Shown here: positions 1 through 64,000 of the stretch, in pieces | How the letters are laid out: each line of letters begins with the position of its first letter | How positions within the stretch are numbered: position 1 is the stretch's first letter | From: a virus | Lineage: Duplodnaviria; Heunggongvirae; Uroviricota; Caudoviricetes | Strand: one strand, 5' to 3' | Virus record (IMG/VR): IMGVR_UViG_2660238580_000002 | Length of the DNA: 64,000 nucleotides | The notes under the pieces: model-generated | Told to the model about the DNA's origin: nothing | The model's database searches: none | What the model saw: only the letters and a program-made list of their open reading frames with translations | Translations under genes and position numbers: made by a program

Positions 1-1284
1 TTACAGACTTCTGGAAGGTTGCGCAGCTCTTACAACACGCGGTTGATCTTCCGCAGCGTCTTCCAGCGCACTTAAATCACGGTCTTTCACCTCTGGTATT
101 TTCAGCGCAGAGATTAAACCAATCACTGAATATGCCATGATCATAATGGCGATCGGATACCAGGATTCCGTCATGGTGCAGAAAATACCCGCCAGGATAG
201 GACCAAAACCGGAAGCGATAAGACCACCAATTTCTTTAGAAATAGCCATCCGGGTAAAGCGGTTTTTACAGCCGAACATTTCTGCCATGGTAATGTTTTC
301 CAGAGCAAATAATCCCAGCACCGCACAGTTATGAATCACAATCAGTGCAACCATAATGGTGCTCGGGGCATAGCTTTTATCTACAATGATAGAAAGCATT
401 GGCCATGCCAGCACAATCGCGGAGGTATTCATAATAATATACGGGATCCGGCGACCAATTTTATCGGATAACCAACCAAGGAACGGAATGGTCATAAAGC
501 CGAGAATCGAACTGATCATCAATGCATCTGTTGGAATTGCTTTGTTAAACAATAACGTCTGCACTAAATAGCCTGCAAGGAAAGTCTGAATTAACCCGGA
601 GTTACCCGCCTGACCAAAACGCAGCCCTGTTGCCAGCCAGAAGGATTTGCTCTGGAACATGCTACCAGCAGGTGCAGGTTTTGCTGTCGGTTGGTTACTG
701 TCGTTAACCTTCTCAAAGACCGGGCTTTCTTTCAGATTCATACGCAACCAGATAGCAAAGACCATCACGACAACGCTCGCCAGGAACGGTATACGCCATC
801 CCCACGCCAGCAGTTCCTCTTTACTGAGAATGAAGAACATAAAGGCCCAGATTGCCGTTGCGCTCAAGGTTCCGCAGTTAGTTCCCATAGCCACAAATGA
901 GGAGATAATTCCGCGCTTACCTTTTGGCGCATATTCCGCCAGCATCGTACCGGCACCGGAAATTTCCGCACCTGCACCCAACCCCTGAATAATACGCAAC
1001 GTCACCAGCAAGATGGGTGCAAAAACACCAATCTGTGCATAGGTCGGTAACACACCAATTAAGGTGGTACAGATCCCCATCATGGTGATGGTAATAAAGA
1101 GCACTTTTTTACGCCCTATTCTGTCGCCCATTTTGCCGAAAATAAATGCTCCGACAATACGCGCCACATAACCTGCACCGTAGGTTCCCATTGCCAGAAT
1201 TAACGCCATTGCCGTTGATGATTCAGGAAAAAATATTTCATGAAACACTAACGCTGCGCCGAGCGAATATAACTGGAAATCCAT
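1..1284 (-). CDS. ydfJ: MFS-type transporter (metabolite:H+ symporter family)
   Basis: 427-aa ORF with multiple hydrophobic helices and MFS motif GKMGDRIGRKK; stop codon at bases 1-3; symbol from recollection of K-12 Qin flank. Confidence 0.8.
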   Translation of the reverse strand: MDFQLYSLGAALVFHEIFFPESSTAMALILAMGTYGAGYVARIVGAFIFGKMGDRIGRKKVLFITITMMGICTTLIGVLPTYAQIGVFAPILLVTLRIIQGLGAGAEISGAGTMLAEYAPKGKRGIISSFVAMGTNCGTLSATAIWAFMFFILSKEELLAWGWRIPFLASVVVMVFAIWLRMNLKESPVFEKVNDSNQPTAKPAPAGSMFQSKSFWLATGLRFGQAGNSGLIQTFLAGYLVQTLLFNKAIPTDALMISSILGFMTIPFLGWLSDKIGRRIPYIIMNTSAIVLAWPMLSIIVDKSYAPSTIMVALIVIHNCAVLGLFALENITMAEMFGCKNRFTRMAISKEIGGLIASGFGPILAGIFCTMTESWYPIAIMIMAYSVIGLISALKIPEVKDRDLSALEDAAEDQPRVVRAAQPSRSL

Positions 1285-1345
1285 AATTCACAGGTGTTTT
1301 TTCCCATCCTGTGGTTTCCTTGGCGTTTTCGGTAATGACTCCAAC

Positions 1346-1849
1346 TTATTGATAGTGTTTTATGTTCAGATAATGCCCGATGACTTTGTCATGCAGCTCC
1401 ACCGATTTTGAGAACGACAGCGACTTCCGTCCCAGCCGTGCCAGGTGCTGCCTCAGATTTAGGTTATGCCGCTCAATTCGCTGCGTATATCGCTTGCTGA
1501 TTACGTGCAGCTTTCCCTTCAGGCGGGATTCATACAGCGGCCAGCCATCCGTCATCCATATCACCACGTCAAAGGGTGACAGCAGGCTCATAAGACGCCC
1601 CAGCGTCGCCATAGTGCGTTCACCGAATACGTGCGCAACAACCGTCTTCCGGAGACTGTCATACGCGTAAAACAGCCAGCGCTGGCGCGATTTAGCCCCG
1701 ACATAGCCCCACTGTTCGTCCATTTCCGCGCAGACGATGACGTCACTGCCCGGCTGTATGCGCGAGGTTACCGACTGCGGCCTGAGTTTTTTAAGTGACG
1801 TAAAATCGTGTTGAGGCCAACGCCCATAATGCGGGCTGTTGCCCGGCAT
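1346..1849 (-). CDS. insB: IS1 transposase InsB (expressed as InsAB by frameshift)
   Basis: 167-aa ORF matching IS1 InsB from recollection. Confidence 0.9.
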
Positions 1850-2043
1850 CCAACGCCATTCATGGCCATATCAATGATTTTCTGGTGCGTACCGGGTTGA
1901 GAAGCGGTGTAAGTGAACTGCAGTTGCCATGTTTTACGGCAGTGAGAGCAGAGATAGCGCTGATGTCCGGCGGTGCTTTTGCCGTTACGCACCACCCCGT
2001 CAGTAGCTGAACAGGAGGGACAGCTGATAGAAACAGAAGCCAC
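1768..2043 (-). CDS. insA: IS1 InsA transposition regulator
   Basis: 91-aa ORF with zinc-finger CPSC...CSHC, IS1 InsA. Confidence 0.9.
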
Positions 2044-2846
2044 TGGAGCACCTCAAAAACACCATCATACACTAAATCAGTAAGTTGGCAGCATCACCGC
2101 GTTTTCTAGGTTTTTTCAGATAGTTGCATTTTTTAAAAAGCATCCTAAGTTCGATCTCAGTGTCTATCTGGGGCCTATTTATGTCCCATATATGCCCCAA
2201 AAAAAACTCCCCAACAGATAAGTAGTTTTTTCATGGATTTATGCGTAAAATCAAGAACGGCTGGAAATCATTCAATACTCACACTATCGAAAAATTTACC
2301 AGCCAACCGCAGCACGTTCTTGCATAAGGCGTGTCTGCGGTTTTTCAACTATTCAGATACATCACTCCCATCACATTCATTCCTCCGCATCAAAGGCATA
2401 TAGGCTATATCACCTTGATATTTTTATTTTTCAGATAAAAACTGTTATCTATGTATACTTTTAAACCCAATCCGTGTAGAGTCTCTGCATAAGATAGTTT
2501 GCAGTTGCCGCTTCAGCTTGCGCCATAAACCGCCTGATTTTTGCTGCCACCTGTTAGCATTCCTGTATACCTGAAACGACAATGTTTATCTACGAACTTT
2601 AAGAACACCCAAGATAAAAATTGTCAACTATATCATATATAACACATTACTAATTCGAGGCTATATGAACAGCATACTGATAATCACATCTCTCCTTATC
2701 ATATTCAGCATTTTTAGTCATGCCCTAATAAAATTAGGGATTGGCATATCCAATAACCCAGACAAAACCGATGTATAAGTCAACATATCCTGAATCAGAC
2801 ATACAATATCGCAATGAAAATCAATAATATTTTAAGGAATATCTTC

Positions 2847-3080
2847 ATGAAATCAAAAGACACCCTAAAGTGGTTCCCTGCGCAGCTTCCTGAAGTAAGA
2901 ATTATCCTAGGGGATGCTGTAGTGGAAGTAGCAAAACAGGGAAGACCTATCAATACCAGAACATTGCTTGATTACATTGAAGGAAACATAAAGAAAAAAT
3001 CATGGCTGGATAACAAAGAATTATTACAAACAGCGATATCAGTTCTTAAAGACAACCAAAATTTAAATGGTAAAATGTAA
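2847..3080 (+). CDS. ydfK: YdfK/YnaE-family small prophage protein
   Basis: ORF internal Met MKSKDTLKWFPAQLPEVRIILGD...; matches K-12 YdfK from recollection. Confidence 0.65.
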   Translation: MKSKDTLKWFPAQLPEVRIILGDAVVEVAKQGRPINTRTLLDYIEGNIKKKSWLDNKELLQTAISVLKDNQNLNGKM

Positions 3081-3396
3081 TATAATAAACTTACTTTTTT
3101 ATCATTTTTCCACTTTAACAACATTTTGCTCCACTTTTCCACGACCAAACAACTTGAAATCTGGTTAAAATAACACGTAACACTATTCTTCTTCCTTGAG
3201 TCCGCCCGGAACTCGAAAAACAAACCGAGTTAAAGCCATTTTTCACAAAATCGATTTTGGGTCTCACCAAAATTACGGGGTTGCATACGCATTCGTTTAT
3301 TTTCGAACGTGTACATACAAATATGCACAAAAATAATCAAAATTATTTTCTGAGATGCATTATGATATGAACACCAATTTCGTATAGAGTCTCACT

Positions 3397-3987
3397 ATGT
3401 CTCGAATTTTTGCTTACTGTCGGATATCAACGCTGGATCAGACCACCGAAAATCAACGCCGGGAAATCGAAAGTGCAGGTTTTAAAATCAAACCTCAGCA
3501 AATAATCGAAGAACACATTAGCGGCTCAGCAGCAACCAGTGAGCGTCCTGGTTTTAACCGGTTGCTTGCTCGCCTGAAATGTGGTGATCAATTGATTGTG
3601 ACAAAACTGGATCGCCTTGGTTGTAATGCAATGGATATCAGGAAAACAGTGGAACAACTGACCGAAACAGGTATCAGAGTGCATTGCTTAGCATTGGGGG
3701 GCATTGACCTGACCAGTCCAACAGGAAAAATGATGATGCAAGTAATTTCAGCAGTCGCTGAATTTGAACGAGACCTTTTACTTGAACGCACTCATTCCGG
3801 GATAGTAAGAGCCCGGGGCGCAGGGAAACGTTTTGGTCGACCACCTGTGTTAAATGAAGAACAGAAACAGGTGGTATTCGAACGAATTAAGTCAGGTGTA
3901 AGTATAAGTGCCATTGCCCGGGAATTCAAAACCTCGCGGCAAACCATTTTAAGAGCCAAAGCAAAACTTCAGACACCTGACATATAA
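3397..3987 (+). CDS. pinQ: Pin/Gin/Hin-type serine recombinase (DNA invertase)
   Basis: 196 aa; N-terminal catalytic region YCRISTLDQ (serine recombinase) and C-terminal HTH. Confidence 0.9.
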
Positions 3988-4084
3988 AAAATAATCTCGG
4001 TGTGAGATGCTTTACGTCTTCCAAGCCACCTTCCTTGCCGTAAATGGAAAGATACATCTAATTATAGAATTTATATGTTTTACC

Positions 4085-4660
4085 CTACGGCAGTGCTGGC
4101 CATTCAATATCCTGTGCAGTTGACGTATCAACACGGTTCAGCAATACCCGATACTTTTTCCATGCTTCCAGCAACGAGATTTCTTCCTCCGTTGCAATTT
4201 CCAGATCTGCAGCATCCTGAAGCGGCGCAATATGCTCACTGGCTACCTGCATCAGGCTGTTTTTTGTTTCTTCCGCCTCCCGGATCCGGAACAGTTTTTC
4301 TGCTTCCGTATCCTTCACCCAGGCTGTGCCGTTCCACTTCTGATATTCCCCTCCCGGCGATAACCAGGTAACATTTTCCGGTAACGGACCGAGTTCAGAA
4401 ATAAATAACGCGTCGCCGGAAGCCACGTCATAAACCGTTTTACCCCGATGATCTTCAACGAGATGCCACGATGCCTCATCACTGTTGAAAACAGCCACGA
4501 AGCCTGCCGGAATATCTGGCGGTGCAATATCGATACTGTTTGCTGGCAGACCTGTATGAGGCGGAATATATGCGTCACCTTCACCAATAAATTCATTAGT
4601 TCCGGCCAGCAGATTATAAATTTTTATGGTCCGTGGTTGTTCACTCATTCTGAATGCCAT
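4085..4660 (-). CDS. tfa: tail fiber assembly protein Tfa
   Basis: 191 aa starting [24 protein letters not shown], lambda Tfa-like. Confidence 0.9.
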
Positions 4661-7600
4661 TATGCAAGCCTCACAATATAGTTAAATGCGATGTTTTTGA
4701 CGGTGTTTTCCGCGTTACCAGCAGCGTTAACGGTGATGGTATGTCCATGTGAACCAATCGCAACGGAGTGCGTATGAGCACCAATACCGACAGTATGTGC
4801 GTGTGCACCTGCGCTTGCAGCAGTACCCGATACAGAGTGCGTATGAGCGCCTGCAGAAGAAGTGTTAACACTGTATTTAGAGTAATCAGGTGATCCACTT
4901 CCCGGAGCACCACTGGAACCACCTGAAACAAATGTCATCGAATGGGTATGTGCACCGGCTGAAGCAGCCGTACCGCTAACACTATGGGTATGCGCACCAG
5001 TGTTATTCGTGGATTTAGTGCCGTAATCAAACGACGATGTGGTTTTCGTCCCCAAATCCGTACTGGATACGCTGGCGCTGTGGGTGTGTGATTTAATGCC
5101 GTCCTGTTCCTGAGACAATACGGCTCGATCACTGGCGGGCTTGCCCTTAATCGTCCAGCCACGCATATCAGGGATCACGCCTGACGGATAAGCGGCTGCA
5201 AGTTTCGGGTAAGCAGATTTGTCAAAAGTCTGCCCCTGCATCAGGGCATAACCAGACGGAACGGTATCTGATGGCCACGGGATTGGTGCACCGACTGGAT
5301 AAAACTCTGCAGGAGGATGAGCCGAGGTGTAAAGCTGCGCCCACGGCGACCAGTTTGCGTCGGTCGTATCCCGTCGTGAACGAATAAATGCCGGAGCATG
5401 AGCACCGCTTGTACCACTCCAGCCGATGAGTAACTCACCTTCGCCAACGGCTGTCATCCCTTTCAGGTGAATGATATTTCCATACGCTGTTGGATATCCG
5501 TTGTTATACACCTCGTATAACTCAAGACCTGTTGCCCCCTGCGTATTGTCTGTCAGCGCGGTTACCCGACCTTTTGAAGACAGATTAACTGATGATACTG
5601 CTGTTCCACCTGACGGTAACGCCCCGATCTCTGATGCCGTTGGCTTATTTCTGGAGTTATAGTCCCTTCGCCAGCCAGGTGAATAATCTGTTCCGTGATT
5701 AATATAGGTAAACTGGGCGTTAGTTGTTCCACCACCAGTGGAGGTGGTCGGTGTGGTAATGCGGATCGTCATCGCTGACTTTATCCCCATTACTTCAATG
5801 ACAGCTCCGGCGAGATGAATATTACCGCAGCCAGTATCAGTAATGATTTTATTATTGCCATAAGACCAGGAACCCTTGCACATCCAGTATGGATGGTTAA
5901 ATGCTCCCTGAGAATCCAGCCACTCGATAAACTGTGCAGTCGTCCAGTTTCCTGTTGTTGTGCTTACTGACCCACCGAAGGCACGGCAGGCACCAATATT
6001 TTTCGTAAAGGTGTCTTTGCCAGGGATATCCGCACCGTTCTGATCTTTCTGCAGACGTTTCTCAGCATTGTCATTGGCTGCTTTTACTGCCTTTGGCGTT
6101 GCCGCCAGCGTTTCAGACGTGCTGTTGGTCGCGCTGCTTAGCTGGATTATCCCTTTCTGTGCTGTCGTTGCATCCTGTGCGGTGTATTTCCCGTTAGCCA
6201 GGTCATACGCGGCCTTAACGGCTTTTGGCGTTGCCGCCAGTGACTCGGAAGTGCTGTTGGTCGCACTGCTGAGCTGTACTATCCCCTTTTTCGTCGTGCT
6301 CGCATCCTCAAGCGCCACGGCGGATGCAATATCCTCTGCCCGTTTTGCCGCTGTCTCAGCGCGCGTTGCTGCAGATTCCGCCGTACTTTTGCTCTGAGCT
6401 GCTGCCGTCGCACTGCCAGCTGCCTCTGTCGCCTTCGTGGATGCCGTCGTGGCGCTACCCTTCGCTGCTGACGCCTGTCTGGTCGCCTCATCTTTTGAAG
6501 CAGACGCAGATGATGCCGATGACGACGCCGAACTGGCTGACGATGCGGCAGCCGTTTTTGAGGATTCTGCGCTGGTTTCCGACGCTTTCGCGTTCGTTTC
6601 GGATGTCTTCGCTGCGGAAGCAGACCTCGCTGCTGCGCTGGCCTGTTCAGTGGCTTCGCCAGCCTTCGTTGTGGCTGTTGAAGCAGACGATGCGGCGCTT
6701 TCTGCCGATTTTCCGGCGGCGGTGGCACTGGCTGAGGCCTGCCCGGCACTTGTTGACGCTGCACTGGCAGACGACGCAGCCGCTGTTTTTGAGCCTGCCG
6801 CAGCCGAGGCGCTCTGTCCCGCTGCCGTTTCAGAAGACCTGGCGTTCGTCTCTGACGTTTTTGCCGCCTTCGCGGAATTTCCTGCCGCTGTTGCCGAGGA
6901 AGCTGCGCTACTGGCGCTCGAGGATGCGTTCGTTTCTGATGATTTTGCCGCCTCTTTTGAAGCCGCCGCATCCCGGGCTGAGGTGGCAGCTTCTGACGCT
7001 TTCGTAGTCGCGGTGGATGCAGAAGTGGCTGCTGATTGTTGTGACGCTGCAGCATTCGTTTCTGACGTTTTCGCGGCACTGGCACTGGTAGCTGCCGCGC
7101 TTTTTGAGGACTCTGCAGCGGCAGCACTTTTTGATGCTTCAGTGGCCTTTGTTGATGCCGTTCCTGCGCTGGAAGTCGCTGACTGAGCCGACGACGCGGC
7201 CTGTCCGGCTGACGTGCTGGCTGCGCGTGCTGAGCCTGCAGCATCAGTCGCATGGGTTGCCGCCTCACGGGCTGATGTGCTGGCATCACTGGCTGACTTC
7301 TTCGCGGCTGCCGTGTTCTGTGCCACCACGGACGCGTTACGCGCCACCTCTTCCACCATCAGCTCAAAACGGCGCAGTGCCTCCGGACGGGCATCATCCT
7401 CCGTCATGGCACCGAGAAAATCATTCAGCGTACCGGGTCGGGAATCTTCATACACTGTGATGGTCCCGGCATGTGACGGCGGGAATCCTTCCACCAACAG
7501 AATAACGCTGTACTGACCGTACTCAACGTCCATACTGTAACGCCCGGCTTCATCCGGATTTTCAGATGCCAGCGTGTTCACCACCACCGTGGTACTGTTA

Positions 7601-7683
7601 CGTTTTGCTTTCAGCTGGATTGTGCAGTTCTGTACCGGTTTTCCTGTGCCGTCTTTCAGTACACCTGAAATTTTTACTGCCAT
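4660..7683 (-). CDS. stf: side tail fiber protein Stf
   Basis: ~1007 aa from [18 protein letters not shown] (lambda Stf N-terminus); long Ala/Ser/Thr-rich central region; C-terminal GAHTHS repeats. Confidence 0.9.
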
Positions 7684-7690
7684 ATTCACC

Positions 7691-7720
7691 CCACAAAAAA
7701 GCCCGCCTGAACCGGCGGGC
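7691..7720 (-). terminator. rho-independent terminator-like hairpin downstream of lom
   Basis: GCCCGCC-TGAACC-GGCGGGC stem-loop followed on minus strand by T-run. Confidence 0.5.
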
Positions 7721-7747
7721 TGTCATAACACTGTGTTACCTGGCTAA

Positions 7748-8347
7748 TCAGAATTTATAACCAACACCCACGATGAACCCGTCAGTGCGCCAGTCACCAC
7801 TGCCGGAGCCTTCATAAGCGACATCAATGGCCACGGATTCGGTCGGGTTAAACTGCACGCCAGCTCCCCACGCCAGAGACGTGTTGCTGTGGCGACCGTC
7901 ATCACTTCCGGTCAGCACGTCGTGCGTTTTCCCCTTGTTGTCAGTTACGCGGAGATAATCCCCGGAGAAAGTCGACACACGGCTGTAAGCCATACCCGCC
8001 ATCGCATACGCGCTGAACCATTCATTCACGCGCACAGACGGCCCCGCCATCACGCTGAACCAGCGGTTACGCACGGAATCTTCATGCCAGCGGGTATCGC
8101 TGTAACGGGTAAGCTGGCGATTCTTGTCTCCTGCATAGCTGAATGACGTCACCAGCCCCAGTGTGTCCGTAAACTCATAACGGTATTTCACGTTAATCCC
8201 GTTCAGATCATCGCTGCCGGGAACGTTCGTCGAGGCATGAAGATACCCCGCGCTCAGCGTGGACTGATGTTCAGACGCCCATGCAGGCGCACCGGATACG
8301 GCCAGACAAATGGCTGCGGACAAAATGGCGGCATAAAGTTTACGCAT
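7748..8347 (-). CDS. lom: Lom/Ail-family outer membrane protein
   Basis: 199 aa with signal peptide [24 protein letters not shown]; lambda Lom-like. Confidence 0.9.
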
Positions 8348-8371
8348 AATTACCTCTCGCTTTTCTGCAAT

Positions 8372-8395
8372 AAAAAAGGCGTCATTTCTGACGCC
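8372..8395 (-). terminator. rho-independent terminator-like hairpin downstream of J
   Basis: GGCGTCA-TTTC-TGACGCC hairpin followed on minus strand by T-run. Confidence 0.5.
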
Positions 8396-8413
8396 CGTTC
8401 TGGGTTATAAAAT

Positions 8414-11815
<3,402 letters not shown>

Positions 11816-11872
11816 TCACGCTCCATAAATGACAAAACCGCCCGCAGGCGGTTTCACATAAAACATTTTGCA

Positions 11873-12544
11873 TCAGCGACCAATCACCACAACCTGACCA
11901 CCGTCCCCTTCGTCTGCCGTGCTGATCTCCTGAGAAACCACGCGTGACCCCACGCGCATTTCCCCGTACAGAACAGGCAGAACATTGCCCTGGGCAACCA
12001 TGTTATCCAGTGAGGAGAAATAGGTGTTCTGCTTACCGTTATCCGTTGTCTGTGTACGGGGAGTTCTGGCTTTCGGTGCCAGCATCTGCGCCACACCACC
12101 GAACACCATACTGGCACCGAGAGAAAACAGGATGCCGGTCATACCACCGGCCCCAATGGCTGCCCCCCATGCTGCAAGGGTGGCTCCGGCGGTAAAGAAT
12201 GATCCGGCAATGGCGGCAGCCCCCAGGACAATCTGGATTACGCCACCTGACTTGGCCCCGGCGACTCTGGGAACAATATGAATCACAGCGCCATCAGGCA
12301 GAGTCTCATGTAACTGCGCCGTTAACCCGGACGTGCTGACGTCCCGCCCGGCAATCCGTACCTGATACCAGCCGTCGCTCAGTTTCTGACGAAACGCCGG
12401 GAGCTGTGTGGCCAGTGCCCGGATGGCTTCAGCCCCCGTTTTCACACGAAGGTCGATGCGGCGACCAAATCGTTGTAAATCCCCGTAAAGGCAGATGCGC
12501 GCCATGCCCGGTGACGCCAGAGGGAGTGTGTGCGTCGCTGCCAT
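11873..12544 (-). CDS. I: tail assembly protein I
   Basis: 223 aa; 672 nt equals lambda I; position between K and J. Confidence 0.85.
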   Translation of the reverse strand: MAATHTLPLASPGMARICLYGDLQRFGRRIDLRVKTGAEAIRALATQLPAFRQKLSDGWYQVRIAGRDVSTSGLTAQLHETLPDGAVIHIVPRVAGAKSGGVIQIVLGAAAIAGSFFTAGATLAAWGAAIGAGGMTGILFSLGASMVFGGVAQMLAPKARTPRTQTTDNGKQNTYFSSLDNMVAQGNVLPVLYGEMRVGSRVVSQEISTADEGDGGQVVVIGR

Positions 12545-13185
12545 TTGTCGGTGTACCTCTCTCGTTTGCTCAGTTGTTCAGGAATATGGTGCAGCAGCTC
12601 GCCGTCGCCGCAGTAAATTGCGGCGTGATTCGGCACCGATGAACCAAAACAGCACAGCAGCACATCGCCCGGCTGTGCCGCTGACAACGGCACCTGATAC
12701 AGCCCCGTCGCCTCCAGATTATCCAGATAGAGATTCTGGCCGTTACGCCACCAGTCATCCTCACGATGAAAGTCCGGCATCTCAATCCCCGCCAGATGAT
12801 AAGCATCCCGGAACAGTGTGTAACAGTCCGTCACACCGTGCTCAAAGCGCCGCCCGGTGAGATGCGGCACACAGCGGAACTTATGAATCGTCCCCCGGCA
12901 GACCAGCCACCACGGCAAATCACTCTGCACCTGCAGCCGCCGGTCGGCCTCACTCAGCCAGGGCAGACCACCGGGGTGGCTGTGGACCAGCGCCACAATC
13001 TCACCCTGCATTTCTGCCTGCAGCCAGTCTTCCGGCGACATACGGAAATACGCCTCCGGCTCACCGGAGATATTCACGCAGGGGAAATATCTTTCCCCCT
13101 CCGGCGTGCTTACCACGAAGCCGCACGACTCCGCTGGCGCACATCGCCGGGCGTGCGCCAGAATCGCTGATTCTGTCTGTGTCAT
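12442..13185 (-). CDS. K: tail assembly protein K (MPN/JAB plus NlpC/P60-like)
   Basis: 247-aa ORF; HSHP motif; classical lambda K (199 aa) would start at internal Met near 13041. Confidence 0.85.
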   Translation of the reverse strand: MTQTESAILAHARRCAPAESCGFVVSTPEGERYFPCVNISGEPEAYFRMSPEDWLQAEMQGEIVALVHSHPGGLPWLSEADRRLQVQSDLPWWLVCRGTIHKFRCVPHLTGRRFEHGVTDCYTLFRDAYHLAGIEMPDFHREDDWWRNGQNLYLDNLEATGLYQVPLSAAQPGDVLLCCFGSSVPNHAAIYCGDGELLHHIPEQLSKRERYTDKWQRRTHSLWRHRAWRASAFTGIYNDLVAASTFV

Positions 13186-13190
13186 GGGAT

Positions 13191-13889
13191 TTACTGCGAA
13201 AGTTTGTTAATGGAAAGGAAGCCGCCAAAGTTGCCGACGTTATTGCGGAACTTACAACCGCTCAGGCATTTGCTGCATTTATCCTTCGTGATATCGGACG
13301 TTGGCTGGTCATATTCATCCGCGACAGCCGGACCGCTATAACCGCACTCGTCACCGCGATAGGTCCAGGTGCAGGTGTTGGCCAGCATGATACGTCCCGG
13401 AAAAACAGCGCCATCCGTTTCCGTCGGCGTGGACAGTACAAAGGAGGCACTCACCGCGCTCAGTTCGCTGCACTGCTCAATGCGCCAGCGGCTGATCACC
13501 TCCTGCTCCGGATCGGCGTAACTGTTTCCGTTGACGAAGTTCACCGCATCCAGAAAACGGGCGTAAACCTTACGCCGGACCACCGTTCCGCCGACCAGAC
13601 TCTGCATATCTTCCGCCATCCCGGTGACCATACCGTACAGGTTAGAAACCGTCAGCGTGGGGCGCGTACTGGTGCCTTTGCCATTCAGTTCAAAACCGCT
13701 CCCCTGAATGGGATACGGCTGATACTGTCGCCCCTGCCAGGTGACCGGCTCACCTTTTTCGTTCTGCTCATTACAGAAAAAATAACGTTCTCCACCGACC
13801 TCTGTCAGGTCGATTTCCCAGAGCACCACGCTGGCCGACTGCTCCGCACGGGTGCATTCATTCAGTGTTTCCTGCCGGATATCCTGCAT
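13191..13889 (-). CDS. L: minor tail protein L
   Basis: 232 aa; 699 nt equals lambda L. Confidence 0.88.
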   Translation of the reverse strand: MQDIRQETLNECTRAEQSASVVLWEIDLTEVGGERYFFCNEQNEKGEPVTWQGRQYQPYPIQGSGFELNGKGTSTRPTLTVSNLYGMVTGMAEDMQSLVGGTVVRRKVYARFLDAVNFVNGNSYADPEQEVISRWRIEQCSELSAVSASFVLSTPTETDGAVFPGRIMLANTCTWTYRGDECGYSGPAVADEYDQPTSDITKDKCSKCLSGCKFRNNVGNFGGFLSINKLSQ

Positions 13890-14218
13890 CAGTTCACCAC
13901 CTGTTCAAACTCTGCGCTGAACTCAACACGCAGCATACTGACCCGCGACGACCATTTTGCGCAGGTCACCTTTATCTGCCGCCACTCATAAGGCGGCGTC
14001 CACAGAAAGGATTTCCAGCCCCCGTGCTCTTCCAGAAACGACTCCAGTACCGTGGCCTCCTCACGGGGGACAGAAAGCGTCACGCTGTACGTTTTCAGGT
14101 TGGCATTCAGCCCGGCAGGCGCTCGCTGAGAATAGCCATCACCAAAGCGCACCTTTCTTACAGAAGGGATCGAAGCCACATCCATACCGGGTTTCACTTT
14201 CCAGCGGAAGGTCTTCAT
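13889..14218 (-). CDS. M: minor tail protein M
   Basis: 109 aa; 330 nt equals lambda M. Confidence 0.88.
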   Translation of the reverse strand: MKTFRWKVKPGMDVASIPSVRKVRFGDGYSQRAPAGLNANLKTYSVTLSVPREEATVLESFLEEHGGWKSFLWTPPYEWRQIKVTCAKWSSRVSMLRVEFSAEFEQVVN

Positions 14219-16776
14219 CGTCCACCTCCGGAGAACAGGCCACCATCACGCATCTGTGTCTGAATTTCATCACGGGCACCCTTGCGGGCCATGTCATACA
14301 CCGCCTTCAGAGCAGCCGGACCTATCTGCCCGTTCGTGCCGTCGTTGTTAATCACCACATGGTTATTCTGCTCAAACGTCCCGGACGCCTGCGACCGGCT
14401 GTCTGCCATGCTGCCCGGTGTACCGACATAACCGCCGGTGGCATAGCCGCGCATCAGCCGGTAAAGATTCCCCACGCCAATCCGGCTGGTTGCCTCCTTC
14501 GTGAAGACAAACTCACCACGGTGAACAATCCCCGCTGGCTCATATTTGCCGCCGGTTCCCGTAAATCCTCCGGTTGCAAAATGGAATTTCGCCGCAGCGG
14601 CCTGAATGGCTGTACCGCCTGACGCGGATGCGCCGCCACCAACAGCCCCGCCAATGGCGCTGCCGATACTCCCGACAATCCCCACCATTGCCTGCTTAAG
14701 CAGAATTTCTGTCATCATGGACAGCACGGAACGGGTGAAGCTGCGCCAGTTCTGCTCACTGCCGGTCAGCATCGCCGCCATATTCTGTGCAATACCATCA
14801 AAGGTCTGCGTGGCTGCACTTTTTACCTGCGACATACTGTCCGTGGCGCTCTCTTCCCACTCACTCCAGCCGGACTTCAGGCCTGCCATCCAGTTCCCGC
14901 GAAGCTGGTCTTCAGCCGCCCAGGTCTTTTTCTGCTCTGACATGACGTTATTCAGCGCCAGCGGATTATCGCCATACTGTTCCTTCAGGCGCTGTTCCGT
15001 GGCTTCCCGTTCTGCCTGCCGGTCAGTCAGCCCCCGGCTTTTCGCATCAATGGCGGCCCGTTTTGCCCGTTGCTGCTGTGCGAATTTATCCGCCTGCTGC
15101 GCCAGCGCGTTCAGGCGCTCCTGATACGTAACCTTGTCGCCAAGTGCAGCCAGCTGGCGTTTGTACTCCAGCGTCTCATCTTTATGCGCCAGCAGGGATT
15201 TCTCCTGTGCAGACAGCTGGCGACGTTGCGCCGCCTCCTCCAGTACCGCGAACTGACTCTCCGCCTTCCACAAATCCCGGCGCTGCTGGCTGATTTTCTC
15301 ATTTGCTCCGGCATGCTTCTCCAGCGTCCGGAGTTCTGCCTGAAGCGTCAGCAGGGCAGCATGAGCACTGTCTTCCTGACGATCGCCCGCAGACACCTTC
15401 ACGCCGGACTGTTTCGGCTTTTTCAGCGTCGCTTCATAATCCTTTTTCGCCGCCGCCATCAGCGTGTTGTAATCCGCCTGCAGGATTTTCCCGTCTTTCA
15501 GTGCCTTGTTCAGTTCTTCCTGACGGGCGGTATATTTCTCCAGCGGCGTCTGCAGCCGTTCGTAAGCCTTCTGCGCCTCTTCGGTATATTTCAGCCGTGA
15601 CGCTTCGGTATCGCTCTGCTGCTGCGCATTTTTGTCCTGTTGAGTCTGCTGCTCAGCCTTCTTTCGGGCGGCTTCAAGCGCAAGACGGGCCTTTTCACGA
15701 TCATCCCAGTAACGCGCCCGCGCTTCATCGTTAACAAAATAATCATCCTTGCGCAGATTCCAGATGTCGTCTGCTTTCTTAAACGCAGCCTCTGCCTTAA
15801 TCAGCATCTCCTGCGCGGTATCAGGACGACCAATATCCAGCACCGCATCCCACATGGATTTGAATGCCCGTGCTGTCCTGTCTGCCCAGGTCTCCAGCGT
15901 GCCCATGTTCTCTTTCAGGCGGCGGGTCTGGTCATCAAACCCTTTCGTTGCGGCCTCGTTCGCCGCCTGCAATGCCCCGGCTTCATCGCCGGAACGCTGC
16001 AACTGAGCAACATACGCAATCTGCTCCGCCGTCACGTTATGGAACTGGCGTGCCATCGCCGTCAGCCCCGACGTCGGGTCTGTGGTCAGCTTCCCGAAGG
16101 CTTCAGCGACCTTGTCCACCTCCACGCCGGATGCAGAGGAGAAACGCGCCACACTCTGGCTGATGGACGCAATCTGAGCCTCACCGCTTACCCCCGCCTT
16201 AACCAGTGCGCTGAGTGACTCGCTGGTCTGGTTAAACGTCAGCCCTGCCGCCTGCCCGGCTCTGGACAGGGCCAGAATACGATCTGCCGTCAGTCCCGCC
16301 TGATTGCCGGAAAGGACCAGCGTTTTGTTGAAATCGGACAGGGTTGAGTTGCCCTGATACCAGGCATACGCCAGCGCACCGGTCGCCACCGCCAGCGAGG
16401 TGGCCCCCACCATCGGCAGGGTGATCGCACCGGCAAGCCCCCTGAACATGGGGATCATCCCGCCGAAGGAGTCCTTAACCTGACCACCCTGTTGCAGCAG
16501 GATCAGCCACGGACTTTGCCCGCCTGCAAGCTGCGTGGCCACGTCGGTGAACTGTGCAGGCAGCATACGCATGGCGGCTTTATACTGCCCGACGGAAATC
16601 CCCGCTTTCTGTGCAGCCAGCGCCTGTCGGCTCAGCGACTGTTCAACGACTGCCGCTGTTTTTTTCGCATCAGTTTCCGTACCGGAAAAATGACGCCTGA
16701 CTCTGGCCATCTGCTCGTCAAATCTGGCCGCATCCAGACTTAAATCAACGACCAGATCGCCTACCGGTTCAGCCAT
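14215..16776 (-). CDS. H: tail tape measure protein H
   Basis: 853 aa; 2562 nt equals lambda H; coiled-coil-rich. Confidence 0.9.
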   Translation of the reverse strand: MAEPVGDLVVDLSLDAARFDEQMARVRRHFSGTETDAKKTAAVVEQSLSRQALAAQKAGISVGQYKAAMRMLPAQFTDVATQLAGGQSPWLILLQQGGQVKDSFGGMIPMFRGLAGAITLPMVGATSLAVATGALAYAWYQGNSTLSDFNKTLVLSGNQAGLTADRILALSRAGQAAGLTFNQTSESLSALVKAGVSGEAQIASISQSVARFSSASGVEVDKVAEAFGKLTTDPTSGLTAMARQFHNVTAEQIAYVAQLQRSGDEAGALQAANEAATKGFDDQTRRLKENMGTLETWADRTARAFKSMWDAVLDIGRPDTAQEMLIKAEAAFKKADDIWNLRKDDYFVNDEARARYWDDREKARLALEAARKKAEQQTQQDKNAQQQSDTEASRLKYTEEAQKAYERLQTPLEKYTARQEELNKALKDGKILQADYNTLMAAAKKDYEATLKKPKQSGVKVSAGDRQEDSAHAALLTLQAELRTLEKHAGANEKISQQRRDLWKAESQFAVLEEAAQRRQLSAQEKSLLAHKDETLEYKRQLAALGDKVTYQERLNALAQQADKFAQQQRAKRAAIDAKSRGLTDRQAEREATEQRLKEQYGDNPLALNNVMSEQKKTWAAEDQLRGNWMAGLKSGWSEWEESATDSMSQVKSAATQTFDGIAQNMAAMLTGSEQNWRSFTRSVLSMMTEILLKQAMVGIVGSIGSAIGGAVGGGASASGGTAIQAAAAKFHFATGGFTGTGGKYEPAGIVHRGEFVFTKEATSRIGVGNLYRLMRGYATGGYVGTPGSMADSRSQASGTFEQNNHVVINNDGTNGQIGPAALKAVYDMARKGARDEIQTQMRDGGLFSGGGR

Positions 16777-17203
16777 ACCGGACTCCTCCTGCGATCCCTT
16801 CTGATACTGTCATCAGCATTACGTCATCCTCCGTCATGTCCGCCACATCCGGGGAAGCGGGGATAACTTCATTCCCGTCCGGGCCAAAACGAACGCCTCC
16901 GGCAAGCCCTGCCGCTTTCTGCATCAGCACATCATCTTCAGGCTCTTCGTCAGCCTCGCGCCGGTTCAGCAGACTGAAATCCAGCGGATGCATATCCGGA
17001 TCGCTGAAAAACAGGCTGAGCACGGTGTACGTCAGCCCGGAAAAGTGCATATCCAGCAGAACATCATGAAAATAATGGGTACTGTAAAAGCGGTGCCAGT
17101 CGGCATACTCCGTGGATGACATCCCGGCAAGCATGGCACGCCAGTCGGGTCGCCCCATCTCGCGCGCCAGTTTCAGGGCAAAACTCAGCTCACCGTCGAA
17201 CAC
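16769..17203 (-). CDS. T: tail assembly chaperone T frame (made as G-T fusion by -1 frameshift)
   Basis: 435-nt ORF overlapping 3' end of G in the -1 frame, as in lambda. Confidence 0.85.
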   Translation of the reverse strand: MFDGELSFALKLAREMGRPDWRAMLAGMSSTEYADWHRFYSTHYFHDVLLDMHFSGLTYTVLSLFFSDPDMHPLDFSLLNRREADEEPEDDVLMQKAAGLAGGVRFGPDGNEVIPASPDVADMTEDDVMLMTVSEGIAGGVRYG

Positions 17204-17607
17204 TTTCCCGCAGAAACAGGCTCTGCAGGCCCGGCGTCCTCTGCCTGTTCAGGGGCATCATTCACCACAAACTCATACATACCAGACAGCCGGTACACCA
17301 CGTTTTCAGCATGAGAAATTGCCTCCGTGGGCCAGGTGGTAAGCACTTCCTGCTCAATCTGTTTAACGGCTTCATTCATGGACGGCATCTGCGTCTTCTG
17401 CGGATGGTTATGCCACAGGGACATCGCCACCAGAAACGCGCCGGTTCTGATGGCGTCTTCCACAGTAAACTTCCGGTTGCTGTCTGACTCCGCCTGTTCT
17501 GCCTGCCGTTTCATCAGGGCGAGATGCTCAATGCGCTGCAGGGCTGACAGTTCAGAAAGCGTGACGGTCACACCGTTATGTTCAAATGATTCGGTTTTCA
17601 GGAACAT
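17185..17607 (-). CDS. G: tail assembly chaperone G
   Basis: 140 aa MFLKTESFEHNGVTVTLSELSALQRIEHL, lambda G. Confidence 0.9.
   Translation of the reverse strand: MFLKTESFEHNGVTVTLSELSALQRIEHLALMKRQAEQAESDSNRKFTVEDAIRTGAFLVAMSLWHNHPQKTQMPSMNEAVKQIEQEVLTTWPTEAISHAENVVYRLSGMYEFVVNDAPEQAEDAGPAEPVSAGKCSTVS
17203..17209 (-). other. programmed -1 ribosomal frameshift slippery site GGGAAAG (G to G-T)
   Basis: Heptamer G GGA AAG read on minus strand 6 codons before G stop, at the G/T overlap. Confidence 0.8.
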
Positions 17608-17622
17608 CGCTGACTCTCCGGA

Positions 17623-18363
17623 TTAACTGGCGGTGACGGTAATTTCTGCAACCGCAGCAAACTCACCATTACCGGATACAACCGGAATGTTGACCTTGCC
17701 TGCAGCAACGCCGTTCACGGTGATGGTCATACCACTGACCGACACGGTGGCTTTTGTTTTATCCGCAGACACCGCACGAAAGCTCTTGTCGGTTACGCCC
17801 TCCGGCTGGAAGGCCACGGTCAGCGTGGTGCTCTGCCCTTTCACCACCGAGGTGCTGGCAGGCGTCACGGTCATGCCGGTTGCCGCTGTTACCGTGCTGC
17901 GATCTTCTGCCATCGACGGACGTCCCACATTGGTGACTTTCACCGTGCGGGTGATCACTTCCTTCGCCGTCACCGCCTTACCGATACTGCTGACCCAGCC
18001 ACGGAACACATCGACCGTGCCGTTCGGGAAGCGGATTTTATAGGCACGGGTATCGCCTTCATTAAACCACGCCAGCAGCGCCTGCTGCCCCTGCTCTCCG
18101 GGCATCCACGCCAGCGTGAAGCTGGTATCTCCGGCAGATTTCTGCCCCTGCCCGGTCGCAGTCCAGTCTGCATCTTCATCATCGAGATAGCTGTCGTCAT
18201 AGGACTCAGCGGTCAGTTCGCCGGGCGTCAGGTCTTTAACTTTTGCCAGACGCGACCAGTCAACGTCTGAAAGCGGATTCGCATAAGGGTCACCGCTCCC
18301 CTTATAAACCCACAGGGTGGTCCCGGCACCTTTCACCGGCATTGTAGGATTTGGTACAGGCAT
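17623..18363 (-). CDS. V: major tail protein V
   Basis: Starts [22 protein letters not shown]; 741 nt equals lambda V; C-terminal Ig-like region. Confidence 0.92.
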
Positions 18364-18370
18364 AGCGTCC

Positions 18371-18766
18371 TCACATTTCATAGGTAATGACATAAGTCAG
18401 ATCGGCTGAACTCCACAGGCCCGCATCATCGTCGCGCCGGTAGTCATAGCCGCTGGCCACCATACTGGTGATCAAATCTGACAGTGCCGGGATATCGCTC
18501 ATCACCGGATAAATCCGGGACTCCATCCACGCATCCAGCTCTGAATCCGGCACCTGAGCAGGCAGGAAAACTTCGATATGCAGCTCCGCCTGCCAGGTAT
18601 CGCTGTCCAGCTCTTCGCCCGTGTATTCAGCGCCGGTGAGATAAACGGCAACTGCCGGAAAATCCGCCTCATCAAAAACAGCGGGGCGACCATCAAAAAA
18701 CGTCGCCCCGGTGTCATGCTTCTCCAGTGCATCCAGTACGGCTGCACGGAGTTCAGTATGTTTCAT
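18371..18766 (-). CDS. U: tail terminator protein U
   Basis: 131 aa; 396 nt equals lambda U. Confidence 0.9.
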
Positions 18767-19341
18767 CGCTTTATTACCATCCTCAGTTGATGCTGCAGCG
18801 CATAGCCCAGCTCTTTCGGAAGACGTTCACGCCGTATCCGCTCAATATTTTGTTTAAACGCCGTGGTCAGCGGCACCGCCATCGGGATTTTCACCACATC
18901 AATGGGGTAACGGTTTTTCCCGGCCACACGCTGCATGACATGCCACCGGCCATTTTTCAGTTGCTGAATAAACGCGCCGGGAATACGACGGTTACCCACC
19001 ACAAGCACGCTGCCGCCACCTTTCAGGGATGAACGCTGCCCCTTTTTACGACGCCTGCGGCGCGAAAGGACAACCCGCGCATTACCCAGCTTGATTACGG
19101 GCAAATCCCCCCGGTTAACTTTGATTCTGGCCTGCGGATTTTTGACCGTGGCCCTTTTCAGCCTGGCCCTTTCCTTTACCAGTTTCCGGCGTACCTTTGT
19201 CTCACGGGCAACTTGTGACGCCGACTGCGATATCGCGGATGAAGCAACGCGGTTAATGGCCATTGCGGCGGCACCAGGCACCGCCGTTTTGCTGATACGG
19301 CTGAGGTTTTCAACGGCCTGCTCAAGACCTTTTATGGCCAT
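18763..19341 (-). CDS. Z: tail completion protein Z
   Basis: 192 aa; 579 nt equals lambda Z. Confidence 0.9.
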   Translation of the reverse strand: MAIKGLEQAVENLSRISKTAVPGAAAMAINRVASSAISQSASQVARETKVRRKLVKERARLKRATVKNPQARIKVNRGDLPVIKLGNARVVLSRRRRRKKGQRSSLKGGGSVLVVGNRRIPGAFIQQLKNGRWHVMQRVAGKNRYPIDVVKIPMAVPLTTAFKQNIERIRRERLPKELGYALQHQLRMVIKR

Positions 19342-19352
19342 ACATCCCCCTT

Positions 19353-19706
19353 TCAGCGGCGACGGTTAACGGCAGGCGGTACGCCCCGTCCAAGCCAGAG
19401 ATGACAACTTCCGCCATCATCCGGCGAAACCCGATCTACCCAGAAATTTTCCTCACCGATGGTCAGCGTGTCTCCACGCCGCAGCTGCCGCACCTCATCA
19501 GTCCGGACAAACAGGGACGGGCTGGAGCCTTCAACGCGCACGCCCTGTCCGGCATAGCTGATATTTTCAGGGTCATCAAAAACACCACGTATCACCGCAC
19601 CTGACTGCTCACCGGATGTCATGGTGGCTGACGTTCCCATGTACCCGCGTATCGTTTCATCGGCGCGGGCAATGGCAGCATCGAACAGGTTATCGAAATC
19701 AGCCAC
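19353..19706 (-). CDS. FII: head-tail joining protein FII
   Basis: 117 aa MADFDNLFDAAIARADETIRGYMGT, lambda FII. Confidence 0.9.
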   Translation of the reverse strand: MADFDNLFDAAIARADETIRGYMGTSATMTSGEQSGAVIRGVFDDPENISYAGQGVRVEGSSPSLFVRTDEVRQLRRGDTLTIGEENFWVDRVSPDDGGSCHLWLGRGVPPAVNRRR

Positions 19707-19717
19707 AGCGCCTCCCG

Positions 19718-20116
19718 TTATTGCATTCTGGCCAGGCCGCGCTCTGTCATTTCGGCTGCCACACCGGCAGAGACACGAAACGCCGTTCCCGGCAGCACAA
19801 ATGCCACAGGTTCATCCCGCGTGGCGTGAAGTGCATCAGTATGCAGCTTCACCAGTGCCACGACCGTGACCAGTTCAGACGTATCCAGAATCACGGTATC
19901 CGGCTGCGCTGATCCCACCTCATTTTCATGTCCGGTCAGCACATTTTCCCGGCTGAGAGGGGTGTCCTGACCGGCAGTTTCATCCGTGTCATCAAGCTCC
20001 TCTTCCAGCTCTGCCACACGGAGCGCCAGTTCTTCTTTCGTCCCCGTCAGGCTGACATCACGGTTCAGTTGTTCACCCAGCGAGCGGAGACGGGCAATCA
20101 GTTCATCTTTCGTCAT
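19718..20116 (-). CDS. FI: DNA packaging / head maturation protein FI
   Basis: Internal Met MTKDELIARLRSLGEQL; 399 nt equals lambda FI. Confidence 0.88.
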   Translation of the reverse strand: MTKDELIARLRSLGEQLNRDVSLTGTKEELALRVAELEEELDDTDETAGQDTPLSRENVLTGHENEVGSAQPDTVILDTSELVTVVALVKLHTDALHATRDEPVAFVLPGTAFRVSAGVAAEMTERGLARMQ

Positions 20117-20157
20117 GGACTCCTCCACAGAGAAACAATGGCCCCGAAGGGCCATGA

Positions 20158-20946
20158 TTACGCCAGTTGTACGGACACGAACGCATCAGGGTCAGCCAGC
20201 AGCATCAGCGGTGCTGACTGAATCATGGTGAACTCACGCGCCGGATCGCCGGTGGTCACCCAGTTTTTCGGGTAACGGGCAGAGGCGTTAATGCCTTCGC
20301 GCTGTGCGTCCGCATCCTGAATGCAGCCATAGGTGCGCAGACCGCGTGCCTGAGTGTTCCCCAGCACCATCGTGTTGTCCGGCAGGAAGTTCTTTTTGAC
20401 GCCGTTTTCCACGTACTGTCCGGAATACACGACGATGGCCACATCGCCATACATCCCCTTATAGGACACCGCTTTGCCCAGGTCTTTCACCGCTGTCTCC
20501 AGCTCGGAATTAGAGCCACGACGGGTATCCAGCTTCTCCTTGACGGCTTTGAAGGAACGGAACAGCGCCCAGCCTTTCGGATCGAACACGATGATATTCA
20601 CCACACCGCTGGCGTTCAGCGCGTAGGCTTCGATATCGTCGGTCGGGTCATACGTGGACTTGTCACGCTTGCTCCACTCCGTGCCGCCGGACTGCGTGAT
20701 GTTATTCTCCTCACTGCGGCCCATATCCACCTCAACCGGATCGAAGGCTTCACCGGTCATGGTGTATTTGCCCTTAAGCACGGCAGAAACTGCCTGCATC
20801 TCTTCGACCTGAGCAATGGCCAGCTCTTCGTCACGCATGTTCTGCATGATGATGCGACGGCGGCGGTAAGCCGGGTCCGCCAGATTCTGCGGATCTTCAT
20901 CCGGCAGGCGACGCAGGGTCATCTGCGGATTCACTTCATGCTTCGG
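20158..20946 (-). pseudogene. E: major capsid protein E, 3' fragment (codons ~82-341) cut off from its 5' part by island insertion
   Basis: Reads PKHEVNPQMTLRRLPDEDPQ...PDAFVSVQLA with no start codon; in-frame stop immediately upstream of PKH. Confidence 0.92.
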
Positions 20947-20948
20947 CT
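20939..20948. repeat. 10-bp direct repeat TGCTTCGGCT (island junction, putative att core)
   Basis: Identical 10-mer at 33376-33385; lies in E codons Lys-Pro-Lys-His. Confidence 0.8.
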
Positions 20949-21082
20949 ACATGAGTCAAATATGAAAGGATGTGAATGATTTGATTACGTTTTAGCTATA
21001 GAATTGAAATGGAAAATCCTTGAATGCAATACAACGTGCAATACATGGATGAAAACCATCACTCATTTAACAAGAGGAATCT

Positions 21083-21988
21083 ATGCGCTCACCCAACAGA
21101 ATGCATGAACGCTCAACATTTTATAAGTATATGTCGTTGAATACCGCGAAGATTGTTCTTGATTCATGCAGCCTTAGATGGAGTTCTCCGGTCCTATTTA
21201 ATGACCCTTTTGATGTTCCAAGAGAAGTTATGCCTGGTATTAACGAAATTAATATTGGCAAAGCTTTAGCCCGCAAGTTAATAGCGGAGTTGATTACCCC
21301 CAGAGAAGACATACAAAATTTAAACCCTAGAATTAGAACAATGCTAAGTGATTTCCAAAAGTCATTTCCTTTAGGCATACCCGCAGGATTAATTGAAAGA
21401 TTTCAAGAAATGGTAAACATTCCACCAGTTGGGATTGGCGCTCCTGCGGCAATACAAGAAATGAAAGATGTCTGGCGAGGAATGCTTAATAACAGAAGGA
21501 TTTTGTGTTTATCTGAGAGCCCTATAATCACTCCTATGTGGAATCACTATGCCGATAAATATAAAGGTATAGTTATCGAATTTGATTGTGTAGACTTTCT
21601 GGATAGCGCTTGGTTAATAGCCAAACCTATGAAATACACAGATAAAATGCCTCTAACTCACACTGCTGAAGGGATGGCCGAGTTGCTTTTCATGCCAGAC
21701 AATAAGTCAATTGAATATATCAATAATGAGATAATATTCATAAAAACAGAAGAATGGGCATATGAAAGAGAGTGGAGAATTTCAACCTACGCTAGGCCAA
21801 ATAGCACTGGTCAATATAGCGACTTAAAATTTCACCCTTTTGAGTTAAAATCTGTAATACTTGGTCCTCTTTTTGATGCCAGCGAGTTCGATGAAGTCGC
21901 ATCACTAGTTAAGATGTATCCAAGAGCGAAATTATTTAAAAGTTCATTTGGGAACGACAGAAAAATATCCATAGTACCACTACCTTAA
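21083..21988 (+). CDS. DUF2971-family protein
   Basis: 301 aa; N-terminal FYKYMSLNTAKIVLDSCSLRWSSPVLFNDPFD signature; GAGGA RBS upstream. Confidence 0.65.
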   Translation: MRSPNRMHERSTFYKYMSLNTAKIVLDSCSLRWSSPVLFNDPFDVPREVMPGINEINIGKALARKLIAELITPREDIQNLNPRIRTMLSDFQKSFPLGIPAGLIERFQEMVNIPPVGIGAPAAIQEMKDVWRGMLNNRRILCLSESPIITPMWNHYADKYKGIVIEFDCVDFLDSAWLIAKPMKYTDKMPLTHTAEGMAELLFMPDNKSIEYINNEIIFIKTEEWAYEREWRISTYARPNSTGQYSDLKFHPFELKSVILGPLFDASEFDEVASLVKMYPRAKLFKSSFGNDRKISIVPLP

Positions 21989-22094
21989 AAGGTCAAATGC
22001 TTTTGACAAATAAAATCTATCGCCAGTTTTACTGGCGACTTTTAAGCAACAAAGAACCACCTAAGCACTCTTCCTACCTATGGTTTCATTTGTT

Positions 22095-22646
22095 TTAACT
22101 TCGCTGATTATCCTTGATATACCTTTCAGCCATATCTGGAATGTTATCTGAGATCTGGTAAGCTCGAATAAATGCTTTACTGACCTCCATCTTAATGAAG
22201 TCCTGATACCGTTTTTCCATGCCAGGAAACTGTCGACAGATCGCAAGTGGAAGACTATCAATGATTGCTCCAACTTCCCCAGTTAATTTCGACAAGGCAT
22301 AAGTCGCAAATGCAGTGTCAATTACCTCACCTGTTTCGCTGGCATTCTTCAGTTCCTGTGCGTCGGCCTGCGCACGCGTAAGTCGATGGCGTTCGTACTC
22401 AATAGTCCCTGGCTGGAGATCTGCCTCGCTGGCCTGGCGCAGTTCTTCAACCTCCCGGCGCAGCTTTTCGTTCTCAATTTCAGCATCCCTTTCGGCATAC
22501 CATTTTATGACGGCGGCAGAGTCATAAAGCACCTCATTACCCTTGTCACCGCCTCGCAGAACGGGCATTCCCTGCTCCTGCTAGTTCTGAATGGTACGGA
22601 TACTCGCACCGAAAATGTCAGCCAGCTGCTTTTTGTTGGCTTCCAT
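22095..22646 (-). pseudogene. terminase small subunit Nu1-like gene with in-frame amber codon at codon 22
   Basis: MEANKKQLADIFGASIRTIQN-TAG-QEQGMPVL...; first ~100 aa near-identical to prophage Nu1, C-terminal ~80 aa divergent; TAG at 22581-22583 where helper has TGG. Confidence 0.8.
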
Positions 22647-22699
22647 TGTTCATTCCACGGACAAAACCAGAGAAAGGAAACGACAGAGGCCAAAAAGCC

Positions 22700-22860
22700 T
22701 GTTTTTAGCACCTGTCGTTTCCTTTCTTTTTAGGGGATGTTTTTAATAAAAACATTAAGTTACGGCGAAGAAGAACGGAAACGCCTTAAACAGGAAAATT
22801 TTCACAAATAGCGAAAACCCGCGCGCCTGACGCCCCGTAGCCTGTCAGATCGCCGGAAAG
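22700..22860 (-). other. island cos-like region (cosB-like, variant cosN 22824-22835, partial cosQ-side)
   Basis: Aligns base-by-base with prophage cos (39600-39790); 5 of 12 cosN positions differ (GGGCGTCAGGCG vs GGGCGGCGACCT). Confidence 0.7.
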
Positions 22861-22891
22861 GACCCGCCAGCCAGAGCGGGCCCTAATTTCA

Positions 22892-23275
22892 TCAACCAAT
22901 CAGCTTATAGCGACCATCCCGTGCATTGCGGCGTACACGCTCAATCTTGAGGCATAGCGCCGCATCTGGCTTTTTTGGGACAGGTACGCGGCAATATTCA
23001 GAAGCGCGAGGAATATTATTTATCCAGTCGATCACTTCACTTAAATACCAGGCCTTACGCCCTTCCGTAACCTGCACACGCTCCGGGAACTCTCCACTAG
23101 CCTCAAGGTTTAGCAGTGTACGCCGACTCAGGGTTGTAATTTCCATCACCTGATTCATATCAACAAGGCGCTCGCTTAAACACATTTTGTCAGCGATAGC
23201 TTTTAATTCCTCTACAGCTGGATTCGGGTACATCATTTCGGCAATTGGCTTAAGGTCATTGTAATCATTCTGCAT
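22892..23275 (-). CDS. AlpA/excisionase-family HTH protein
   Basis: 127-aa ORF; C-terminal half ITTLSRRTLLNLEASGEFPERVQVTEGRKAWYLSEVIDWI resembles AlpA-type HTH; true start may be internal. Confidence 0.5.
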   Translation of the reverse strand: MQNDYNDLKPIAEMMYPNPAVEELKAIADKMCLSERLVDMNQVMEITTLSRRTLLNLEASGEFPERVQVTEGRKAWYLSEVIDWINNIPRASEYCRVPVPKKPDAALCLKIERVRRNARDGRYKLIG

Positions 23276-23286
23276 TGTATCCCCCT

Positions 23287-23628
23287 TTACACACGAGCCA
23301 GCGGCTGAACAGAAATACCTGAGCCAACAAACGCTGCAATCTTTACTGACAGTTCTTTTACAGACTCAGGCCAGTTCAGAGCATCAACATTTAAGACACC
23401 TGTCTTATAGACCTGAGCCCGTGTTTTTTTCGCGGTGTCGATTTGTACAGCGGAAACATAAACCGCTTTACCTACGCTCGAACCATCCCATACCACCAGT
23501 GCACCTGTTGCATCTTCCTGCATCAGTGGCGTAAATGCAGGAATTACCCCTTTATTAGCTGAAAATATCCCCAGCGTAGTCACCAGTGCTTCAGTGCCAG
23601 CCATGAGTTCAGTGTAATGAGTAGCCAT
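23287..23628 (-). CDS. head decoration protein D homolog (island-encoded)
   Basis: 113 aa; shares PA-TPLM...VAWDG/VVWDG...YK-G...WPE...AF-G with lambda gpD. Confidence 0.6.
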   Translation of the reverse strand: MATHYTELMAGTEALVTTLGIFSANKGVIPAFTPLMQEDATGALVVWDGSSVGKAVYVSAVQIDTAKKTRAQVYKTGVLNVDALNWPESVKELSVKIAAFVGSGISVQPLARV

Positions 23629-23637
23629 TGCTCCCCC

Positions 23638-24678
23638 TTAGCCAATGCGAACGGTAACAAAACGATTGATGCGGGCCGGTATTGGCTGTGGTGCTGAATG
23701 TGTCTGCACATATTCAATAGCCGGATCACCAGGTACAATATAGTTTTTCGGTGCAAGTTCGGCTTTAGTCAGCCCCATTCGGATTAGCTCCGGATCCTGA
23801 ATACCGCCATAGGCGACAATCCCCTGAAGAGCCGTATTGCCAAGCACCATCAAATCAGGATCAAGGAAATGTTTTTCTGTTCCGTCCTCGTCGGTATAAC
23901 GCCCGCTGTAAACAACAATCGCAACATCGCCCATATACCCTTTAAAACTCACCGAATCACCAAGGTCTTTAAGGGCCGTTTCCAGTTCGGAATTAGAACC
24001 ACGACGGGTATCCAAAGCCTCTTTTATCGCTCTGAATGAACGGTATTTCTTCCATACATTACCACCCATAATGATGATATTAGTGACGCCCTCACTAAAT
24101 TCTGCGTAGCTCTCAATATCATCATTTGGATCAAAAGTTTCTTTATCCTTACTTGACCACTCAGTACCGCCAGACTGAGTGATGATATTTTGTGGTTTTA
24201 TATTCCAGTCCAGCTCATAACGTTCAATACCATCGCCCTCAATGATATTTTTCCCCGTTGTGATTGCCTGAACAGCAAGCCATTCAATACGTGCACGAAT
24301 AGCTTTAGCTTGATTTACAATCGCCTGTTTAACTTTAATATTACGCGCCCCAAAAGCATTGTATTGCTCAGGTGATACACCAGCAGGGCGCACAGCTAAC
24401 TTATTTGGATCAATGCTGCTTTTCGGCTTCATATAGCCTGGACGAATTGTTTTTGATTCGTACCCTTCGTCACGTGAAACTTTACTACCCACCATAGGAG
24501 AACAAAACGCTGCAATTGGGATATTTGGATCGTCGATTGTATCAAGAATAATATCGCGCGATTCAAACATTACCGAGCGAGTAAAAAACAAACTGGTAAA
24601 CAACGCATTTAGTTGTTTTTGTACATCTACAGCATTAACCACCTGTACAAGCTGGGTAGGCGAATATAAATCAACCAT
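23638..24678 (-). CDS. major capsid protein E homolog (island-encoded, diverged)
   Basis: 347 aa from MVDLYSPTQL (AAAGAGGA RBS); C-terminus ITQSGGTEWS...DTRRGSNSELETA...GDVAIVVYSG aligns with lambda gpE. Confidence 0.8.
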   Translation of the reverse strand: MVDLYSPTQLVQVVNAVDVQKQLNALFTSLFFTRSVMFESRDIILDTIDDPNIPIAAFCSPMVGSKVSRDEGYESKTIRPGYMKPKSSIDPNKLAVRPAGVSPEQYNAFGARNIKVKQAIVNQAKAIRARIEWLAVQAITTGKNIIEGDGIERYELDWNIKPQNIITQSGGTEWSSKDKETFDPNDDIESYAEFSEGVTNIIIMGGNVWKKYRSFRAIKEALDTRRGSNSELETALKDLGDSVSFKGYMGDVAIVVYSGRYTDEDGTEKHFLDPDLMVLGNTALQGIVAYGGIQDPELIRMGLTKAELAPKNYIVPGDPAIEYVQTHSAPQPIPARINRFVTVRIG

Positions 24679-24963
24679 ACACATCCTCTTTGCATTCATT
24701 AAAAATAATTGTGGATATATGCTATCACCAATATTTGTCATGCGAATACATGCAACCGAGTGCAATGTTGTATAAAGTTTTGGGATGACAACTTCAGCGC
24801 GGATAATTAGTGTTAATATATTCACTCCCTTTGGTCGGGATTTATGTAGCATGCCGGAAAATTTATTTTTTCCGGCCTTTTTTATTGGCAATATTTAAAA
24901 CGGAATATCATCTCCCCATTGCTCATTATCTCCCACTGGTGGATGGCTTCCTTGCTGATCTGC

Positions 24964-25344
24964 CTATTGTTTTGCTCTGTTCAGTGCGTCAGTAGCCTGA
25001 CCCTGTTGACCTTTTTTGCCGCCCGGTCGCACCGTTCGCGCACTGATTACGCTGTCTGCGATAACCTGCCAGCCCTGCCGCGTTTCACCGTTCTGTCCAG
25101 TCCACTGGCTCACCTGCATGTTACCCGCCACGCTCAGGAGTTCGCCTTTGTGATGCTTTGCCAGCGCATCGGCTTGTCTGCCAAACGCCAGCACAGATAA
25201 CCACATCGTCGCCGTTCCGTCATCTGCCTGGCTGCATGGCAAAGATACCGCCATCCGTGCCAGTGTCATGGGTGTTCCCTTGCTGGTATGTTTTACCTGT
25301 GGGTCGTCCACCAGCCGCCCGTAAGCTGCTATTTGCGCCGTCAT
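24964..25344 (-). CDS. single-stranded DNA-binding protein (OB-fold, SSB-like)
   Basis: 126 aa with SSB-like pattern GRLVDDPQV...WLSVLAFGRQAD...KGELLSVAGNMQVSQW. Confidence 0.6.
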   Translation of the reverse strand: MTAQIAAYGRLVDDPQVKHTSKGTPMTLARMAVSLPCSQADDGTATMWLSVLAFGRQADALAKHHKGELLSVAGNMQVSQWTGQNGETRQGWQVIADSVISARTVRPGGKKGQQGQATDALNRAKQ

Positions 25345-25355
25345 GCTGCCTGCTC

Positions 25356-25598
25356 TCAGGACTTAATATTGATGGTTGTCACTTCCTCCGCTTCGGCAAT
25401 CTCCCGTTCGGTCAGCGTGGCAAAGTTTGCAGCCGCCGTTGTCATGAATGCGCTTATCAGTTCGGGATGTGCTTTCGCGTATCCTTCCCCGGCGTTGCGG
25501 TCTATTGCCTTAATCGCCACCCTTAGCCAGTGTTCAGCCATATCAAGGGCGCGGTAATGTGGCTTTATATGTTTGTTCAGTTTTCCTGATGTGTGCAT
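25356..25598 (-). CDS. hypothetical protein
   Basis: 80-aa ORF immediately downstream of iteron region. Confidence 0.4.
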   Translation of the reverse strand: MHTSGKLNKHIKPHYRALDMAEHWLRVAIKAIDRNAGEGYAKAHPELISAFMTTAAANFATLTEREIAEAEEVTTINIKS

Positions 25599-25643
25599 TT
25601 TTATTTTTACCCCCTCGTTTAAAAAGTTTTTTGTGCACCACCA

Positions 25644-25876
25644 CCTTGTCTACCTTGTCTACCTGATTAGTTATCAGGCCAGTAATGGCGCGGGTTTCAG
25701 AGAGGTAGACAGCCCCAAATAGCTGTCTACCTCATCTCTACCCGTCTCCTTACCTGTCTACAAAAATGGGTAGATAAGGTAGATAACAGGTAGACAGTGA
25801 AAAATAGTTATCTACCTGCATTAATACATTGAAATAAAAGTATTTTATTTCAGTCAGGTAGACAAGGTAGATAACC
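25644..25876. repeat. iteron cluster (GGTAGACA/GGTAGATA and complement TGTCTACC), putative island replication origin
   Basis: More than 10 copies of an 8-11 bp motif in both orientations, AT-rich, directly upstream of primase gene. Confidence 0.75.
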
Positions 25877-25887
25877 ATTGCCATTTT

Positions 25888-27639
25888 TTATAAAAACGCA
25901 TCGCAATCATCAGTAGTCGTTGCGTTGGTCTGAGTGACTCCCTTAACTTTTCGCGTAATATATTCATATCCGTAAACTTTCGCCGCTGACCTCATAGCCT
26001 TTCCGAACTCATTCACGCTCAAACATTTCCCCTTTCCTGTATATGCCATGAAGGCCATATAGACACGGTAAAGGCTGTTTCTGGTCGTGTACTTCACGGT
26101 GTCACCACCACCGCCCATCATTAGCCCACGAGCTTCCTCCAGAAACTCCAGCGCCGCGCAAAGCTCAACAACCGGATCCGTTTGCTGCTTTATTGCCAGA
26201 GCTTCATCACCGTCACGCTGTTCCAGTAATAAAGCCCGTGCCTTTTCAGGGTCAGCAAAATTAGCCAGCAAGCGGCGGATAATTACGGGGATTTCTGCCG
26301 CTATCTTTTCCGGTAATTCCTTGTCTTTTTCGTCCTCCCTTACAATGTTGTCGAACCGGAAAATCACCCGACGGCGTGACACACCTCCGGCCCGTTCGGT
26401 AAAGATCATCGGGTCGTTATTGGTTGCCAGTACCACCGCCCTTATTATCGTCGTGAATCGCTTCTCATATTTCGGGTTAATTTCAACGGGATCGCCTCCC
26501 GTGATTTTCTTGATGCCCGTGCCTTCCCCCGTATATTTCGGCTGATCGGCAAGGACGATAAGACGACTCCCGACAACCTGCGCGCGCCCTCCTGCATCAT
26601 CGAGTGATGTCATCTCTGCGCTTACGGTGTTCTGTTTGCCAGCAAGCAGGGTGGCAATATGAGTAAATGTGCTCTTTCCGCTTCCCCCGTCTCCGGTGGC
26701 CTCAATGAACATCTGCCAGTCGTAGCGGTTCGCCATAATCATGTATAACGCGGCACATATACGCATCATCTTGCGCGGGTCTTTTCCTGCAGCATGTTCA
26801 AGCCATTTATGGAAATTTGGCGCATTATCGCGGATGTTTTCCCCTGCTACTGGTGGCGTGTACTCAATACCATTGTGCGTGGTGCTCCAGTGCTCCGGCG
26901 AGTGCGGAGAAAATTCCCCCGTTTTCAGATTAAGCACACCATTAGTGAACGGTAGCAAATCACCGGACGGCTCCCCCATGGGGGCGGCAATAACTTTTAA
27001 CGCTTCCACGGCGTTATTGATTACGCGCTTGCTGAACGTGGCCCTGTGCTCTGAATAGATCGCCACCATTTCGCGGCTCAGCTCCATTGTGCTGACCGGA
27101 CACCATACCCCGCCGCGCCATACGTGGACGATTTCACTTTCTGCATGAACACAAACACCATCAAAGCGATCGGCAAGTAGTTGTGCCCGCTCACTGTCTG
27201 CCATCTGTGAAAGTTGCGCCTTTTGCTTCGTCGGAAGATTAAGCACCAGGCTTTCCCCACGCTCGCATTCCTCTTTGAGTCGCGGCAACTGGTCGGATAA
27301 ATCCACTGGGCTGGTGTCAGTAATCCCCGCGTATTCGTGTACGGTCTTCACTCCAGCCACAGCCAGTAACGTAACAATCTGCGTCATGCTGTGCTCTGTG
27401 ATATGTCCTGCGCGGTAAACACGCACACACTGACGATCTTCATCAATGATCCGGTAATCGGTGATGTTTTTCAGTTGCTCATCAGCCAACACGACAGGCG
27501 GCACATCGTCGGCGGCAATATGTTTACCCGCCCATTCCTGCCACTCTTTCGCATGGCTCCACGCATCACTACCTGCAAAGATGATTACCTCTGTCAGTCT
27601 GTCGCGTGGCTGTTTTTTTAAGTTCGGTGCCAGTTTCAT
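25888..27639 (-). CDS. P4-family primase/helicase (Pri-Rep-like replication protein)
   Basis: 583 aa; Walker A GDGGSGKST in C-terminal NTPase domain; adjacent to iterons. Confidence 0.75.
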   Translation of the reverse strand: MKLAPNLKKQPRDRLTEVIIFAGSDAWSHAKEWQEWAGKHIAADDVPPVVLADEQLKNITDYRIIDEDRQCVRVYRAGHITEHSMTQIVTLLAVAGVKTVHEYAGITDTSPVDLSDQLPRLKEECERGESLVLNLPTKQKAQLSQMADSERAQLLADRFDGVCVHAESEIVHVWRGGVWCPVSTMELSREMVAIYSEHRATFSKRVINNAVEALKVIAAPMGEPSGDLLPFTNGVLNLKTGEFSPHSPEHWSTTHNGIEYTPPVAGENIRDNAPNFHKWLEHAAGKDPRKMMRICAALYMIMANRYDWQMFIEATGDGGSGKSTFTHIATLLAGKQNTVSAEMTSLDDAGGRAQVVGSRLIVLADQPKYTGEGTGIKKITGGDPVEINPKYEKRFTTIIRAVVLATNNDPMIFTERAGGVSRRRVIFRFDNIVREDEKDKELPEKIAAEIPVIIRRLLANFADPEKARALLLEQRDGDEALAIKQQTDPVVELCAALEFLEEARGLMMGGGGDTVKYTTRNSLYRVYMAFMAYTGKGKCLSVNEFGKAMRSAAKVYGYEYITRKVKGVTQTNATTTDDCDAFL

Positions 27640-27935
27640 TTTTTGCCCCTGAATGCGTTAATCATGCTTTTCATTTTCTGGATGTTTCCCCGCGCTTTTT
27701 CCCTGCTGATGGGCTTACTGCGGGGTGCGGCATATACCAGGGAAAAATCACGCCGGAACTGATAAACAGGCATCACGCAGTCATAGCTATACCCCTCACG
27801 ACGGTAAGTGATGCGCCGTTCTGCCACGCCTTTAATCGTTACCGTGCCGCCGTATTTATCGCGGTAAATATCGCCGTTCATAAATTCAGGCCGAGCGGGG
27901 CCGCTGGCAATAAAGCCAGAATTTTTCATTTCCAT
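27636..27935 (-). CDS. hypothetical protein
   Basis: 99-aa ORF, stop overlaps primase start. Confidence 0.4.
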   Translation of the reverse strand: MEMKNSGFIASGPARPEFMNGDIYRDKYGGTVTIKGVAERRITYRREGYSYDCVMPVYQFRRDFSLVYAAPRSKPISREKARGNIQKMKSMINAFRGKK

Positions 27936-27952
27936 ATTATTTATTCCTCGAC

Positions 27953-28174
27953 TTAACTCGACTTATTTGATAGCAGGGCACTATTTATTGCGTCATTGAG
28001 TTTTTCTGCTGCTTCATCAATAAGTGACAACAGGCCATAAGCAATATTTGCATCTTCATTGTCATTTATGCAATCAAGCCACATATTTAATATTGCTTTT
28101 GCTGAATTATTTAAAGTTAATGAACTTTCTGCACATGCTAACAATTTAAAAAAGACTTCCCGTTCTGTATTCAT
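27953..28174 (-). CDS. hypothetical protein
   Basis: 73-aa ORF in island early region. Confidence 0.35.
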   Translation of the reverse strand: MNTEREVFFKLLACAESSLTLNNSAKAILNMWLDCINDNEDANIAYGLLSLIDEAAEKLNDAINSALLSNKSS

Positions 28175-28366
28175 TTAATCCCCCACCAGCTTACTTTCTT
28201 CCTCAATCAAAAAACTAGCGACACTTCCCGAAAGACGCGCCAGTAGGCTCGCCAGTGCGGATATATCAGCATCTGTAATTTTGTTCGGGTATACCTCAAG
28301 AAGGCGGCAAATAATTTCTGTCTGGTGCGCACGTTCAGCGGCTTCGTGTAATGTGATTTCCTGCAT
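28175..28366 (-). CDS. hypothetical protein
   Basis: 63-aa ORF in island early region. Confidence 0.35.
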   Translation of the reverse strand: MQEITLHEAAERAHQTEIICRLLEVYPNKITDADISALASLLARLSGSVASFLIEEESKLVGD

Positions 28367-28600
28367 TAATGCACCTCTTTTAATTCATACACTGCTGAAA
28401 TAATGACTTGTGATAAGCCATATTCTGATGATTCGCTTCTCACCGCAGCAATAGCCGTCTGAACATTAACAGCCTTCACGTTCTGAGCGATACCAATTGT
28501 GTGGCCTAGTGGGTTAACCGCACGAGCAAATACACGGAAGGTTTTAAGCACGGCATACTGAACCGCCCCGGGTTTCCTGGAGAGTGTTTTATCTGTGAAC

Positions 28601-29491
28601 TCAGGCTGCCAGATCATCGTTTCCGATGGAAGCATAATAAGCTTTTTCTGCTTCTGCCGGAGGAGTATGGCCCAGCCTTTCCAGCAATCGTCGATTGTTA
28701 TACCAGTCCACCCACGTGAGTGTGGCCAGTTCCACTTCTGCACGGTTTTTCCAGCTCTTACGGTGTATTACCTCCGCTTTGTAAAGACCATTGATGCTCT
28801 CCGCCATCGCGTTGTCATACGAGTCGCCTGTACTTCCTGTTGATGCCAGTAATCCGGCTTCCTTAAGCCGCTGTGTGTAGGCCAGCGATACATACTGAGA
28901 ACCTTTATCACTGTGATGGACCGTGCCGGACGGTCGACGGGCCCATAACGCCTGCTCCAGTGCATCCAGCACGAATGTCGTTTCCATGGACGATGAGACC
29001 CGCCACCCCACGATGTATCCGGCAAACACATCAATGATGAACGCCACATAGACGAAGCCCCGCCATGTGCTGACGTAAGTAAAATCAGCCACCCACAGCT
29101 GGTCAGGTCGTTCTGCCACGAACTGACGGTTTACGCGGTCGCCTGCGGCAACGGCTTTCCGGCTGATGGTCGTACGGACCTTTTTACCCCGGAGAACACC
29201 GGCAAGTCCCATAACCGCCATGAGACGTGCCACAGTGCATCTGGCCACTCTGATACCTTCCCGTAACAACTGACGCCAGACTTTACGCACACCGTATACC
29301 TTGTGATTTTCATCGTATACGCGCTGTATCTCTTTCTTCAGCCAGTCATCGCGCTGCGCACGGGCACTGCGTTTATCCGGATGATGTCGCTGTTGCTGAC
29401 AGTGGTAATACGTTGACGGGGCAATATGCAGTTCGCTGCATAGCGGTCCGACCCCGTACTGCTCACGCAGCTTATCCAGCAGTGGCATCAT
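28601..29491 (-). CDS. IS629 transposase OrfB (DDE integrase core)
   Basis: 296 aa, identical to copy at 61767-62657. Confidence 0.9.
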
Positions 29492-29814
29492 TTTTTCCAG
29501 AGGCGGTCGAACTCCGCCTTCGCAAAATAAGCGGAAGCCTGGCGAAGGATATCGTTACTGCGGCGCAGTTCACGATTTTCACGTTCCAGCTCTTTCAGAC
29601 GCTGACGTTCAGCGGTGGTGAGCCCTCCATCACCGCCCCCGGTATCCCGCTCATGCTGGCGAACCCAGACACGCAGAGTCTCCGGCGTACAGCCAATCTT
29701 TGGAGCAATGGAACAAATTGTCGCCCATTGTGAGTCATATTCGCTCTGACTTTCCAGAACCATACGGACTGCCCGTTGACGGACTTCGGGGGAAAAACGA
29801 GTATTTTTAGTCAT
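29488..29814 (-). CDS. IS629 transposase OrfA (HTH)
   Basis: 108 aa [30 protein letters not shown]. Confidence 0.9.
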
Positions 29815-29868
29815 CCTGTTTACCTCTTTCTCAGGAAGTTTAGTCTCCAGGATTCCCGGGGCGGTTCA

Positions 29869-30060
29869 TACCTCCTGACGAATACGGGCGGCAAATATCA
29901 TCACGCAGCCAGTTGGGGATTGTTGGCGGGCTTCCTGTTCGCTGGCGGCCTCGATGTGTATTACGCGTGGTTGTGCGGTGCTCAGGGCGATAAAACGCCA
30001 GATGTATTTATTCAGGTTGTGCGGGTCCCGCCCTTGCGGGTGTGTGGTATGATTTCTCAT
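29869..30060 (-). CDS. Icd-like cell division inhibitor family protein, 3' end truncated by IS629
   Basis: YIWRFIALSTAQPRVIHIEAASEQEARQQS...IFAARI resembles Icd-like small proteins; reading past the IS predicts loss of only 3 codons. Confidence 0.45.
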
Positions 30061-30198
30061 AGCTATCTCGATACTGTTGCTATCGTTGGTGGTTAGAAGC
30101 CCGTTGGTGTTCCTAGCGCCTTCGGGCTTTGCTTTTTTAAGTGCCTCCGTGTTAAGGTGGTCACCTAACAGTAAAAAGGCTAATTCAATAGGTGGTCA

Positions 30199-30391
30199 CT
30201 TGTCAACAATCAAACGCGATAAAAGTCCTAAGGGTGATGGGCAATCTCCACAATTCAGAATGCGAATTTCTCCAGAGCTAAAAGAGCAATTCGACAAAGA
30301 AGCGCAGAGCGACGGCATAAGCCTAGCCAACTGGCTTAAAGAATTAGGGCGCAAAGAGCTGCTACGGCGCGGTATTGAACCAAAAGGATAA
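30199..30391 (+). CDS. ribbon-helix-helix (Arc/CopG-like) DNA-binding protein
   Basis: C-terminal ISPELKEQFDKEAQSDGISLANWLKELGRKELL RHH pattern; start uncertain (TTG at 30199 with AGGTGG SD, or ATG at 30260). Confidence 0.5.
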
Positions 30392-30418
30392 GAGTAATTG
30401 AAGTCAAGGAGCTAACAC

Positions 30419-30775
30419 ATGAAATACGAATTCTTCGCAACAAGTAGCAGTAGTTTGGATGTATACATAGTCACTGTATCAAACGATTCTAGCTCGCTAA
30501 TCATGACTTGCAATTGTCCAGCAGGAAGTAAAGGTATTCTATGTAGACACCGTAAAGCTTTAATTACCGGAAAAATCCGTGGTATATTCACTCCCCCAAG
30601 AAGGAATAATCCCGAAAAGTTACAAGAAGCTATAAATTTAATAACCACATATGGCATAGATAAAACATTAAAGTTGTACACTGATGAGTTAGAACGAGCA
30701 GAACAGACTTGGATAAGTGTTCGCGATAATTTGAGAGCAATGATAAACGCTCTTGTTGAACCACCTAAATATTGA
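30419..30775 (+). CDS. small SWIM-type zinc-finger protein
   Basis: 118 aa with CNCPAGSKGILCRH (CxC...CxH); AAGGAG RBS upstream. Confidence 0.5.
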   Translation: MKYEFFATSSSSLDVYIVTVSNDSSSLIMTCNCPAGSKGILCRHRKALITGKIRGIFTPPRRNNPEKLQEAINLITTYGIDKTLKLYTDELERAEQTWISVRDNLRAMINALVEPPKY

Positions 30776-30906
30776 ACTGTTCACATTGCCTATCAGTCGA
30801 CAACCTCGTATTCTGATTAAGGCTAACTATATACTCACATTGGCGACCAATTCTGGTCGCCTTTATCCACCATTTTTATAACATCATAGATTAAAAGTGT
30901 TAATCC

Positions 30907-31737
30907 TTACCCCCTGAATGGAATTGATGAGGATTTAATTTCCACTGAACTAAATCCTTTTGAATCCAAGAACATTTTTATACCAGCCTCAATGAAATCA
31001 TAATCGTTTGTCGGGCCAATAGTAATACTTTTAATTGGTAACTTCCTATGATCTTTATTACCAATGATGATATAAGGGATGACACCATTATTATTTATTC
31101 TGAATTGCACATCTGGTATTAGTATGCGCGGAGTAAATACCAATCTAAATTCATTTTCTTCGATAAAACTAGGATGTTTAAAAAATGGGATGTATTTAGA
31201 TATAAATTGATACGTAGAGGCCATTGTTACAAAATGATCATTCTTTTCTTTAATATTAATACCATTACAAGAAAAAAACGCCCCCAACTCCTTACTCATC
31301 TTAGTAACATCGTTATTATTTGAATATATAACATCATGTGCAACACAATTTAAATAAATATTTTGAGAAAAGCTCACAAGTTCATCCGCATCAAACTCAA
31401 TGCAAACACCCTGTTTATTTCCGTAACCTCTCCACTGACTTAACTTATCGTTTTCCTTACAAAAAGAGATGCTATAAACATGTTTATCAATCCCTTTTTC
31501 TTTTTGTAACCTCCCTTTCTCATACATGTCAAGAGACTTGAGCAAAATAGTTTTCTTATCTTTTGGAATGATATTGTCATCAACTATTTTAATTGTATTT
31601 CGAAAGCATTCACATCCATGGTTAGACTCCTCTTTATCATTTAAGAAATATATGTTTGTAGCCCATAAAGAATTAGAGTCTAATATACCTTTCAAACCAA
31701 AAAGATCTGTATAATGAAATATAGCCACAATGCCCAC
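30907..31737 (-). CDS. DUF2971-like protein
   Basis: 276 aa; N-terminal IFHYTDLFGLKGILDSNSLWATNIYFLNDKEE resembles DUF2971 signature. Confidence 0.5.
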   Translation of the reverse strand: MGIVAIFHYTDLFGLKGILDSNSLWATNIYFLNDKEESNHGCECFRNTIKIVDDNIIPKDKKTILLKSLDMYEKGRLQKEKGIDKHVYSISFCKENDKLSQWRGYGNKQGVCIEFDADELVSFSQNIYLNCVAHDVIYSNNNDVTKMSKELGAFFSCNGINIKEKNDHFVTMASTYQFISKYIPFFKHPSFIEENEFRLVFTPRILIPDVQFRINNNGVIPYIIIGNKDHRKLPIKSITIGPTNDYDFIEAGIKMFLDSKGFSSVEIKSSSIPFRG

Positions 31738-31744
31738 CTAATAG

Positions 31745-31975
31745 TTAAGTTGTTTCCCACTCACCTCGAATCCATGCCTGCACTTCTGAAAGACGATATG
31801 CAACAGCAGTGGAACCAATCTTGATCCGCTTAGGAAATTTTCCTTCCTTCTCCAGCTTCCAGCGTGTGCTGTTCGCAAGAGTGGTTAGCTCCCGACATTC
31901 TTTCTCACGGATCATTCGGTCAATGTTAGGAATGTACTCCAGACCCTTTTTATCAACAATTGCCATTTTTTTCAT
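31745..31975 (-). CDS. alpA: AlpA-family transcriptional regulator
   Basis: 76 aa; TTLANSTRWKLEKEGKFPKRIKIGSTAVAYRLSEVQAWI AlpA-type HTH; immediately downstream of int. Confidence 0.75.
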   Translation of the reverse strand: MKKMAIVDKKGLEYIPNIDRMIREKECRELTTLANSTRWKLEKEGKFPKRIKIGSTAVAYRLSEVQAWIRGEWETT

Positions 31976-31976
31976 G

Positions 31977-33212
31977 TTAACCAGCCTTTTGTTTGAGGAT
32001 TGTCACTTTTGAATCAGCACCTGCGATGCTATTGAGATATGTAGTCCAGAGTTCCAGAGCATCCAGTTTTTTAGCCATAAACTTACTCCGGTTGTAAACA
32101 CCTGCCACGCCAGGTAGCGCATGGCCTAACAGTTGTTCTACTACATAAAATTCAACACCGAGATCACTTAGATGAGTAGATAGCGTTCTTCTAAGGTCGT
32201 GTAGTGACCATTGTTTTTCATGGCCCAAACGTTTACCGATTTTCCCCCCAATCTTGCTTACGCTTTCTCTAATTCGCAGACTTCCCAGCACATAACCAGT
32301 ATGTTTTGTCTCTTCGTGAACATCCGTTACCCACTGTCGTAGAATTTCAGGTACTGGTCTGACGATTTCAACACCGGTTTTTGAGTGTTCTTTTGGTACA
32401 GTCCAAACCCAACTTTCTAGATCCCATTCGCTCCATTCTGATAATCGGGCTTCACTCATTCGACATCCAAATACTGTACAAAGCACAAACATTTTTCGCG
32501 TGTATTCAGACATTAGTTTTAAATCAGGCTCGACAAAAATTGCCTTCCAGAGCTGGCCCAGTTCGGCTTCATCCAGAACCCGATCCCGCTTACCTGCAAT
32601 CTGCCCCACATCACTCATGCGCAAATCCTTTAAAGCATCACACGTCGCGTACTGGCGTACCCGACAAAAACGAAGAGCTAATTTAGTGTCAGAAAAAACA
32701 TACGCCGCCATAACTGGTGCATTACGTTTAATTCGGTCAAAACAGTCCAGCCATTCATATAGGTGAGTGTCATTTACGGGCAAATGACCGATATAGGGAA
32801 AGATATGCTTTCGAAATCTGCCAAGCGTTACAGCATGAGTTTTACGACGCACCTTACAGTAATTTTCATACCAGTAATTTAGTGCATCCTCCACTGTGAC
32901 CGGCTTTAAGCGTTCTTCAGCCTGAATCTTAATCTGGATACGCGGATCACGTTTGTCAGCCAACCAACCACGGCACTCGTCGCGCTTTTCTCTTGCCTGT
33001 TTGAGTGACATATCAGGATATTTACCCAACGTTAGCCAGACCGGAGCAGCCCGGCCACCTGCTAACCTGTAGAAGAAAACAAAGCTCACAGCCCCCTTAG
33101 TACTCACACGAATAGAAAGCCCCTTTCCATCAGCAATGGTGATCTGCTTTTCTCTGGGTTTCCCCAGATATCCTTTAAGCGCTTTGTCGCTCAGTTTGTT
33201 CTCGCCAGCCAT
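31977..33212 (-). CDS. int: P4-type tyrosine integrase
   Basis: Start MAGENKL; DUF4102-like arm domain; catalytic residues R (CRMSEARL), HDLRRT, Y (VAGVYNRS); adjacent to junction repeat. Confidence 0.9.
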   Translation of the reverse strand: MAGENKLSDKALKGYLGKPREKQITIADGKGLSIRVSTKGAVSFVFFYRLAGGRAAPVWLTLGKYPDMSLKQAREKRDECRGWLADKRDPRIQIKIQAEERLKPVTVEDALNYWYENYCKVRRKTHAVTLGRFRKHIFPYIGHLPVNDTHLYEWLDCFDRIKRNAPVMAAYVFSDTKLALRFCRVRQYATCDALKDLRMSDVGQIAGKRDRVLDEAELGQLWKAIFVEPDLKLMSEYTRKMFVLCTVFGCRMSEARLSEWSEWDLESWVWTVPKEHSKTGVEIVRPVPEILRQWVTDVHEETKHTGYVLGSLRIRESVSKIGGKIGKRLGHEKQWSLHDLRRTLSTHLSDLGVEFYVVEQLLGHALPGVAGVYNRSKFMAKKLDALELWTTYLNSIAGADSKVTILKQKAG

Positions 33213-33344
33213 TTTTAGCCCCAAAAAGCAATACAAGCTGCAATACAGAGATGATTGCAACACACAGATAACGAGGAAAATCCAGTGAAAGCGCCAGATA
33301 ATCTTATTCTTTATTATCAAAGAATTAAGTGTAAAAACCAGCAA

Positions 33345-33620
33345 CTACACGAAAGCCTCAGAAAGCCATGCTAAGTGCTTCGGCTTGACATATCCCGGCG
33401 TAAATTCAGAGGTGGAGCCGCCACGGGAACGGATAACCTCACCGGAAACAATCGGCGAAACGTACAGCGCCATGTTTACCAGTCCCGGAATTTGTGAGAG
33501 ATAGACTTTCTCCGTGGTGAAGGGATAGCTCTCACGGAAAAAGAGACACAGAAACAGCGGATCAAACTTAAATTTCTGCTCATTTGCCGCCAGCAGTTGG
33601 GCGGTTGTGTACATCGACAT
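33345..33620 (-). pseudogene. E: major capsid protein E, 5' fragment (codons 1-~83) fused to 9 island-derived codons
   Basis: MSMYTTAQLLAANEQKFKFDPLFL...EFTPGYVKPKH then LAWLSEAFV-stop from island sequence. Confidence 0.92.
33376..33385. repeat. 10-bp direct repeat TGCTTCGGCT (island junction, putative att core)
   Basis: Identical to 20939-20948; overlaps E codons Lys-Pro-Lys-His of the 5' fragment. Confidence 0.8.
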
Positions 33621-33675
33621 AAAAAAATCCCGTAAAAAAAGCCGCACAGGCGGCCTTTAGTGATGAAGGGTAAAG

Positions 33676-34008
33676 TTAAACGATGCTGATTGCCGTTCCG
33701 GCAAACGCGGTCCGTTTTTTCGTCTCGTCGCTGGCAGCCTCCGGCCAGAGCACATCCTCATAACGGAACGTGCCGGACTTGTAGAACGTCAGCGTGGTGC
33801 TGGTCTGGTCAGCAGCAACCGCAAGAATGCCAACGGCAGCACCGTCGGTGGTGCCATCCCACGCAACCAGCTTACGGCTGGAGGTGTCCAGCATCAGCGG
33901 GGTCATTGCAGGCGCTTTCGCACTCAATCCGCCGGGCGCGGTTGCGGTATAAGCCGGGTCACTGTTGCCCAGCGGCTGGTAATGGGTAAAGGTTTCTTTG
34001 CTCGTCAT
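33676..34008 (-). CDS. D: head decoration protein D
   Basis: [12 protein letters not shown]...; 333 nt equals lambda D. Confidence 0.92.
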
Positions 34009-34017
34009 AAACATCCC

Positions 34018-34623
34018 TTACACTGGTGTGTTCAGCAAATCGTTAACGGCATCAGATGCCGGGTTACCTGCAGCCAGCGGTGCCGGTGCCCCCTGCATCA
34101 GACGATCCAGCGCAGTGTCACTGCGCGCCTGTGCACTCTGTGGTGCTGCGGCCAGAATGCGGCGGGCCGTTTCCACGGTCATACCGGGGGTTTCTGCCAG
34201 CACGCGTGCCTGTTCTTCGCGTCCGTGAGCCTCCTCACAGTTGAGGATCCCCATAATGCGGCTGTTTTCTGCCGCAACCGCTGCGGTGATCTGCGCGTTC
34301 ACGTCCGGCTGCGCCGCGCTGGCGTTTTCGCCCTCCGTCGCTGGCACCACGTCAGTAACGTCAGCCTGCGAAGCAGTGGCTGAAACAGTTGTTGATTGAG
34401 TCTCTTTGGTCATTCGCCCTCCTGAGAGACGGGATTTACGTGCATCCAGTGCATCACGCATGACGGTGATCGCATCGGTGCTGTTAACAAGTTCATCAGC
34501 CAGTCCGGCATCAATGGCCTCCTGACCGCTGTACACTGCAGCCTCGGTATCCAGCACAGCCTGCACGGACAGGCCGGTATATGCCGACACCTTCTGCGCA
34601 AACATCTGGCGGGTTGCGTCCAT
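34018..34623 (-). CDS. Nu3: scaffolding protein Nu3 (in-frame internal start within C)
   Basis: Internal Met MDATRQMFAQ gives 201 aa, matching lambda Nu3 arrangement. Confidence 0.7.
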   Translation of the reverse strand: MDATRQMFAQKVSAYTGLSVQAVLDTEAAVYSGQEAIDAGLADELVNSTDAITVMRDALDARKSRLSGGRMTKETQSTTVSATASQADVTDVVPATEGENASAAQPDVNAQITAAVAAENSRIMGILNCEEAHGREEQARVLAETPGMTVETARRILAAAPQSAQARSDTALDRLMQGAPAPLAAGNPASDAVNDLLNTPV

Positions 34624-35317
34624 CCGGGACTGCAGTGTCTCCCGGACGTCATCCGGAAGATGGCTGTAGGGGTTGCCATCCACCTTATGGCTGCCGCTGT
34701 AAATCAGAGTGATTTCCACACCCTGTTTCTCCAGCGCAGCACCGTAATTACTGTGAGCCATCATGACGCCGATGGAGCCTGTCCGGGCGGTCTGCGTGAC
34801 CAGACGCCGGGAGGCGGCACTGGCAAGCAGCTGACCTGCACTGCAGTTCATGTCGTTGGCCAGCGCCCATACCGGTTTTATGTCACGCACACGGGCGATG
34901 ATGTCAGCGCAGTCAAATGCCCCCGCCACCATCCCTCCGGGCGTGTCCATATCGAGCAGAATGCCGTCCACCATCGGATCGCTGGCAGCCTGTTGCAGAC
35001 GGGCGATAATGCCGTTGTAACCGGTCATCCCCGAATACGGCTGCAGCGCCCGCGTCCGGCTGACCAGCGTGCCGGACACCGGCAGCACGGCGATGCCGTT
35101 CATGACCTGATAACTGCGGGCCTGTCGTGGTCCGTCATCATCAACGGATAACGCCAGCGCCGCGGGTGCCTCTCCGGCAGTCAGGCTGTCGCCGGACACC
35201 GCATCCGTCAGGCGGCTGATCCCAAGCTGGCCTGCAAGCGCACAAAAGAAAACCCGCGCATAGGCGGGTTCAAGCATCAGCGGCTCATTAAAAGCCATGC
35301 TGGCAATATGCGGGAGA

Positions 35318-35337
<20 letters not shown>
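34018..35337 (-). CDS. C: capsid assembly protease C
   Basis: 1320 nt equals lambda C; GTG start inferred (VTAELRNLPHIASMAFNEPL); 20-nt overlap with B as in lambda. Confidence 0.85.
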
Positions 35338-37119
<1,782 letters not shown>

Positions 37120-37123
<4 letters not shown>

Positions 37124-39045
37124 TCATCCTCTCCGGATAAGGCACGGGCGTAATCTGCCAGTGTTTTCTTGTTGGTTGCTGCACCATCCTCTTCCTGCAG
37201 GCTCGCCAGCAGTGCACTGAGATCCAGCTGCCAGCGGGAAATACTGATGCGCAGCGCCGCCAGCGCATAAACGAAGCAGTCGAGTGCCTCATTGCGTCGC
37301 TTTTTGCTGTCCCACAGTATTTTTTTCCTGCCATCCACCCATTTTTCGACCTGCTCTTCAGCAGTCAGCTGCTGCGCTTCGGTCAGATCAAAAATATCCG
37401 GGTTATTCGGGAAGTGAACGGCACCGGGAAGCGGTTCATCCCCTTCCGGCGTCAGTGTGAAGCGGTTATAAATCTGCTCTTTCGCGGTATCCGTACCGAT
37501 TTCGGTAAGGTAAACCCCGTTTTTGTTTCGCTTACGTGGCATGCTGGCCACCGGCTTTCCGTAGACGGATGCCCCTTTAATGGGGATCACCCGGAACAGC
37601 CCATGTTTTTTCGAGCGTTCATACACAATGGTCGGGTCAATCCCGCCAGTATCCCAGCAGATACGGGATACCGACATTTCTGCACCATTCCGGCGGGTAT
37701 AGGTTTTATTGATGGCCTCATCCACACGCAGCAGCGTCTGTTCATCGTCGTGGCGACCCATAATAATCTGCCGGTCAATCAGCCAGCTTTCCTCACCCGG
37801 CCCCCATCCCCATACGCGCATTTCGTAGCGGTCCAGCTGGGAGTCGATACCGGCGGTCAGGTAAGCCACACGGTCAGGAACGGGCGCTGAATAATGCTCT
37901 TTCCGCTCCGCCATCACCTCAGCATCCGGACGTTCGCCGATTTTCGCTTCCCATGTCTCACCGAGCGTGGTGTTCACGAAGGTTTTACGTTTTCCCGTAT
38001 CCCCTTTCGTCTTCATCCAGTCTTTGACAATCTGCACCCAGGTGGTGAACGGGCTGTACGCCGTCCAGATGTGAAAGGTCACACTGTCCGGCGGCTCAAT
38101 CTCTTCACCGGATGACGAAAACCAGAGAATGCCATCACGGGTCCAGATCCCGGTCTTTTCGCAGATATAACGGGCATCAGTAAAGTCCAGCTCCTGCTGG
38201 CGGATGACGCAGGCATTATGCTCGCAGAGATAAAACACGCTGGAGGGGTCATCCGGCGTCCATTTGAGGCCAAACGGCGTCTCTTTGTCGCCAAATTTAA
38301 GATACTGCTCCTCCCCGCAGTGCGGGCAGGCAACATGAAAACGCATAAAATGCAGGGATTCACTGGCTGCACGCTCAATCTGGCAGGTGCCTCTCACTTT
38401 GGGCGTGGAGCCACGGATGGACTTTGGCCAGACCGAGCCTTCAATACGTTTGTCGCCAAGGAACGTCGGAGAGCCTTCCTGTTCAATATCCTCATCAAAG
38501 GCAGCAAGTTCATCATAACCCGCCACATCCACCGACTTTTCACGGTAGTTTTTTGCCGCTTTACCGCCCAGGCACCAGAAGCCACGACCATTGGAAAAAC
38601 GCTTCATAGTGAGCGTGTTATCCCGGTGCTTTTTGCCATACCACGGAGCCAGCGCCAGCAGCGACGGAATATCGCGGATGGTCGGCTCAACGTGGGTTTT
38701 CATAAAGTTCTCGGCATCACCATCCGTCGGCAACCAGATAAGGGTGTTGCGCTGCTTATGCTCTATAAAGTAGGCATAAACACCCAGCAGCATTTTGGAA
38801 TAACCGACACGGGCAGACTTCACCACATTCACCTCACGGATGTAGTCGCTGCCCATCGCATTCATGATGGCCCGCTGAAAGGGCAGTGTTTCCCAGCGCC
38901 CTTCCTGGTATGCGGATTCTTTCGGGAGATAGTAATTAGCATCCGCCCATTCAACGGCGGTCTGTGGCTCCGGCCTGAACAGTGAGCGAAGCCCGGCGCG
39001 GACAAAATGCCGCAGCCTGTTAACCTGACTGTTCGATATATTCAC
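37120..39045 (-). CDS. A: terminase large subunit A
   Basis: 641 aa; 1926 nt equals lambda A. Confidence 0.93.
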
Positions 39046-39565
39046 TCAGCAACCCCGGTATCAGTTCATCCAGCGCGGCTGCTTTGTTCATGGCTTTGAT
39101 GATATCCCGTTTCAGGAAATCAACATGTCGGTTTTCCAGTTCCGGAAAACGCCGCTGCACCGACAGGGGGATCCCGTCGAGAATACTGGCAATTTCACCT
39201 GCGATCCGCGACAGCACGAAAGTACAGAATGCGGTTTCCACCACTTCAGCGGAGTCTCTGGCATTTTTCAGCTCCTGTGCGTCGGCCTGCGCACGCGTAA
39301 GTCGATGGCGTTCGTACTCAATAGTCCCTGGCTGGAGATCTGTCTCGCTGGCCTGCCGCAGTTCTTCAACTTCCCGGCGCAGCTTTTCGTTCTCAATTTC
39401 AGCATCCCTTTCGGCATACCATCTTATAACGGCGGCAGAGTCATAAAGCACCTCATTACCCTTGCCACCGCCTCGCAGAACGGGCATTCCCTGTTCCTGC
39501 CAGTTCTGAATGGTACGGATACTCGCACCGAAAATGTCAGCCAGCTGCTTTTTGTTGACTTCCAT
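39020..39565 (-). CDS. Nu1: terminase small subunit Nu1
   Basis: 181 aa MEVNKKQLADIFGASIRTIQNWQEQGMPVLRGGGKGNEV; 546 nt equals lambda Nu1. Confidence 0.93.
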   Translation of the reverse strand: MEVNKKQLADIFGASIRTIQNWQEQGMPVLRGGGKGNEVLYDSAAVIRWYAERDAEIENEKLRREVEELRQASETDLQPGTIEYERHRLTRAQADAQELKNARDSAEVVETAFCTFVLSRIAGEIASILDGIPLSVQRRFPELENRHVDFLKRDIIKAMNKAAALDELIPGLLSEYIEQSG

Positions 39566-39599
39566 TGTTCATTCCACGGCCAAAAACAGAGAAAGGAAA

Positions 39600-39790
39600 C
39601 GACAGAGGCCCAAAAGCTCGTTTTCAGCACCTGTCGTTTCCTTTCTTTTCAGGGGGTATTTTAAATAAAAACATTAAGTTACGACGAAGAAGAACGGAAA
39701 TGCCTTAAACCGGAAAATTTTCATAAATAGCGAAAACCCGCGAGGTCGCCGCCCCGTAACCTGTCGGATCACCGGAAAGGACCCGTAAAG
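39600..39790 (-). other. prophage cos site (cosB, cosN at 39743-39754, cosQ)
   Basis: Contains AGGTCGCCGCCC (reverse complement of lambda cohesive end GGGCGGCGACCT) followed by CGTAACCTGTCGGATCACCGGAAAGGACCCGT. Confidence 0.85.
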
Positions 39791-39953
39791 TGATAATGAT
39801 TATCATCTACATATCACAACGTGCGTGGAGGCCATCAAACCACGTCAAATAATCAATTATGACGCAGGTATCGTATTAATTGATCTGCATCAACTTAACG
39901 TAAAAACAACTTCAGACAATACAAATCAGCGACACTGAATACGGGGCAACCTC

Positions 39954-40187
39954 ATGTCAACGAAGAACAGAACCCGCAGAACAACAACCCGCAACATCCG
40001 CTTTCCTAACCAAATGATTGAACAAATTAACATCGCTCTTGAGCAAAAAGGGTCCGGGAATTTCTCAGCCTGGGTCATTGAAGCCTGCCGCCGGAGACTG
40101 TGCTCAGAAAAAAGAGTTTCTTCTGAAGCAAACAAAGAAAAGAGTGACATTACTGAATTGCTCAGAAAACAGGTCAGACCAGATTGA
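39954..40187 (+). CDS. small RHH-like prophage protein
   Basis: 77 aa with NIRFPNQMIEQINIALEQKGSGNFSAWVIEACRRRL; position just past cos, divergent from head genes. Confidence 0.5.
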   Translation: MSTKNRTRRTTTRNIRFPNQMIEQINIALEQKGSGNFSAWVIEACRRRLCSEKRVSSEANKEKSDITELLRKQVRPD

Positions 40188-40229
40188 AGCAATTTAGATA
40201 ATCGTGCAGACTACGCCCCCTCATATCAC

Positions 40230-40655
40230 ATGGAAGGTTTATCTATGGATCAGGTAGTCATTTTTAAACAAATATTTGATAAAGTTCGAAACGATTTAAA
40301 CTATCAATGGTTTTATTCTGAGCTAAAACGTCACAATGTCTCACATTACATTTACTATTTAGCCACAGAGAATGTTCATATTGTATTAAAAAATGATAAT
40401 ACAGTGTTATTAAAGGGCCTAAAAAACATTGTGTCTGTCAAATTTTCAAAGGATAGGCATCTTATAGAAACGACCTCTAATAAGCTGAAATCCAGAGAGA
40501 TCACATTTCAGGAATACAGAAGAAACCTTGCTAAAGCAGGAGTTTTTCGGTGGGTTACAAATATCCACGAACAAAAAAGATATTACTATACCTTTGATAA
40601 TTCATTACTATTTACTGAAAGCATCCAGAAAACTACACAGATCTTACCACGCTAA
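40230..40655 (+). CDS. ydfO: DUF1398-family prophage protein
   Basis: 141-aa ORF; position and size match K-12 ydfO from recollection. Confidence 0.55.
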
Positions 40656-40806
40656 ACCATAACGTCCGGCTTCTCTCACTCCTGAGCCGGACTGCATTGG
40701 TTTAATAAAAACCATCAACAATTGTGATTTAGATATTCGGAACCATTCAAATATAACAAAACCCCGTAAAAACGAGGTTTATGGATAAATTTTATTATTG
40801 AATACA

Positions 40807-40982
40807 TCAGATTAAATTAATCTTGACATCATAGCTTTCAAGACCCGTCATTTTTTCCCGTGCGGTAAACTGAATACTGGTAACTTCTTTCCCGGTCTTT
40901 TTCTTAAGTTCAATAATTTTTTTGTTATATATTCAGAAATATCTGCTTCTGCTTTTGTTTTTAAGTTTTCAATATTCATCAT
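40807..40982 (-). pseudogene. gnsB: gnsB/gnsA-family gene with frameshift in an A7 run
   Basis: N-frame MMNIENLKTKAEADISEYITKK then early stop; +1 frame continues IIELKKKTGKEVTSIQFTAREKMTGLESYDVKINLI; one extra A would give an intact 58-aa ORF. Confidence 0.6.
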
Positions 40983-41150
40983 TTCCTCTTTTAGTCTGTT
41001 ATGACTTTCCAGTTACACAGTAAGTCGATTATATGGTGCAAACGTGTAAAAGATAAGATGAAACATCGCAATAATCAACATACGATAGTCTAAATTTTAC
41101 ACAAACAGACAAAGAGAATTTTCCTGAATTATCAATGCAATAGCATCAAA

Positions 41151-41381
41151 TCAACTCAAGAGCCTTATTGCTGCTTCCAGAATTTCTTCTGAAGTAACAT
41201 GTCGATCCGCGGCTACATAAATGACTTTATGATCTCCGGTCAGAGATGGAAACCCTGCGGCCATTACAGTAAGGTGTGTTTTTTCGCCATTTGGATATTC
41301 ACGCATGATGGTGTTAACTCCAGTCATCGCTGGCACTACCACTGCTGGTTCAGAGTTAAAAAAAACTATGATTTTTTTCAT
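41151..41381 (-). CDS. hypothetical small prophage protein
   Basis: ORF from internal Met MKKIIVFFNSEPAVVVPAMTGVN. Confidence 0.4.
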   Translation of the reverse strand: MKKIIVFFNSEPAVVVPAMTGVNTIMREYPNGEKTHLTVMAAGFPSLTGDHKVIYVAADRHVTSEEILEAAIRLLS

Positions 41382-41652
41382 GATGTTACCGTAGTATGTG
41401 AGTATCCATCGAATAGACACCAAGCAAAAAAGCTCCCGAAGGAGCCTTCATTTTCACTTTTTTAAATCCAACGACAGACGGCTGGCATTTAAGTATTGTG
41501 AAATATTATCAAATGTAATCATCATTGATTTACAAAAGATACATTTTGCCCCGAAAGGATTCATGTCAGAAACATCAAAAGATGATGTTCTATACTGGGA
41601 ACCATGACAACACGGGCATCTAAAGTGAATATGGTTTGTAATATTGTCTACC

Positions 41653-41865
41653 TCAAAGCGCCACTACATGAACAGCGGCAGGACCTTTAGGTCCGTTCTC
41701 AATACCAAATTCAACTTCCTGATTCTCAGTTAATGTTTTGAAATCGTTGCTCTGAATTGCTGAGAAATGGACAAACACATCTTTGCTGCCATCTTTCGGC
41801 GTGATGAAACCAAAACCTTTTTCAGGGTTAAACCATTTCACTAAACCAGTCATTTTGTTAGACAT
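41653..41865 (-). CDS. cspI: cold shock protein (CspA family)
   Basis: 70 aa [38 protein letters not shown], cold-shock domain. Confidence 0.85.
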
Positions 41866-42227
41866 AATTATTACCTTTTGAAGAAATTAGCCCTTGGGCA
41901 GAATGGTCCGAAAAAAAATATCAGAGAGAAAAACCAACAAGGAAATCTCAAGAGGTACAAATAATAAAATTATAACAATGACTGCTTCAGATAAATTTGT
42001 AACAAACCAGAACACCATTAACGCATGATTAACCACCCATAGCAAGGATTACTTTTGTAAAGAAAAACACAGCAATGAAAGAATAGCTTTATTTATTAAT
42101 AAAACGTGTCATTCTGATTAAGACCTTTTATCTTACCCTTAAGATTTCAGGAATTTTGGCTCATGGAAGAGTCCTTTTTATTTAAATTTTACATTCCGCG
42201 ATGTAAATGTTCCGATTTAATATTACC

Positions 42228-43251
<1,024 letters not shown>

Positions 43252-43255
<4 letters not shown>

Positions 43256-43563
43256 AGATATTTATGATGAGGACGCTCGTGCTTATTGGCAGGATTTTCA
43301 ATCTTAAAGGAGTACTGATGCTGCAGATAAGACTCAACTTTTTCTGACAATTTTTCTGCTACTTCCAGGAAGACTTGCCGGACGCTCCTTCTGGCTGCTG
43401 CCTCATAAAACTCCAGCGCAGCTCCTTCAACACGGTCCATGGCGACATCCAGGTCAAAAATTTCACCGTCAAAGCGTTCTTTGTCCTGTAAGGCTACAGT
43501 TACCGTAACTTTATTCTCAAAATTACGGACTCCTTTCACAACCAGTTCATAGTCTTGAGTCAT
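43252..43563 (-). CDS. ydfR: prophage protein YdfR-like
   Basis: 103-aa ORF between holin and endolysin, as in Qin. Confidence 0.6.
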
Positions 43564-43567
43564 TGGA

Positions 43568-43783
43568 TTACTCTCCTCTCGCAGCCTTACGCCTGTCTTC
43601 TTTAATCTTGAAATAAAGATTTGTCAGATACGTCAGCAGGCCAAAAACCAGGCTACCCAGCACACCGATTGCAGCCCACTGTGACGGAGTTACTTTATCG
43701 AGTAACTGCAATGCCCAGAAACCAGCATTACCCGCCGATGTGCCATAGGCAACACCTGTTGTTAACTTATCCATTGATTTCAT
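43568..43783 (-). CDS. essQ: pinholin (phage 21 S-type class II holin)
   Basis: 71 aa [26 protein letters not shown]...; dual-start MKSM, two TM segments. Confidence 0.85.
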
Positions 43784-44002
43784 ATCCTCACCCCGATGTA
43801 CACGGATGGTGCAATATGTTTGAAAAGATCGGAGTCTACGGGGTAGTTTTGACAGCACACGTTGTTCTCAACGGCGCTAAAAAAACATACACATTAAAAA
43901 TGTGGGTAATTATTTTGAAAGAAAGTCATATATAAAATAATAATACGAGAAATGTTTTCATATTTAGTGTACTGTATACGGCCATTTATACAGGAAAAGC
44001 CT

Positions 44003-44173
44003 ATGTCAGAACGTAAAAACTCAAAATCACGCCGTAATTATCTCGTTAAATGTTCCTGCCCAAACTGCACCCAAGAGTCAGAACACAGTTTTTCAAGAGT
44101 ACAAAAAGGTGCCCTTTTGATCTGCCCTCATTGCAACAAAGTATTCCAGACAAATCTTAAAGCTGTAGCCTGA
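44003..44173 (+). CDS. small zinc-ribbon protein
   Basis: CSCPNC...CPHCNK motif pair; followed by hairpin terminator. Confidence 0.4.
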   Translation: MSERKNSKSRRNYLVKCSCPNCTQESEHSFSRVQKGALLICPHCNKVFQTNLKAVA

Positions 44174-44233
44174 TTGATTTTATTAGTAACAAGTATTTTT
44201 TATATTTTAATAATATATTTAAAGCAGATAATA

Positions 44234-44254
44234 AAAAACCCGCCTGAGCGGGTT
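44234..44254. terminator. terminator-like hairpin
   Basis: AAAACCCGCCTGAGCGGGTTT stem-loop with flanking A/T runs. Confidence 0.45.
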
Positions 44255-44536
44255 TGAGATTGTGGTGCTTTTTGTGGGAGTCATCCACTTACGCACTTTG
44301 TTTTGCCATGCCAGCAGTTAGCTTCTGCTGTAAAACTATTCATGCAGCAAACCTGCACTTCACCACAATGGTTAGCATACTTTTCCTGATTAATATTTTG
44401 CCAAATATGCTAGCCATTGTTTCATGTATTGGACCTCCTTACTTTTTATTAAAGAGATCCAATATTCACTACTCTGTCCGTATCTCTACTCAGGCATCAG
44501 CCTTCTTCGTTATCGTATACAGACGAGCGATGAATT

Positions 44537-44752
44537 TTAATCAGTAATGATGACATTTGCTGCTGCAGGACCTTTAGCACCACTCTCTATAGAGAAGGTA
44601 ACCTTTTGACCTTCAAATAAGGTTCGATAATTATCATTCTGAATCGCAGAAAAATGCACAAACACATCTTTACTACCATCAACAGGAGAAATAAAGCCGA
44701 AACCTTTATCAGCGTTAAACCATTTTACTAAACCAGTCATTTTATTTGACAT
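44537..44752 (-). CDS. cspB: cold shock protein (CspA family)
   Basis: 71 aa [34 protein letters not shown]. Confidence 0.85.
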
Positions 44753-45052
44753 TCTACATTCCTTAACTTGAGCCTTTCGGCATAAATGGTTTGCATAACA
44801 GAAACGACTTCGTACTTAATTGGAGAGACTCAAAGAAGGAATAAGTGAATAACACCTGAAATGAGAACTGCTTTAGTAAACTACTTCGTATATCGTCTGT
44901 TCTTCAAACCGACGCAATCATTAACGCATAGTTGAACATATGAAGCAATGTTTATTTTAGACATCCAGCCATCTTCAACCCCATCAAAAAACTATAGCTT
45001 TCTTCAGGAACGTGTGTATAGTGCGCCAAGTTATCAGTATTAAGGAATTTTT

Positions 45053-45265
45053 TTGTCCCGTAAAATGACAGGAATTGTCAAAACCTTTGACGGCAAAAGC
45101 GGCAAGGGTCTTATCACCCCATCCGATGGTCGTATCGATGTCCAGCTTCATGTTTCAGCGCTCAATCTCCGCGATGCAGAAGAAATTACCACCGGATTAC
45201 GCGTGGAATTTTGCCGGATAAATGGTCTGCGTGGCCCTTCAGCTGCCAATGTTTACCTTTCATGA
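45053..45265 (+). CDS. cspF: cold shock-like protein (CspF/CspH type)
   Basis: 70 aa [33 protein letters not shown]. Confidence 0.8.
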
Positions 45266-45557
45266 GCTATATTAAAGCTTTAATTTCAGGCCCCATCGGA
45301 TCACACATGGAGAGTTTTTATGAATAACCCCGTCTGTCTTGATGACTGGTTGATTGGCTTTAAAAGCTTATGCTGTACTTTGGCCGTAATAGCTCTGCTA
45401 ATAATATAATAAGCAGACTCATTGTGTTTAGGGACATTGTACTGGAAGAAAACATTTTAAACATCAGGCAAATAACCAAGTCACCAGCTAAATAATAAGT
45501 TAACAGACATGAGTCCCGGGATGAGATTCAACATTACCATTGCCCCATTTAAAGCAC

Positions 45558-45580
45558 AAAACCCGCTCATCAGCGGGTTT
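45558..45580. terminator. hairpin terminator downstream of Q (candidate late terminator tR')
   Basis: AAACCCGCTCATCAGCGGGTTT stem-loop about 110 nt downstream of Q stop. Confidence 0.45.
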
Positions 45581-45686
45581 TCTACTTTTTCTTAACGTCG
45601 GGTATACAAAGCCCATCGTTGAAAAAATTTTATCCATATTTTTTGAAAAATGCAAACATCATGTCGCCATCTTCAGCAAAAATCAT

Positions 45687-46469
45687 TTATCTCGTCACCT
45701 TCCTCAATTGCGCTTCCGCGTATGCTTCTTCCTGCCAGCACTTTGTTACCAGTTTACCAATGACGTCCGCATACCCCTTATACCACTGATAATCGGTCAG
45801 GTCTGGTACCAGCTTCTGGACATGACGTCGTGCCAGCGTGGTCGGTAAACGACTAAACCGGTTTCCATTACAACGCCCACAAATCTTATATACCGGTACG
45901 CCATGAAACCGGGTTCTTTTTTCATCCAGAACAATCCCTTTACCCTTACACCCTCTGCACGCTGTGCTGGCTTCGCCCTTACCATGGCAATGCTGACATA
46001 GTTCCTTCACCCATTCTTCCTTGATTACAGATTCCCCGCGTCTGTAGTGTTTCACCACTTCGCGCAATACATTATAAAATCCCGTACCTGAACAATGCTC
46101 ACCGCGAGCCTTACTTGCCGCAGACCTGGAGTAATCAGCAAAGGCAAAACTCACGAGGTAAGGAATAATCTGTAACCGGATTTCTTCACTCAATTTGTTC
46201 AATGTCGGGTTATCCAGTGCCATCGCGTAATTTAGCAGGCCTTCAATCGCAAACTGAGGGTCCTGAACACCAACTTTTGCCAGAAATAAGGCCAACCCAA
46301 GTGGTGCTTTCGACTGCACCATCCCCTGCGCTGCCATTACATCCGTAATTGTTAAACAACCGGTGCCTGTCGCTGGAGCGTCATCGCTCAATTTTGGAGA
46401 TTTTGGGGAGTAATATTTTGGTAAGGCTTCAAGGTTCATGCTCGTTCTCCACTTACGCCAGTACGCCAA
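45687..46469 (-). CDS. quuQ: late-gene antiterminator Q (phage 21/82-type)
   Basis: 260 aa with Cys-rich zinc motif CQHCHGKGEASTACRGCKGKG; located upstream of lysis cassette. Confidence 0.8.
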   Translation of the reverse strand: MAYWRKWRTSMNLEALPKYYSPKSPKLSDDAPATGTGCLTITDVMAAQGMVQSKAPLGLALFLAKVGVQDPQFAIEGLLNYAMALDNPTLNKLSEEIRLQIIPYLVSFAFADYSRSAASKARGEHCSGTGFYNVLREVVKHYRRGESVIKEEWVKELCQHCHGKGEASTACRGCKGKGIVLDEKRTRFHGVPVYKICGRCNGNRFSRLPTTLARRHVQKLVPDLTDYQWYKGYADVIGKLVTKCWQEEAYAEAQLRKVTR

Positions 46470-47541
46470 TTGCCAGCGCGCGATCGATAAAACGAAATAT
46501 CAGCTCCAGTTGGGAGCCATACTTATCTTCAAATGCCACTGTATCCGTATGCAGCTCGTTGTGATGCTTTCTGCACAAAGGCAACACAAAGAGATCATGT
46601 GCTTTTGTTCCCATTCCGCCCTGCCCGTGACCAATCAGATGATGCGGATCGTCGGCTGGCATACCGCAGCAAGCACACGGCTGTGTCTTAACCCAACGTG
46701 TGTATTTCTCCTTAACCCAGCGGCGACGTTTAGGCAGCTTCATGAAAGATTCCGGAGACTCTGGATCAACGGTGATGCTTACCACCGTCTTTTCCTGTGG
46801 TGATTTTTGTTGCTGGTGGGCGTAAGGCAACGGTGCAAGATTTTTTGTGCGTTGTTTCAATATGCTGGTGGCGGTCTGCTCTCCCGGTACGATGTCGCTT
46901 TCGCGGTACACCGAGCAGATTTTTTCCGCTGGTAATCCCAGCGAACGACGCGATACAGCCTCAGGTAGTGCATCCACCACCTGATTGCAGACCGCCCACC
47001 AGGATAATTCAGCCAAAGATAATTCCCGCTCCTGCGTACCGCTTATTGCGTGACGGATGACGTCAATCACCCATGCTGTCAGATTTTGTTGAGCAAGCAG
47101 CTCCAGTGATTCCGATGTCTGGTCACGCAGTTGGTTGTCGCAGTGCCAGCACAACACCATTGCGCCGGTACCATAACGGTGAATGACTGTTTCAGTGTGA
47201 TGGTAATCGCCATTAGGCCACTGGCAGGATGTAACATGACGTAATAGCCAGTCGGACAATGCGCCAACGCCGCCAGCAGCACGAATCACCCGTTCGTTAC
47301 TAAAAAACGGCAGCAATGTTTTGTCTTCCGCCAGCGGCTGGCGAACGGCAGGAACGACTCCGGATGGCAGATTACGCATGCTTTTTGGTTCCGGTTCCAC
47401 CAGCACTCGAGGATTATGAAATATCTGTATGGATTCACGGCCCGGCTTAAGGACCACCAGCCCAAGCTCAGGCACCAGAACAGGTCTAAGTAATACCCGC
47501 ACGTTACCTCCAGATCCGTTGCTGGAAAGTGCGGGACGCAC
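46453..47541 (-). CDS. ydfU: DUF968/HNH-motif prophage protein
   Basis: 362-aa ORF; C-terminal CACCGMPADDPHHLIGHG...CRKHHNELH HNH-like motif. Confidence 0.6.
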   Translation of the reverse strand: MRPALSSNGSGGNVRVLLRPVLVPELGLVVLKPGRESIQIFHNPRVLVEPEPKSMRNLPSGVVPAVRQPLAEDKTLLPFFSNERVIRAAGGVGALSDWLLRHVTSCQWPNGDYHHTETVIHRYGTGAMVLCWHCDNQLRDQTSESLELLAQQNLTAWVIDVIRHAISGTQERELSLAELSWWAVCNQVVDALPEAVSRRSLGLPAEKICSVYRESDIVPGEQTATSILKQRTKNLAPLPYAHQQQKSPQEKTVVSITVDPESPESFMKLPKRRRWVKEKYTRWVKTQPCACCGMPADDPHHLIGHGQGGMGTKAHDLFVLPLCRKHHNELHTDTVAFEDKYGSQLELIFRFIDRALAIGVLA

Positions 47542-47782
47542 GTGGTGGGCGTTCGGAATAAGGCAGCCTGACAGAGATTATCCAGTGCCGATAGTCGAGA
47601 CTGAGAGCTTTCTTAACCTCGAACCCGCGCCTGCGGTAAGAATGAATCAGCCATTCGGCCTGTTCTGCAGTGCATGGAGGGTGCTGGAACCATTCAGACT
47701 TGAATGCGTGAGAATACCGCCCGTGCGTGCAGGCAAGAACGGGCGAATTATCAGAATTGTAATATTTTGCGTTGCGTGCCAT
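47504..47782 (-). CDS. hypothetical protein
   Basis: 92-aa ORF upstream of ydfU; overlaps its predicted start. Confidence 0.3.
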   Translation of the reverse strand: MARNAKYYNSDNSPVLACTHGRYSHAFKSEWFQHPPCTAEQAEWLIHSYRRRGFEVKKALSLDYRHWIISVRLPYSERPPRASRTFQQRIWR

Positions 47783-47848
47783 CGGTTTTCTCCGGTGGCA
47801 CGGTGTTACTCAGCGGGAGTTCAGCCCCGCGCAAGATTGTAGATGAGT

Positions 47849-48100
47849 TTATTCTCCTGAAAAAGCAGAAAAGCCAGCTTTTATTCCGATCTCTTTCAAT
47901 GCCTGTAATGAAGTGACAAACTCACCTTCGCGCAAGATAAATCCGTCCGTGACCCGAGCATCCACAAAATTAATTAACGCAGCCCCATTCTTTCGCAAAC
48001 ACATAATGCGGTAATGACTAACAAGATTTCCATTTTCAACGCACACAGCATAGAGGCCATCTTCACAAAAAATTTTACGCAGTTCTTCGATGTTCATCAT
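47849..48100 (-). CDS. rem: prophage protein Rem
   Basis: 83 aa MMNIEELRKIFCEDGLYAVCVENGNL; matches K-12 Rem from recollection. Confidence 0.7.
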   Translation of the reverse strand: MMNIEELRKIFCEDGLYAVCVENGNLVSHYRIMCLRKNGAALINFVDARVTDGFILREGEFVTSLQALKEIGIKAGFSAFSGE

Positions 48101-48230
48101 CAGAATCCTTCCGGATAATTAGCTCTCCCCTTTAAGGGACCATCCCTCTTATCCCTGCGCGCTACTTAAGTATTTTTGATTCTATTCCGGCACCGTCCAG
48201 AACTTCAAACGCGTTGAAAATAAAAACAAA

Positions 48231-48248
48231 AACCCGCCGAAGCGGGTT
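48231..48248 (-). terminator. rho-independent terminator-like hairpin downstream of hokD
   Basis: AACCCGCCGAAGCGGGTT hairpin followed on minus strand by T-rich run. Confidence 0.5.
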
Positions 48249-48316
48249 AAGTGCGGGTGCGTTGAGGATGCCTGCCACATCAGAGGTGGCGAGGGATTTC
48301 TCCCCCGCCGGGTCTC

Positions 48317-48472
48317 TTACTCCTCAGGTTCGTAAGCTGTGAAGACAGCGACCTCCGTCTGGCCGGTTCGGATTCGTACCTCGCAGAGGTCTTTCCTCGT
48401 TACCAGTGCCGTCACTATGACGGTTAAACAGATGACGATCAGGGCGATTAACATCGCCTTTTGCTGCTTCAT
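48317..48472 (-). CDS. hokD: Hok-family type I toxin (RelF)
   Basis: Hand-translated 51 aa MKQQKAMLIALIVICLTVIVTALVTRKDLCEVRIRTGQTEVAVFTAYEPEE; below ORF-track size cutoff. Confidence 0.9.
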   Translation of the reverse strand: MKQQKAMLIALIVICLTVIVTALVTRKDLCEVRIRTGQTEVAVFTAYEPEE

Positions 48473-48543
48473 AGCCTGCTTCTCCTGTCAACGCAAAGCA
48501 GAAGTGTCACCTTCGGTGCGAAACAGAGATGTCATGCTTTGGT

Positions 48544-48831
48544 TCAGAGAATGCGTTTGACCGCCTCGCTATATACTTCCGAGCGTTCTCTTTTCCCAAC
48601 AGAAATCACGAAAACGACAACTTTCTCGTCTATAACCTGGTATACAAGGCGATAGCCTGAAGACCGGAGCTTAATCTTGTAACAATCAGGCATACCACGG
48701 AGCTTGTTTGCTTCAATCCGGGGTGACTCAAGTACTTCAACCAGCTTCTTTTTCAACTGTTCACGTACCGTCGAGCCCAGCTTTCGCCATTCCTTTAGTG
48801 CCCGCTCGTCAAAATCCAGAAAATACGCCAT
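48544..48831 (-). CDS. relE: RelE mRNA interferase toxin
   Basis: 95 aa MAYFLDFDERALKEWRKLGSTVREQLKKKL. Confidence 0.92.
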   Translation of the reverse strand: MAYFLDFDERALKEWRKLGSTVREQLKKKLVEVLESPRIEANKLRGMPDCYKIKLRSSGYRLVYQVIDEKVVVFVISVGKRERSEVYSEAVKRIL

Positions 48832-49070
48832 CAGAGTTCATCCAGCGTCACACGTACTGGCTTAGGATTACGAAGCCGTTCTTTCACTATCTCCACAAGT
48901 TCAGCATCTTCATCACTCAGGAGTGTCTGTTTGAACGGCAAGCGTTCATTGTCAGCGATATACTCGAGCATGAGACGAAGCGCTTCAGAAGGAGTTACAC
49001 CCATTTTTTCAAGCGCGGCGTAAGAACGCGCTTTAAGTTCATCGTCAATACGCAGGTTAATGCTACCCAT
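48831..49070 (-). CDS. relB: RelB antitoxin
   Basis: 79 aa MGSINLRIDDELKARSYAALEKMGVTPSEALR; overlaps relE start. Confidence 0.92.
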   Translation of the reverse strand: MGSINLRIDDELKARSYAALEKMGVTPSEALRLMLEYIADNERLPFKQTLLSDEDAELVEIVKERLRNPKPVRVTLDEL

Positions 49071-49081
49071 GTCTTACACCT

Positions 49082-49110
49082 CTTGTAATTACAAATGTCA
49101 TTACAAGTAT
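49082..49110 (-). promoter_or_regulatory. relBE operator (relO-like TTGTAAT/ATTACAA inverted repeats)
   Basis: CTTGTAATTACAAATGTCATTACAAGTA directly upstream of relB start. Confidence 0.6.
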
Positions 49111-49400
49111 CGCACTACAACATGCTTAGGGCAAGTCACGAAGGAAGTCAGAAAGTAGTCGTAAGAACGGTGATCACTGTCCGCTTTGTGCCAGGAGCAG
49201 CCATTGCTAAGTCCATCCTGTATTGTGCAGGTCAGCTCGTTTTTAAAGAGTCCGGCCATCATCTTACTGGTACAGACACCATATACTTTGTGACGGTCAG
49301 GCTACATATGCACAACTCAACTTATTCATCTATTTTTTGCTTTAGCATGTCAGTGTTGCTTTCTCGTCGGCGGGTGAGCGGTGACCTGACCTGTCGATAA
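49095..49400 (+). CDS. hypothetical protein (position of ydfV)
   Basis: 101-aa ORF between relB and flxA; composition not strongly protein-like. Confidence 0.3.
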   Translation: MSLQVSHYNMLRASHEGSQKVVVRTVITVRFVPGAAIAKSILYCAGQLVFKESGHHLTGTDTIYFVTVRLHMHNSTYSSIFCFSMSVLLSRRRVSGDLTCR

Positions 49401-49552
49401 AGGAACGTAACACGTTTTATGCAACACCCGCATGCGGCAGAAAATTATTGCCGAACGTTTACCCCTGTCAACAAGCTTTACTTTCTGAGGCGCGCCAGCC
49501 CGCGAGGAAAACAATCTGAACATCAAACAATTAATGACACAAGAAATACGAT

Positions 49553-49578
49553 TAAAGATTTTTTTGTGCATGCCGATA
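49553..49578 (+). promoter_or_regulatory. sigma28 (FliA)-type promoter upstream of flxA
   Basis: TAAA-N15-GCCGATA, about 25 nt upstream of flxA start. Confidence 0.65.
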
Positions 49579-49602
49579 GTGCTTTTTTAAAAGGAGAAAT
49601 CT

Positions 49603-49935
49603 ATGTCTGTCACAATTCAGGGAAATACCTCAACCGTTATTTCAAACAACTCCGCCCCGGAAGGAACATCAGAAATAGCCAAAATCACAAGACAAATTCA
49701 GGTGCTGACTGAAAAGCTTGGGAAAATCTCATCGGAAGAGGGGATGACGACACAGCAGAAAAAAGAAATGGCTGCATTGGTACAGAAGCAAATTGAAAGC
49801 CTCTGGGCTCAACTGGAGCAGTTGTTAAGGCAGCAGGCAGAGAAAAAGAATGAAGACGCGACAGTTCAGCCTGATAAAAAAGAAGAGAAAAAAGACGATA
49901 CAAATACCGCTGGCACCATTGATATTTACGTCTAA
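49603..49935 (+). CDS. flxA: FlxA (FliA-regulated protein)
   Basis: 110 aa MSVTIQGNTSTVISNNSAPEGTSEIAKITRQIQVLTEKL. Confidence 0.85.
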   Translation: MSVTIQGNTSTVISNNSAPEGTSEIAKITRQIQVLTEKLGKISSEEGMTTQQKKEMAALVQKQIESLWAQLEQLLRQQAEKKNEDATVQPDKKEEKKDDTNTAGTIDIYV

Positions 49936-50371
49936 GTGACAGCCGTATTGTGGCCCTCATCGGGCCACTTTTCGCCATCAGCCTTTTCTTTAAAGACATA
50001 TTATCTTTGTATCATTTCTGATAGTTAACATTACAAGATATAAGTAATGGACGCACTCCCAATTAGTCTATTTAAATCGCCACGAGTTTAACTGACAACC
50101 CATGATCAATTATGAATTGCAACTATTTCTGTAGTCACTTTTGTGGGGACAGTCCACAAAACTGCCAACTTCCGCTTCTTGCTCTTAGCGGACATTAGCA
50201 TAGGCTATTTACCATAACGCCTCATTACGCGCACCGCCCAGACTGACTCAGCGCGTTTCTGGCATATCCCCGGTAAAACAAGTAACAAACCACCCGAAAA
50301 TGAACACCAGAAACGCGACTTAAGAATCTACCCTATGAATGGATATGCACTCAACCGAATCGATCTTGGTT

Positions 50372-51685
50372 TCAATCTTTTTTATCGGGATCAGGCTTCT
50401 TTTTAGGTAACTTCGGGGGCTTAACTTGCTGATGACTTTGCGTTCGGCGCGTAAGCCAGGGATGGTCAGCTTTAGGTTTAACATAGTATTTTGAGCGTAA
50501 ATCAATACGGGCATTATCCACTCGTTCATGGACACTCTTTTCATCATCCAGTGGTATAGGCTCCGGGCCATCAACATACTTTTCCCAGCCCAGCGCTTTC
50601 CCGTCATACAGAACGTTAATTTCACCGTCAAAGTTCTCGCATACAGTAACAACCGAATGCCTAAGTCGATATCCCCGGCCCTCACTGCGTACCTGAAACG
50701 CACTGCTTTTGTACTGGAAAGTGAGATTTTTAGACAGAACGCGCTTCGCCTGTAGGCTGAAGATATAACCCAGTTCCTCTTCAGAATGGTGCACATCAAG
50801 ATGAGCATTATCAGTAGTACGAGGCGACGTAGCGAACCGGTTGTTATAGGCTTCAATAAAGGTCGGCAACCATGCATTTGCTGTTTCAATATCACTGATA
50901 TTCTGAAGCCGCATTTCTTTGACCAGCCTGTCCTGTAGTGTCTGATTGGCGCGCTCTACCCGCCCTTTTGCCTGCGGGCTGTTGGCATGGATTGGCTCGA
51001 TGCCCAGTGTCTTTATCGCACGAGTGAACTGGGTCAGCTCACCTTCCCGCTCTGGGTTATTTACCCTGAATATACTGTGTCTATCAGAGTAGAGAGCGAG
51101 CGGTACGCCATGATCATTAAGGTAACCCCGGAGGGTTTCCATGTAAGCCCGGGTTGTTTCAGCAGGCACAAAACGCAACGCCATCAACGCACTGGTGGCA
51201 TCATCAATGAAAACGATCAGTGTACATCTGGGGCCTCGATTTTCAAACCAGTCATGAGGTGAGCCATCAATCTGGATCAGTTCACCGTAAGATGGTCGTC
51301 GCATGCGGCGTTGATATATACGGGCAATTTTACGACGGCGTTCACGCCATAACCCCTCTTCTATCATCCACTTTCTGAGGGTTTCAACGGATAAAGATAA
51401 ACCGTGTATCTCGCGCAATTTTTCGCACGCAAACGTAGGTCCAAAATCAGCGTAACGGCCTTTGAGGAGTGAAATTACTGTTGCTCTGAATTCAGTAGAA
51501 AAGGAATTATTAGGACGCTTTCCACGTCGGTGGGAAACCAGACCAGAAGGCCCTTCATTTCTATACCGTTGCACCAGACGTTTAACCTGCCGAATAGAAA
51601 TGCCAATGCGTGCCGCAGCTTGTTCCTGAATAATCTGAAGTCGGTGGAGTTCCTTATGACTCATCGTAACAGTCTCTTTGATCAT
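50372..51685 (-). CDS. DDE transposase (N-terminal HTH, rve integrase-core domain), IS family unassigned
   Basis: 437 aa; element ends could not be defined from sequence. Confidence 0.7.
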   Translation of the reverse strand: MIKETVTMSHKELHRLQIIQEQAAARIGISIRQVKRLVQRYRNEGPSGLVSHRRGKRPNNSFSTEFRATVISLLKGRYADFGPTFACEKLREIHGLSLSVETLRKWMIEEGLWRERRRKIARIYQRRMRRPSYGELIQIDGSPHDWFENRGPRCTLIVFIDDATSALMALRFVPAETTRAYMETLRGYLNDHGVPLALYSDRHSIFRVNNPEREGELTQFTRAIKTLGIEPIHANSPQAKGRVERANQTLQDRLVKEMRLQNISDIETANAWLPTFIEAYNNRFATSPRTTDNAHLDVHHSEEELGYIFSLQAKRVLSKNLTFQYKSSAFQVRSEGRGYRLRHSVVTVCENFDGEINVLYDGKALGWEKYVDGPEPIPLDDEKSVHERVDNARIDLRSKYYVKPKADHPWLTRRTQSHQQVKPPKLPKKKPDPDKKD

Positions 51686-53238
51686 GAAAAATCCCCCAGA
51701 GAATTGTCTGGGGACATTTTAGAATGGTTCAAAGGGGACATTACAGCTTGGTGTTAACAATAGCCTGCTTCTCCGTGCCTTTCGGCACGTAAGAGGCTAA
51801 CCTACATGTGTCTAGCATGAAATTGGCCTCAGATTAATGTTAAGCGTCTTGCAGGACGCGTAATGTTAACTGGGGCTTTTCTCTATCTGCCGTTGGTGTC
51901 CATGCCCGAGGCAGATAGCCTCAAGCACCCGCAGTCATTCTACTTAACTAAGATTTCCCCGCAAACCGTTTTTGTCCAGCACAGTAAATATCCAACTAAA
52001 CCAATGGAGTTCGCTGTATTTACCGCCAGTATTCAATGCACATGACCGCCATGAACACCCCTAAAAAAAGGGCATTTATATATCCAAATATTAATATCAA
52101 AACATCAACTTTTTCCATATACCTTGCTGTGAAGATGATGGGCATACATGATGCGAACAACCAGAACGCAACAAACAAAAACTGCAATGCGTTTTTCATT
52201 ATTCCTCCTACAATCAATGTGCAATTACATTTAAACACACCTCAATTTGGCCGGACATATAAATATCTAAACCAGAAAAAATCACTTACATAGCGTTACA
52301 AACTCTTTAGTCTAAAGGTTCATCGTAAAACATTCCCCATACTTATCAGTCCGTTCCGCGCCAGGTAGCTCATTGCCTTATCTGGCAACCTGTAATCAGG
52401 TTTCCGCTTTTTCAGTTGGCTGGTCGTTTAACCGACATAGTTAATCCATTAATCTAGTTGCCGGATGTTGGTGGATTTTCGCGTTTTAGTTGTTCATAAA
52501 AGTGCACAGCTTTAACCAGTTCTTCTGATGTAACTGGGACTGGTGAGGCAGTGAATAAGGCCTGAATTTGATAGTTCGGCCTGTCGTTACAATCCTCTTT
52601 TTTCGGTACATATTTCCAGTCACCAGACCACTACTTCCCCTGAAAGTCCGTAACGCCTTTTTTCACGTAGCGATATCGCCATGCCACTGGTTTTGCTTGC
52701 CCCGCCGTTTCATGCCCTTCCTGATAATTAATCTCGCTCATTCATCGCCCCACTCATCACAATATGCTTCGACCGGAGTTTTTCCCGCTTCATAGTCATC
52801 ACGCTAGGATTCGACATCAGCAGCACTTCCACCGCGTAACTCACCATAGTCCATTAATAGTTCATCCCGCTCTTCAAAACTGATGTTATATTTAGCTGAA
52901 CAAAAATCAGCCACTTTGTTCTTCCTCATCGTCTTTTATTTCGTGGTATGAGTAATTGCAGTAGTTAAAGAAAATTTCTTATGCTCCGTCATGAATTTCC
53001 GTAAGCGTAAACTGACCGCCGTATGTAGCCATCAGACGAGAATTGGTAACTTAGACGCCCATCTGATATAGACGGACATCTAAGTATGGAATTACAGGAC
53101 TGGCGAAAAGAACCTCGTAAAAACTATTCGAATGAATTCAAACTTCGTAGACTGGCCCCCTGAATCTCCAGACAACCAATATCACTTAAATAAGTGATAG
53201 TCTTAATACTAGTTTTTAGACTAGTCATTGGAGAGCAG

Positions 53239-53604
53239 ATGATTGATGTCTTAGGACCGGAGAAACGCAGACGGCGTACTACACAGGAAAAGATCGCTAT
53301 TGTTCAGCAGAGTTTTGAACCGGGAATGACGGTCTCCCTTGTTGCCCGGCAACACGGTGTGGCAGCCAGCCAGTTATTTCTCTGGCGCAAGCAATACCAG
53401 GAGGGAAGTCTTACTGCTGTGGCCGCAGGAGAGCAGGTCGTTCCTGCCTCTGAACTTGCTGCTGCCATGAAGCAGATTAAAGAACTCCAGCGCCTGCTCG
53501 GCAAAAAAACGATGGAAAATGAACTCCTTAAAGAAGCCGTTGAATACGGGCGTGCAAAAAAGTGGATAGCGCACGCGCCCTTATTGCCCGGGGATGGGGA
53601 GTAA
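53239..53604 (+). CDS. insC: IS2 InsC (OrfA)
   Basis: [30 protein letters not shown]. Confidence 0.9.
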
Positions 53605-54467
53605 GCTTAGTCAGCCGTTGTCTCCGGGTGTCGCGTGCGCAGTTGCACGTAATTCTCAGACGAACCGATGACTGGAAAGATGGTCGCCGCAGCCGTCACT
53701 CAGATGATACGGATGTGCTTCTCCGTATACACCATGTTATCGGAGAGCTGCCCACGTATGGTTATCGTCGGGTATGGGCGCTGCTTCGCAGACAGGCCGA
53801 ACTTGATGGTATGCCTGCGATCAATGCCAAACGTGTTTACCGGATCATGCGACAGAATGCGCTGTTGCTTGAGCGAAAAACCGCTGTACCGCCATCGAAA
53901 CGGGCACATACTGGCAAAGTGGCCGTGAAAGAAAGCAATCAACGATGGTGCTCTGACGGGTTCGAGTTCCGCTGTGATAACGGAGAAAAACTGCGAGTCA
54001 CGTTCGCGCTGGACTGCTGTGACCGTGAGGCACTGCACTGGGCAGTCACTACGGGCGGCTTCGACAGTGAAACAGTACAGGACGTCATGCTGGGAGCGGT
54101 GGAACGCCGCTTCGGCAACGAGCTTCCGGCGTCTCCAGTAGAGTGGCTGACGGATAATGGTTCATGCTACCGGGCTAATGAAACACGGCAGTTTGCCCGG
54201 ATGTTGGGGCTTGAACCGAAGAACACGGCGGTGCGGAGTCCGGAGAGTAACGGCATAGCAGAGAGCTTCGTGAAAACGATAAAGCGTGACTACATCAGTA
54301 TCATGCCTAAACCAGACGGGTTAACGGCAGCAAAGAACCTTGCAGAGGCGTTCGAGCATTATAACGAATGGCATCCGCATAGTGCACTGGGTTATCGCTC
54401 GCCACGGGAATATCTGCGGCAGCAGGCCAGTAATGGGTTAAGTGATAACAGGTGTCTGGAAATATAG
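53562..54467 (+). CDS. insD: IS2 InsD transposase (OrfB)
   Basis: 301 aa with DDE integrase core; overlaps insC. Confidence 0.9.
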
Positions 54468-54843
54468 GGGCAAATCCACTTCGTATGGTGGAACTGGCAT
54501 CACAACCTGGAGCTTGTGTTGCACAGATTGCACGTGAAAATGGCGTCAATGATAATGTTATTTTCAAATGGCTCAGGCTCTGGCAGAACGAAGGGCGTGT
54601 TTCGCGGCGTCTTCCGGTAACGACCTCTTCTGACACTGGCGTTGAATTATTACCTGTAGAAATAACGCCGGATGAGCAGAAAGAACCTGTGGCGGCCATT
54701 GCGCCGTCTTTATCCACTTCCACTCAGACCAGAGTCAGTGCCAGTTCCTGCAAGGTGGAATTCCGTCACGGTAACATGACGCTGGAAAATCCATCGCCAG
54801 AGCTGCTCACAGTGTTGATCCGTGAACTGACCGGGAGGGGAAG

Positions 54844-55194
54844 ATGATCTCACTCCCATCAGGTACCCGTATCTGGCTCGTTGCCGGCGTTACCGATATG
54901 CGTAAATCCTTCAACGGACTGGGAGAACAGGTACAACATGTGCTGAATGATAATCCCTTCTCCGGTCACCTGTTTATCTTCCGTGGCCGACGGGGTGACA
55001 CCGTCAAAATTCTTTGGGCTGATGCTGATGGTCTGTGCCTGTTCACCAAACGCCTGGAGGAAGGCCAGTTTATCTGGCCTGCGGTACGTGACGGCAAGGT
55101 ATCCATTACCCGCTCGCAACTGGCAATGCTCCTCGATAAGCTGGACTGGCGTCAGCCAAAAACATCCAGCCGTAACTCACTGACAATGTTGTAA
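54844..55194 (+). CDS. IS66-family orf2 (TnpB)
   Basis: 116 aa MISLPSGTRIWLVAGVTDMRKSFNGL. Confidence 0.85.
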   Translation: MISLPSGTRIWLVAGVTDMRKSFNGLGEQVQHVLNDNPFSGHLFIFRGRRGDTVKILWADADGLCLFTKRLEEGQFIWPAVRDGKVSITRSQLAMLLDKLDWRQPKTSSRNSLTML

Positions 55195-55224
55195 AAAACT
55201 CCTGACCGCATTATAAAAACGGTC

Positions 55225-56838
55225 ATGAGTCAGAAATACCTCATTCGCATCGCAGAGCTGGAAAGGTTGCTCTCTGAGCAGGCTGAAGCCCTCCGTCAGA
55301 AAGACCAGCAACTGAGTCTGGTTGAAGAGACGGAAGCCTTCCTGCGCTCTGCACTGACACGTGTCGAAGAAAAGATCGAAGAAGATGAACGGGAAATAGA
55401 ACATCTGCGGGCTCAGATAGAAAAACTGCGCCGGATGCTGTTCGGTACCCGTTCTGAAAAACTGCGTCGTGAAGTTGAACTGGCTGAGGCTCTGCTGAAA
55501 CAACGTGAACAGGACAGCGATCGTTACAGTGGGCGGGAAGACGATCCTCAGGTTCCCCGCCAGTTGCGACAGTCGCGCCATCGTCGTCCGTTACCGGCAC
55601 ACCTTCCCCGTGAAATACACCGCCTGGAGCCAGAAGAAAGCTGTTGCCCGGAGTGTGGCGGTGAGCTGGATTATCTGGGGGAAGTCAGCGCTGAACAGCT
55701 GGAACTGGTGAGCAGTGCCCTGAAAGTGATCCGCACAGAACGGGTAAAAAAAGCCTGTACAAAATGTGACTGTATTGTTGAAGCACCGGCGCCGTCCCGC
55801 CCGGTAGAGCGTGGTATCGCGGGCCCCGGATTACTTGCCCGCGTGTTAACGGGAAAATACTGCGAACATCTGCCACTGTATCGTCAGAGTGAAATCTTTG
55901 CCCGCCAGGGTGTCGAACTGAGCCGGGCCTTACTCTCCAACTGGGTTGACGCGTGCTGCCAGTTAATGACACCGGTGAATGATGCCCTGTACCGTTATGT
56001 AATGAACACCCGCAAGGTTCACACTGATGACACACCGGTAAAGGTACTGGCACCGGGTCAGAAAAAGGCGAAAACAGGGCGTATCTGGACGTATGTCCGG
56101 GATGATCGCAATGTGGGTTCGTCATCTCCTCCAGCGGTCTGGTTCGCGTACTCGCCGAACCGGCAGGGGAAACACCCGGAGCAACACCTCCGCCCCTTCC
56201 GGGGTATCCTGCAGGCGGATGCGTTCACAGGTTACGACAGGTTGTTCAGTGCAGAACGTGAAGGTGGTGCACTGACAGAAGTTGCGTGCTGGGCCCATGC
56301 CCGGCGAAAAATCCACGATGTATACATCAGCAGCAAAAGTGCGACGGCAGAAGAAGCCCTGAAGCGAATCAGTGAACTGTACGCCATCGAGGATGAAATA
56401 CGGGGATTACCGGAGTCAGAGCGTCTTGCCGTCAGGCAGCAGCGAAGCAAAGTGTTACTGACGTCGCTGCATGAATGGATGGTGGAGAAGAATGGTACGC
56501 TGTCGAAAAAATCCAGACTGGGCGAAGCGTTCAGCTATGTACTGAATCAGTGGGATGCCCTCTGTTATTACAGTGATGACGGTCTGGCGGAGGCGGATAA
56601 TAATGCTGCGGAAAGAGCGCTTCGTGCAGTCTGTCTCGGAAAGAAAAACTTTATGTTCTTTGGCAGCGATCACGGCGGCGAGCGTGGAGCACTGTTGTAC
56701 GGGCTGATCGGCACCTGCCGTCTGAACGGTATCGATCCGGAAGCGTATCTGCGCCATATCCTGAGCGTACTGCCGGAATGGCCTTCCAACCGAGTTGATG
56801 AACTCCTGCCATGGAACGTAGTACTCACCAATAAATAA
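55225..56838 (+). CDS. IS66-family transposase (orf3, TnpC)
   Basis: 537 aa with N-terminal coiled coil, Cys motif CPECGG...CTKCDC, DDE domain. Confidence 0.88.
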   Translation: MSQKYLIRIAELERLLSEQAEALRQKDQQLSLVEETEAFLRSALTRVEEKIEEDEREIEHLRAQIEKLRRMLFGTRSEKLRREVELAEALLKQREQDSDRYSGREDDPQVPRQLRQSRHRRPLPAHLPREIHRLEPEESCCPECGGELDYLGEVSAEQLELVSSALKVIRTERVKKACTKCDCIVEAPAPSRPVERGIAGPGLLARVLTGKYCEHLPLYRQSEIFARQGVELSRALLSNWVDACCQLMTPVNDALYRYVMNTRKVHTDDTPVKVLAPGQKKAKTGRIWTYVRDDRNVGSSSPPAVWFAYSPNRQGKHPEQHLRPFRGILQADAFTGYDRLFSAEREGGALTEVACWAHARRKIHDVYISSKSATAEEALKRISELYAIEDEIRGLPESERLAVRQQRSKVLLTSLHEWMVEKNGTLSKKSRLGEAFSYVLNQWDALCYYSDDGLAEADNNAAERALRAVCLGKKNFMFFGSDHGGERGALLYGLIGTCRLNGIDPEAYLRHILSVLPEWPSNRVDELLPWNVVLTNK

Positions 56839-57227
56839 GCGTCAATACGGTGCTCCGTTGACGCTTACGAATTTCCTCAGGTGTTGCGTCATCGTCCACT
56901 TCGAATACATCCTCAAAATCTCCACCAGCTATTCCCGTTTCAATAATAATTTTGAACTTTCGCATTTCACTACCGCCCTTTCGGGCGGCCTCCTGATGTT
57001 CTGAGGGTGCAGAAATCCATCCGGTTAAGGATTAAATTTTATTTACAGAACTGAATTTAATTATTCAGATATACGTATCTGTAGCCTTACGAATCTACTC
57101 ACTGGATGCCTCTTTCATAAAAATAATCCAGTGGGTTTTATCGTTTTTTCCCTGTTCGTTGACAGATAACAGGTTTTCTGTCTGTCAGTGCCAGAATCTG
57201 GCTTACCGGTATTTGCGTTTCATTCCA

Positions 57228-57584
57228 TTAAAAAATCAGAACGCCGTGCGGCCTCAACACCCGAAAGGCTTCTTTAAATCTCTGTCGCGAATCATCACGC
57301 CAGGCATCTTTATTCAGCCGTCCATATTTCTTTCCCATCCAGGCGTTATCACCAACACTCTCAAGATGCGGAGGGTCTAATACAACCATCGAAAAAGATG
57401 CGTCTGCAAATGATAATGCACGAAAATCTGCGATAATGTCAGGGCTGATAATCAAGCGTCTCCCATTGCGTAATGTGTATCCTTCTTTTCTGATATCGCT
57501 GAATATCGCCCGTTCGTCAGACTTATCGAACCAGAACATGCGGCTGCCACAGCACATATCAAGAATGGTTGCCGGTGCACTCAC
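57228..57584 (-). CDS. putative SAM-dependent DNA methyltransferase fragment
   Basis: 118 aa with ILDMCCGS (motif I-like) and VLDPPH (DPPY-like); too short for a complete MTase. Confidence 0.35.
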   Translation of the reverse strand: MSAPATILDMCCGSRMFWFDKSDERAIFSDIRKEGYTLRNGRRLIISPDIIADFRALSFADASFSMVVLDPPHLESVGDNAWMGKKYGRLNKDAWRDDSRQRFKEAFRVLRPHGVLIF

Positions 57585-58003
57585 TGCGCCACGTCCTGAA
57601 AATTACCCTGATAGAAAGCCAGTATGCGCTGCATAACTTCGCTCTTCCGGCACTCGCGACAGATTATGTTTAGGCGACTGTCGTAGCGACGTATTTCTCC
57701 GTCAGGTGATGACCAGATAAGGTCCGGATCAACCACAGCAGGTTTCTTCACCTTTGCCCTCGAGAGTTTTTTGCGGGCGTTTTGCCAGTCCTTACGCGCC
57801 TGTTCAGAGGGGAATAACCCGTAGCCGGAGTTGTATACATCGCCACTGGCTACCAGCTCTCTGGCAAGAACGCTCATCAGATATCTAGTCGCACCTGTTT
57901 TAGCTTCCAGTTGCCGTAACGTCTCACGGCCGCTCTGGCGCACGAGTTCCACCACCTGCCATTTAATTTTTTCCCGCTCTTCTTGTGTAAAAACTTTTGC
58001 CAC
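57581..58003 (-). CDS. hypothetical prophage protein
   Basis: 140-aa ORF in early-left region. Confidence 0.4.
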   Translation of the reverse strand: MAKVFTQEEREKIKWQVVELVRQSGRETLRQLEAKTGATRYLMSVLARELVASGDVYNSGYGLFPSEQARKDWQNARKKLSRAKVKKPAVVDPDLIWSSPDGEIRRYDSRLNIICRECRKSEVMQRILAFYQGNFQDVAQ

Positions 58004-58043
58004 AAGTCCCCCTTAAAATTACCTCATGACCTGAAATCAACAC

Positions 58044-59063
58044 TTATCCTCTGAAACCAGGCGGAATTTCTGTATCCGGTTCAGAAATATGATTAACACA
58101 ACGCTGTACAGGTGAACGTCCCAGGCGGATGACCAGTTCGTCCCATTTTTCGCGGAGCTTTGACGGGCTCATGATGTTTTTTACCCAGAATGGATCTCGC
58201 TGAACCCGACCAAACATTTCGCAAATTTGTCTGTGGCTTCTGCCATCCAGCATCCGCATTGTGCGCACGTCATTGGCCCAGGCAGTCCAGTTAGGCTCTT
58301 TTGGTCGCATGATCTCGCCATCATCACTGGCTGCCTGTTCGTAGAGACCCACGATCCGCCCCCAGATCCACTGCGCACACGCCAAATCCTCCCTGCTACC
58401 CCACTGGCGTTTTTTCGCACTAAACACAACCGCGTCGGAGTTCCGGGTTAAAAAATCCTGTTCAGTCGTCTGCGGGTCCGGTTGCGAAGCTTCCGGACGA
58501 AAAGTGTTTTTATTCTCTGTAGTAATCTCTGTTGTATTCTCTGTAAGATCATCAGGCCATTTTGACCCGATGACATTGGGTCGTTTTGAACCAATGGAGC
58601 GTTTCATTTTGACCTCTTCCATCGTGTCATTTTGACCTGATGGAGCGGCGCATTTTGAACCGATGGATTCGCTCAATTTGCCACCATCTAAAAGCTCGCT
58701 CCCATAGTTGATCGTGTAGAAATTGGTCATATCGCGCTTTGATTTATTGAGCTTTTCACAACGCAAAAGCCCCAGCGTTTTCAGACTTGCAAACGCGCGC
58801 TTTAACGTTGACTCTGACCAGAATGGGAACTGTTCCAGCCATTGTTCCGTTGTGTTATAAATCCAGCGAACACCATCACATTCCATGCCGGAGTTGGTAT
58901 CTCTCAACCAGTAGTGCAGTTGTTGCAAAACAATGGCTTCGTTTAAGCCAATTTTCATTGCCAGCTGCGTGTTTATAACCAGTGGGCGTTCAGCAAAAAG
59001 AAGGCTCATAATTCCATCCAGCTTTTTGTTGGTATTGCTGTCGATACGCAAGTTTGAAAGCAA
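58044..59063 (-). CDS. putative phage replication protein (O-like / YdaU-like position)
   Basis: 339 aa downstream of dicC and YdaT-like gene; SIGSK linker repeats; assignment by position only; start likely internal. Confidence 0.35.
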   Translation of the reverse strand: MLSNLRIDSNTNKKLDGIMSLLFAERPLVINTQLAMKIGLNEAIVLQQLHYWLRDTNSGMECDGVRWIYNTTEQWLEQFPFWSESTLKRAFASLKTLGLLRCEKLNKSKRDMTNFYTINYGSELLDGGKLSESIGSKCAAPSGQNDTMEEVKMKRSIGSKRPNVIGSKWPDDLTENTTEITTENKNTFRPEASQPDPQTTEQDFLTRNSDAVVFSAKKRQWGSREDLACAQWIWGRIVGLYEQAASDDGEIMRPKEPNWTAWANDVRTMRMLDGRSHRQICEMFGRVQRDPFWVKNIMSPSKLREKWDELVIRLGRSPVQRCVNHISEPDTEIPPGFRG

Positions 59064-59511
59064 TTGCTTTTTCTATAAGTTCGTCAGTTTCACGATCCAC
59101 TACGGCAGGATCAGCAAAAAGCAGTCCGGACTCCACCACATCGCCATATTCTTTGTTTAACCCGGCGATCATGCACGTGATGCTTTTTCCGTCAGTAATT
59201 TCACGATACAACCTGAAATCATTAATCCGGATAGCCTCCATAATTGCAGGCACTAGCGCCGTGAACTTTTCACGCTTATCCCTGGTGTCGATAGCCTTCC
59301 AGCGTTCAAATATCTTCACTCGATTAACGCCAAGCGCTCGCTGATCAATCGCGCCACCTTCATATGTGACACGCTGAACATCGATGTTCGGGCGCTCTTT
59401 CAAAGCCCAGAATGCTTCAGTGATTAATATCGTCGCCTGCTCCTGTGTCATTCCTGGTCGACATATCCAGGCATCCAGAGCCTCACGAGCCTGTTCAGGA
59501 GTGATTTTCAT
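58990..59511 (-). CDS. YdaT-like prophage regulatory protein
   Basis: 173 aa immediately downstream of cro-like dicC. Confidence 0.4.
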   Translation of the reverse strand: MKITPEQAREALDAWICRPGMTQEQATILITEAFWALKERPNIDVQRVTYEGGAIDQRALGVNRVKIFERWKAIDTRDKREKFTALVPAIMEAIRINDFRLYREITDGKSITCMIAGLNKEYGDVVESGLLFADPAVVDRETDELIEKAIAFKLAYRQQYQQKAGWNYEPSFC

Positions 59512-59725
59512 TGTTCAACCGCCCCGCCCGCTTCGTCTTACGATATTCATCATAAACTTTGGGATCATACTGAAGCTCCCCGCCAGATGCCTCCTGTAGA
59601 CGCATCGCGCGACCTTCGGGAACTAAATCCCCTTTCCAGCTATAAAGCGAAGCCAAACGAATACCTGCTGCTTGTGCAAGTTTTGTTTTTGAACCGAAAT
59701 ACAAAAGAGCGTCAGTTTTAAGCAT
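59495..59725 (-). CDS. dicC: Cro-like HTH regulator DicC
   Basis: 76 aa MLKTDALLYFGSKTKLAQAAGIRLASLYSWKGD; divergent from dicA. Confidence 0.85.
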   Translation of the reverse strand: MLKTDALLYFGSKTKLAQAAGIRLASLYSWKGDLVPEGRAMRLQEASGGELQYDPKVYDEYRKTKRAGRLNNENHS

Positions 59726-59808
59726 TTAAAACACCTTTATTGTTAGTCATAACTAACAAGATAGATGTTAACAAAAACATAGTCAATACGATTTAGCATT
59801 AGCTAACT

Positions 59809-60216
59809 ATGGAAACAAAAAATTTAACTATCGGCGAACGCATCAGGTATCGTCGGAAAAACCTCAAACACACCCAAAGGTCTCTTGCTAAAGCCCTGAA
59901 AATCTCCCATGTGTCTGTATCACAATGGGAACGGGGTGATAGTGAACCTACAGGGAAGAACCTTTTTGCCCTCAGCAAAGTATTGCAATGCTCACCAACA
60001 TGGATTCTATTTGGCGATGAAGACAAGCAACCAACACCACCTGTTGAGAAGCCAGTTGCCTTATCCCCCAAAGAACTAGAGCTCCTTGAGCTGTTTAATG
60101 CACTGCCAGAATCAGAACAGGATACCCAGCTCGCCGAAATGCGAGCTCGAGTAAAAAACTTCAATAAACTCTTTGAAGAATTACTAAAAGCCCGTCAGCG
60201 GACAAATAAAAGATAA
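59809..60216 (+). CDS. dicA: repressor DicA (XRE-family HTH)
   Basis: 135 aa METKNLTIGERIRYRRKNLKHTQRSLAKALKISHVSVSQWERG. Confidence 0.9.
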   Translation: METKNLTIGERIRYRRKNLKHTQRSLAKALKISHVSVSQWERGDSEPTGKNLFALSKVLQCSPTWILFGDEDKQPTPPVEKPVALSPKELELLELFNALPESEQDTQLAEMRARVKNFNKLFEELLKARQRTNKR

Positions 60217-60382
60217 CATCATCAATGAGTTATCTTTTACCACATCAATTATGTTAGCTATAGCATACAAAATCACTTGACCGATATGTTAGTCATGGCT
60301 AATCTTGTTTGCATCAACACACCGCACGGTGTTCTCAGCAAACAGTTCCGCTACCCCAGCGTTAAGGGGAAATGAGGTCAGC

Positions 60383-60538
60383 ATGGATACTATCGATCTT
60401 GGCAACAACGAATCTCTGGTGTACGGCGTGTTTCCAAACCAGGACGGCACGTTCACCGCAATGACGTATACCAAAAGCAAAACGTTTAAAACCGAAAATG
60501 GTGCCCGTCGCTGGCTGGAAAGAAACTCAGGTGAGTGA
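60383..60538 (+). CDS. ydfA: small protein YdfA
   Basis: 51 aa MDTIDLGNNESLVYGVFPNQDGTFTAMTYTKSKTFKTENGARRWLERNSGE. Confidence 0.7.
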   Translation: MDTIDLGNNESLVYGVFPNQDGTFTAMTYTKSKTFKTENGARRWLERNSGE

Positions 60539-60539
60539 T

Positions 60540-60668
60540 ATGGATTTCGACACAATCATGGAAAAGGCTTACGAAGAATACTTCGAAGGCCTTGCCGAAG
60601 GCGAAGAAGCTCTCAGCTTCAGTGAGTTTAAACAGGCGCTTTCCAGTTCGGCAAAATCTAACGGCTGA
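60540..60668 (+). CDS. ydfB: small protein YdfB
   Basis: 42 aa MDFDTIMEKAYEEYFEGLAEGEEALSFSEFKQALSSSAKSNG; below ORF-track cutoff. Confidence 0.65.
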   Translation: MDFDTIMEKAYEEYFEGLAEGEEALSFSEFKQALSSSAKSNG

Positions 60669-60697
60669 TAAGCGAAACAGCACCGCGAGGAATCAGT

Positions 60698-60916
60698 ATG
60701 CAGAAACGAGAACCCGTCATCATCGCGCCAGACTATACCGATGATGAACTTTATGAGTGGATGCGCCAGAAAATTAATGCAGCGCAGGATCTGAAATGGG
60801 CTAATGAAGCCAGGGCTAAGCAGGCTGAAAATCTGTCCGCTCTGGAGCAGGATATCACCAATCTGGAAAAAGCAGCGGCATTAAGCATTGCCAGAATGAT
60901 TACATACCCGCGTTAG
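60698..60916 (+). CDS. ydfC: small protein YdfC
   Basis: 72 aa MQKREPVIIAPDYTDDELYEWMRQKINAAQDLKW. Confidence 0.7.
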   Translation: MQKREPVIIAPDYTDDELYEWMRQKINAAQDLKWANEARAKQAENLSALEQDITNLEKAAALSIARMITYPR

Positions 60917-61256
60917 TAGCTAATCAACAAAGCTAAGGTTAGTAATTAAGGAGTTCTCCACGGGTGAGGTGGAGTGCGTGCGCCGGACACGGGTGCGCAT
61001 CCGGAACTGACAGTTTACTGAAAGGATATTTCCCTGAAAAGTCAGACCATAACGCGAAAGCGCACGGCGAGGTAGCTGGTTCATAGATAGCCTGTCGTTA
61101 AATTTTCGTCGACCGTGCGCTTCCGGTTGTGGCAACCCGCGAAATGGCGCGGCGGTAAGTATGGCGGGGTTATTCCTTCCCCGTTGAGGACACCGGGTTG
61201 TCAGGTTGACCATACGCTTAAGTGACAACCCCGCTGCAACGCCCTCTGTTATCAAT

Positions 61257-61314
61257 TTTCTGGTGACGTTTGGCGGTATCAGTTTTACTCCGTGACTGCT
61301 CTGCCGCCCTTTTT
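61257..61314 (+). ncRNA. dicF: DicF small RNA (ftsZ-targeting sRNA)
   Basis: TTTCTGGTGACGTTTGGCGGTATCAGTTTTACTCCGTGACTGCTCTGCCGCCCTTTTT matches DicF from recollection; ends in terminator. Confidence 0.8.
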
Positions 61315-61483
61315 AAAGTGAATTTTGTGATGTGGTGAATGCGGCTGAGCGCACGCGGAACAGTTAAAACCCAAAACAGTGTTATGGGTGGATTCTCTGT
61401 ATCCGGCGTTAATTGTTAACTGGTTAACGTCACCTGGAGGCACCAGGCACTGCATCACAAAATTCATTGTTGAGGACGCGATA

Positions 61484-61672
61484 ATGAAAACGTTATTACC
61501 AAACGTTAATACGTCTGAAGGTTGTTTTGAAATTGGTGTCACTATCAGTAACCCAGTATTTACTGAAGATGCCATTAACAAGAGAAAACAAGAACGGGAG
61601 CTATTAAATAAAATATGCATTGTTTCAATGCTGGCTCGTTTACGTCTGATGCCAAAAGGATGTGCACAATGA
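61484..61672 (+). CDS. dicB: cell division inhibitor DicB
   Basis: 62 aa MKTLLPNVNTSEGCFEIGVTISNPVFTEDAINKRKQERELLNKICIVSMLARLRLMPKGCAQ. Confidence 0.9.
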   Translation: MKTLLPNVNTSEGCFEIGVTISNPVFTEDAINKRKQERELLNKICIVSMLARLRLMPKGCAQ

Positions 61673-61766
61673 ATTCAGCATTTGTGCTTGTTCTGACAGT
61701 TTTTCTTGTTTCCGGAGAGCCAGTTGAACCGCCCCGGGTTTCCTGGAGAGTGTTTTATCTGTGAAC

Positions 61767-62657
61767 TCAGGCTGCCAGATCATCGTTTCCGATGGAAGCA
61801 TAATAAGCTTTTTCTGCTTCTGCCGGAGGAGTATGGCCCAGCCTTTCCAGCAATCGTCGATTGTTATACCAGTCCACCCACGTGAGTGTGGCCAGTTCCA
61901 CTTCTGCACGGTTTTTCCAGCTCTTACGGTGTATTACCTCCGCTTTGTAAAGACCATTGATGCTCTCCGCCATCGCGTTGTCATACGAGTCGCCTGTACT
62001 TCCTGTTGATGCCAGTAATCCGGCTTCCTTAAGCCGCTGTGTGTAGGCCAGCGATACATACTGAGAACCTTTATCACTGTGATGGACCGTGCCGGACGGT
62101 CGACGGGCCCATAACGCCTGCTCCAGTGCATCCAGCACGAATGTCGTTTCCATGGACGATGAGACCCGCCACCCCACGATGTATCCGGCAAACACATCAA
62201 TGATGAACGCCACATAGACGAAGCCCCGCCATGTGCTGACGTAAGTAAAATCAGCCACCCACAGCTGGTCAGGTCGTTCTGCCACGAACTGACGGTTTAC
62301 GCGGTCGCCTGCGGCAACGGCTTTCCGGCTGATGGTCGTACGGACCTTTTTACCCCGGAGAACACCGGCAAGTCCCATAACCGCCATGAGACGTGCCACA
62401 GTGCATCTGGCCACTCTGATACCTTCCCGTAACAACTGACGCCAGACTTTACGCACACCGTATACCTTGTGATTTTCATCGTATACGCGCTGTATCTCTT
62501 TCTTCAGCCAGTCATCGCGCTGCGCACGGGCACTGCGTTTATCCGGATGATGTCGCTGTTGCTGACAGTGGTAATACGTTGACGGGGCAATATGCAGTTC
62601 GCTGCATAGCGGTCCGACCCCGTACTGCTCACGCAGCTTATCCAGCAGTGGCATCAT
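61767..62657 (-). CDS. IS629 transposase OrfB
   Basis: 296 aa identical to copy 1. Confidence 0.9.
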
Positions 62658-62980
62658 TTTTTCCAGAGGCGGTCGAACTCCGCCTTCGCAAAATAAGCGG
62701 AAGCCTGGCGAAGGATATCGTTACTGCGGCGCAGTTCACGATTTTCACGTTCCAGCTCTTTCAGACGCTGACGTTCAGCGGTGGTGAGCCCTCCATCACC
62801 GCCCCCGGTATCCCGCTCATGCTGGCGAACCCAGACACGCAGAGTCTCCGGCGTACAGCCAATCTTTGGAGCAATGGAACAAATTGTCGCCCATTGTGAG
62901 TCATATTCGCTCTGACTTTCCAGAACCATACGGACTGCCCGTTGACGGACTTCGGGGGAAAAACGAGTATTTTTAGTCAT
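62654..62980 (-). CDS. IS629 transposase OrfA
   Basis: 108 aa identical to copy 1. Confidence 0.9.
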
Positions 62981-63265
62981 CCTGTTTACCTCTTTCTCAG
63001 GAAGTTTAGTCTCCAGGATTCCCGGGGCGGTTCAAGTTGATATTGCAGTCAGTGTTCACAGGACAATGCAGGAGTGTATGACTGCAGCAACCGAACAGAA
63101 AATTCCCGGTAACTGTTACCCGGTCGATAAAGTTATTCACCAGGATAATATCGAAATCCCGGCAGGTCTTTAAAACAGTTCCGTAATAAATATCCGGTTT
63201 CATTCTTATATGCCAGCAATGGCAGGGATTTGTTCATCCTTAAATCTGTCATGAGGTTAAAACAA

Positions 63266-64000
63266 ATGAGTAAAGTCTTTATTTGCGCCGCTATTCCTGA
63301 CGAACTGGCAACAAGGGAAGAAGGCGCTGTGGCTGTAGCCACAGCCATTGAAGCTGGCGACGAACGCCGTGCTCGAGCAAAATTTCACTGGCAATTCCTG
63401 GAACATTATCCGGCTGCTCAGGACTGCGCTTATAAATTTATTGTCTGCGAGGATAAACCTGGCATACCCCGCCCTGCCCTCGATTCATGGGATGCTGAAT
63501 ATATGCAGGAAAACCGCTGGGATGAGGAGTCTGCTTCTTTTGTCCCGGTTGAGACTGAATCCGATCCGATGAACGTCACTTTTGACAAGCTGGCCCCTGA
63601 AGTACAGAACGCTGTCATGGTTAAGTTCGACACATGTGAAAACATCACCGTTGATATGGTTATTAGCGCACAGGAATTGTTGCAGGAAGACATGGCAACA
63701 TTCGACGGACATATCGTTGAAGCGTTGATGAAAATGCCAGAAGTTAACGCCATGTATCCGGAGCTTAAGTTGCACGCCATTGGGTGGGTTAAGCATAAAT
63801 GTATTCCTGGTGCTAAATGGCCCGAAATTCAGGCAGAGATGCGCATCTGGAAAAAACGTCGCGAAGGTGAACGCAAGGAAACCGGAAAATACACGTCTGT
63901 TGTTGATCTCGCCCGCGCCAGAGCCAATCAACAGTACACTGAAAATTCAACAGGAAAAATCAGCCCGGTCATTGCTGCCATTCATCGCGAATACAAGCAG
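63266..64000 (+). CDS. ydfE: prophage protein, 5' part (runs off window end)
   Basis: Open frame from ATG at 63266 (MSKVFICAAIPDELATREEGAVAVA...) with no stop before 64000; symbol by position after dicB-ydfD. Confidence 0.5.
   Translation, partial: MSKVFICAAIPDELATREEGAVAVATAIEAGDERRARAKFHWQFLEHYPAAQDCAYKFIVCEDKPGIPRPALDSWDAEYMQENRWDEESASFVPVETESDPMNVTFDKLAPEVQNAVMVKFDTCENITVDMVISAQELLQEDMATFDGHIVEALMKMPEVNAMYPELKLHAIGWVKHKCIPGAKWPEIQAEMRIWKKRREGERKETGKYTSVVDLARARANQQYTENSTGKISPVIAAIHREYKQ

Follow-up and report, generated by a model that had tools for sequence, protein, structure and literature searches.

Which kind of replication unit lies at positions 24,964 to 27,639 of this stretch (the window, 64,000 nucleotides in full), and how much of the replication of its island does it provide? 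An earlier note had read the locus as a self-contained module for autonomous replication after excision. In our analysis, with a probability of roughly 85%, the feature is the Pri-Rep/ori replication module of an EcCICFT073-type Gram-negative PICI embedded in a lambda-like prophage. The general idea of a mobile island replicated from an iteron origin by its initiator helicase was well supported by synteny with EcCICFT073, a shared iteron and the plasmid assay performed there (PMC6092414). The features of the module are as follows.

24895 to 25344, minus strand: SSB gene disrupted by a TAG codon, identified by translation and by PF00436 and TIGR00621 matches.
25356 to 25598, minus strand: conserved 80-aa ORF, matching PHROG 1231 (a group of unknown function) at 8.5e-46.
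25647 to 25873: predicted origin of replication, holding twelve 8-bp iterons (GGTAGAYA / TRTCTACC) that face both ways.
25817 to 25856: AT-rich stretch of 40 bp (20% GC in the composition profile), the presumed melting site.
25888 to 27639, minus strand: Pri-Rep initiator/helicase gene (ORF and translation, 583 aa).
27232 to 27639, minus strand: N-terminal alpha/beta domain of Pri-Rep, about 136 aa (aa 1-136).
Pri-Rep aa 152-282: D5_N (Pfam, 6e-16).
Pri-Rep aa 315-416: SF3 ATPase, DUF5906 (Pfam, 6e-10).
26668 to 26694, minus strand: Walker A motif GDGGSGKST (aa 316-324).
Pri-Rep aa 360, 402 and 421: Walker B-like LIVLAD, motif C VVLATNN and arginine run SRRRV, respectively.
25906 to 26181, minus strand: Pox_D5/winged-helix origin-binding domain (aa 487-578; Pfam Pox_D5, 6e-4).

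The 583-aa ORF and its Walker A motif were confirmed as previously described, with the stop codon at 25888-25890; the ORF is intact, and copies 100% identical to it occur in other genomes and in IMG/VR contigs. By blastp, residues 137-578 of Pri-Rep corresponded to residues 321-762 of P4 alpha (41.5% identity over 442 aa, E = 4e-118), the D5_N, SF3 helicase and C-terminal origin-binding winged-helix domains all being homologous to alpha, and PHROG 864 matched the protein at 3.8e-161. The SF3 helicase core also aligned to SaPI5 PriRep5 (PDB 7OLA, E = 7e-15). The Pox_D5 match was weak (20.6 bits, slightly below the 21.4-bit cut-off), and the C-terminus matched PDB 1KA8 (E = 2.3e-7), to which the C-terminal part of P4 alpha also aligns. 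By sequence comparison, then, Pri-Rep is a putative initiator helicase of the self-loading SF3 kind (D5/P4-alpha-type) that ends in a winged-helix domain. The assignment to P4-family primase/helicases held for residues 137-578, which form the helicase and origin-binding parts, and failed for the remainder, as the primase domain is absent and TIGR01613 was narrowly missed (104.3 bits versus a cut-off of 108.7). The label "DNA primase family protein" that hundreds of E. coli genomes carry is accordingly founded on the helicase part only.

All genes of the module are on the minus strand, and the iterons, which had been placed directly upstream of the helicase gene, lie immediately downstream (3') of its stop codon. 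They begin 14 bp beyond that codon, stop 48 bp short of the next ORF's start codon, and lie closely packed inside the 290-bp gap between Pri-Rep and the 80-aa ORF. That more than ten GGTAGA(C/T)A iterons occur here in both orientations was correct as to the orientations, but exact copies of GGTAGAYA number 10, and the higher count needs two degenerate copies with one mismatch each, at 25735 and 25755, which bring the total to 12 iterons in 227 bp. Chance would place about 1.76 exact copies in all 64 kb of the window, and none of 100 shuffles reached 11. The start-to-start spacings are quasi-symmetric (9, 48, 20, 11, 20, 14, 9, 11, 20, 48 and 9), and the AT-rich stretch is flanked by two tandem iterons toward the helicase gene and by inverted iterons on the opposite side. 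Promoter and terminator sites in a scan of 24800-28500 were no commoner than in shuffled sequence, and Rfam gave no match in or near the origin. The iteron region was also considered as a cos or pac site, which was rejected; a cos-like segment lies elsewhere in the island (22560-22880). A 290-bp gap that carried no annotation can now be filed as a phage-satellite origin, a gain that is mainly housekeeping.

EcCICFT073, which comes from E. coli CFT073 and serves as the model for Gram-negative PICIs (Fillol-Salom et al. 2018), offers the closest experimental reference for this layout. Its rep and ori region is a functional replication module that maintained a plasmid in E. coli; the cloned region consisted of the rep gene and the ori site, without the SSB gene, and deletion of ori significantly reduced colony numbers (PMC6092414). 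EcCICFT073 and the window share the order DUF4222, Pri-Rep, ori, small ORF, SSB, capsid E-like and decoration genes, with a gap of 288 bp in EcCICFT073, and in both the GGTAGAYA iterons stand 3' of the gene as two sets around an AT-rich stretch. The two origins are collinear over about 297 bp, in which iteron columns are 85% identical and spacers 61% (Fisher p = 4e-5), a difference that we count as a probable mark of selection. The Pri-Rep proteins are 80% identical overall, 93-95% in the D5_N and SF3 core and 84% in the C-terminal domain, but the N-terminal domain of EcCICFT073 is another allele (43% identity). EcCICFT073 adjoins phoQ in the chromosome, whereas the island in the window sits inside a prophage capsid gene and, unlike EcCICFT073, carries an IS insertion.

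The island around the module contains the following further features.

27636 to 27935, minus strand: DUF4222 gene (Pfam DUF4222, 9e-24), whose stop overlaps the Pri-Rep start codon.
28559 to 29866, minus strand: IS3-family insertion sequence, with orfA (108 aa), orfB (296 aa) and rve and HTH_Tnp_1 domains.
31745 to 31975, minus strand: AlpA.
31977 to 33344, minus strand: int.

The island is about 12.4 kb long, including 1.3 kb of IS, where PICIs are expected to span about 10-20 kb. On the minus strand the order is int, AlpA, DUF4222, Pri-Rep, SSB, capsid, decoration protein and Nu1-like TerS; the initiator gene thus lies downstream of int and alpA in a unidirectional operon, with no lysis or tail genes, as in Gram-negative PICIs. 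The DUF4222 gene just upstream of Pri-Rep is also found in EcCICFT073 and 11capE (L008 and L091, same position), and its product is 72% identical to the EcCICFT073 copy. The insertion is at the HE-PICI site E:Phage_cap_E:80: the island interrupts the capsid gene of the prophage, a flanking piece of that gene matches lambda E at 99.9% identity with the match stopping at lambda coordinate 6370, and a 10-bp block, TGCTTCGGCT, occurs at 20939-20948 and again at 33376-33385. The same configuration is present in three other genomes and in E. coli NRG857c, whose island 11capE is the founding HE-PICI (PMC10111431). Both 11capE and the window island interrupt a lambda E-like capsid gene near codon 78-80, in the orientation of that gene, and share the 10-bp identity block; the accessory genes at the island ends differ, and the IS and two nonsense codons are found in the window copy. 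By these comparisons the island is a helper-embedded PICI of EcCICFT073 type in a lambda E-like capsid gene, a class already published, and the module appears to be of the ordinary, known type by which an E. coli phage satellite, here a PICI in a lambda-like prophage, replicates. As the module is of a known kind, the current picture of PICI biology is unchanged. Megablast with 24900-27700 as the query had no match among 50,697 phage records; the known copies of the element are in bacterial chromosomes and in IMG/VR contigs, and phage genome records do not include it.

The window copy of this island looks decayed, having suffered the IS3-family insertion, an amber codon in the SSB gene and another in the gene for the terminase small subunit. 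The SSB-like gene noted earlier is indeed an SSB-family ORF with an OB fold (24964-25344, 126 aa; PF00436, 55.9 bits against a cut-off of 26, E = 4.8e-15; TIGR00621, 56.2 bits against 53.95), but it is TAG-truncated, and the 80-aa ORF, which had gone unmentioned, lies between it and the iterons. From the in-frame TAG (24964-24966) the frame goes on as ADQQGSHPPVGDNEQWGDDIPF to the natural stop at 24895-24897, and the 126-aa product keeps the OB fold and loses a 22-residue C-terminus ending in DDIPF. The acidic C-terminal tip D-D-I-P-F is the partner-protein docking site of bacterial SSBs; it is intact in nearly all relatives, and here it is encoded, but behind the TAG. The position of the stop codon is Q (CAG) in nearly all relatives, and among about 50 related loci the TAG occurs only in L011; an identical copy in NZ_CP110858 is a RefSeq pseudogene with an internal stop. 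The SSB of CFT073 is intact at 136 aa, compared with 149 aa and an amber at position 127 in the window. The 80-aa ORF, which matched nothing in Pfam, NCBIfam or PDB, is 80% identical to its EcCICFT073 counterpart and falls largely outside the swapped Rep/ori cassette described below. Likewise SSB is an accessory gene rather than part of the specificity unit, because it lies outside that exchanged cassette; both downstream ORFs are accessory genes.

The IS lies inside the island near the 3' end of an Icd-like gene, with the alpA end on one side and the replication module on the other; its breakpoints are known because the otherwise 99.9% identical L001 has no IS, and it contains an ALIL frameshift pseudoknot at 29417-29533. 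By analogy with published work (PMC10111431), operon activation is expected at the alpA end, and with the IS in between, induction of the module in the window copy is uncertain. The IS is oriented as the operon is, however, so read-through transcription is possible. These features bring up the strongest alternative, namely that the architecture has been read correctly but the module is inert in this genome, a decaying remnant that is uninduced and copied passively with the prophage or chromosome. In addition to the IS and the in-frame TAG codons in the SSB and Nu1-like small terminase genes, the splitting of the host prophage capsid gene would fit such a remnant, as would the behavior of 11capE, the one helper-embedded PICI studied experimentally: over three repeats its attP:attB ratio, measured once the island had excised, was close to 1 twice and 1.6-1.9 once, and the work recovered no particles (PMC10111431). 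From these ratios, independent replication of 11capE after excision is weak or absent. They bear only loosely on the window replicon, since 11capE has a different Rep/ori allele, and for this reason its published induction data were rejected as a direct test. Against inertness stand the intact Pri-Rep ORF with its identical copies elsewhere, the agreement of all 12 iterons with those of 98%-identical relatives, the co-orientation of the IS, and the finding that the EcCICFT073 rep gene and ori site replicated without SSB. We consider an inert module a serious possibility, albeit with the odds somewhat against it.

A point against the main reading concerns leading-strand priming and the N-terminal domain of Pri-Rep. 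P4 alpha carries Zn_Ribbon_Prim (residues 30-66) and Toprim_3 (210-299). Searches of Pri-Rep for a Zn ribbon, a Pfam Toprim domain and the EGYATA motif found none, and its N-terminus had no detectable similarity to P4 alpha residues 1-320. Primase activity is unsupported, because the N-terminal 136 aa are without zinc ribbon, Toprim and EGYATA; as this domain is not a recognizable primase, priming of the module probably depends on the host or on an unrecognized activity. The term "self-contained" was therefore too strong, because the primase part is absent, the SSB is truncated and accessory, and the iterons are 3' of the gene; the uncertain induction behind the IS weighs in the same direction.

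The N-terminal domain itself is conserved over about 125 aa, with the hallmark MKxAPN...TEVIIFAGSDAW...PPV, and it is modular, being also fused to RepA-like AAA_25 and DUF927-like proteins. One tentative idea, which we would not expect to hold but find worth stating, is that the domain is not a primase but a portable adaptor, which E. coli PICIs have put on at least three unrelated replicative ATPases and which recruits a host or helper factor to the satellite origin. The three ATPase types would be P4-alpha-type SF3, RepA/AAA_25-type and DUF927-type, and the recruited factor would be a host one (such as DnaG) or one of the helper phage. If true, satellite replication would be tied to host or helper in a manner not yet described. 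Alternatively, Pri-Rep could be, as annotated, a true bifunctional primase-helicase, with the domain a minimal, divergent Toprim primase. The domain does sit where P4 alpha has Toprim, just before D5_N, and the EcCICFT073 replication region was tested without other island genes. However, besides the missing Zn ribbon, Toprim match and EGYATA motif, 24 homologues, whichever plausible alignment register is chosen, have Ala/Gly or a variable residue where Toprim has its acidic Glu and DxD, and fusion of the domain to unrelated helicase types speaks more for an adaptor than for a catalytic role. A true primase-helicase is accordingly improbable.

How the Pri-Rep/ori module might operate is suggested by the better-known systems. 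Iterons flanking an AT-rich stretch are the layout described for Gram-negative PICI and SaPI origins (PMC6092414; PMC9371898). For SaPI5 PriRep5 and SaPI1 Rep, as in the window, the origin directly follows rep and has 6-12 iterons arranged about a central AT-rich region, each side of which carries two or more iterons, those of the two sides facing in opposite directions; the SaPI C-terminal winged helix reads the iterons and the helicase self-loads (PMC9371898), whereas iteron reading in the window is suggested by covariation. The systems differ in that SaPI iterons are 5-6 nt and those in the window 8 nt, that SaPI5 PriRep5 (797 aa) has a large putative primase part at its N-terminus and resembles the window protein only in the ATPase core, and that the SaPI lineage is Gram-positive with an Stl repressor, in contrast to AlpA here. 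To our knowledge, iterons lie 3' of the initiator gene in all PICIs and SaPIs. Given the covariation and the biochemistry of P4 alpha and SaPI Rep, the C-terminal winged-helix domain would read the 8-bp GGTAGAYA iterons 3' of its own gene. By analogy, binding of Pri-Rep on both sides of the 40-bp AT-rich stretch would cause melting, after which hexamers would load and host enzymes would carry out synthesis.

P4 likewise has 8-bp iterons in both orientations, but its repeat is TGTTCACC instead of GGTAGAYA, its origin-binding domain is 32% identical, and its alpha protein is 777 aa with the Zn ribbon and the EGYATA-bearing Toprim primase, all absent from the 583-aa window protein. It is highly improbable that the window iterons form a cis-acting enhancer like P4 crr, or a Rep-bound operator of the downstream operon (80-aa ORF, SSB and capsid genes), with initiation elsewhere: in P4 the type-1 repeats directly 3' of alpha are indeed crr, with the annotated ori (9086-9809) some 2.1 kb away past the 5' end of alpha, and the window iterons do end close to the next start codon, but no second iteron cluster exists in the island even with one mismatch allowed, the cloned EcCICFT073 region was rep plus this ori site with an effect of ori deletion, the AT-rich stretch between opposed iterons is the SaPI/PICI origin layout, and the region has no excess of promoter-like or terminator-like sites. 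A two-part arrangement as in P4, with ori and crr as separate iteron clusters, was rejected on the same ground of a single cluster.

Covariation across relatives bears on how the Pri-Rep/ori module recognizes its origin. A scan of GTDB representatives with a single-protein query gave only 4 loci, and the diversity came from an IMG/VR scan using an alignment. An iteron cluster was found just 3' of the gene in 26/26 sampled IMG/VR relatives; in these 26, as in the loci of Serratia, Morganella, Shigella and NRG857c, a short repeat occurs 5-11 times in the first 330 bp or so 3' of the gene. Across the sampled relatives, the iteron sequence changes together with the C-terminal domain. Identity of this domain is 80-99% among GGTAGAYA users and 45-50% among TGTTCA users including P4, versus 30-34% between the groups; the very type-1 repeat of P4 is found in some relatives in the family. 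Grouped by C-terminal domain, the proteins sort by iteron type, whereas the helicase core gives another grouping. From this covariation we infer that the C-terminal winged-helix domain is the iteron reader.

Two comparisons illustrate this at close range. 11capE is 97-99% identical to the window island on both sides of the replication genes (98.9% for int and alpA; 97% from the 80-aa ORF through the SSB, capsid, decoration and HTH genes), yet its Rep is a 606-aa protein with 48% identity and its iterons are CTGTTCACC. Comparison thus shows Rep and ori to be, as far as such alignments tell, one exchangeable specificity cassette. The loci L081 and L082 are 100% identical in the N-terminal part of the protein, 99.7% in the helicase part and 88% in the last 117 aa, and their iterons differ, being GGTATACA and GGTGTTCAT. 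Such near-identical helicases, with few C-terminal residue differences and different iterons, provide a natural experiment on origin specificity, and the cassette exchange together with the C-terminal differences could guide the design of orthogonal replicons.

Using ORF calling across the window, we found every gene of the replication module on the minus strand, in the following arrangement:

27639 to 25888, minus strand: Pri-Rep, 583 aa (ORF and translation)
25647-25873, both orientations: iteron array
25356-25598, minus strand: 80-aa ORF, PHROG 1231, next after the array
ending at 24964-24966, minus strand: SSB-family ORF, next after the 80-aa ORF

A motif search located GDGGSGKST at residues 316-324 of Pri-Rep, confirming the 583-aa helicase with this Walker A motif described in an earlier note, and the motif is followed by a Walker B-like LIVLAD, the SF3 motif C VVLATNN and an arginine run. 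The window as a whole (64 kb) contains 11 copies of GGTAGAYA (1.76 expected; 11 reached by no shuffle), 10 of them within 25647-25873. With one-mismatch copies at 25735 and 25755, the iterons total 12, so the earlier count of more than ten in both orientations holds only when mismatched copies are included, the exact copies in the array being 10. No second cluster was found elsewhere in the island with one mismatch allowed. Measured from start to start, the iteron spacings (9, 48, 20, 11, 20, 14, 9, 11, 20, 48, 9) form a nearly mirror-symmetric series. Of its two 48-bp intervals, one, 25817-25856, has a GC content of 20%. The other, 25664-25703, is of ordinary composition and is partly kept (CGCGCCATTACTGGC) in EcCICFT073, the model Gram-negative phage-inducible chromosomal island (PICI) of E. 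coli CFT073. With 14 bp between the helicase stop codon and its first iteron, the array lies downstream of the gene and not, as previously stated, directly upstream.

Several E. coli strains carry the module region in the chromosome at 100% identity, and 252 of 5,426 complete genomes cover 80% or more of its length. From the annotation of one matching genome and domain scans, the island spans ~12.4 kb and reads int, AlpA, DUF2971, SWIM, Icd-like, three small ORFs, DUF4222, Pri-Rep and ori, then the 80-aa ORF, SSB, lambda E-like capsid, D-like decoration, AlpA-like HTH, Nu1-like TerS and DUF2971, which is the Gram-negative PICI layout. EcCICFT073, like the window, carries DUF4222, Pri-Rep (584 aa), a 288-bp gap with nine exact GGTAGAYA copies, a small ORF and SSB. 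Its Pri-Rep is 80% identical to that of the window overall (N-terminal part 43%, D5_N 93%, SF3 core 95%, C-terminal part 84%), and the two origins align collinearly, with 85% identity in iteron columns versus 61% in spacers (Fisher p = 4e-5). Fillol-Salom et al. described, 3' of the initiator gene, an AT-rich region with an iteron set on either side (PMC6092414), an organization that matches the window module exactly. In that work, a thermosensitive plasmid into which the replication region of EcCICFT073 (its rep gene plus putative ori) had been cloned gave colonies at the restrictive temperature; a rep mutant gave none, and ori deletion significantly lowered colony numbers (PMC6092414). The earlier note was thus right in seeing the origin and initiator helicase of a mobile island, although its description "self-contained" is not supported; the module is an already known kind of replicon and holds little that is new.

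Comparison shows Pri-Rep to be a predicted SF3 initiator helicase homologous to P4 alpha, the replication protein of satellite phage P4, and to SaPI5 PriRep5, with its putative origin directly 3' of the gene. Pfam assigned the following domains to Pri-Rep:

residues 152-282: D5_N
residues 315-416: DUF5906, the SF3 ATPase
C-terminal part: Pox_D5, weak, just below the cut-off

In a solved-structure search, residues 225-441 aligned to SaPI5 PriRep5 (7OLA) and residues 487-578 to 1KA8, whose 100-residue chain, named "putative P4-specific DNA primase", is the counterpart of the P4 alpha C-terminal part. By blastp against P4 alpha (from NC_001609), residues 137-578 matched alpha residues 321-762 with 41.5% identity (E = 4e-118), and residues 1-136 gave no alignment. 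P4 alpha has a zinc ribbon of the primase type at residues 30-66 and, at 210-299, a Toprim domain with EGYATA; the window Pri-Rep has none of the three. TIGR01613 scored 104.3 bits, below its cut-off of 108.7, and this model, named "P4 family primase", in fact covers the helicase part. A model of the N-terminal 150 residues, built with 24 aligned homologues, reached a mean pLDDT of 84; Foldseek returned no significant match for it, and the Toprim Glu and DxD positions are Ala/Gly or variable in either plausible register. Taken together, the missing motifs, the empty Foldseek search and the unconserved acidic positions leave primase activity unsupported, and the N-terminal domain is at most a degenerate Toprim-like fold; of the "P4-family primase/helicase" label, the helicase half stands. 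Other E. coli proteins have this domain (~125 aa; window 27232-27639), for which Pfam has no family, ahead of RepA-like AAA_25 (PF13481) and DUF927-like modules, and it therefore behaves as a portable module (proteins with the domain: P0019, P0027, P0029, P0061, P0003 and P0064).

We compared the repeats with the C-terminal domains of related proteins. Directly after the stop codon, the iterons of the window recur in a Shigella relative (78% identity); at this place, a Serratia relative (51%) has CTGTTCAC repeats and a Morganella relative (52%) has TGTTCAT repeats; the annotated P4 type-1 repeat is TGTTCACC. C-terminal domain identity is 80-99% among GGTAGAYA users, 45-50% among TGTTCA users, P4 included, and 30-34% between the two sets. 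The helicase core groups otherwise, with the Serratia (71%) and Morganella (66%) proteins nearer to the window protein than to P4. In all 26 sampled IMG/VR relatives, the 330 bp 3' of the gene contain 5-10 copies of a 7-mer, which varies together with the C-terminal sequence. The cleanest case is a pair of IMG/VR contigs, L081 and L082 (genes at 1501-3264), whose Pri-Reps show 100% identity in the N-terminal part and 99.7% in the helicase part, falling to 88% (14 differences) over the last 117 residues, with iterons GGTATACA versus GGTGTTCAT at collinear positions in the 330 bp downstream of the gene. These differences provide a natural map of candidate specificity-determining residues, and the comparisons show the predicted origin specificity tracking the C-terminal domain.

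On both sides of the module, 11capE, the helper-embedded PICI of E. coli NRG857c, matches the window island at 97-99% identity, while its Pri-Rep (606 aa) is 48% identical and is accompanied by nine CTGTTCACC iterons, indicating that Rep and ori were exchanged as a unit. The boundaries lie near 25551 and 27346-27647 (versus 8221-10372 of L091, the NRG857c locus), leaving outside the SSB and the greater part of the 80-aa ORF. Identity of 74.5% is kept over the N-terminal 300 nt of the gene between the window and NRG857c, which suggests a putative recombination boundary inside the N-terminal domain.

By analogy with P4 alpha and SaPI Rep work (PMC9371898), the winged-helix domain would bind the iterons flanking the AT-rich stretch, the duplex would melt there, Rep hexamers would load without a separate loader, and the host polymerase would perform synthesis.

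In the window copy, Pri-Rep and the origin are intact as judged from their sequences. The SSB-like gene placed after the helicase is indeed of the SSB family; the 80-aa ORF intervenes, and an in-frame TAG (24964-24966), previously overlooked, cuts the frame, which continues for 22 codons to the canonical tail GDDIPF and a natural stop at 24895-24897. Codon 127 is CAG in relatives, and among ~50 related loci the TAG is common to only L011, whose Pri-Rep is 100% identical to that of the window; two other genomes, themselves 98% identical to the window, have intact 149-aa SSBs. Upstream of the replication genes, in the interval that separates them from the alpA end of the island, an IS3-family element of 1,308 bp (28559-29866; 108-aa orfA, 296-aa orfB and an ALIL frameshift pseudoknot) has inserted close to the 3' end of the Icd-like gene, in the same orientation as the replication genes. 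A second, apparently identical copy, with equal ORF sizes and ALIL score, lies at ~61767-62980. In the Nu1-like TerS gene of the island, an in-frame TAG stands at the position of a TGG in the prophage copy. A cos-like segment of the island (within 22095-22880) shares 94% identity with 39480-39800, the cos region of the prophage, with cosN GGGCGTCAGGCG in the island versus GGGCGGCGACCT in the prophage.

The island is inserted, co-oriented, in a major capsid gene that shares 99.9% identity with lambda E (split into 20158-20934 and 33345-33647), the match ending at lambda coordinate 6370, and a 10-bp identity block, TGCTTCGGCT, is present at both island ends (20939-20948 and 33376-33385). It carries its own E-like capsid and D-like decoration genes, and the same island-in-capsid configuration was found in other strains; it is of the published "helper-embedded PICI" class, site E:Phage_cap_E:80. 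The authors of that class already noted its own primase and origin, and assigned Primase, SSB and DUF5906 to its Replication zone (PMC10111431). Upon 11capE induction, two of the three repeats gave an attP:attB close to 1 and the remaining one 1.6-1.9 (PMC10111431), a result that bears only loosely on the window island because the 11capE Rep/ori allele differs. Rfam matches above the gathering score were IS009 RNA, two cspA thermoregulators, sok antitoxin RNA and DicF (4119-4317, 41626-42011, 44521-44913, 51759-51930 and 61258-61309), and relBE, hokD and ydfU-type genes are present in the matching genome; the surrounding prophage region is therefore Qin-like.

Follow-up and report, generated by a model that had tools for sequence, protein, structure and literature searches.

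An IS629 insertion at the overlap of two small genes in an HE-PICI of an Escherichia coli prophage, with likely consequences for the genes downstream

A complete copy of IS629 interrupts a satellite island, itself embedded in the capsid gene of a lambdoid prophage, in the window (the whole stretch of 64,000 nucleotides that was analysed; IMG/VR record IMGVR_UViG_2660238580_000002). We are highly confident that this arrangement goes back to a recent and ordinary IS629 transposition into a TAC triplet at the overlap of two genes of an HE-PICI, with the effects on gene expression that are proposed below. In this reading an active-looking IS629 would have moved recently, inside the present E. coli lineage, and its target would have been the TAC triplet at which two translationally linked small genes of an 11capE-type HE-PICI overlap. 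The transposition would have been ordinary for the IS3 family, with a 3-bp duplication and no other rearrangement. As the IS end begins with TGA, the Icd-like protein is shortened from 67 to 64 amino acids. The neighbouring 61-aa gene is cut off from its ribosome-binding site and would, with its coupling lost as well, be translated at a strongly reduced level. Transcription of the replication genes from the satellite promoter would be reduced by polarity, but not necessarily abolished. The event as such is ordinary: a known IS has entered a usual kind of target with the usual duplication. The features of the element are as follows.

28559..29868, minus strand: complete IS629 (IS3 family), exactly 1310 bp, boundaries set by the flanking TAC copies
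28556..28558, no strand: left copy of the TAC target-site duplication (GTA on the minus strand), a single TAC in the empty site of relatives
29869..29871, no strand: right copy of the TAC target-site duplication, encoding Val64 (GTA) of the Icd-like protein
29844..29868, minus strand: left inverted repeat of IS629 at the orfA-upstream end, with the terminal TGA as new Icd-like stop
28559..28583, minus strand: right inverted repeat of IS629, abutting the downstream 61-aa gene
29814..29488, minus strand: orfA, 108 aa, HTH part of the transposase (Pfam HTH_Tnp_1 on the identical gene in a public assembly)
29491..28601, minus strand: orfB, 296 aa, rve/DDE integrase-like catalytic part (rve on the identical gene in a public assembly)
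29533..29417, minus strand: ALIL pseudoknot, stimulator of the IS3-family programmed -1 frameshift, at the orfA/orfB overlap

Positions 28556..29871 read TAC, TGAACCGCCCCGGG ... CCCGGGGCGGTTCA, TAC. The terminal inverted repeats, which start with TGAACCGCCCCGGG, match at 23 of 25 positions, and both the length and the imperfect 5'-TG...CA-3' repeats are those of IS629 (about 1310 bp). OrfA and OrfB both match the NCBIfam model for IS3-family transposases (E=1e-93 for OrfB). Relative to orfA, orfB is read in the -1 frame, and its ATG shares bases with the stop codon of orfA (ATGA). At this overlap the ALIL element (Rfam RF01497) is matched over its full length (1-117) with 120.2 bits against a gathering score of 50, and a -1 shift on the A-run AAAAAATGATG leads into an open OrfAB fusion of 404 aa. 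For a comparison with named elements, the entries annotated as 'insertion sequence: IS3 family IS629' in LC567824.1 and LC567828.1 were used with an identity criterion of at least about 95%; the copy in the window is 99.5% identical to them over positions 1..1310. Other E. coli records contain copies that match it at 100%, and one related copy carries the PGAP family label IS1203, an isoform of IS629. A preliminary description, made from the sequence of the window, had reported a complete 1310-bp IS629 with a 3-bp TAC duplication. Boundaries, repeats, open reading frames, ALIL and the 99.5% identity all agree with this, and the range of 28556-29871 given there comprises the element and both TAC copies.

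The prophage contains a further copy of the same element.

61725..63034, co-oriented with the first copy: second IS629, 100% identical, with its own duplication AGT, 31.9 kb from the first copy

The duplications of both copies (TAC and AGT) are thus 3 bp long, and 3-4 bp are described for IS629 (PMC3271280). As all sequence features are intact and two identical copies fit recent activity, the element looks active. In the O157:H7 genomes 62% of the IS629 copies sit in prophage-like elements (PMC3271280). Compared with the IS629 copies in prophages and prophage-like elements of O157:H7 and other STEC strains (Rump et al. 2011, PMC3271280), the copy described here is the same element (1310 bp, 99.5-100% identity) and shares the 3-bp duplication, the preference for prophage-like DNA and the disruption of genes via simple insertion. 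Annotated IS629 copies also occur in Stx phages, e.g., in LC567824.1. In contrast to the copies of O157:H7 and STEC, the present one resides in a host that is not obviously O157, with human and wastewater isolates as nearest relatives, and at its site, where the Icd-like gene meets the PHROG 3672 gene of an HE-PICI, no IS629 was found in any of 5426 complete E. coli genomes. The second copy adjoins the DicF RNA gene (61258..61309) in the early region of the prophage. When its site was searched in other genomes, the rows with 100% coverage were multi-piece composites of different length. Together, the two direct copies form a substrate for the deletion of half of the satellite along with the head and lysis genes of the helper. 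An IS1 copy is located at 1331..2098 of the window, ORFs resembling the IS66 family (about 131, 116 and 537 aa; assigned from the ORF layout alone) at 54452..56838, an IS009 RNA (Rfam) at 4119..4317 and a sok antitoxin RNA at 51759..51930. The prophage is heavily colonised by IS elements.

How the element came to its present place can be read from genomes in which it is absent. A query consisting of the left flank, one TAC and the right flank (1600 bp) was compared with all complete E. coli RefSeq genomes, and 26 of these contained the uninterrupted joined site over all 1600 bp, with a best identity of 99.9%. LST200A, whose island carries neither IS629 nor IS1, is collinear over 8600 bp with the window once the IS and one TAC are taken out, and the alignment has a single mismatch and is free of gaps. 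A 25.6-kb stretch of WP7-S17-ESBL-04 aligned to the window in three blocks with 99.87-100% identity; one break is located at the IS629 of the window and the other one at an IS1 of the relative's own in the primase gene, and both IS629 flanks are matched at 99.9-100% with nothing lost. Among the IS-free relatives compared, no junction other than flank, TAC and flank was found. As the site is contiguous in 26 genomes and without a gap in LST200A, the event was a simple in-place transposition with a 3-bp duplication and without adjacent deletion, which agrees with the insertion in situ that had been proposed. The same comparison bears on the gene that is interrupted.

30060..29866, minus strand: truncated Icd-like gene, 64 aa instead of 67, with the stop codon 29868..29866 supplied by IS629
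28544..28555, minus strand: displaced 3' end of the Icd-like gene, TGC CGT GCT TAA (Cys-Arg-Ala-stop), 1313 bp from the rest of the gene

In the window the Icd-like ORF ends with ...RQEV, and the TGA that stops it consists of the three outermost bases of IS629. Removal of the IS and one TAC restores an ORF of 67 aa that ends with ...RQEVCRA, and this reconstructed protein is identical to WP_072668404.1 (...ARIRQEVCRA) from the three closest IS-free genomes. The preliminary description had predicted exactly this original end, as well as the loss of three codons through a stop after ...RQEV, and the database protein and the window translation confirm the one and the other. It had also proposed the comparison with IS-less island homologues itself; their pre-insertion sequence is the predicted one, with RQEVCRA at the end, and a differing pre-insertion sequence in homologous islands was looked for and was not found.

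The insertion is recent and lineage-specific, as judged from the near-identity of all versions of the locus. No IS was present at this site in any of 5426 complete E. coli assemblies. The truncated 64-aa product is on record in GCA_001030405.1, the probable source of the window, in which a stretch of 10.2 kb is 100% identical to the window. The same contig occurs in a second sample, and a metagenome contig whose sequence stops inside IS629 encodes the product as well. With no fewer than two NCBI samples and a metagenome contig carrying the allele, what would be called "this strain" is really "this lineage". Islands without the IS are 99.97-99.99% identical to the island in the window. These near-identical IS-free islands and the identity of the two IS629 copies point to a recent event in one lineage.

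The interrupted island has the following core features.

20939..33385, no strand: island (about 20949..33385) with core repeats, the 10-bp core TGCTTCGGCT at 20939..20948 and 33376..33385
31977..33212, minus strand: int, satellite gene
31745..31975, minus strand: alpA (PF05930)
25888..27639, minus strand: pri (primase), TIGR01613 domain match and Pfam D5_N/DUF5906 on the identical gene

It lies inside a lambda-E-like major capsid gene of the lambdoid prophage, between direct repeats of TGCTTCGGCT and in the orientation of the late operon. Joining of the outer flanks in silico yields an intact gpE of 341 aa, and across the junction the DNA shares 99.6% identity with lambda gene E. Without IS629 the island has a size of about 11.1 kb, within the 10-20 kb of PICIs. 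The minus-strand order is int, alpA and a DUF2971 gene, later the Icd-like operon ending in pri, and then SSB, capsid, decoration, HTH regulator and TerS genes. The primase matches TIGR01613 with E=5.5e-30 and 104.3 bits, just under the curated cutoff of 108.7. Two divergent plus-strand genes, which encode a SWIM protein and an Arc/HicB-like ribbon-helix-helix protein, are situated between the DUF2971 gene and the Icd-like operon. At this position (30200..30775, plus strand), the small Arc/HicB-like ORF and the SWIM zinc-finger gene run divergently from the operon, RefSeq annotates a minus-strand pseudogene over the ribbon-helix-helix ORF, and related islands carry HicB- or YlcI/YnfO-family genes, which marks the position as a variable regulatory slot.

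These sequence features assign the island to a known class, the helper-embedded PICIs (HE-PICIs) of the 11capE type. Eco567.11capE was described at the site E:Phage_cap_E:80 together with 201 similar elements (Mageeney et al. 2023, PMC10111431), and it is the one element for which inducible excision and helper-dependent transfer were shown experimentally (PMC10111431). The island in the window shares with Eco567.11capE the size of 11 kb, the co-oriented int, alpA and pri, an own capsid gene and the integration, at a 10-bp block of identity, into the lambda-E-like capsid gene of a lambdoid prophage. It differs from Eco567.11capE in having the 1.3-kb IS629 before its replication genes. The label of a capsid-forming PICI (cf-PICI) was considered and rejected in favour of an HE-PICI or classical Gram-negative PICI, as portal, protease, TerL and connector genes are missing. 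A sister island in WP7-S17-ESBL-04 (99.97% identical) carries an independent IS1 in its primase gene (10088..10784, corresponding to about 26598..26606 of the window), so that three natural alleles of the island exist: IS-free, with IS1 in pri, and with IS629. The SSB and small-terminase genes (24895..25344 and 22095..22646) are flagged with 'internal stop' by PGAP in near-identical relatives; the SSB gene is intact in two more distant islands. The sequence suggests that this island lineage was already decaying before IS629 arrived.

The loss of three codons is probably functionally neutral for the Icd-like gene, because the lost tail is located outside of the conserved domain and in the most variable part of the family. 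The protein matches the NCBIfam model NF033153 ('host cell division inhibitor Icd-like') with E=7e-20 and 70.8 bits against a cutoff of 25, and the domain (aa 19-62) is fully retained. Across 120 homologues the motif FAARIRQ(E/G)V is conserved and the three to four residues behind it are the most variable part, with tails including CHA, HHVQ, RHVQ, RHA, FHA, SHA, CRA and GL. Many of the homologues are annotated with 30-50 extra N-terminal residues, a stretch which is closed by a stop codon here. The emphasis that the preliminary description had placed on the trim of three codons is misplaced.

The link to Icd of phage P1 comes from a pairwise comparison and the HMM, and the similarity is weak: aa 11-50 of P1 Icd align to aa 18-60 of the Icd-like protein with 42% identity over 43 aa (pairwise E=6e-07), and P1 Icd scores 52.6 bits against NF033153 with the domain at aa 12-51. 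A tblastn search of a phage collection with the Icd-like protein (E<1e-3) retrieved one phage record of 16.5 kb and not P1. For P1 Icd, expression of which is toxic, a minimal active core has been defined experimentally, and 21 C-terminal residues can be removed without loss of activity (PMC11897509). The region shared by both proteins is this published core. Inhibition of cell division through FtsZ is known only for P1 Icd (PMC11897509), and the small-protein family that NCBIfam calls Icd-like is labelled 'transcriptional repressor' by PHROG 6196 and 1743. As the similarity to P1 Icd is modest and the PHROG label conflicts, an Icd-like function of the protein is to be regarded as putative here. 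The gene arrangement can be set beside icd-ant1 of P1 (AF234172). Both have a small ORF of the Icd family whose 3' end overlaps the next gene, by 4 nt in P1 and by 8 nt here, and in the P1 record icd is 'apparently required for expression of ant'. The downstream gene differs, as it encodes an antirepressor in P1 and an uncharacterised 61-aa protein here. A C4-type antisense RNA was, unlike in P1, not detected by Rfam upstream of the present gene pair; a search for P1-like C4 or other regulatory RNAs near the Icd-like gene with Rfam at gathering thresholds gave only the ALIL of IS629 inside the island.

More consequential than the trim is probably the position of the element relative to the next gene, a point missed by the preliminary description: the Shine-Dalgarno sequence of this gene is split off.

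28366..28551, minus strand: 61-aa gene with GTG start, PHROG 3672, WP_000920680.1 in relatives, next in the operon
29870..29876, minus strand: Shine-Dalgarno sequence of the 61-aa gene (AGGAGGT), now separated from it by IS629

The 61-aa protein matches PHROG 3672 with E=6.5e-46 over positions 1-61 of the 61-position profile, and a match that begins with residue 1 speaks for the GTG at 28551 as start codon. All IS-free islands examined have the gene annotated directly after the Icd-like gene, the stop of which it overlaps by 8 nt. Its GTG overlaps the original Icd-like stop (GTGCTTAA); the distance from the gene start to the TAC of the target site is 4 nt and that to the end of IS629 is 7 nt. 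The native junction reads CGTC AGGAGGT ATGCC GTG CTT AA on the coding strand. This succession of AGGAGGT, which lies inside the last Icd-like codons, a spacing of 5 nt and GTGCTTAA is conserved in five IS-free islands that differ elsewhere, and such a layout is the one expected for translational coupling of the two genes. IS629 entered between the Shine-Dalgarno sequence and the GTG, so that AGGAGGT is now 1313 bp away from the start codon. In the window the GTG is preceded by the IS end (...GGGGCGGTTCA / ...CCCGGGGCGGTTCA) and then by GTATGCC, and no comparable Shine-Dalgarno-like motif is present at a useful distance (5-10 nt) before it. As the gene has lost both its own ribosome-binding site and the coupling to translation of the Icd-like gene, we infer that its translation is strongly reduced. 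An in-frame ORF (28743..28366) runs from inside IS629 into the 61-aa gene, and some N-terminally extended product may be made from it. The orphaned AGGAGGT abuts the IS end (29869..29905, minus strand), which creates an ORF of 10 codons (AGGAGGTATGAACC...) that leads into the inverted repeat; with a spacing of about 1 nt, which is too short for efficient initiation, it is probably meaningless.

Behind the 61-aa gene, genes for proteins of 63 and 73 aa, a DUF4222 gene and the gene for the 583-aa primase follow on the same strand, and 1.3 kb of IS DNA now lie between the 5' end of the operon and the four small genes plus primase. Insertions of IS elements inside operons are generally polar. Polarity on the downstream genes is likely here too, which would leave the replication genes with less transcription from the promoter of the satellite itself. 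The genes int, alpA and pri are essential for induction and transfer of PICIs, most genes of which are unidirectional (PMC10111431). The transposase genes of IS629 have the same orientation as the interrupted operon (minus strand). A consensus scan for terminators inside IS629 (minus strand) and one for outward or hybrid promoters at its downstream-facing end found nothing above shuffled expectation, and no TTGACA/TATAAT pair was seen when the right inverted repeat and the adjoining flank were inspected by eye. As these scans found nothing, neither an activation nor a termination by IS629 can be claimed. With co-oriented IS genes and no convincing terminator, downstream transcription is not necessarily abolished, and read-through may keep the genes behind IS629 transcribed. 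In addition, late transcription of the helper is expected to extend, in the same direction, across the embedded satellite (PMC10111431), and this could partly bypass the polarity while the satellite is integrated. A changed expression of the early region through IS629, as already considered in the preliminary description, is plausible, and the 61-aa gene with its split Shine-Dalgarno sequence and the downstream primase operon are likelier places for it than the trimmed codons. As int and alpA are situated upstream of IS629 and are untouched, excision of the satellite, along with repair of the helper capsid gene, should remain possible.

Several other explanations of the locus were weighed against an ordinary transposition with such effects. 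Homologous recombination between IS629 copies could have joined flanks that were originally not contiguous, and the second, identical and co-oriented copy at 61725..63034 provides a substrate for this. The contiguous flanks in the 26 IS-free genomes and in LST200A (8600 bp, one mismatch, no gap), together with the perfect 3-bp duplication at this copy and a different one (AGT) at the other, refute such a rearrangement joint, the probability of which is practically nil. The insertion might instead have happened elsewhere, with the satellite or the composite of prophage and satellite being transferred in when IS629 was already present. The element is mobile in principle (PMC10111431) and the truncated allele exists in more than one public sample; yet the identical IS629 in the same prophage is a ready local donor, the surrounding 25 kb are by segment 99.87-100% identical to the same locus in relatives, which fits vertical descent, and an IS before the replication genes would lower the likelihood of transfer. 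A transfer of this kind appears very improbable.

A role of selection in fixing the insertion, by silencing a costly or toxic satellite operon or by locking the satellite in place and thereby domesticating the composite prophage, is improbable as well. In its favour, the sister island (99.97%) carries an independent IS1 in the primase of the same operon, SSB and TerS genes are flagged with internal stops in the island lineage and P1 Icd is toxic upon expression (PMC11897509). However, the Icd-like ORF is essentially intact, which means that a toxic product would not have been removed, and an otherwise identical IS-free island persists in LST200A. Two insertions in an IS-rich genome also fit neutral decay, all the more as IS629 prefers prophage-like DNA (PMC3271280). 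It is also unlikely that the insertion has no appreciable effect on expression at all, be it through read-through or the late promoter of the helper, or with a 61-aa gene that is dispensable or translated anyway. The absence of a convincing terminator from IS629, the co-oriented late operon of the helper (PMC10111431) and the in-frame ORF leading from IS629 into the 61-aa gene are compatible with this. What speaks against it is the loss of a strong and conserved AGGAGGT, for which the IS end offers no comparable motif 5-10 nt before the GTG. The general polarity of IS insertions in operons points in the same direction. A recent transposition in place, with reduced expression of the 61-aa gene and of the replication genes, therefore is the reading retained here.

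Beyond correct annotation the importance of the insertion is small; it represents routine wear by mobile elements. The locus is a clean and datable example of IS629 activity: the satellite, otherwise identical, exists free of IS elements, with IS1 and with IS629. It also illustrates that an IS can damage the gene after the "trimmed" one more than the trimmed gene itself, by separating a ribosome-binding site from its start codon. A further idea, which we regard as a long shot, is that IS629, by uncoupling the replication and late genes from the intact module of integrase and alpA, may have turned a self-propagating satellite into an element that excises and neither replicates nor spreads, a domesticated excision switch for expression of the helper capsid. 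If this were true, excision would restore the helper capsid gene E, and the sister island, with its independent IS1 in the primase gene, would have taken the same path. For work on HE-PICIs, this copy should be flagged as probably replication-impaired, and the three natural alleles could provide, at no cost, an allelic series with which to test the function of the operon.

Follow-up and report, generated by a model that had tools for sequence, protein, structure and literature searches.

A candidate Arc-like repressor, its putative operators and a variable cargo slot at the probable control junction of a helper-embedded phage-inducible chromosomal island

We describe here what is probably (with a likelihood of roughly 60%) the immunity and control junction of a helper-embedded phage-inducible chromosomal island (PICI), lying within a 64,000-nucleotide stretch of Caudoviricetes DNA (IMG/VR record IMGVR_UViG_2660238580_000002), hereafter referred to as the window. 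At this junction the gene for a predicted Arc-like ribbon-helix-helix (RHH) repressor faces a small Icd-like gene that heads the leftward replication operon, across an intergenic region containing two candidate operators and a covarying hairpin, and is followed by a slot whose contents vary among islands. Gram-negative PICIs have been published as being transcribed in one direction, with AlpA as the activator and the global repressor unclear, none having been reported, and their difference from Gram-positive islands has been called 'a mystery' (PMC6092414). An Arc-like gene that is conserved, faces the replication operon and has for the most part been overlooked or misannotated is a concrete candidate for the missing repressor; our literature searches found no role of RHH, YlcI/YnfO or SWIM proteins in PICIs. 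The features of the window referred to throughout are the following.

20158-20934 and 33345-33647: fragments of capsid gene E that flank the island
20939 and 33376: att core TGCTTCGGCT (short identity block)
28559-29868: IS629-like insertion of the IS3 family, 1310 bp, with TGAACCGCCCCGGG ends and a 3-bp target duplication, TAC
29866-30060, minus strand: Icd-like gene, 64 aa, which heads the leftward replication operon and is homologous to P4 Kil
30045-30053, plus strand: candidate extended -10 (TGgTATGAT) in Icd codons 3-6
30061-30095, minus strand: conserved Icd-like leader including the Shine-Dalgarno sequence, from an alignment of 57 unique leaders
30096-30138, plus strand: covarying hairpin (30096-30130) followed by TTTGCTTTTTT, terminator- or attenuator-like
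30155-30166: candidate operator O1, the 12-bp pseudo-palindrome AGGTG-GT-CACCT, which shares an exact 10-bp repeat with O2
30190-30199: candidate operator O2, AGGTGGTCAC, immediately adjacent to the RHH start codon and serving also as the RHH Shine-Dalgarno sequence
30200-30391, plus strand: gene of the predicted Arc-like RHH repressor, 63 aa, TTG start
30392-31753: variable cargo slot, from the RHH stop to the alpA stop, holding the SWIM gene (plus strand) and a DUF2971 gene (30907-31737, minus strand)
30419-30775, plus strand: SWIM zinc-finger gene, 118 aa
30842-30861, plus strand: hairpin GGCGACC-aattct-GGTCGCC with a T-rich tract after it, located between the SWIM gene and the convergent DUF2971 gene

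The three small ORFs that the original prediction had singled out, Icd-like on the minus strand and RHH and SWIM on the plus strand, are present where it had placed them, and all lie in a PICI of about 12.4 kb that interrupts the major capsid gene of a lambdoid E. coli prophage. Its int, alpA and primase genes occur in that order, and it sits inside a prophage late gene and has the orientation of that gene, as in other helper-embedded Gram-negative PICIs. It belongs to the helper-embedded type '11capE' (Tommasini, Mageeney and Williams 2023, PMC10111431), with which it shares a size of about 12 kb, insertion in the lambdoid capsid gene E, its own E/D homologues, int, alpA, primase and a 10-bp att core. 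The junction, 3' of the alpA homologue and 5' of the primase operon, falls in the 'dynamic (Bro) zone' of 11capE as defined in that study. In contrast to the divergent arrangement described here, PMC10111431 calls the named genes unidirectional and treats Bro proteins and immunity RNAs; the words 'SWIM' and 'ribbon' have zero occurrences in it, and neither an RHH gene nor its operators are described in its gene-content section. In 46 complete E. coli genomes the module is either annotated or conserved, with identities of 97-100%.

As a single sequence the RHH protein is only weakly recognizable: it matches PHROG 228 'Arc-like repressor' at 1.2e-6, phmmer against Arc gives a non-significant E=0.66 and BLASTP yields no alignment. 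A family profile built from 17 alleles, however, matches P22 Arc over its full length (E=2.6e-4). The AlphaFold model (pLDDT 81) has helices at residues 25-37 and 42-56, preceded by an extended segment that DSSP does not call strand, and in a Foldseek search of the PDB its top matches are all Arc (best 1myl_A, probability 1.00, TM 0.89, rmsd 0.8 A), followed by AmrZ, CopG and RHH antitoxins; among the 50 PDB matches listed, all but one or two are RHH proteins. Profile and modelled fold thus bear out the assignment to an RHH DNA-binding family proposed at the outset. Homologues number 55, are 63-64 aa long, occur across Enterobacterales and conserve a TTG or ATG start. Scanning with an Icd alignment returned 3 loci from genome contigs and 80 from viral contigs, and in all 80 of these related IMG/VR loci, which are the closest 80 of 396 matches rather than a random PICI sample, a divergent RHH gene (33 distinct alleles) stands opposite the Icd-like gene. 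The same layout is found in E. coli O157 and other strains, Klebsiella, Proteus and Dickeya. From sequence and structural model together, we regard the RHH ORF as a genuine Arc-like gene. The YlcI/YnfO family (DUF3950, PF13132) is matched at this position by 3 of the 17 alleles, down to 2.7e-21, and not by the window allele; intermediate alleles have 'GIEPKG' or 'RRKAKE' tails in common, and in Klebsiella the partner of SWIM is a DUF3950 protein.

The candidate operators are tied to this gene by their distribution. AGGTGGTCAC is present twice in the intergenic region, 35 bp apart, and the O1/O2 motif has no further copy within the island. Proteus and Dickeya have the same AGGTG-nn-CAC half-sites at exactly 35 bp spacing, with the second copy at the start codon, and the remaining spacer has diverged; the window-type beta-strand 'SPQFRMRI' goes with two copies of AGGTG-nn-CAC, in these two genera as well. 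Most RHH alleles are accompanied by a 10-13 bp repeat of their own, usually palindromic and in 2-3 copies in the intergenic region, and for the few in which the exact-repeat scan found none, inverted or imperfect copies could be read by eye. The putative operators therefore co-vary with the RHH allele. A consensus promoter and terminator scan of 29800-31000 detected neither kind of signal in the intergenic region, with no sigma-70-like promoter in 30061-30199 on the plus or the minus strand; the -10/-35 candidates that we picked by hand for the window-type allele were weak, and we make no claim for them. Sequences of YlcI-type alleles can be read as containing a leftward candidate promoter, TTGACG-17-TAAATT, with an operator within the spacer, and an RHH -10 (TATACT) followed by another operator.

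The immI region of phage P22 comprises the two RHH repressors Mnt and Arc, the divergent promoters Pmnt and Pant, the sar antisense RNA and an antirepressor. The junction resembles it in its small RHH protein, nearest to Arc by fold and profile, in the divergence of the candidate repressor gene from the operon it would control, in the putative palindromic operators of the short intergenic region, and in a candidate short antisense RNA over the ribosome site of the first gene. It differs in having one RHH gene instead of two, in an operon that runs from an Icd/Kil-like gene to primase whereas that of P22 leads to the antirepressor, and in unrelated operator sequences.

The Icd-like identity suggested originally is well supported: the protein matches NCBIfam NF033153 'phage_ICD_like' at E=7.3e-20 and 70.8 bits (curated cut-off 25). 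Because the same model matches the C-terminus of the P4 'cI ORF'/kil product (7.8e-21, 73.9 bits), we consider the two proteins homologous; tblastn against phage records returned a single match, and the link to P4 came only via NF033153. The leftward operon continues from the Icd-like/Kil gene through small ORFs and DUF4222 to primase. In this copy it is interrupted by the IS629-like element, which was delimited by its junction sequences and by comparison with an IS-free related locus (L001) and in which Rfam detects an ALIL frameshift pseudoknot. One end of the element replaces the last 3 codons of the Icd-like gene, of which intact 67-aa versions exist in L001 and another related locus, L002, and the insertion splits the gene from the remainder of its operon. 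Since the operon is cut just 3' of the Icd-like gene, the switch probably no longer controls replication here. The insertion, the covarying intergenic hairpin and the homology to P4 Kil had all been overlooked in the original prediction.

The immunity region of P4 contains a vis/alpA homologue, nested eta and kil genes and the CI RNA with seqA/seqC (PMC10111431, summarising earlier work). As in P4, the junction comes after an alpA homologue and before the primase operon, and the Icd-like protein is the homologue of Kil. In 55 of 64 distinct relatives the minus strand carries an Icd-phase frame of 100 or more open codons (median 293 codons), and in cargo-free relatives this long ORF begins at the stop codon of the gene upstream of it or just past it, as eta does. 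Nesting of the eta type, with Icd at the end of a long ORF after alpA/vis, is seen in those 55 relatives and not in the window. Upstream of Icd the window has just 45 open codons in this frame, with a stop supplied by a TCA in O2; the frame is also broken in L001, L002 and other cargo-bearing islands. Unlike P4, the junction has no C4/isrK-type RNA, and an opposite-strand RHH gene, operators and a hairpin lie inside the frame.

Gram-positive PICIs, including the SaPIs, have the divergent regulators Stl(Rpr) and Str, with a leftward repressor-type gene opposite a rightward excision/replication operon. The RHH gene occupies the same map position, between int and primase, whereas its 63-aa product is unrelated to Stl, and, unlike for the SaPIs, we know of no helper-protein derepressor for the RHH system. 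We put forward, tentatively and as a possibility that may well fail, that Gram-negative PICIs do have a master repressor: a tiny Arc-like RHH protein with allele-specific operators, possibly together with a cis-antisense RNA, in the slot taken in P4 by the CI RNA. Cargo-free islands would then embed the RHH gene antisense, with coinciding third codon positions, in a long eta-like frame from alpA to Icd/kil that is seemingly selected only for openness, and ribosomes translating this frame at induction would shield the transcript and pass across the repressor gene.

In the mechanism that we favour for the junction, and consider probable, an Arc-like RHH dimer would bind the two pseudo-palindromic operators (30155-30166, 30190-30199), flanked by the RHH start codon and by the leader of the leftward Icd-like/Kil-to-primase operon, and would thereby both autoregulate the RHH gene and hold the replication operon off in the quiescent satellite. 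The hairpin would act in RNA of the RHH direction, either as part of an antisense RNA of about 80 nt over the Icd ribosome site or as an attenuator of the RHH leader. Upstream transcription, AlpA-driven or, when the island is embedded, from helper late read-through, would override the block and bring about induction; the established route of induction in Gram-negative PICIs is activation by AlpA (PMC6092414).

The Icd-like leader, which reads GAGAT in this copy and GAGGT in most relatives, matches more widely in E. coli genomes than any other part of the region, and is the most conserved of its non-coding stretches. The adjoining hairpin has compensatory changes in 6 of 10 pairs, with 92.5% of cells paired, which 0 of 500 shuffles reach; across 48 variants it averages a dG of -27.0 on the plus strand versus -19.9 on the minus strand, and it is retained in Proteus and Dickeya despite different sequence. 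Because it covaries and folds better on the RHH strand, it suggests an antisense RNA or an attenuator. As a hypothesis only, the extended -10 at 30045-30053 might start an RNA that runs rightward, antisense to the Icd leader: TGGTATGAT occurs in 52 of 55 unique related sequences having this N-terminus, and four unrelated N-terminal variants have a TAnnnT hexamer at -13 to -19. Conceivably, then, the hairpin RNA itself is the immunity factor (compare P22 sar, P1 C4 and P4 CI) and the RHH protein only adjusts how strongly it and the cargo are expressed. The covariation and plus-strand bias of the hairpin, the T-rich tract 3' of its stem, the -10-like hexamer conserved within the Icd 5' codons of all four variants and the conservation of the leader are consistent with such mainly RNA-based control, but the T-tract is weak in many alleles, the promoter is a mere consensus match within coding sequence and Rfam families give no match: C4, isrK and c4-a1b1 were absent at E<=1 from the window island and from 8 RHH-bearing PICI loci, in a search whose positive control recovered C4 and isrK from P4 itself. 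We regard it as unlikely. RNA-based control and the RHH model are compatible and do not exclude each other.

The gene behind the predicted repressor encodes a genuine SWIM-type protein by Pfam (PF04434, 23.8 bits against a cut-off of 19.6). Its CxC...CxH motif, already recognized in the original prediction, reads C31-x-C33...C42-x-H44, the residues C31, C33, C42 and H44 being invariant in the alignment, and the ribosome-binding site noted with it, AAGGAG, is found at 30405-30410, 8 nt 5' of the ATG. The protein matches phrog_13130 (2.5e-81), 180 cluster representatives have its small architecture, and Foldseek of its model against the PDB returned nothing meaningful. Judging from the 27-nt gap and the AAGGAG, SWIM is probably co-transcribed with RHH, and the hairpin at 30842-30861 is the likely end of the unit; it was read from the sequence, and the terminator scan of 29800-31000 did not report it.

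Similarity to other islands ends at 30387-30393 and resumes at 31754-31757, and islands with the same or a closely related RHH gene and operators have unrelated genes in this slot, or an empty one. Elsewhere, SWIM relatives lie behind a CI repressor or are isolated opposite-strand genes in prophages without RHH. Because the slot varies under the same RHH gene and operators and homologues occur without RHH, SWIM falls outside the conserved switch and is, by these comparisons, interchangeable cargo. The satellite repressor switch originally envisaged is supported for the RHH gene, the putative operators and the Icd-like gene, whose layout recurs in all 80 PICI loci and in other genera, and not for SWIM. 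SWIM could instead be a working partner of the switch, as a co-repressor, an anti-repressor or a sensor of a helper-phage protein that modulates RHH. Its probable co-transcription with RHH, the repeated occurrence of homologues just behind repressors (RHH in PICIs, S24 CI in a prophage) and the nature of the SWIM domain as a known protein/DNA interaction module (Pfam PF04434) would fit such a role; we nevertheless think it improbable, as the loci L003 and L088 and those of Proteus and Dickeya have identical or near-identical RHH and operators without SWIM, unrelated genes replace it in other islands, and it is also found in a cluster of tail genes, a long way from any repressor.

In phage lambda the accessory genes rexA and rexB are expressed with the repressor gene cI. 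SWIM likewise comes immediately after a co-oriented repressor gene (RHH in the window, S24 CI in prophage L096), and as cargo it would be expressed in quiescence like rexAB, possibly to interfere with other phages. It is unrelated in sequence to Rex, and we know of no exclusion phenotype for it. The slot behind the repressor exchanges accessory genes (SWIM, DUF2971) and is a useful place to seek new anti-phage genes.

Order and spacing of the two genes also recall a type II toxin-antitoxin or abortive-infection pair, in which an autoregulating RHH antitoxin would be followed, after the 27-nt gap, by a small toxin. NCBI names the RHH homologues 'toxin-antitoxin system HicB family antitoxin', SWIM recurs 3' of five different RHH alleles, and it has a weak PADLOC match to the candidate system PDC-S62 (3.4e-5). 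Identity as a HicB antitoxin was rejected: the Pfam HicB match is weak (20.3 bits), under the cut-off of 21, and covers the RHH part only, and HicA is absent beside RHH in the window and in 80+ related loci. Moreover, RHH lacks a downstream partner in most islands, including those of Proteus and Dickeya, the partner of window-type RHH is variable or missing, the 63-aa protein has no C-terminal extension for toxin binding, and prophages carry SWIM homologues without any RHH, so that pairing is obligate in neither direction. Such a pair is, in our judgement, rather improbable.

It is very improbable that the RHH ORF is spurious and the region the remnant of a decayed minus-strand gene, as annotated by the NCBI pipeline PGAP (a pseudogene here, a 247-aa 'hypothetical protein' in O157:H7) and as the open Icd-phase frame of most relatives might suggest, given that RHH is intact at every locus whereas the minus frame is broken in the window and other cargo-bearing islands, that RHH has the predicted Arc fold and Arc profile similarity, that the operators co-vary with its alleles, and that the long minus-strand products match no protein family beyond Icd-like or Ash pieces. 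Substitutions cluster at RHH third codon positions (1/2/16 and 10/8/33), a test without power to separate the frames since the third positions of the antisense Icd phase coincide with them; for this reason the coding strand was called from fold, operators and frame integrity. PGAP leaves the RHH gene uncalled in near-identical records, and the annotation can now be corrected where the gene is uncalled, where the antisense 247-aa ORF is called in its place, as in O157:H7, and where it is labelled 'HicB antitoxin'.

The junction of the Icd-like, RHH and SWIM genes lies within an island (20939-33385) of the window, whose host is E. coli. This island interrupts gene E, the major capsid gene of the prophage, and is co-oriented with the late operon. 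It is a helper-embedded PICI of the "11capE" type (Tommasini et al. 2023, PMC10111431), and the junction falls within the "dynamic zone" as defined in that study. In addition to the Icd-like/RHH/SWIM genes, the island encodes int, alpA, a DUF2971 protein, small ORFs, DUF4222, a D5/P4-type primase, SSB, its own E- and D-like head proteins, an AlpA-like regulator, a truncated Nu1 and a second DUF2971 protein. The three ORFs named in the original prediction are present as described, among the following features:

20158-20934 and 33345-33647, fragments of capsid gene E flanking the island
20939 and 33376, two copies of the 10-bp att core TGCTTCGGCT
21083-21988, plus strand, and 30907-31737, minus strand, DUF2971 genes, one per variable zone of the island
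28559-29868, IS629-like element of the IS3 family, inserted 10 bp before the normal stop of the Icd-like gene
29866-30060, minus strand, Icd-like ORF, 64 aa
30045-30053, candidate extended -10 (TGgTATGAT), within Icd codons 3-6
conserved Icd leader, 35 nt, adjoining the Icd start, between the Icd-like gene and the hairpin
30096-30130, hairpin, followed by TTTGCTTTTTT
30155-30166 and 30190-30199, candidate RHH operators O1 and O2
30200-30391, plus strand, RHH ORF, 63 aa, TTG start
30419-30775, plus strand, SWIM ORF, 118 aa

The RHH ORF is a genuine gene of Arc-like type, overlooked by annotation. The TTG at 30200, with AGGTGG 4 nt upstream, is the only start that retains the beta-strand, and homologues carry ATG or TTG at the same start codon. 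PGAP calls no RHH gene in the near-identical RefSeq records of the island, where it places a minus-strand pseudogene (L001/L002, 12258-12524), and in the O157:H7 locus it annotates an antisense 247-aa "hypothetical protein" over the uncalled RHH gene (L003, 5010-5753). Allele-to-allele substitutions concentrate at RHH third positions; these do not decide the strand, because third codon positions coincide between the RHH frame and the antisense, Icd-phase frame. What decides it is that all loci examined carry an unbroken RHH, the antisense frame being broken in the window and in other cargo-bearing islands; that a profile of 17 RHH alleles aligned P22 Arc over its full length (E=2.6e-4); that the AlphaFold model (pLDDT 81) retrieved Arc structures first (probability 1.00, TM 0.89, rmsd 0.8 A), followed by AmrZ, CopG and RHH antitoxins; and that 55 homologues of 63-64 aa occur across Enterobacterales. 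NCBI names the latter "HicB family antitoxin", a label that we rejected, as the match is below the Pfam cut-off and there is neither a HicB N-terminal domain nor a HicA. Many genes in the RHH position are labelled "YlcI/YnfO family" by PGAP, and a mosaic series of RHH alleles connects the window type to DUF3950.

The 139-bp spacer between the Icd-like and RHH genes contains AGGTGGTCAC in two copies, 35 bp apart. O1 is the pseudo-palindrome AGGTG-GT-CACCT, and O2, which ends one base before the TTG start, doubles as the RHH Shine-Dalgarno sequence. The motif has no other copy in the island, and the one further match in the 64-kb window, at 4801, is within chance expectation. IMG/VR loci were retrieved with the Icd-like protein as anchor, and in each of the closest 80 of the 396 matches a divergent RHH-type gene stands opposite the Icd-like gene. 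These 80 loci hold 33 distinct RHH alleles, most of which have their own 10-13 bp repeat in the spacer, usually palindromic and in 2-3 copies (e.g. GTGTTGAACAC, TGTGCGCACA, GGTAATTACC, AGGTGTCAGCCAC and CTGGATTCCAGTA); a few alleles gave nothing in the exact-repeat scan, and their copies, inverted or imperfect, were recognized by visual inspection. In islands of Proteus mirabilis and Dickeya chrysanthemi, which have different integrases and primases and a diverged spacer, the beta-strand SPQFRMR is paired with two copies of AGGTGACCAC at 35-bp spacing against the TTG start. That the repeats co-vary with the beta-strand allele is our main argument that they are the putative binding sites of RHH. 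The longer YlcI-type spacers can be read as containing a leftward promoter, TTGACG-17-TAAATT, with an operator in its spacer, and another operator after the RHH -10 (TATACT); a consensus promoter scan of the window-type spacer found none.

The Icd-like protein matches the NCBIfam model "phage_ICD_like" with 70.8 bits (E=7.3e-20). As the same model matches the kil region of P4, at the C-terminus of its "cI ORF" (7.8e-21), profile comparison identifies the protein as a homologue of P4 Kil, and this match explains the "transcriptional repressor" label on matching PHROGs. According to Forti et al. 1999, as cited in PMC10111431, kil of P4 is nested in phase inside eta, which begins at the vis stop. 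Among distinct relatives, 55 of 64 have the Icd-phase frame open for at least 100 codons upstream (median 293), and the remaining two frames meet a stop within 10 codons. The open frame starts where alpA or a Bro-type gene stops, or shortly beyond, and reaches up to 586 codons upstream of the Icd-like gene (related loci L013-L091, e.g. L014 1879-3204 and L029 1243-3204). It crosses the RHH gene antisense in a single fixed phase in 32 of the 33 alleles, and is stop-free over 29 of the 33 vs 26% after synonymous shuffling. Its products, which by eye look compositionally non-protein-like, match no protein family except for the Icd-like C-terminus and, in L005, an Ash segment. The frame seems to be selected only for staying open, as P4 eta. 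In the window it is open for only 45 codons; a TCA inside O2 and the AT-rich cargo interrupt it. A GC-rich hairpin, CCCGC-cctt-GCGGG, lies at 30027-30040 within Icd codons 8-12, and its synonymous sites are almost invariant in 55 unique related sequences, which suggests constraint beyond coding. The Icd-like Shine-Dalgarno sequence (30065-30069) is GAGAT here and in L001, and GAGGT in most of 57 unique related leaders.

The spacer hairpin shows compensatory changes at 6 of its 10 stem pairs; 92.5% of cells pair across 24 variants, and none of the shuffles attains the observed covariation. G-U pairs occur on the plus strand in 40 of 240 cells, the mean folding energy is -27.0 kcal/mol for the plus strand vs -19.9 for the minus strand, and the corresponding values are -27.3 vs -14.2 for a Proteus hairpin of unrelated stem sequence. 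Given this plus-strand bias, the hairpin would act in an RNA read in the same direction as RHH and complementary to the Icd leader. At the candidate -10, TGGTATGAT is found in 52 of the 55 unique sequences sharing the window-type Icd N-terminus, and four unrelated N-terminal variants carry a TAnnnT hexamer at the same distance. We hypothesize that the product would be either an RNA of ~80 nt spanning the ribosome site of Icd or, together with an attenuator, the 5' portion of the RHH mRNA. Rfam, which found C4 and isrK in P4, detected no such RNA in the window or in any of eight loci with an RHH gene; RHH, operators and hairpin thus occupy the position of the P4 CI RNA. The Rfam int-alpA RNA (RF02996, 48.4 bits) was detected in one related island (L023, 284-351) and not in that of the window.

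In the mechanism that we propose, RHH dimers on O1 and O2 would keep their own unit, RHH(-SWIM), under autoregulation and prevent leftward expression from Icd/Kil to the primase, with a plus-strand hairpin RNA providing additional antisense or attenuation control. Induction might proceed via upstream transcription, either AlpA-dependent, as published for Gram-negative PICIs (PMC6092414), or, in the embedded state, by late read-through from the helper, as put forward in PMC10111431. The parts of the junction all come from known families; the logic is similar to that of P22 immI (Arc/Mnt and sar) and of P4 immunity (eta/kil), and the layout to that of SaPI Stl/Str. In the literature, Gram-negative PICIs are unidirectional elements for which no repressor is known (PMC10111431, PMC6092414). 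New with respect to the accessible literature are the presence in these elements of a conserved, Arc-like candidate repressor whose operators are allele-specific, and the antisense embedding of RHH in a seemingly selected open frame.

Of the satellite switch originally read from the three-gene layout, we retain RHH and its operators facing the Icd-like gene and leave out SWIM, which is swappable cargo past the RHH stop. The 118-aa protein itself bears out its description, as it passes the Pfam SWIM threshold with the motif C31-x-C33...C42-x-H44, and AAGGAG stands 8 nt ahead of its ATG. Other islands resemble the window up to the RHH stop (30387-30393) and again from the alpA stop (31754); behind window-type RHH this slot contains SWIM, two other unrelated proteins of ~115 aa, a membrane protein, or nothing. 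SWIM has few close homologues, and a profile search yielded 180 cluster representatives, nearly all full-length at 105-125 aa. Its model (pLDDT 86), which combines a three-stranded sheet bearing the zinc knuckle with a long helical hairpin, has no fold match in the PDB. Some homologues follow other RHH alleles in PICIs; one is encoded on the opposite strand in a lambdoid early region, and another belongs to a Mu-like tail cluster. In a prophage (L096, 1237-2338), a 112-aa homologue is encoded directly behind an S24 CI-type repressor gene, at a distance of 31 nt, the place corresponding to lambda rexAB. This distribution is that of an accessory gene whose expression does not depend on lytic operons, and by these comparisons we classify SWIM as cargo. 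PADLOC matched it weakly to PDC-S62 (3.4e-5), and assigned its DUF2971 neighbours to the candidate system PDC-S31 (2e-32 for the gene at 21083-21988); the two variable zones of the island probably serve as hotspots for anti-phage cargo. In L002 the place of the DUF2971 gene at 21083-21988 is taken by a gene with a TIR domain. A 175-aa SWIM homologue (P0013) carries an N-terminal transmembrane segment and an "AKLY[DE].RK" motif, both resembling the N-terminus of an unrelated membrane protein (L004, 5344-5874) that stands in for SWIM in L004 and L090. Cargo genes of the slot seem to exchange domains.

The IS629-like element substitutes for the last three Icd-like codons and severs the gene from the primase and from its downstream, translationally coupled ORFs, with the probable result that in the window copy the switch no longer matters for replication. 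The nearly identical L001 island has instead an IS1 within the primase, so that both copies of the island are decaying. A second IS629-like copy of the IS3 family lies at about 61700-63000 of the window. The Nu1-like small terminase of the island lacks its first ~26 residues and is a pseudogene in L001, and a second AlpA-domain regulator is encoded downstream of the island's head genes (22095-22568 and 22892-23275 for the two genes jointly).

Follow-up and report, generated by a model that had tools for sequence, protein, structure and literature searches.

Two anciently diverged DUF2971 genes with predicted ADP-ribosyltransferase folds in separate cargo slots of a helper-embedded phage satellite of Escherichia coli

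The carrier island

The window considered here is the whole 64,000-nucleotide stretch of DNA from the IMG/VR virus record IMGVR_UViG_2660238580_000002 (Caudoviricetes), and all positions are those of this stretch unless another record is named; the window is 99.9% identical to a locus of E. coli LST200A. An island at 20939-33385, whose host element (helper) is a Qin-like lambdoid prophage, carries two DUF2971 genes, one near each end: DUF2971-A (30907-31728, minus strand) and DUF2971-B (21083-21988, plus strand). The island splits the helper's lambda-E-like major capsid gene on the minus strand; the 5' part (33345-33647) ends ...GYVKPKH and the 3' part (20158-20948) resumes EVNPQMTLRR..., both parts being assigned from the open reading frame (ORF), annotation and the junctions. 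A 10-bp att core, AGCCGAAGCA, is present at the int-side junction with the capsid gene (33376-33385) and at the far junction (20939-20948); it was found by reading the junctions, a direct-repeat tool having missed it. Precise excision at AGCCGAAGCA would restore the helper capsid gene. The two genes had been described as lying at the two ends of one island, and the direct repeat that bounds the island bears this out.

From the int side, the island encodes a tyrosine integrase (31977-33212, minus strand; domain match and annotation), the excisionase/regulator AlpA (31745-31975, minus strand; Pfam Phage_AlpA, E 3e-15), DUF2971-A, a convergent SWIM zinc-finger protein (30419-30775, plus strand; domain match), an icd-like region, DUF4222, a primase with D5_N and DUF5906 domains (25888-27639), and a single-stranded DNA-binding protein, Ssb (24895-25344). 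There follow a lambda-E-family capsid gene (23638-24678; Phage_cap_E, E 3e-42), a gpD-family head decoration gene (23287-23628), a second AlpA-like helix-turn-helix gene (22892-23275) and the small terminase gene terS (22095-22646). The genes from the primase to terS are all on the minus strand, the primase, decoration and second AlpA-family genes being assigned by domain match and ssb and terS by sequence and annotation. The last gene, DUF2971-B, opposes DUF2971-A and the other minus-strand island genes.

Three lesions mark this copy of the island: an IS3-family insertion (28559-29866, minus strand; recognized from its ORFs, Rfam and comparison with LST200A, where it is missing) interrupts the icd-like region, codon 22 of terS is an in-frame stop codon, and the C-terminal tail of Ssb is cut off by a premature stop. 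Judged by these lesions, the copy looks immobilized; both DUF2971 ORFs are intact despite the broken terS, ssb and icd-like genes. The LST200A annotation records the same terS and ssb nonsense mutations. An Rfam scan of the island matched solely the IS3 frameshift pseudoknot (ALIL, 29417-29533), with no C4/isrK-type immunity RNAs.

Three further features were observed in the window. Doubled TGTATTGCA-like motifs with 12-bp spacing lie just inside both island ends (21025-21045 and 33227-33247); they probably serve as arm-binding sites of the integrase and would correspond to the 'doubled DNA motif' that has been mentioned for such satellites. Over 531 bp, the 5' end of the satellite terS together with its upstream region (22336-22866) shares 93.6% identity with the helper nohA/cos region (39255-39785); a cos/Nu1 segment of helper type is probably part of the satellite. 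Compared with the otherwise identical LST200A locus, the helper prophage has about 1.3 kb of extra DNA in its early region (53150-54477), probably another insertion sequence (IS).

The island has the defining features of helper-embedded PICIs, the class of satellites with prototype 11capE and integration site E:Phage_cap_E:80 (Tommasini, Mageeney and Williams, 2023; PMC10111431): int, alpA and primase genes are co-oriented within a helper late gene and are flanked by an att repeat. For this class, a 10-bp att identity block is reported, and regulation and immunity are the functions ascribed to the zone after alpA (PMC10111431). The context of the two DUF2971 genes, striking as it is, is therefore already known.

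The DUF2971 genes

DUF2971-A was initially described as encoding a 276-aa protein, and a maximal ORF of this length, beginning with GTG, does exist on the minus strand at 30907-31737. The coding sequence is most likely shorter (30907-31728, 273 aa), because a second GTG, at 31728, has an AGGTGG ribosome-binding site about 6 nt ahead of it, the RefSeq coding sequence in identical loci is 822 bp, and homologues are typically 273 aa; the placement of the gene in the alpA/int neighbourhood stands. The gene is supported by Pfam, PHROG and a predicted ADP-ribosyltransferase (ART) fold, and begins 17 nt past the stop of alpA, which lies directly upstream on the same strand and is itself preceded by the integrase gene. 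Where DUF2971-A and the SWIM gene converge, a perfect GGCGACCA-gaat-TGGTCGCC hairpin (30843-30862) is seen by eye between them; it may terminate transcription in both directions and thereby close off a unit of int, alpA and DUF2971, and went unreported by a consensus terminator scan because no T-run follows it. Promoter and terminator scans around both DUF2971 genes gave counts at or below shuffled expectation, and their results are left unused for this reason.

DUF2971-B, the distant paralogue, encodes a 301-aa protein supported by Pfam, PHROG, the PADLOC candidate PDC-S31 and a predicted ART fold. RefSeq starts the gene at Met50 (252 aa), which omits the first conserved strand with K15-Y16 (window positions 21083-21229). 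The 301-aa form is backed by a confident structural model and by 120 homologues, which are mostly 295-305 aa long.

Kinship of DUF2971-A and DUF2971-B

Both proteins score above the Pfam gathering threshold for DUF2971 (PF11185; 22 bits), DUF2971-A with 46.5 bits (E 1e-11) and DUF2971-B with 40 bits (E 1e-9), and both match phrog_1762 over their full length. The initial assignment of a second, diverged DUF2971 gene is thus confirmed, and profile searches did not place DUF2971-A in an unrelated family. Identity between the two proteins is about 20%, and BLASTP aligns the C-terminal half alone (21% identity, E 5e-5). Alignment by hhalign of the family profiles, built from 59 sequences for DUF2971-A and 52 for DUF2971-B, extends over 231 columns, pairing residues 3-272 with 7-289 (96.3% probability, E 1.6e-9). 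The shared N-terminal pattern noticed earlier, FHYT..LWATNIYFLNDKEE in DUF2971-A paired with FYKYM..LRWSSPVLFNDPFD in DUF2971-B, falls within this alignment. Because the profile alignment is significant and includes the N-terminal pattern, the similarity reflects homology and not chance; on these profiles, DUF2971-A and DUF2971-B are true but ancient paralogues.

Predicted fold and conserved residues

AlphaFold models built from the family alignments have pLDDT values of 90.2 and 94.6 and predict that both DUF2971 proteins adopt an ART fold of the split beta-sheet, NAD+-binding type. The nearest folds are those of DarT and Tpt1, and long helical inserts separate core strands in both predicted structures. 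A profile search against PDB sequences returned nothing significant (best E 0.24, unrelated proteins), so the kinship with ARTs is visible solely at the level of the fold.

The conserved residues of the two families fall into three motifs that pair in the profile alignment. Motif I, on the first strand, consists of H8 (at least 90% conserved) and the invariant Y9 and T10 in DUF2971-A; H8 and Y9 pair with K15 and Y16 of DUF2971-B, each at least 90% conserved. Motif II is S100-Q-W-R-G-Y105 in DUF2971-A, and its invariant Y105 pairs with the invariant Y156 of DUF2971-B. Motif III, at the start of the fifth core strand, is E194-x-E196-x-R198 in DUF2971-A and E228-x-E230-x-R232 in DUF2971-B, with both glutamates and the arginine invariant in each family. 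These residues would fit an ART active site, their roles being assigned from alignment and strand position rather than from coordinates; in motif I of DUF2971-B, Lys15 takes the place of the His of the HYE clade. The pattern agrees with a published bioinformatic study that places DUF2971 in the H-Y-E clade of ARTs, near DarT, AbiGi and Tox-ART-HYD1; according to that study, the His of the family is poorly conserved and the Tyr strict, an ExE motif is present and the helical inserts are large (PMC12522546). A literature search found no demonstration of enzymatic activity for any DUF2971 member.

Distribution in E. coli and the cargo slots

Among 5426 complete E. coli genomes, 36 carry DUF2971-A and 33 carry DUF2971-B; 28 have the first without the second, 25 the second without the first, and 8 have both. 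Full-length copies account for 33 of the 36 occurrences of gene A, the remaining three being interrupted or truncated (two of them in genomes that carry both genes), and for 32 of the 33 occurrences of gene B, which is at least 99.6% identical across all 33 genomes. The int-alpA module of this island is present in about 179 E. coli genomes, within which co-occurrence of the two genes gives a Fisher odds ratio of 1.35 (p 0.48); this test is approximate because the full list of 179 was not compiled and the genomes are phylogenetically non-independent.

Sister islands at this insertion site differ in what they carry at the two positions. The VCSW7 island keeps gene A and has an AbiJ/Abi_C protein in the position of gene B, and the 95-3322 island keeps gene B and has an unrelated 178-aa gene in the position of gene A; DUF262+HEPN fills the 3' slot in strain 104, and in OkiPb01716 the 3' slot holds DUF3892 and the 5' slot a 467-aa hypothetical gene. 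These islands show that both DUF2971 positions are variable cargo slots, one 5', after int-alpA, and one 3', after terS. The passage of PMC11364771 that cites Fillol-Salom 2022 places immune systems at the 5' or 3' ends of PICIs.

Gene A changes faster at nonsynonymous sites than the core genes of the satellite. Comparison of the window copy with the 23AR0885 allele gives gene A an omega of 0.41, a value based on only about 21 substitutions, versus 0.04 for int, 0.06 for the primase gene and 0.11 for the capsid gene. Thirteen amino-acid differences separate the window allele from the commoner E. coli allele; all fall within residues 144-260, in the C-terminal half, and they include a cluster at residues 204-211 (RILI..Q to WMQM..H) just past the ExE strand. 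With such small counts, the omega value and the clustering are compatible with an arms race, recombination or relaxed constraint.

Relatives in other genera

Relatives of DUF2971-A with 34-59% identity are found directly, or one gene, after int-alpA in helper-embedded satellites of Klebsiella aerogenes, Enterobacter and K. pneumoniae whose insertion sites are in different helper late genes. The post-alpA position is kept as well in a satellite remnant of E. kobei, and in Rhizobium the neighbour of a relative is a prophage integrase gene. Between alpA and the homologue of gene A, two Enterobacter islands have a gene of 254-255 aa (7212-7976 of locus L006 and 6207-6974 of locus L007); it has no Pfam or PADLOC match, is absent from the island described here, and could be a lineage-specific partner or separate cargo. 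In K. aerogenes GCA_036282765, the same satellite occurs at the end of CP142846.1 and as a separate 10,541-bp record, CP142848.1 (loci L004 and L005); the latter is an artefact of assembly or else the excised satellite in circular form.

DUF2971-B relatives have a HEPN_AbiV gene as neighbour in Enterobacter; in Pantoea the neighbours are SIR2_2 and HD genes. A tblastn search of plasmids with gene B gave hits on 510 plasmid records; the hits listed include no record from Lactococcus, the source of the characterized relative Aristaios. The SWIM gene was considered as a partner of gene A and rejected: it accompanies gene A in E. coli islands and not in other genera, where the convergent neighbour is RHH/HicB-like or belongs to no family. 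No partner gene conserved across the contexts of A or B relatives was found.

Proposed function and alternative explanations

The reading that we favour, with moderate confidence, is that DUF2971-A and DUF2971-B are anciently diverged, single-gene DUF2971/ART cargo, carried independently in two slots of a helper-embedded PICI satellite. Both look like stand-alone ADP-ribosyltransferase-type anti-phage genes, a role that we infer from their family, slots and neighbours. Phage infection would trigger each latent DUF2971 protein, which would then use NAD+ to ADP-ribosylate a target; this target would most likely be a nucleic acid (DNA or RNA), since the nearest folds, DarT and Tpt1, act on nucleic acids, and less likely a protein. 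Modification of the target would stop phage gene expression or replication in the manner of abortive infection, by analogy with Aristaios. Because no antitoxin gene is present, autoinhibition is the likely form of control, with the helical inserts between core strands keeping the enzyme silent until infection.

It is possible, although unlikely, that DUF2971-A is instead a factor in the life cycle of the satellite, transcribed on helper induction together with int-alpA and by read-through of the helper late operon, and ADP-ribosylating helper or host DNA, RNA or protein on the satellite's behalf, with DUF2971-B as ordinary defence cargo. Against such a role, gene A is dispensable for the satellite, since near-identical islands hold unrelated genes in slot A, and just 36 of the approximately 179 E. 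coli genomes with the int-alpA module carry gene A. Moreover, gene A is intact where the mobility genes are broken, which a host-beneficial function fits better. The arrangement of the locus argues the other way: gene A closely follows alpA on the same strand, no separate promoter stands out, the post-alpA zone has been described as regulatory as well as immune (PMC10111431), and the Klebsiella and Enterobacter homologues keep their position although the satellites sit in different helper late genes. This kept position could mean that gene A serves the satellite itself instead of being generic cargo, and, co-oriented with int-alpA as it is, gene A may be expressed on induction of the satellite rather than in the resting lysogen, which would be atypical of a sentinel defence gene. 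A bolder proposal, to which we give only slight credence, is that the A clade is a satellite-specific ADP-ribosyltransferase wired into the int-alpA operon of helper-embedded PICIs, induced by helper late transcription and modifying the nucleic acid of the helper or of competitor phages; if true, this would give satellites a new enzymatic way of interfering with phages, as opposed to generic defence cargo.

That one or both DUF2971 genes are functionless passengers in a decaying satellite is improbable. The IS3 insertion and the nonsense mutations in terS and ssb would accord with decay, as would the omega value of gene A and the three of 36 copies that are interrupted or truncated; but both ORFs in the window are full length and retain every family-invariant residue, full-length copies prevail across genomes (33/36 and 32/33), and gene B is nearly invariant in all 33 of its genomes.

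The preliminary description proposed either paralogous accessory functions or a two-component system; paralogous accessory genes fit the data, whereas joint action of the two proteins finds no support and is very unlikely. The genes are homologous, share an island and occur together in 8 genomes, but genomes with one gene alone outnumber these (28 and 25), co-occurrence shows no significant excess, and either gene is swapped for other cargo in sister islands, each slot independently. Each clade is also found alone in other genera, some 9 kb separates the two genes, which have opposite orientations, and Aristaios works as a single gene. Finally, it is hardly credible that the two proteins act in virulence as secreted ADP-ribosylating effectors, a role suggested for some Legionella members (about 18% of DUF2971 proteins are predicted effectors; PMC12522546), given their location in phage-satellite cargo slots that hold Abi-type genes in sister islands and the lack of any secretion-related gene or signal seen in the island.

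DUF2971 is a very large family, spread over thousands of species, and Aristaios is the sole member for which tests were found; the two E. coli versions, with His in motif I of one and Lys in that of the other, offer a tractable way to the target and trigger of the DUF2971 branch of ARTs, and sister islands that naturally lack each gene can serve as controls. The pair adds evidence that anti-phage genes occupy the 5' and 3' slots of Gram-negative PICIs, helper-embedded satellites included.

Comparison with known systems

The island resembles 11capE (PMC10111431) in its size (about 11 kb without the IS), in the order int-alpA-...-primase-ssb-capsid-..., in its integration into a lambda-E-like capsid gene close to codon 80, and in its 10-bp att block. 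It differs in its DUF2971 cargo, which is absent from the discussion in PMC10111431, and in the IS3 insertion and nonsense mutations of the copy described here.

Of the ARTs, DarT is among the nearest in fold, but identity in structural alignments is 9-13%, neither DUF2971 protein has a Pfam DarT hit, and DarT is missing the large helical inserts. The locus also differs from DarTG: the neighbours of the two genes are alpA, the SWIM gene, terS and a capsid-gene fragment, no DarG macrodomain partner is nearby, and the annotation of the island lists no macrodomain gene.

In PADLOC, PDC-S31 is a candidate defence system defined by computation, and a literature search found no papers on it. DUF2971-B matches its models over nearly their whole length (E 2e-32, positions 5-246 of 259), whereas the match of DUF2971-A is weak and partial, limited to a central stretch (E 1e-5, positions 93-174 of 259).

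The closest functional precedent is Aristaios, a 316-aa protein encoded on the Lactococcus plasmid pUCCL641_199, which has been shown experimentally to be a single-gene DUF2971 Abi system (PMC11381338) and which blocks phage transcription and protein production (PMC12967558, PMC13064643); no other experimentally tested DUF2971 protein was found in the literature. Like Aristaios, DUF2971-A and DUF2971-B are single-gene DUF2971 (PF11185) proteins of similar size, with a predicted ART fold and carriage on a mobile element; the contexts of the two E. coli genes and their relatives show no conserved partner. Aristaios differs in residing on a plasmid of a Gram-positive host and not in a satellite, and the comparison with it is by description; the E. 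coli proteins may act in a like manner. Current views are not overturned by these two genes: DUF2971-A and DUF2971-B join the known DUF2971 ART-like cargo of the Aristaios or PDC-S31 type, in known slots of a known class of satellite.

Follow-up and report, generated by a model that had tools for sequence, protein, structure and literature searches.

Within the window, by which is meant the whole 64-kb stretch of DNA that was analysed, one insertion sequence lies inside another, and the locus raises the question of how the pair came about: by two transpositions at this site, and if so in which order, by import of a ready-made composite, by an assembly error, or as a unit that serves some function. 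Two independent, sequential transpositions into a non-essential, decaying region of an Escherichia coli lambdoid prophage of the Qin type very probably account for the arrangement, with ISEc23 arriving first and IS2 second; this grading is a joint one that applies to the two-event explanation as a whole.

Structure of the nested elements

The nested pair, read from the sequence, consists of a 1331-bp IS2 variant (53148-54478) within ISEc23 (53001-56868), and the target-site duplications of both elements abut their inverted-repeat ends exactly. The features are as follows.

52993-53000, unstranded: left copy of the 8-bp ISEc23 target-site duplication, GAATTTCC, single in empty-site genomes
53001-53024, plus strand: left terminal inverted repeat of ISEc23, GTAAGCGTAAACTGACCGCCGTAT, matching the right repeat at 20 of 24 positions
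53086-53147, plus strand: 5' fragment of ISEc23 tnpA, codons 1-20 and 2 nt of codon 21
53143-53147, unstranded: left copy of the IS2 target-site duplication, CTTCG, single in uninterrupted ISEc23
53148-54478, plus strand: 1331-bp IS2 variant, co-oriented with the genes of ISEc23
53239-53604, plus strand: IS2 orfA (insC), 121 aa, NF006928 'IS2 repressor TnpA', 276 bits (cut-off 229), aligned over 1-121 of 121
53562-54467, plus strand: IS2 orfB (insD), 301 aa, encoding the catalytic DDE (rve) part, NF006918 'IS2 transposase TnpB', 706 bits (cut-off 597), aligned over 1-301 of 301
54479-54483, unstranded: right copy of the IS2 target-site duplication, CTTCG
54484-54847, plus strand: 3' fragment of ISEc23 tnpA, from the last base of codon 21 to the stop
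54844-55194, plus strand: ISEc23 tnpB (IS66 Orf2-like), 116 aa, intact, NF033819 and PF05717, identical to WP_000624722.1
55225-56838, plus strand: ISEc23 tnpC, DDE transposase, 537 aa, intact, NF033517 (450 bits), PF03050, PF13005, PF13007 and PF13817
56845-56868, minus strand: right terminal inverted repeat of ISEc23, paired with the left repeat
56869-56876, unstranded: right copy of the ISEc23 target-site duplication, GAATTTCC

The outer element measures 3868 bp as found, and 2532 bp once IS2 and one copy of CTTCG are removed. Its imperfect terminal repeats both begin with GTAAGCGT, and it carries tnpA (an HTH_Tnp_1-type accessory gene), tnpB and tnpC consecutively. Imperfect inverted repeats that start with GTAA, together with an 8-bp duplication, are typical of the IS66 family, and both were found here. 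After removal of IS2 and one CTTCG copy, tnpA is a continuous frame of 141 codons starting at 53086, and its product is identical to WP_000422741.1, reaches 83 bits for NF047595, where the cut-off is 74, and also matches PF01527. The tnpA stop overlaps the tnpB start (ATGA). TnpC matched the DDE_Tnp_IS66, zf-IS66, LZ_Tnp_IS66 and IS66 C-terminal element domains, and differs from WP_000080195.1 of E. coli 042 at two amino acids (A47V and I194V); all five IS proteins scored above the NCBIfam and Pfam cut-offs. The ISfinder rule asks copies of one IS to share at least 95 % nucleotide identity with its reference; the E. coli 042 copy, named 'IS66-like element ISEc23 family' by PGAP, was taken as a proxy for that reference, and the restored element matches it at 99.88 % along all 2532 bp, with no gaps. 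The proteins are likewise those to which PGAP gives the ISEc23 family name, and the IS66-family element is accordingly identified as ISEc23.

The inner element has the termini TAGACTGGCCCC... on the left and ...GGGGCAAATCCA on the right, with imperfect terminal repeats whose arms (53157-53189 and 54438-54470) are 79 % complementary. It shows the IS3-family layout of overlapping orfA (HTH) and orfB (DDE/rve, with Pfam rve and rve_3 matches) and, reported in the orfA/orfB overlap, an A7 run (53503-53509) as the A-rich site at which a -1 programmed frameshift is expected. Compared with IS2A of K-12 MG1655 it is 95.7 % identical at the nucleotide level (57 mismatches in 1331 positions, gapless), InsC being identical to its K-12 counterpart and InsD differing at 11 of 301 residues. 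Since this identity lies just above the 95 % threshold, the element is best called, from its sequence, an IS2 variant or isoform. Full-length copies identical to it at 100 % occur in several E. coli genomes, which makes the variant itself widespread, and strain G5 has such a copy as well as ISEc23 in Qin. The identical copies are labelled by PGAP merely as 'IS3 family transposase'. Because both ends and both reading frames are kept, this IS2 copy appears intact and is probably still active.

IS2 entered behind base 2 of codon 21 of tnpA. The 5' fragment now reads as a 25-aa ORF with its stop inside the left end of IS2, and the frame of the 3' fragment is open from a GTG at 54452 in the right end of IS2, with Met22 at 54485. 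In the restored TnpA, the HTH_Tnp_1 domain occupies residues 11-62, so that the break at residue 21 splits it. The first-pass annotation had described an IS2 of 1331 bp with a CTTCG duplication that splits the first gene of an IS66-family element after about 20 codons, and had given that element imperfect inverted repeats and an 8-bp duplication, all of which agrees with the structure above. It had placed the whole at 52993-56878, of which the start is correct and the end lies 2 nt too far, the duplication ending at 56876.

The target: a DUF7167 pseudogene in a Qin-type prophage

The sequence flanking ISEc23 belongs to one interrupted minus-strand frame.

56877-56965, minus strand: 5' part of a DUF7167-family pseudogene of a Qin-type prophage, PF23768, annotated by PGAP as a pseudogene in empty-site genomes
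52907-52992, minus strand: 3' part of the same pseudogene, with a pre-existing stop 4 codons past the insertion point

The genes dicA, dicB, dicC, ydfA-D, relBE, hokD and flxA, together with lambdoid late genes, occur in conserved order around the site, and the window is collinear, at 99.95-100 % identity, with the annotated region of E. coli CFSAN061762 and with ATCC 8739, a context by which the locus is identified as a Qin-type cryptic/lambdoid prophage of E. coli. Translated through its stop, the target scored 50 bits against PF23768 (cut-off 24.4). The frame is not intact in empty-site genomes, where it holds an internal TAA and is marked as a pseudogene by PGAP; because of this internal stop, the minus-strand ORF from 56965 has just 36 codons there. 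Insertion of ISEc23 exchanged the last four codons of this ORF (HDGA) for 14 IS-derived codons and so lengthened it to a chimeric ORF of 46 aa (56825-56965, minus strand) that reads into ISEc23. The target was thus dead before ISEc23 arrived, and nothing functional was truncated: the small minus-strand ORF from 56965 had been rightly reported as struck by the insertion, but what had been taken for truncation of this ORF is its lengthening within an existing pseudogene. PGAP calls the 46-aa chimeric ORF a 'DUF7167 family protein', which is a small annotation problem. The stretch of Qin concerned tolerates repeated IS insertions.

Qin of strain AHB21 also carries an IS66-family element. It was considered as the same insertion and rejected, as it has another TnpA and a truncated tnpC and lies outside the DUF7167 pseudogene.

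Site states in other genomes and the order of events

Three states of the site were found, namely empty, ISEc23 alone, and ISEc23 with IS2. The empty site was built in silico by joining the window up to 53000 to the sequence from 56877 onwards. The search with a reconstructed pre-insertion sequence that had been proposed at the outset gave a clear answer, the empty site being present as a single 2000-bp match at 100 % identity in ATCC 8739, W, 042, IAI39 and many other E. coli chromosomes; the query was covered to at least 80 % in 371 genomes.

The intermediate state was recognised by the left Qin/ISEc23 junction (120 nt), which occurs as in the window, at 100 % and in one piece, in eight complete E. 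coli genomes (CFSAN061762, PF9285, G5, LST200A, 1008S13, 20A24, LR-21-1 and EC102). In CFSAN061762 and PF9285, the two of the eight that were examined, tnpA, tnpB and tnpC are annotated, tnpA is uninterrupted, and the 8-bp duplication is that of the window. The window without IS2 and one copy of CTTCG is 100 % identical to both strains over 247 and 2485 nt, that is, across both junctions, which bears out the original reading of an IS2 nested in the tnpA of an IS66-family element. For four of these chromosomes, one of which is that of the closely matching CFSAN061762, the junction query has a single placement, which suggests that the Qin copy holds the only chromosomal ISEc23 left end in those four.

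Searches of 5,426 E. coli genomes, PLSDB plasmids, GTDB species representatives and JGI metagenomes for an unbroken IS2/ISEc23 junction, the mark of the nested state, found none; '100%' junction matches were rejected, each consisting of two separate pieces 190-530 bp apart. Among the collections searched, this IS2 insertion in ISEc23 is found only in the source strain. The best 'full-length' E. coli matches to 52500-57400 were likewise rejected as the same composite, the elements being adjacent or otherwise nested: IS2 and ISEc23 are adjacent in strain 405, IS2 lies in tnpC in pCFS3292-2, and the right end of an IS2 variant holds ISEc23 in E. coli 042. Identical match lengths suggest that CV839-06, ETEC1731 and ETEC1747 have the same reciprocal nesting as 042.

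Because genomes with a plain ISEc23 and genomes with an empty site both exist naturally, ISEc23 preceded IS2. In the first step, ISEc23 (IS66 family, tnpA-tnpB-tnpC, 2532 bp) entered the already inactivated DUF7167 gene with duplication of the 8 bp GAATTTCC. In the second, placed later and confined to the lineage of the source strain, the 1331-bp IS2 variant (IS3 family, copy-out/paste-in) entered codon 21 of tnpA with duplication of CTTCG. The agreement of the anatomy and of the naturally occurring states with a nested insertion is far beyond chance.

It is very unlikely that IS2 entered an ISEc23 elsewhere and that the 3.9-kb composite then reached Qin, either by transposing as one unit or through homologous recombination, or gene conversion, involving an ISEc23 copy already there. 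Such a route is mechanistically conceivable, as both ends of ISEc23 are intact and mobilisation in trans is possible, and nestings of IS2 with ISEc23 do occur elsewhere, for instance in E. coli 042. Against it stand the plain ISEc23 at the same site in eight genomes, the two aligned genomes with the same duplication and a 100 % identical sequence, the lack of a second IS2/ISEc23 junction in any of the searched collections, and the finding of no second copy of ISEc23 or IS2 within the 64-kb window. Since the plain ISEc23 at this site is alike in both duplication and sequence, arrival of IS2 in situ is the simplest explanation.

That a repeat-resolving assembler misplaced IS2 into ISEc23 is scarcely credible. 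Misassembly is a classic problem with IS elements, and the arrangement was seen in this window alone, but a misjoin would yield neither a perfect 5-bp duplication at the exact IS2 termini nor an ISEc23 that can be restored base for base to a 141-codon tnpA, and the other strain-specific IS insertions of the window likewise have clean duplications.

Consequences of the nesting and comparison with known elements

With tnpA cut within its HTH domain, and with tnpB and tnpC moved 1.3 kb farther from the promoter region at ISEc23's own left end, we infer that this ISEc23 copy has most likely lost autonomous transposition. Given TnpA in trans from another ISEc23, it could still be mobilised, since TnpB, TnpC and the two ends are undamaged. 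For IS679, tnpA, tnpB and tnpC are each reportedly required for transposition, and by analogy ISEc23 may likewise depend on TnpA. The ISBst12-like subgroup of IS66 elements has tnpC only, so that dependence on TnpA is not family-wide. Some expression of tnpB and tnpC by read-through from IS2 may occur, the 3' part of tnpA still overlapping the tnpB start. According to the account of Han et al. 2001 summarised in PMC3469429, the ORFs of IS66-family elements are translationally coupled.

It is extremely improbable that the nesting is functional, with IS2 driving or regulating the downstream genes of ISEc23 rather than simply inactivating the element, for instance by way of a TnpA that is truncated or fused to IS2, starts at 54452 or 54485 and is coupled to tnpB. 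The frame is indeed open from the GTG at 54452 to the tnpA stop at the tnpB start, and IS2 is co-oriented with tnpA, tnpB and tnpC. However, a consensus promoter and terminator scan of 52900-57100 showed no excess over shuffled sequence, promoter-like sites being no commoner than there, and the IS2/tnpA junction had none; the HTH domain is broken, and occurrence in a single strain gives no sign of selection. There is a very slim chance that the ISEc23::IS2 composite is alive, with read-through from IS2 expressing a TnpA that is truncated at the N-terminus or fused to IS2 and is still coupled to tnpB and tnpC; if so, the 3.9-kb unit would regulate other ISEc23 copies, or would move as a compound element with IS2 as cargo.

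Under the favoured reading of two successive insertions, the nesting, found only in the source strain, is a clean marker of its lineage, and the empty, intermediate and nested states together give a three-step history of the locus. Its use is limited mostly to annotation and strain typing.

The nested ISEc23/IS2 represents ordinary, already known transposon activity, with no new mechanism or type of element. The ISEc23 copy shares with ISEc23 of E. coli the length of 2532 bp, the tnpA-tnpB-tnpC order, the GTAAGCG... ends and the 8-bp duplication, and differs in that its tnpA is broken by IS2. The IS2 variant has the length of K-12 IS2A (1331 bp), its termini, with an identical left end, the A7 run in the overlap of orfA and orfB, and a duplication of 5 bp, here CTTCG; at the right end, its final 45 nt differ at one position. 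The nesting itself has a counterpart in E. coli 042, where IS2 and ISEc23, read directly, are also nested with duplications of their own (GGAAATAT for ISEc23 and ATTTA for IS2); there, however, ISEc23 is the guest, 13 bp from the right terminus of IS2, whereas here IS2 is the guest in tnpA.

Structure and identity of the nested elements

ISEc23, an IS66-family element with the genes tnpA, tnpB and tnpC (53001-56868), lies in a Qin-type E. coli prophage and carries within tnpA an IS3-family element, IS2, whose orfA and orfB are insC and insD. A direct read with script-checked coordinates bore out the first-pass annotation of nested insertion sequences with both target duplications, and its coordinates were right throughout apart from the end at 56878, which overshoots the right duplication by two bases.

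Features of the nested pair (window positions)
52993-53000 and 56869-56876: 8-bp duplication GAATTTCC flanking ISEc23
53001-53024 and 56845-56868: imperfect inverted repeats of ISEc23, directly inside the GAATTTCC copies
53143-53147 and 54479-54483: 5-bp duplication CTTCG flanking IS2, within ISEc23
53148-54478: IS2, 1331 bp, bracketed by CTTCG, with termini TAGACTGGCCCC... and ...GGGGCAAATCCA

The inverted repeats of ISEc23, each opening with GTAAGCGT, agree at 20 of 24 positions. Removal of IS2 and one CTTCG leaves 2532 bp, in which tnpA is restored as an uninterrupted 141-codon frame from the ATG at 53086; IS2 is inserted after base 2 of codon 21. No second copy of ISEc23 or IS2 was found within the 64-kb window. 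An imperfect hairpin (53049-53085; 16-nt arms, 81 % complementary, 5-nt loop) is located immediately upstream of the tnpA start and may have a role in controlling the translation or transcription of ISEc23.

The restored ISEc23 is 99.88 % identical to the E. coli 042 copy (3 mismatches over an ungapped alignment of 2532 nt), and the transposase of that copy is named “IS66-like element ISEc23 family” by PGAP. The restored TnpA has the same sequence as WP_000422741.1, and TnpB the same as WP_000624722.1; TnpC has two residue differences. All three proteins pass IS66 models (NCBIfam NF047595, NF033819 and NF033517; Pfam PF01527, PF05717 and PF03050), and the IS66 zinc-finger, leucine-zipper and C-terminal domains are also matched (Pfam). 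The inner element is equal in length to IS2A of K-12 MG1655 and 95.7 % identical to it without gaps, InsC being identical and InsD differing at 11 of 301 residues, and the IS2-specific NCBIfam models are matched end to end (NF006928, 276 bits; NF006918, 706 bits). Several other E. coli genomes have copies that are 100 % identical throughout the 1331 bp; the inner element is a circulating IS2 variant and not a decayed copy.

States of the site and order of insertion

The empty site, without ISEc23, was reconstructed by joining the window up to 53000 to the window from 56877 onwards (2000 bp in total). This search, proposed in the first-pass annotation, gave 100 % matches in a single piece in many E. 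coli chromosomes, including ATCC 8739, W, 042, IAI39 and CE10, with query coverage of 80 % or more in 371 genomes. The site in ATCC 8739 is in a Qin-type prophage, with an ISNCY remnant on one flank and methyltransferase, DUF977, O-like, ydaT, dicC and dicA genes on the other. The intermediate state, ISEc23 without IS2, was searched for using 120 nt spanning the left Qin/ISEc23 junction, which was matched at 100 % and in one piece in eight complete genomes (CFSAN061762, G5, PF9285, 1008S13, 20A24, LR-21-1, EC102 and LST200A). Uninterrupted tnpA, tnpB and tnpC are annotated for ISEc23 in both of the genomes inspected (CFSAN061762 and PF9285). The window minus IS2 agrees with each of the two at 100 % identity along 247 nt to the left and 2485 nt to the right, both junctions included.

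No genome among 5,426 covers at least 80 % of 52500-57400, and the contiguous IS2/ISEc23 junction was not found in E. coli genomes, PLSDB plasmids, GTDB species representatives or JGI metagenomes. Because the empty and intermediate states exist and the derived junction was found in none of these collections, the parsimonious order is that ISEc23, which a small group of strains shares, inserted before IS2, which was seen only in the strain of the window. Formation of the composite elsewhere, followed by its arrival through transposition or gene conversion, is disfavoured, since ISEc23 occurs uninterrupted in situ and the junction turned up nowhere else in the collections searched. Misassembly is likewise disfavoured, because the 5-bp duplication is exact and tnpA can be restored to the base.

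Consequences for the two elements and the DUF7167 target

IS2 is probably transposition-competent, since its two ends, its two ORFs and the A7 run where orfA and orfB overlap are all retained. ISEc23 has kept its two ends along with tnpB and tnpC; the break in tnpA falls at residue 21, within the HTH_Tnp_1 domain (residues 11-62), and the 5' fragment now codes for only 25 residues. The ORFs of the IS66 family are described as translationally coupled (PMC3469429, a summary of Han et al., 2001). The tnpA stop of ISEc23 overlaps the tnpB start (ATGA). Transposition of IS679 reportedly requires each of tnpA, tnpB and tnpC (Han et al., 2001). Given the split in the HTH domain, the coupling of the ORFs and the tnpA requirement in IS679, this ISEc23 copy is most likely non-autonomous, though it could be mobilised in trans. 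Of the eight chromosomes in the intermediate state, four, among them the closely matching CFSAN061762, matched the junction query at a single place, a hint that the Qin copy may be the sole chromosomal ISEc23 in those four strains. As the frame is open to the tnpA stop from a GTG at 54452 (IS2 right end) or from Met22 (54485), some coupled expression of the ISEc23 genes driven from IS2 may persist; a promoter scan found no promoter-like site at the IS2/tnpA junction. Some members of the IS66 family have no tnpA at all. Nothing found supports a functional role for the nesting.

ISEc23 had been thought to truncate a minus-strand ORF starting at 56965, but an internal stop is already present in empty-site genomes, where PGAP annotates a 183-bp “DUF7167 family protein” pseudogene. 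Its translation before insertion reads MRKFKIIIETGIAGGDFEDVFEVDDDATPEEIHDGA*EIFFNY..., and translated through the stop it matches nearly the whole Pfam DUF7167 profile (50 bits); the gene was thus already dead before ISEc23. The first-pass interpretation is supported, with two refinements: the target was already a pseudogene, and the transposition defect of the IS66-family copy is inferred. ISEc23 entered four codons before the internal stop, so that HDGA* is swapped for 14 IS-derived codons. The resulting 46-aa minus-strand chimeric ORF (56825-56965; 7049-7189 in the CFSAN061762 and PF9285 loci) comprises 32 pseudogene codons and 14 from the ISEc23 right end, and is called “DUF7167 family protein” (WP_180356208.1) by PGAP in intermediate-state genomes, a label that is likely an annotation artefact.

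The adjoining gene is also a pseudogene, being frameshifted, and six of the best empty-site matches have other insertion sequences inside these 2 kb, namely ISVsa5, members of the IS3 family and a truncated IS66-family element other than ISEc23. The last, in AHB21 (NZ_OZ547226.1, locus 1463-2818; TnpA WP_000839179.1, partial tnpC), is located in this Qin interval, immediately outside the DUF7167 pseudogene. The interval has been struck repeatedly by insertion sequences and is most simply read as a neutral stretch in which insertions are tolerated.

Other features of the window and comparison with known nestings

A 12,427-bp island (20949-33375), with the 10-bp direct repeat TGCTTCGGCT on either side, interrupts the prophage gene for the lambda-E-type major capsid protein and codes for an integrase, AlpA, a D5-type primase, SSB, two DUF2971 proteins, its own E-type capsid, D-type decoration proteins and a Nu1-like small terminase. 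It fits the published helper-embedded PICI (HE-PICI) type “11capE” (PMC10111431), in which capsid gene E has an identity block of 10 bp. Other E. coli have similar islands. A 531-bp direct repeat (22336-22866 and 39255-39785, 93.6 % identity), in which the Nu1-like small-terminase region of the island resembles the prophage nohA/Nu1 region, would fit a satellite using the packaging signals of its helper. Two 100 % identical IS3-family copies of 1310 bp (28559-29868 and 61725-63034; IS629-type ends TGAACCGCCCCGGG..., 3-bp duplications TAC and AGT), presumably IS629, are found within the island and in the Qin ydfD/dicB region, respectively. The latter copy is missing from CFSAN061762, as is a 768-bp IS1-type insertion (1331-2098; ends GGTAATGACTCC... 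and ...GGCAGCATCACC, 8-bp duplication GCGTTTTC) adjoining a ydfJ remnant at the prophage edge. With IS2 and the 1310-bp pair included in the count, at least three IS insertions of the window are missing from CFSAN061762 and a further one sits in the island, a sign of recent IS activity. Relative to CFSAN061762, the prophage gene for an Ail/Lom-family outer-membrane protein has a 39-bp in-frame insertion (8004-8042), bounded by the short repeat CCGCCATC.

IS2, ISEc23, their duplications and the nesting of one insertion sequence in another are textbook matters. None of the collections searched records this particular insertion, which marks the strain but is no new type of feature. The nesting is reversed in E. 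coli 042 (NC_017626.1, locus 1501-5372), where ISEc23, with duplication GGAAATAT, is the guest and lies 13 bp away from the right-hand end of an IS2 variant flanked by ATTTA, and PGAP annotates the IS2 transposase as “incomplete, missing C-terminus”. Three other strains give match lengths identical to 042 and probably share this arrangement. Plasmid pCFS3292-2 has IS2 in the tnpC of an ISEc23.
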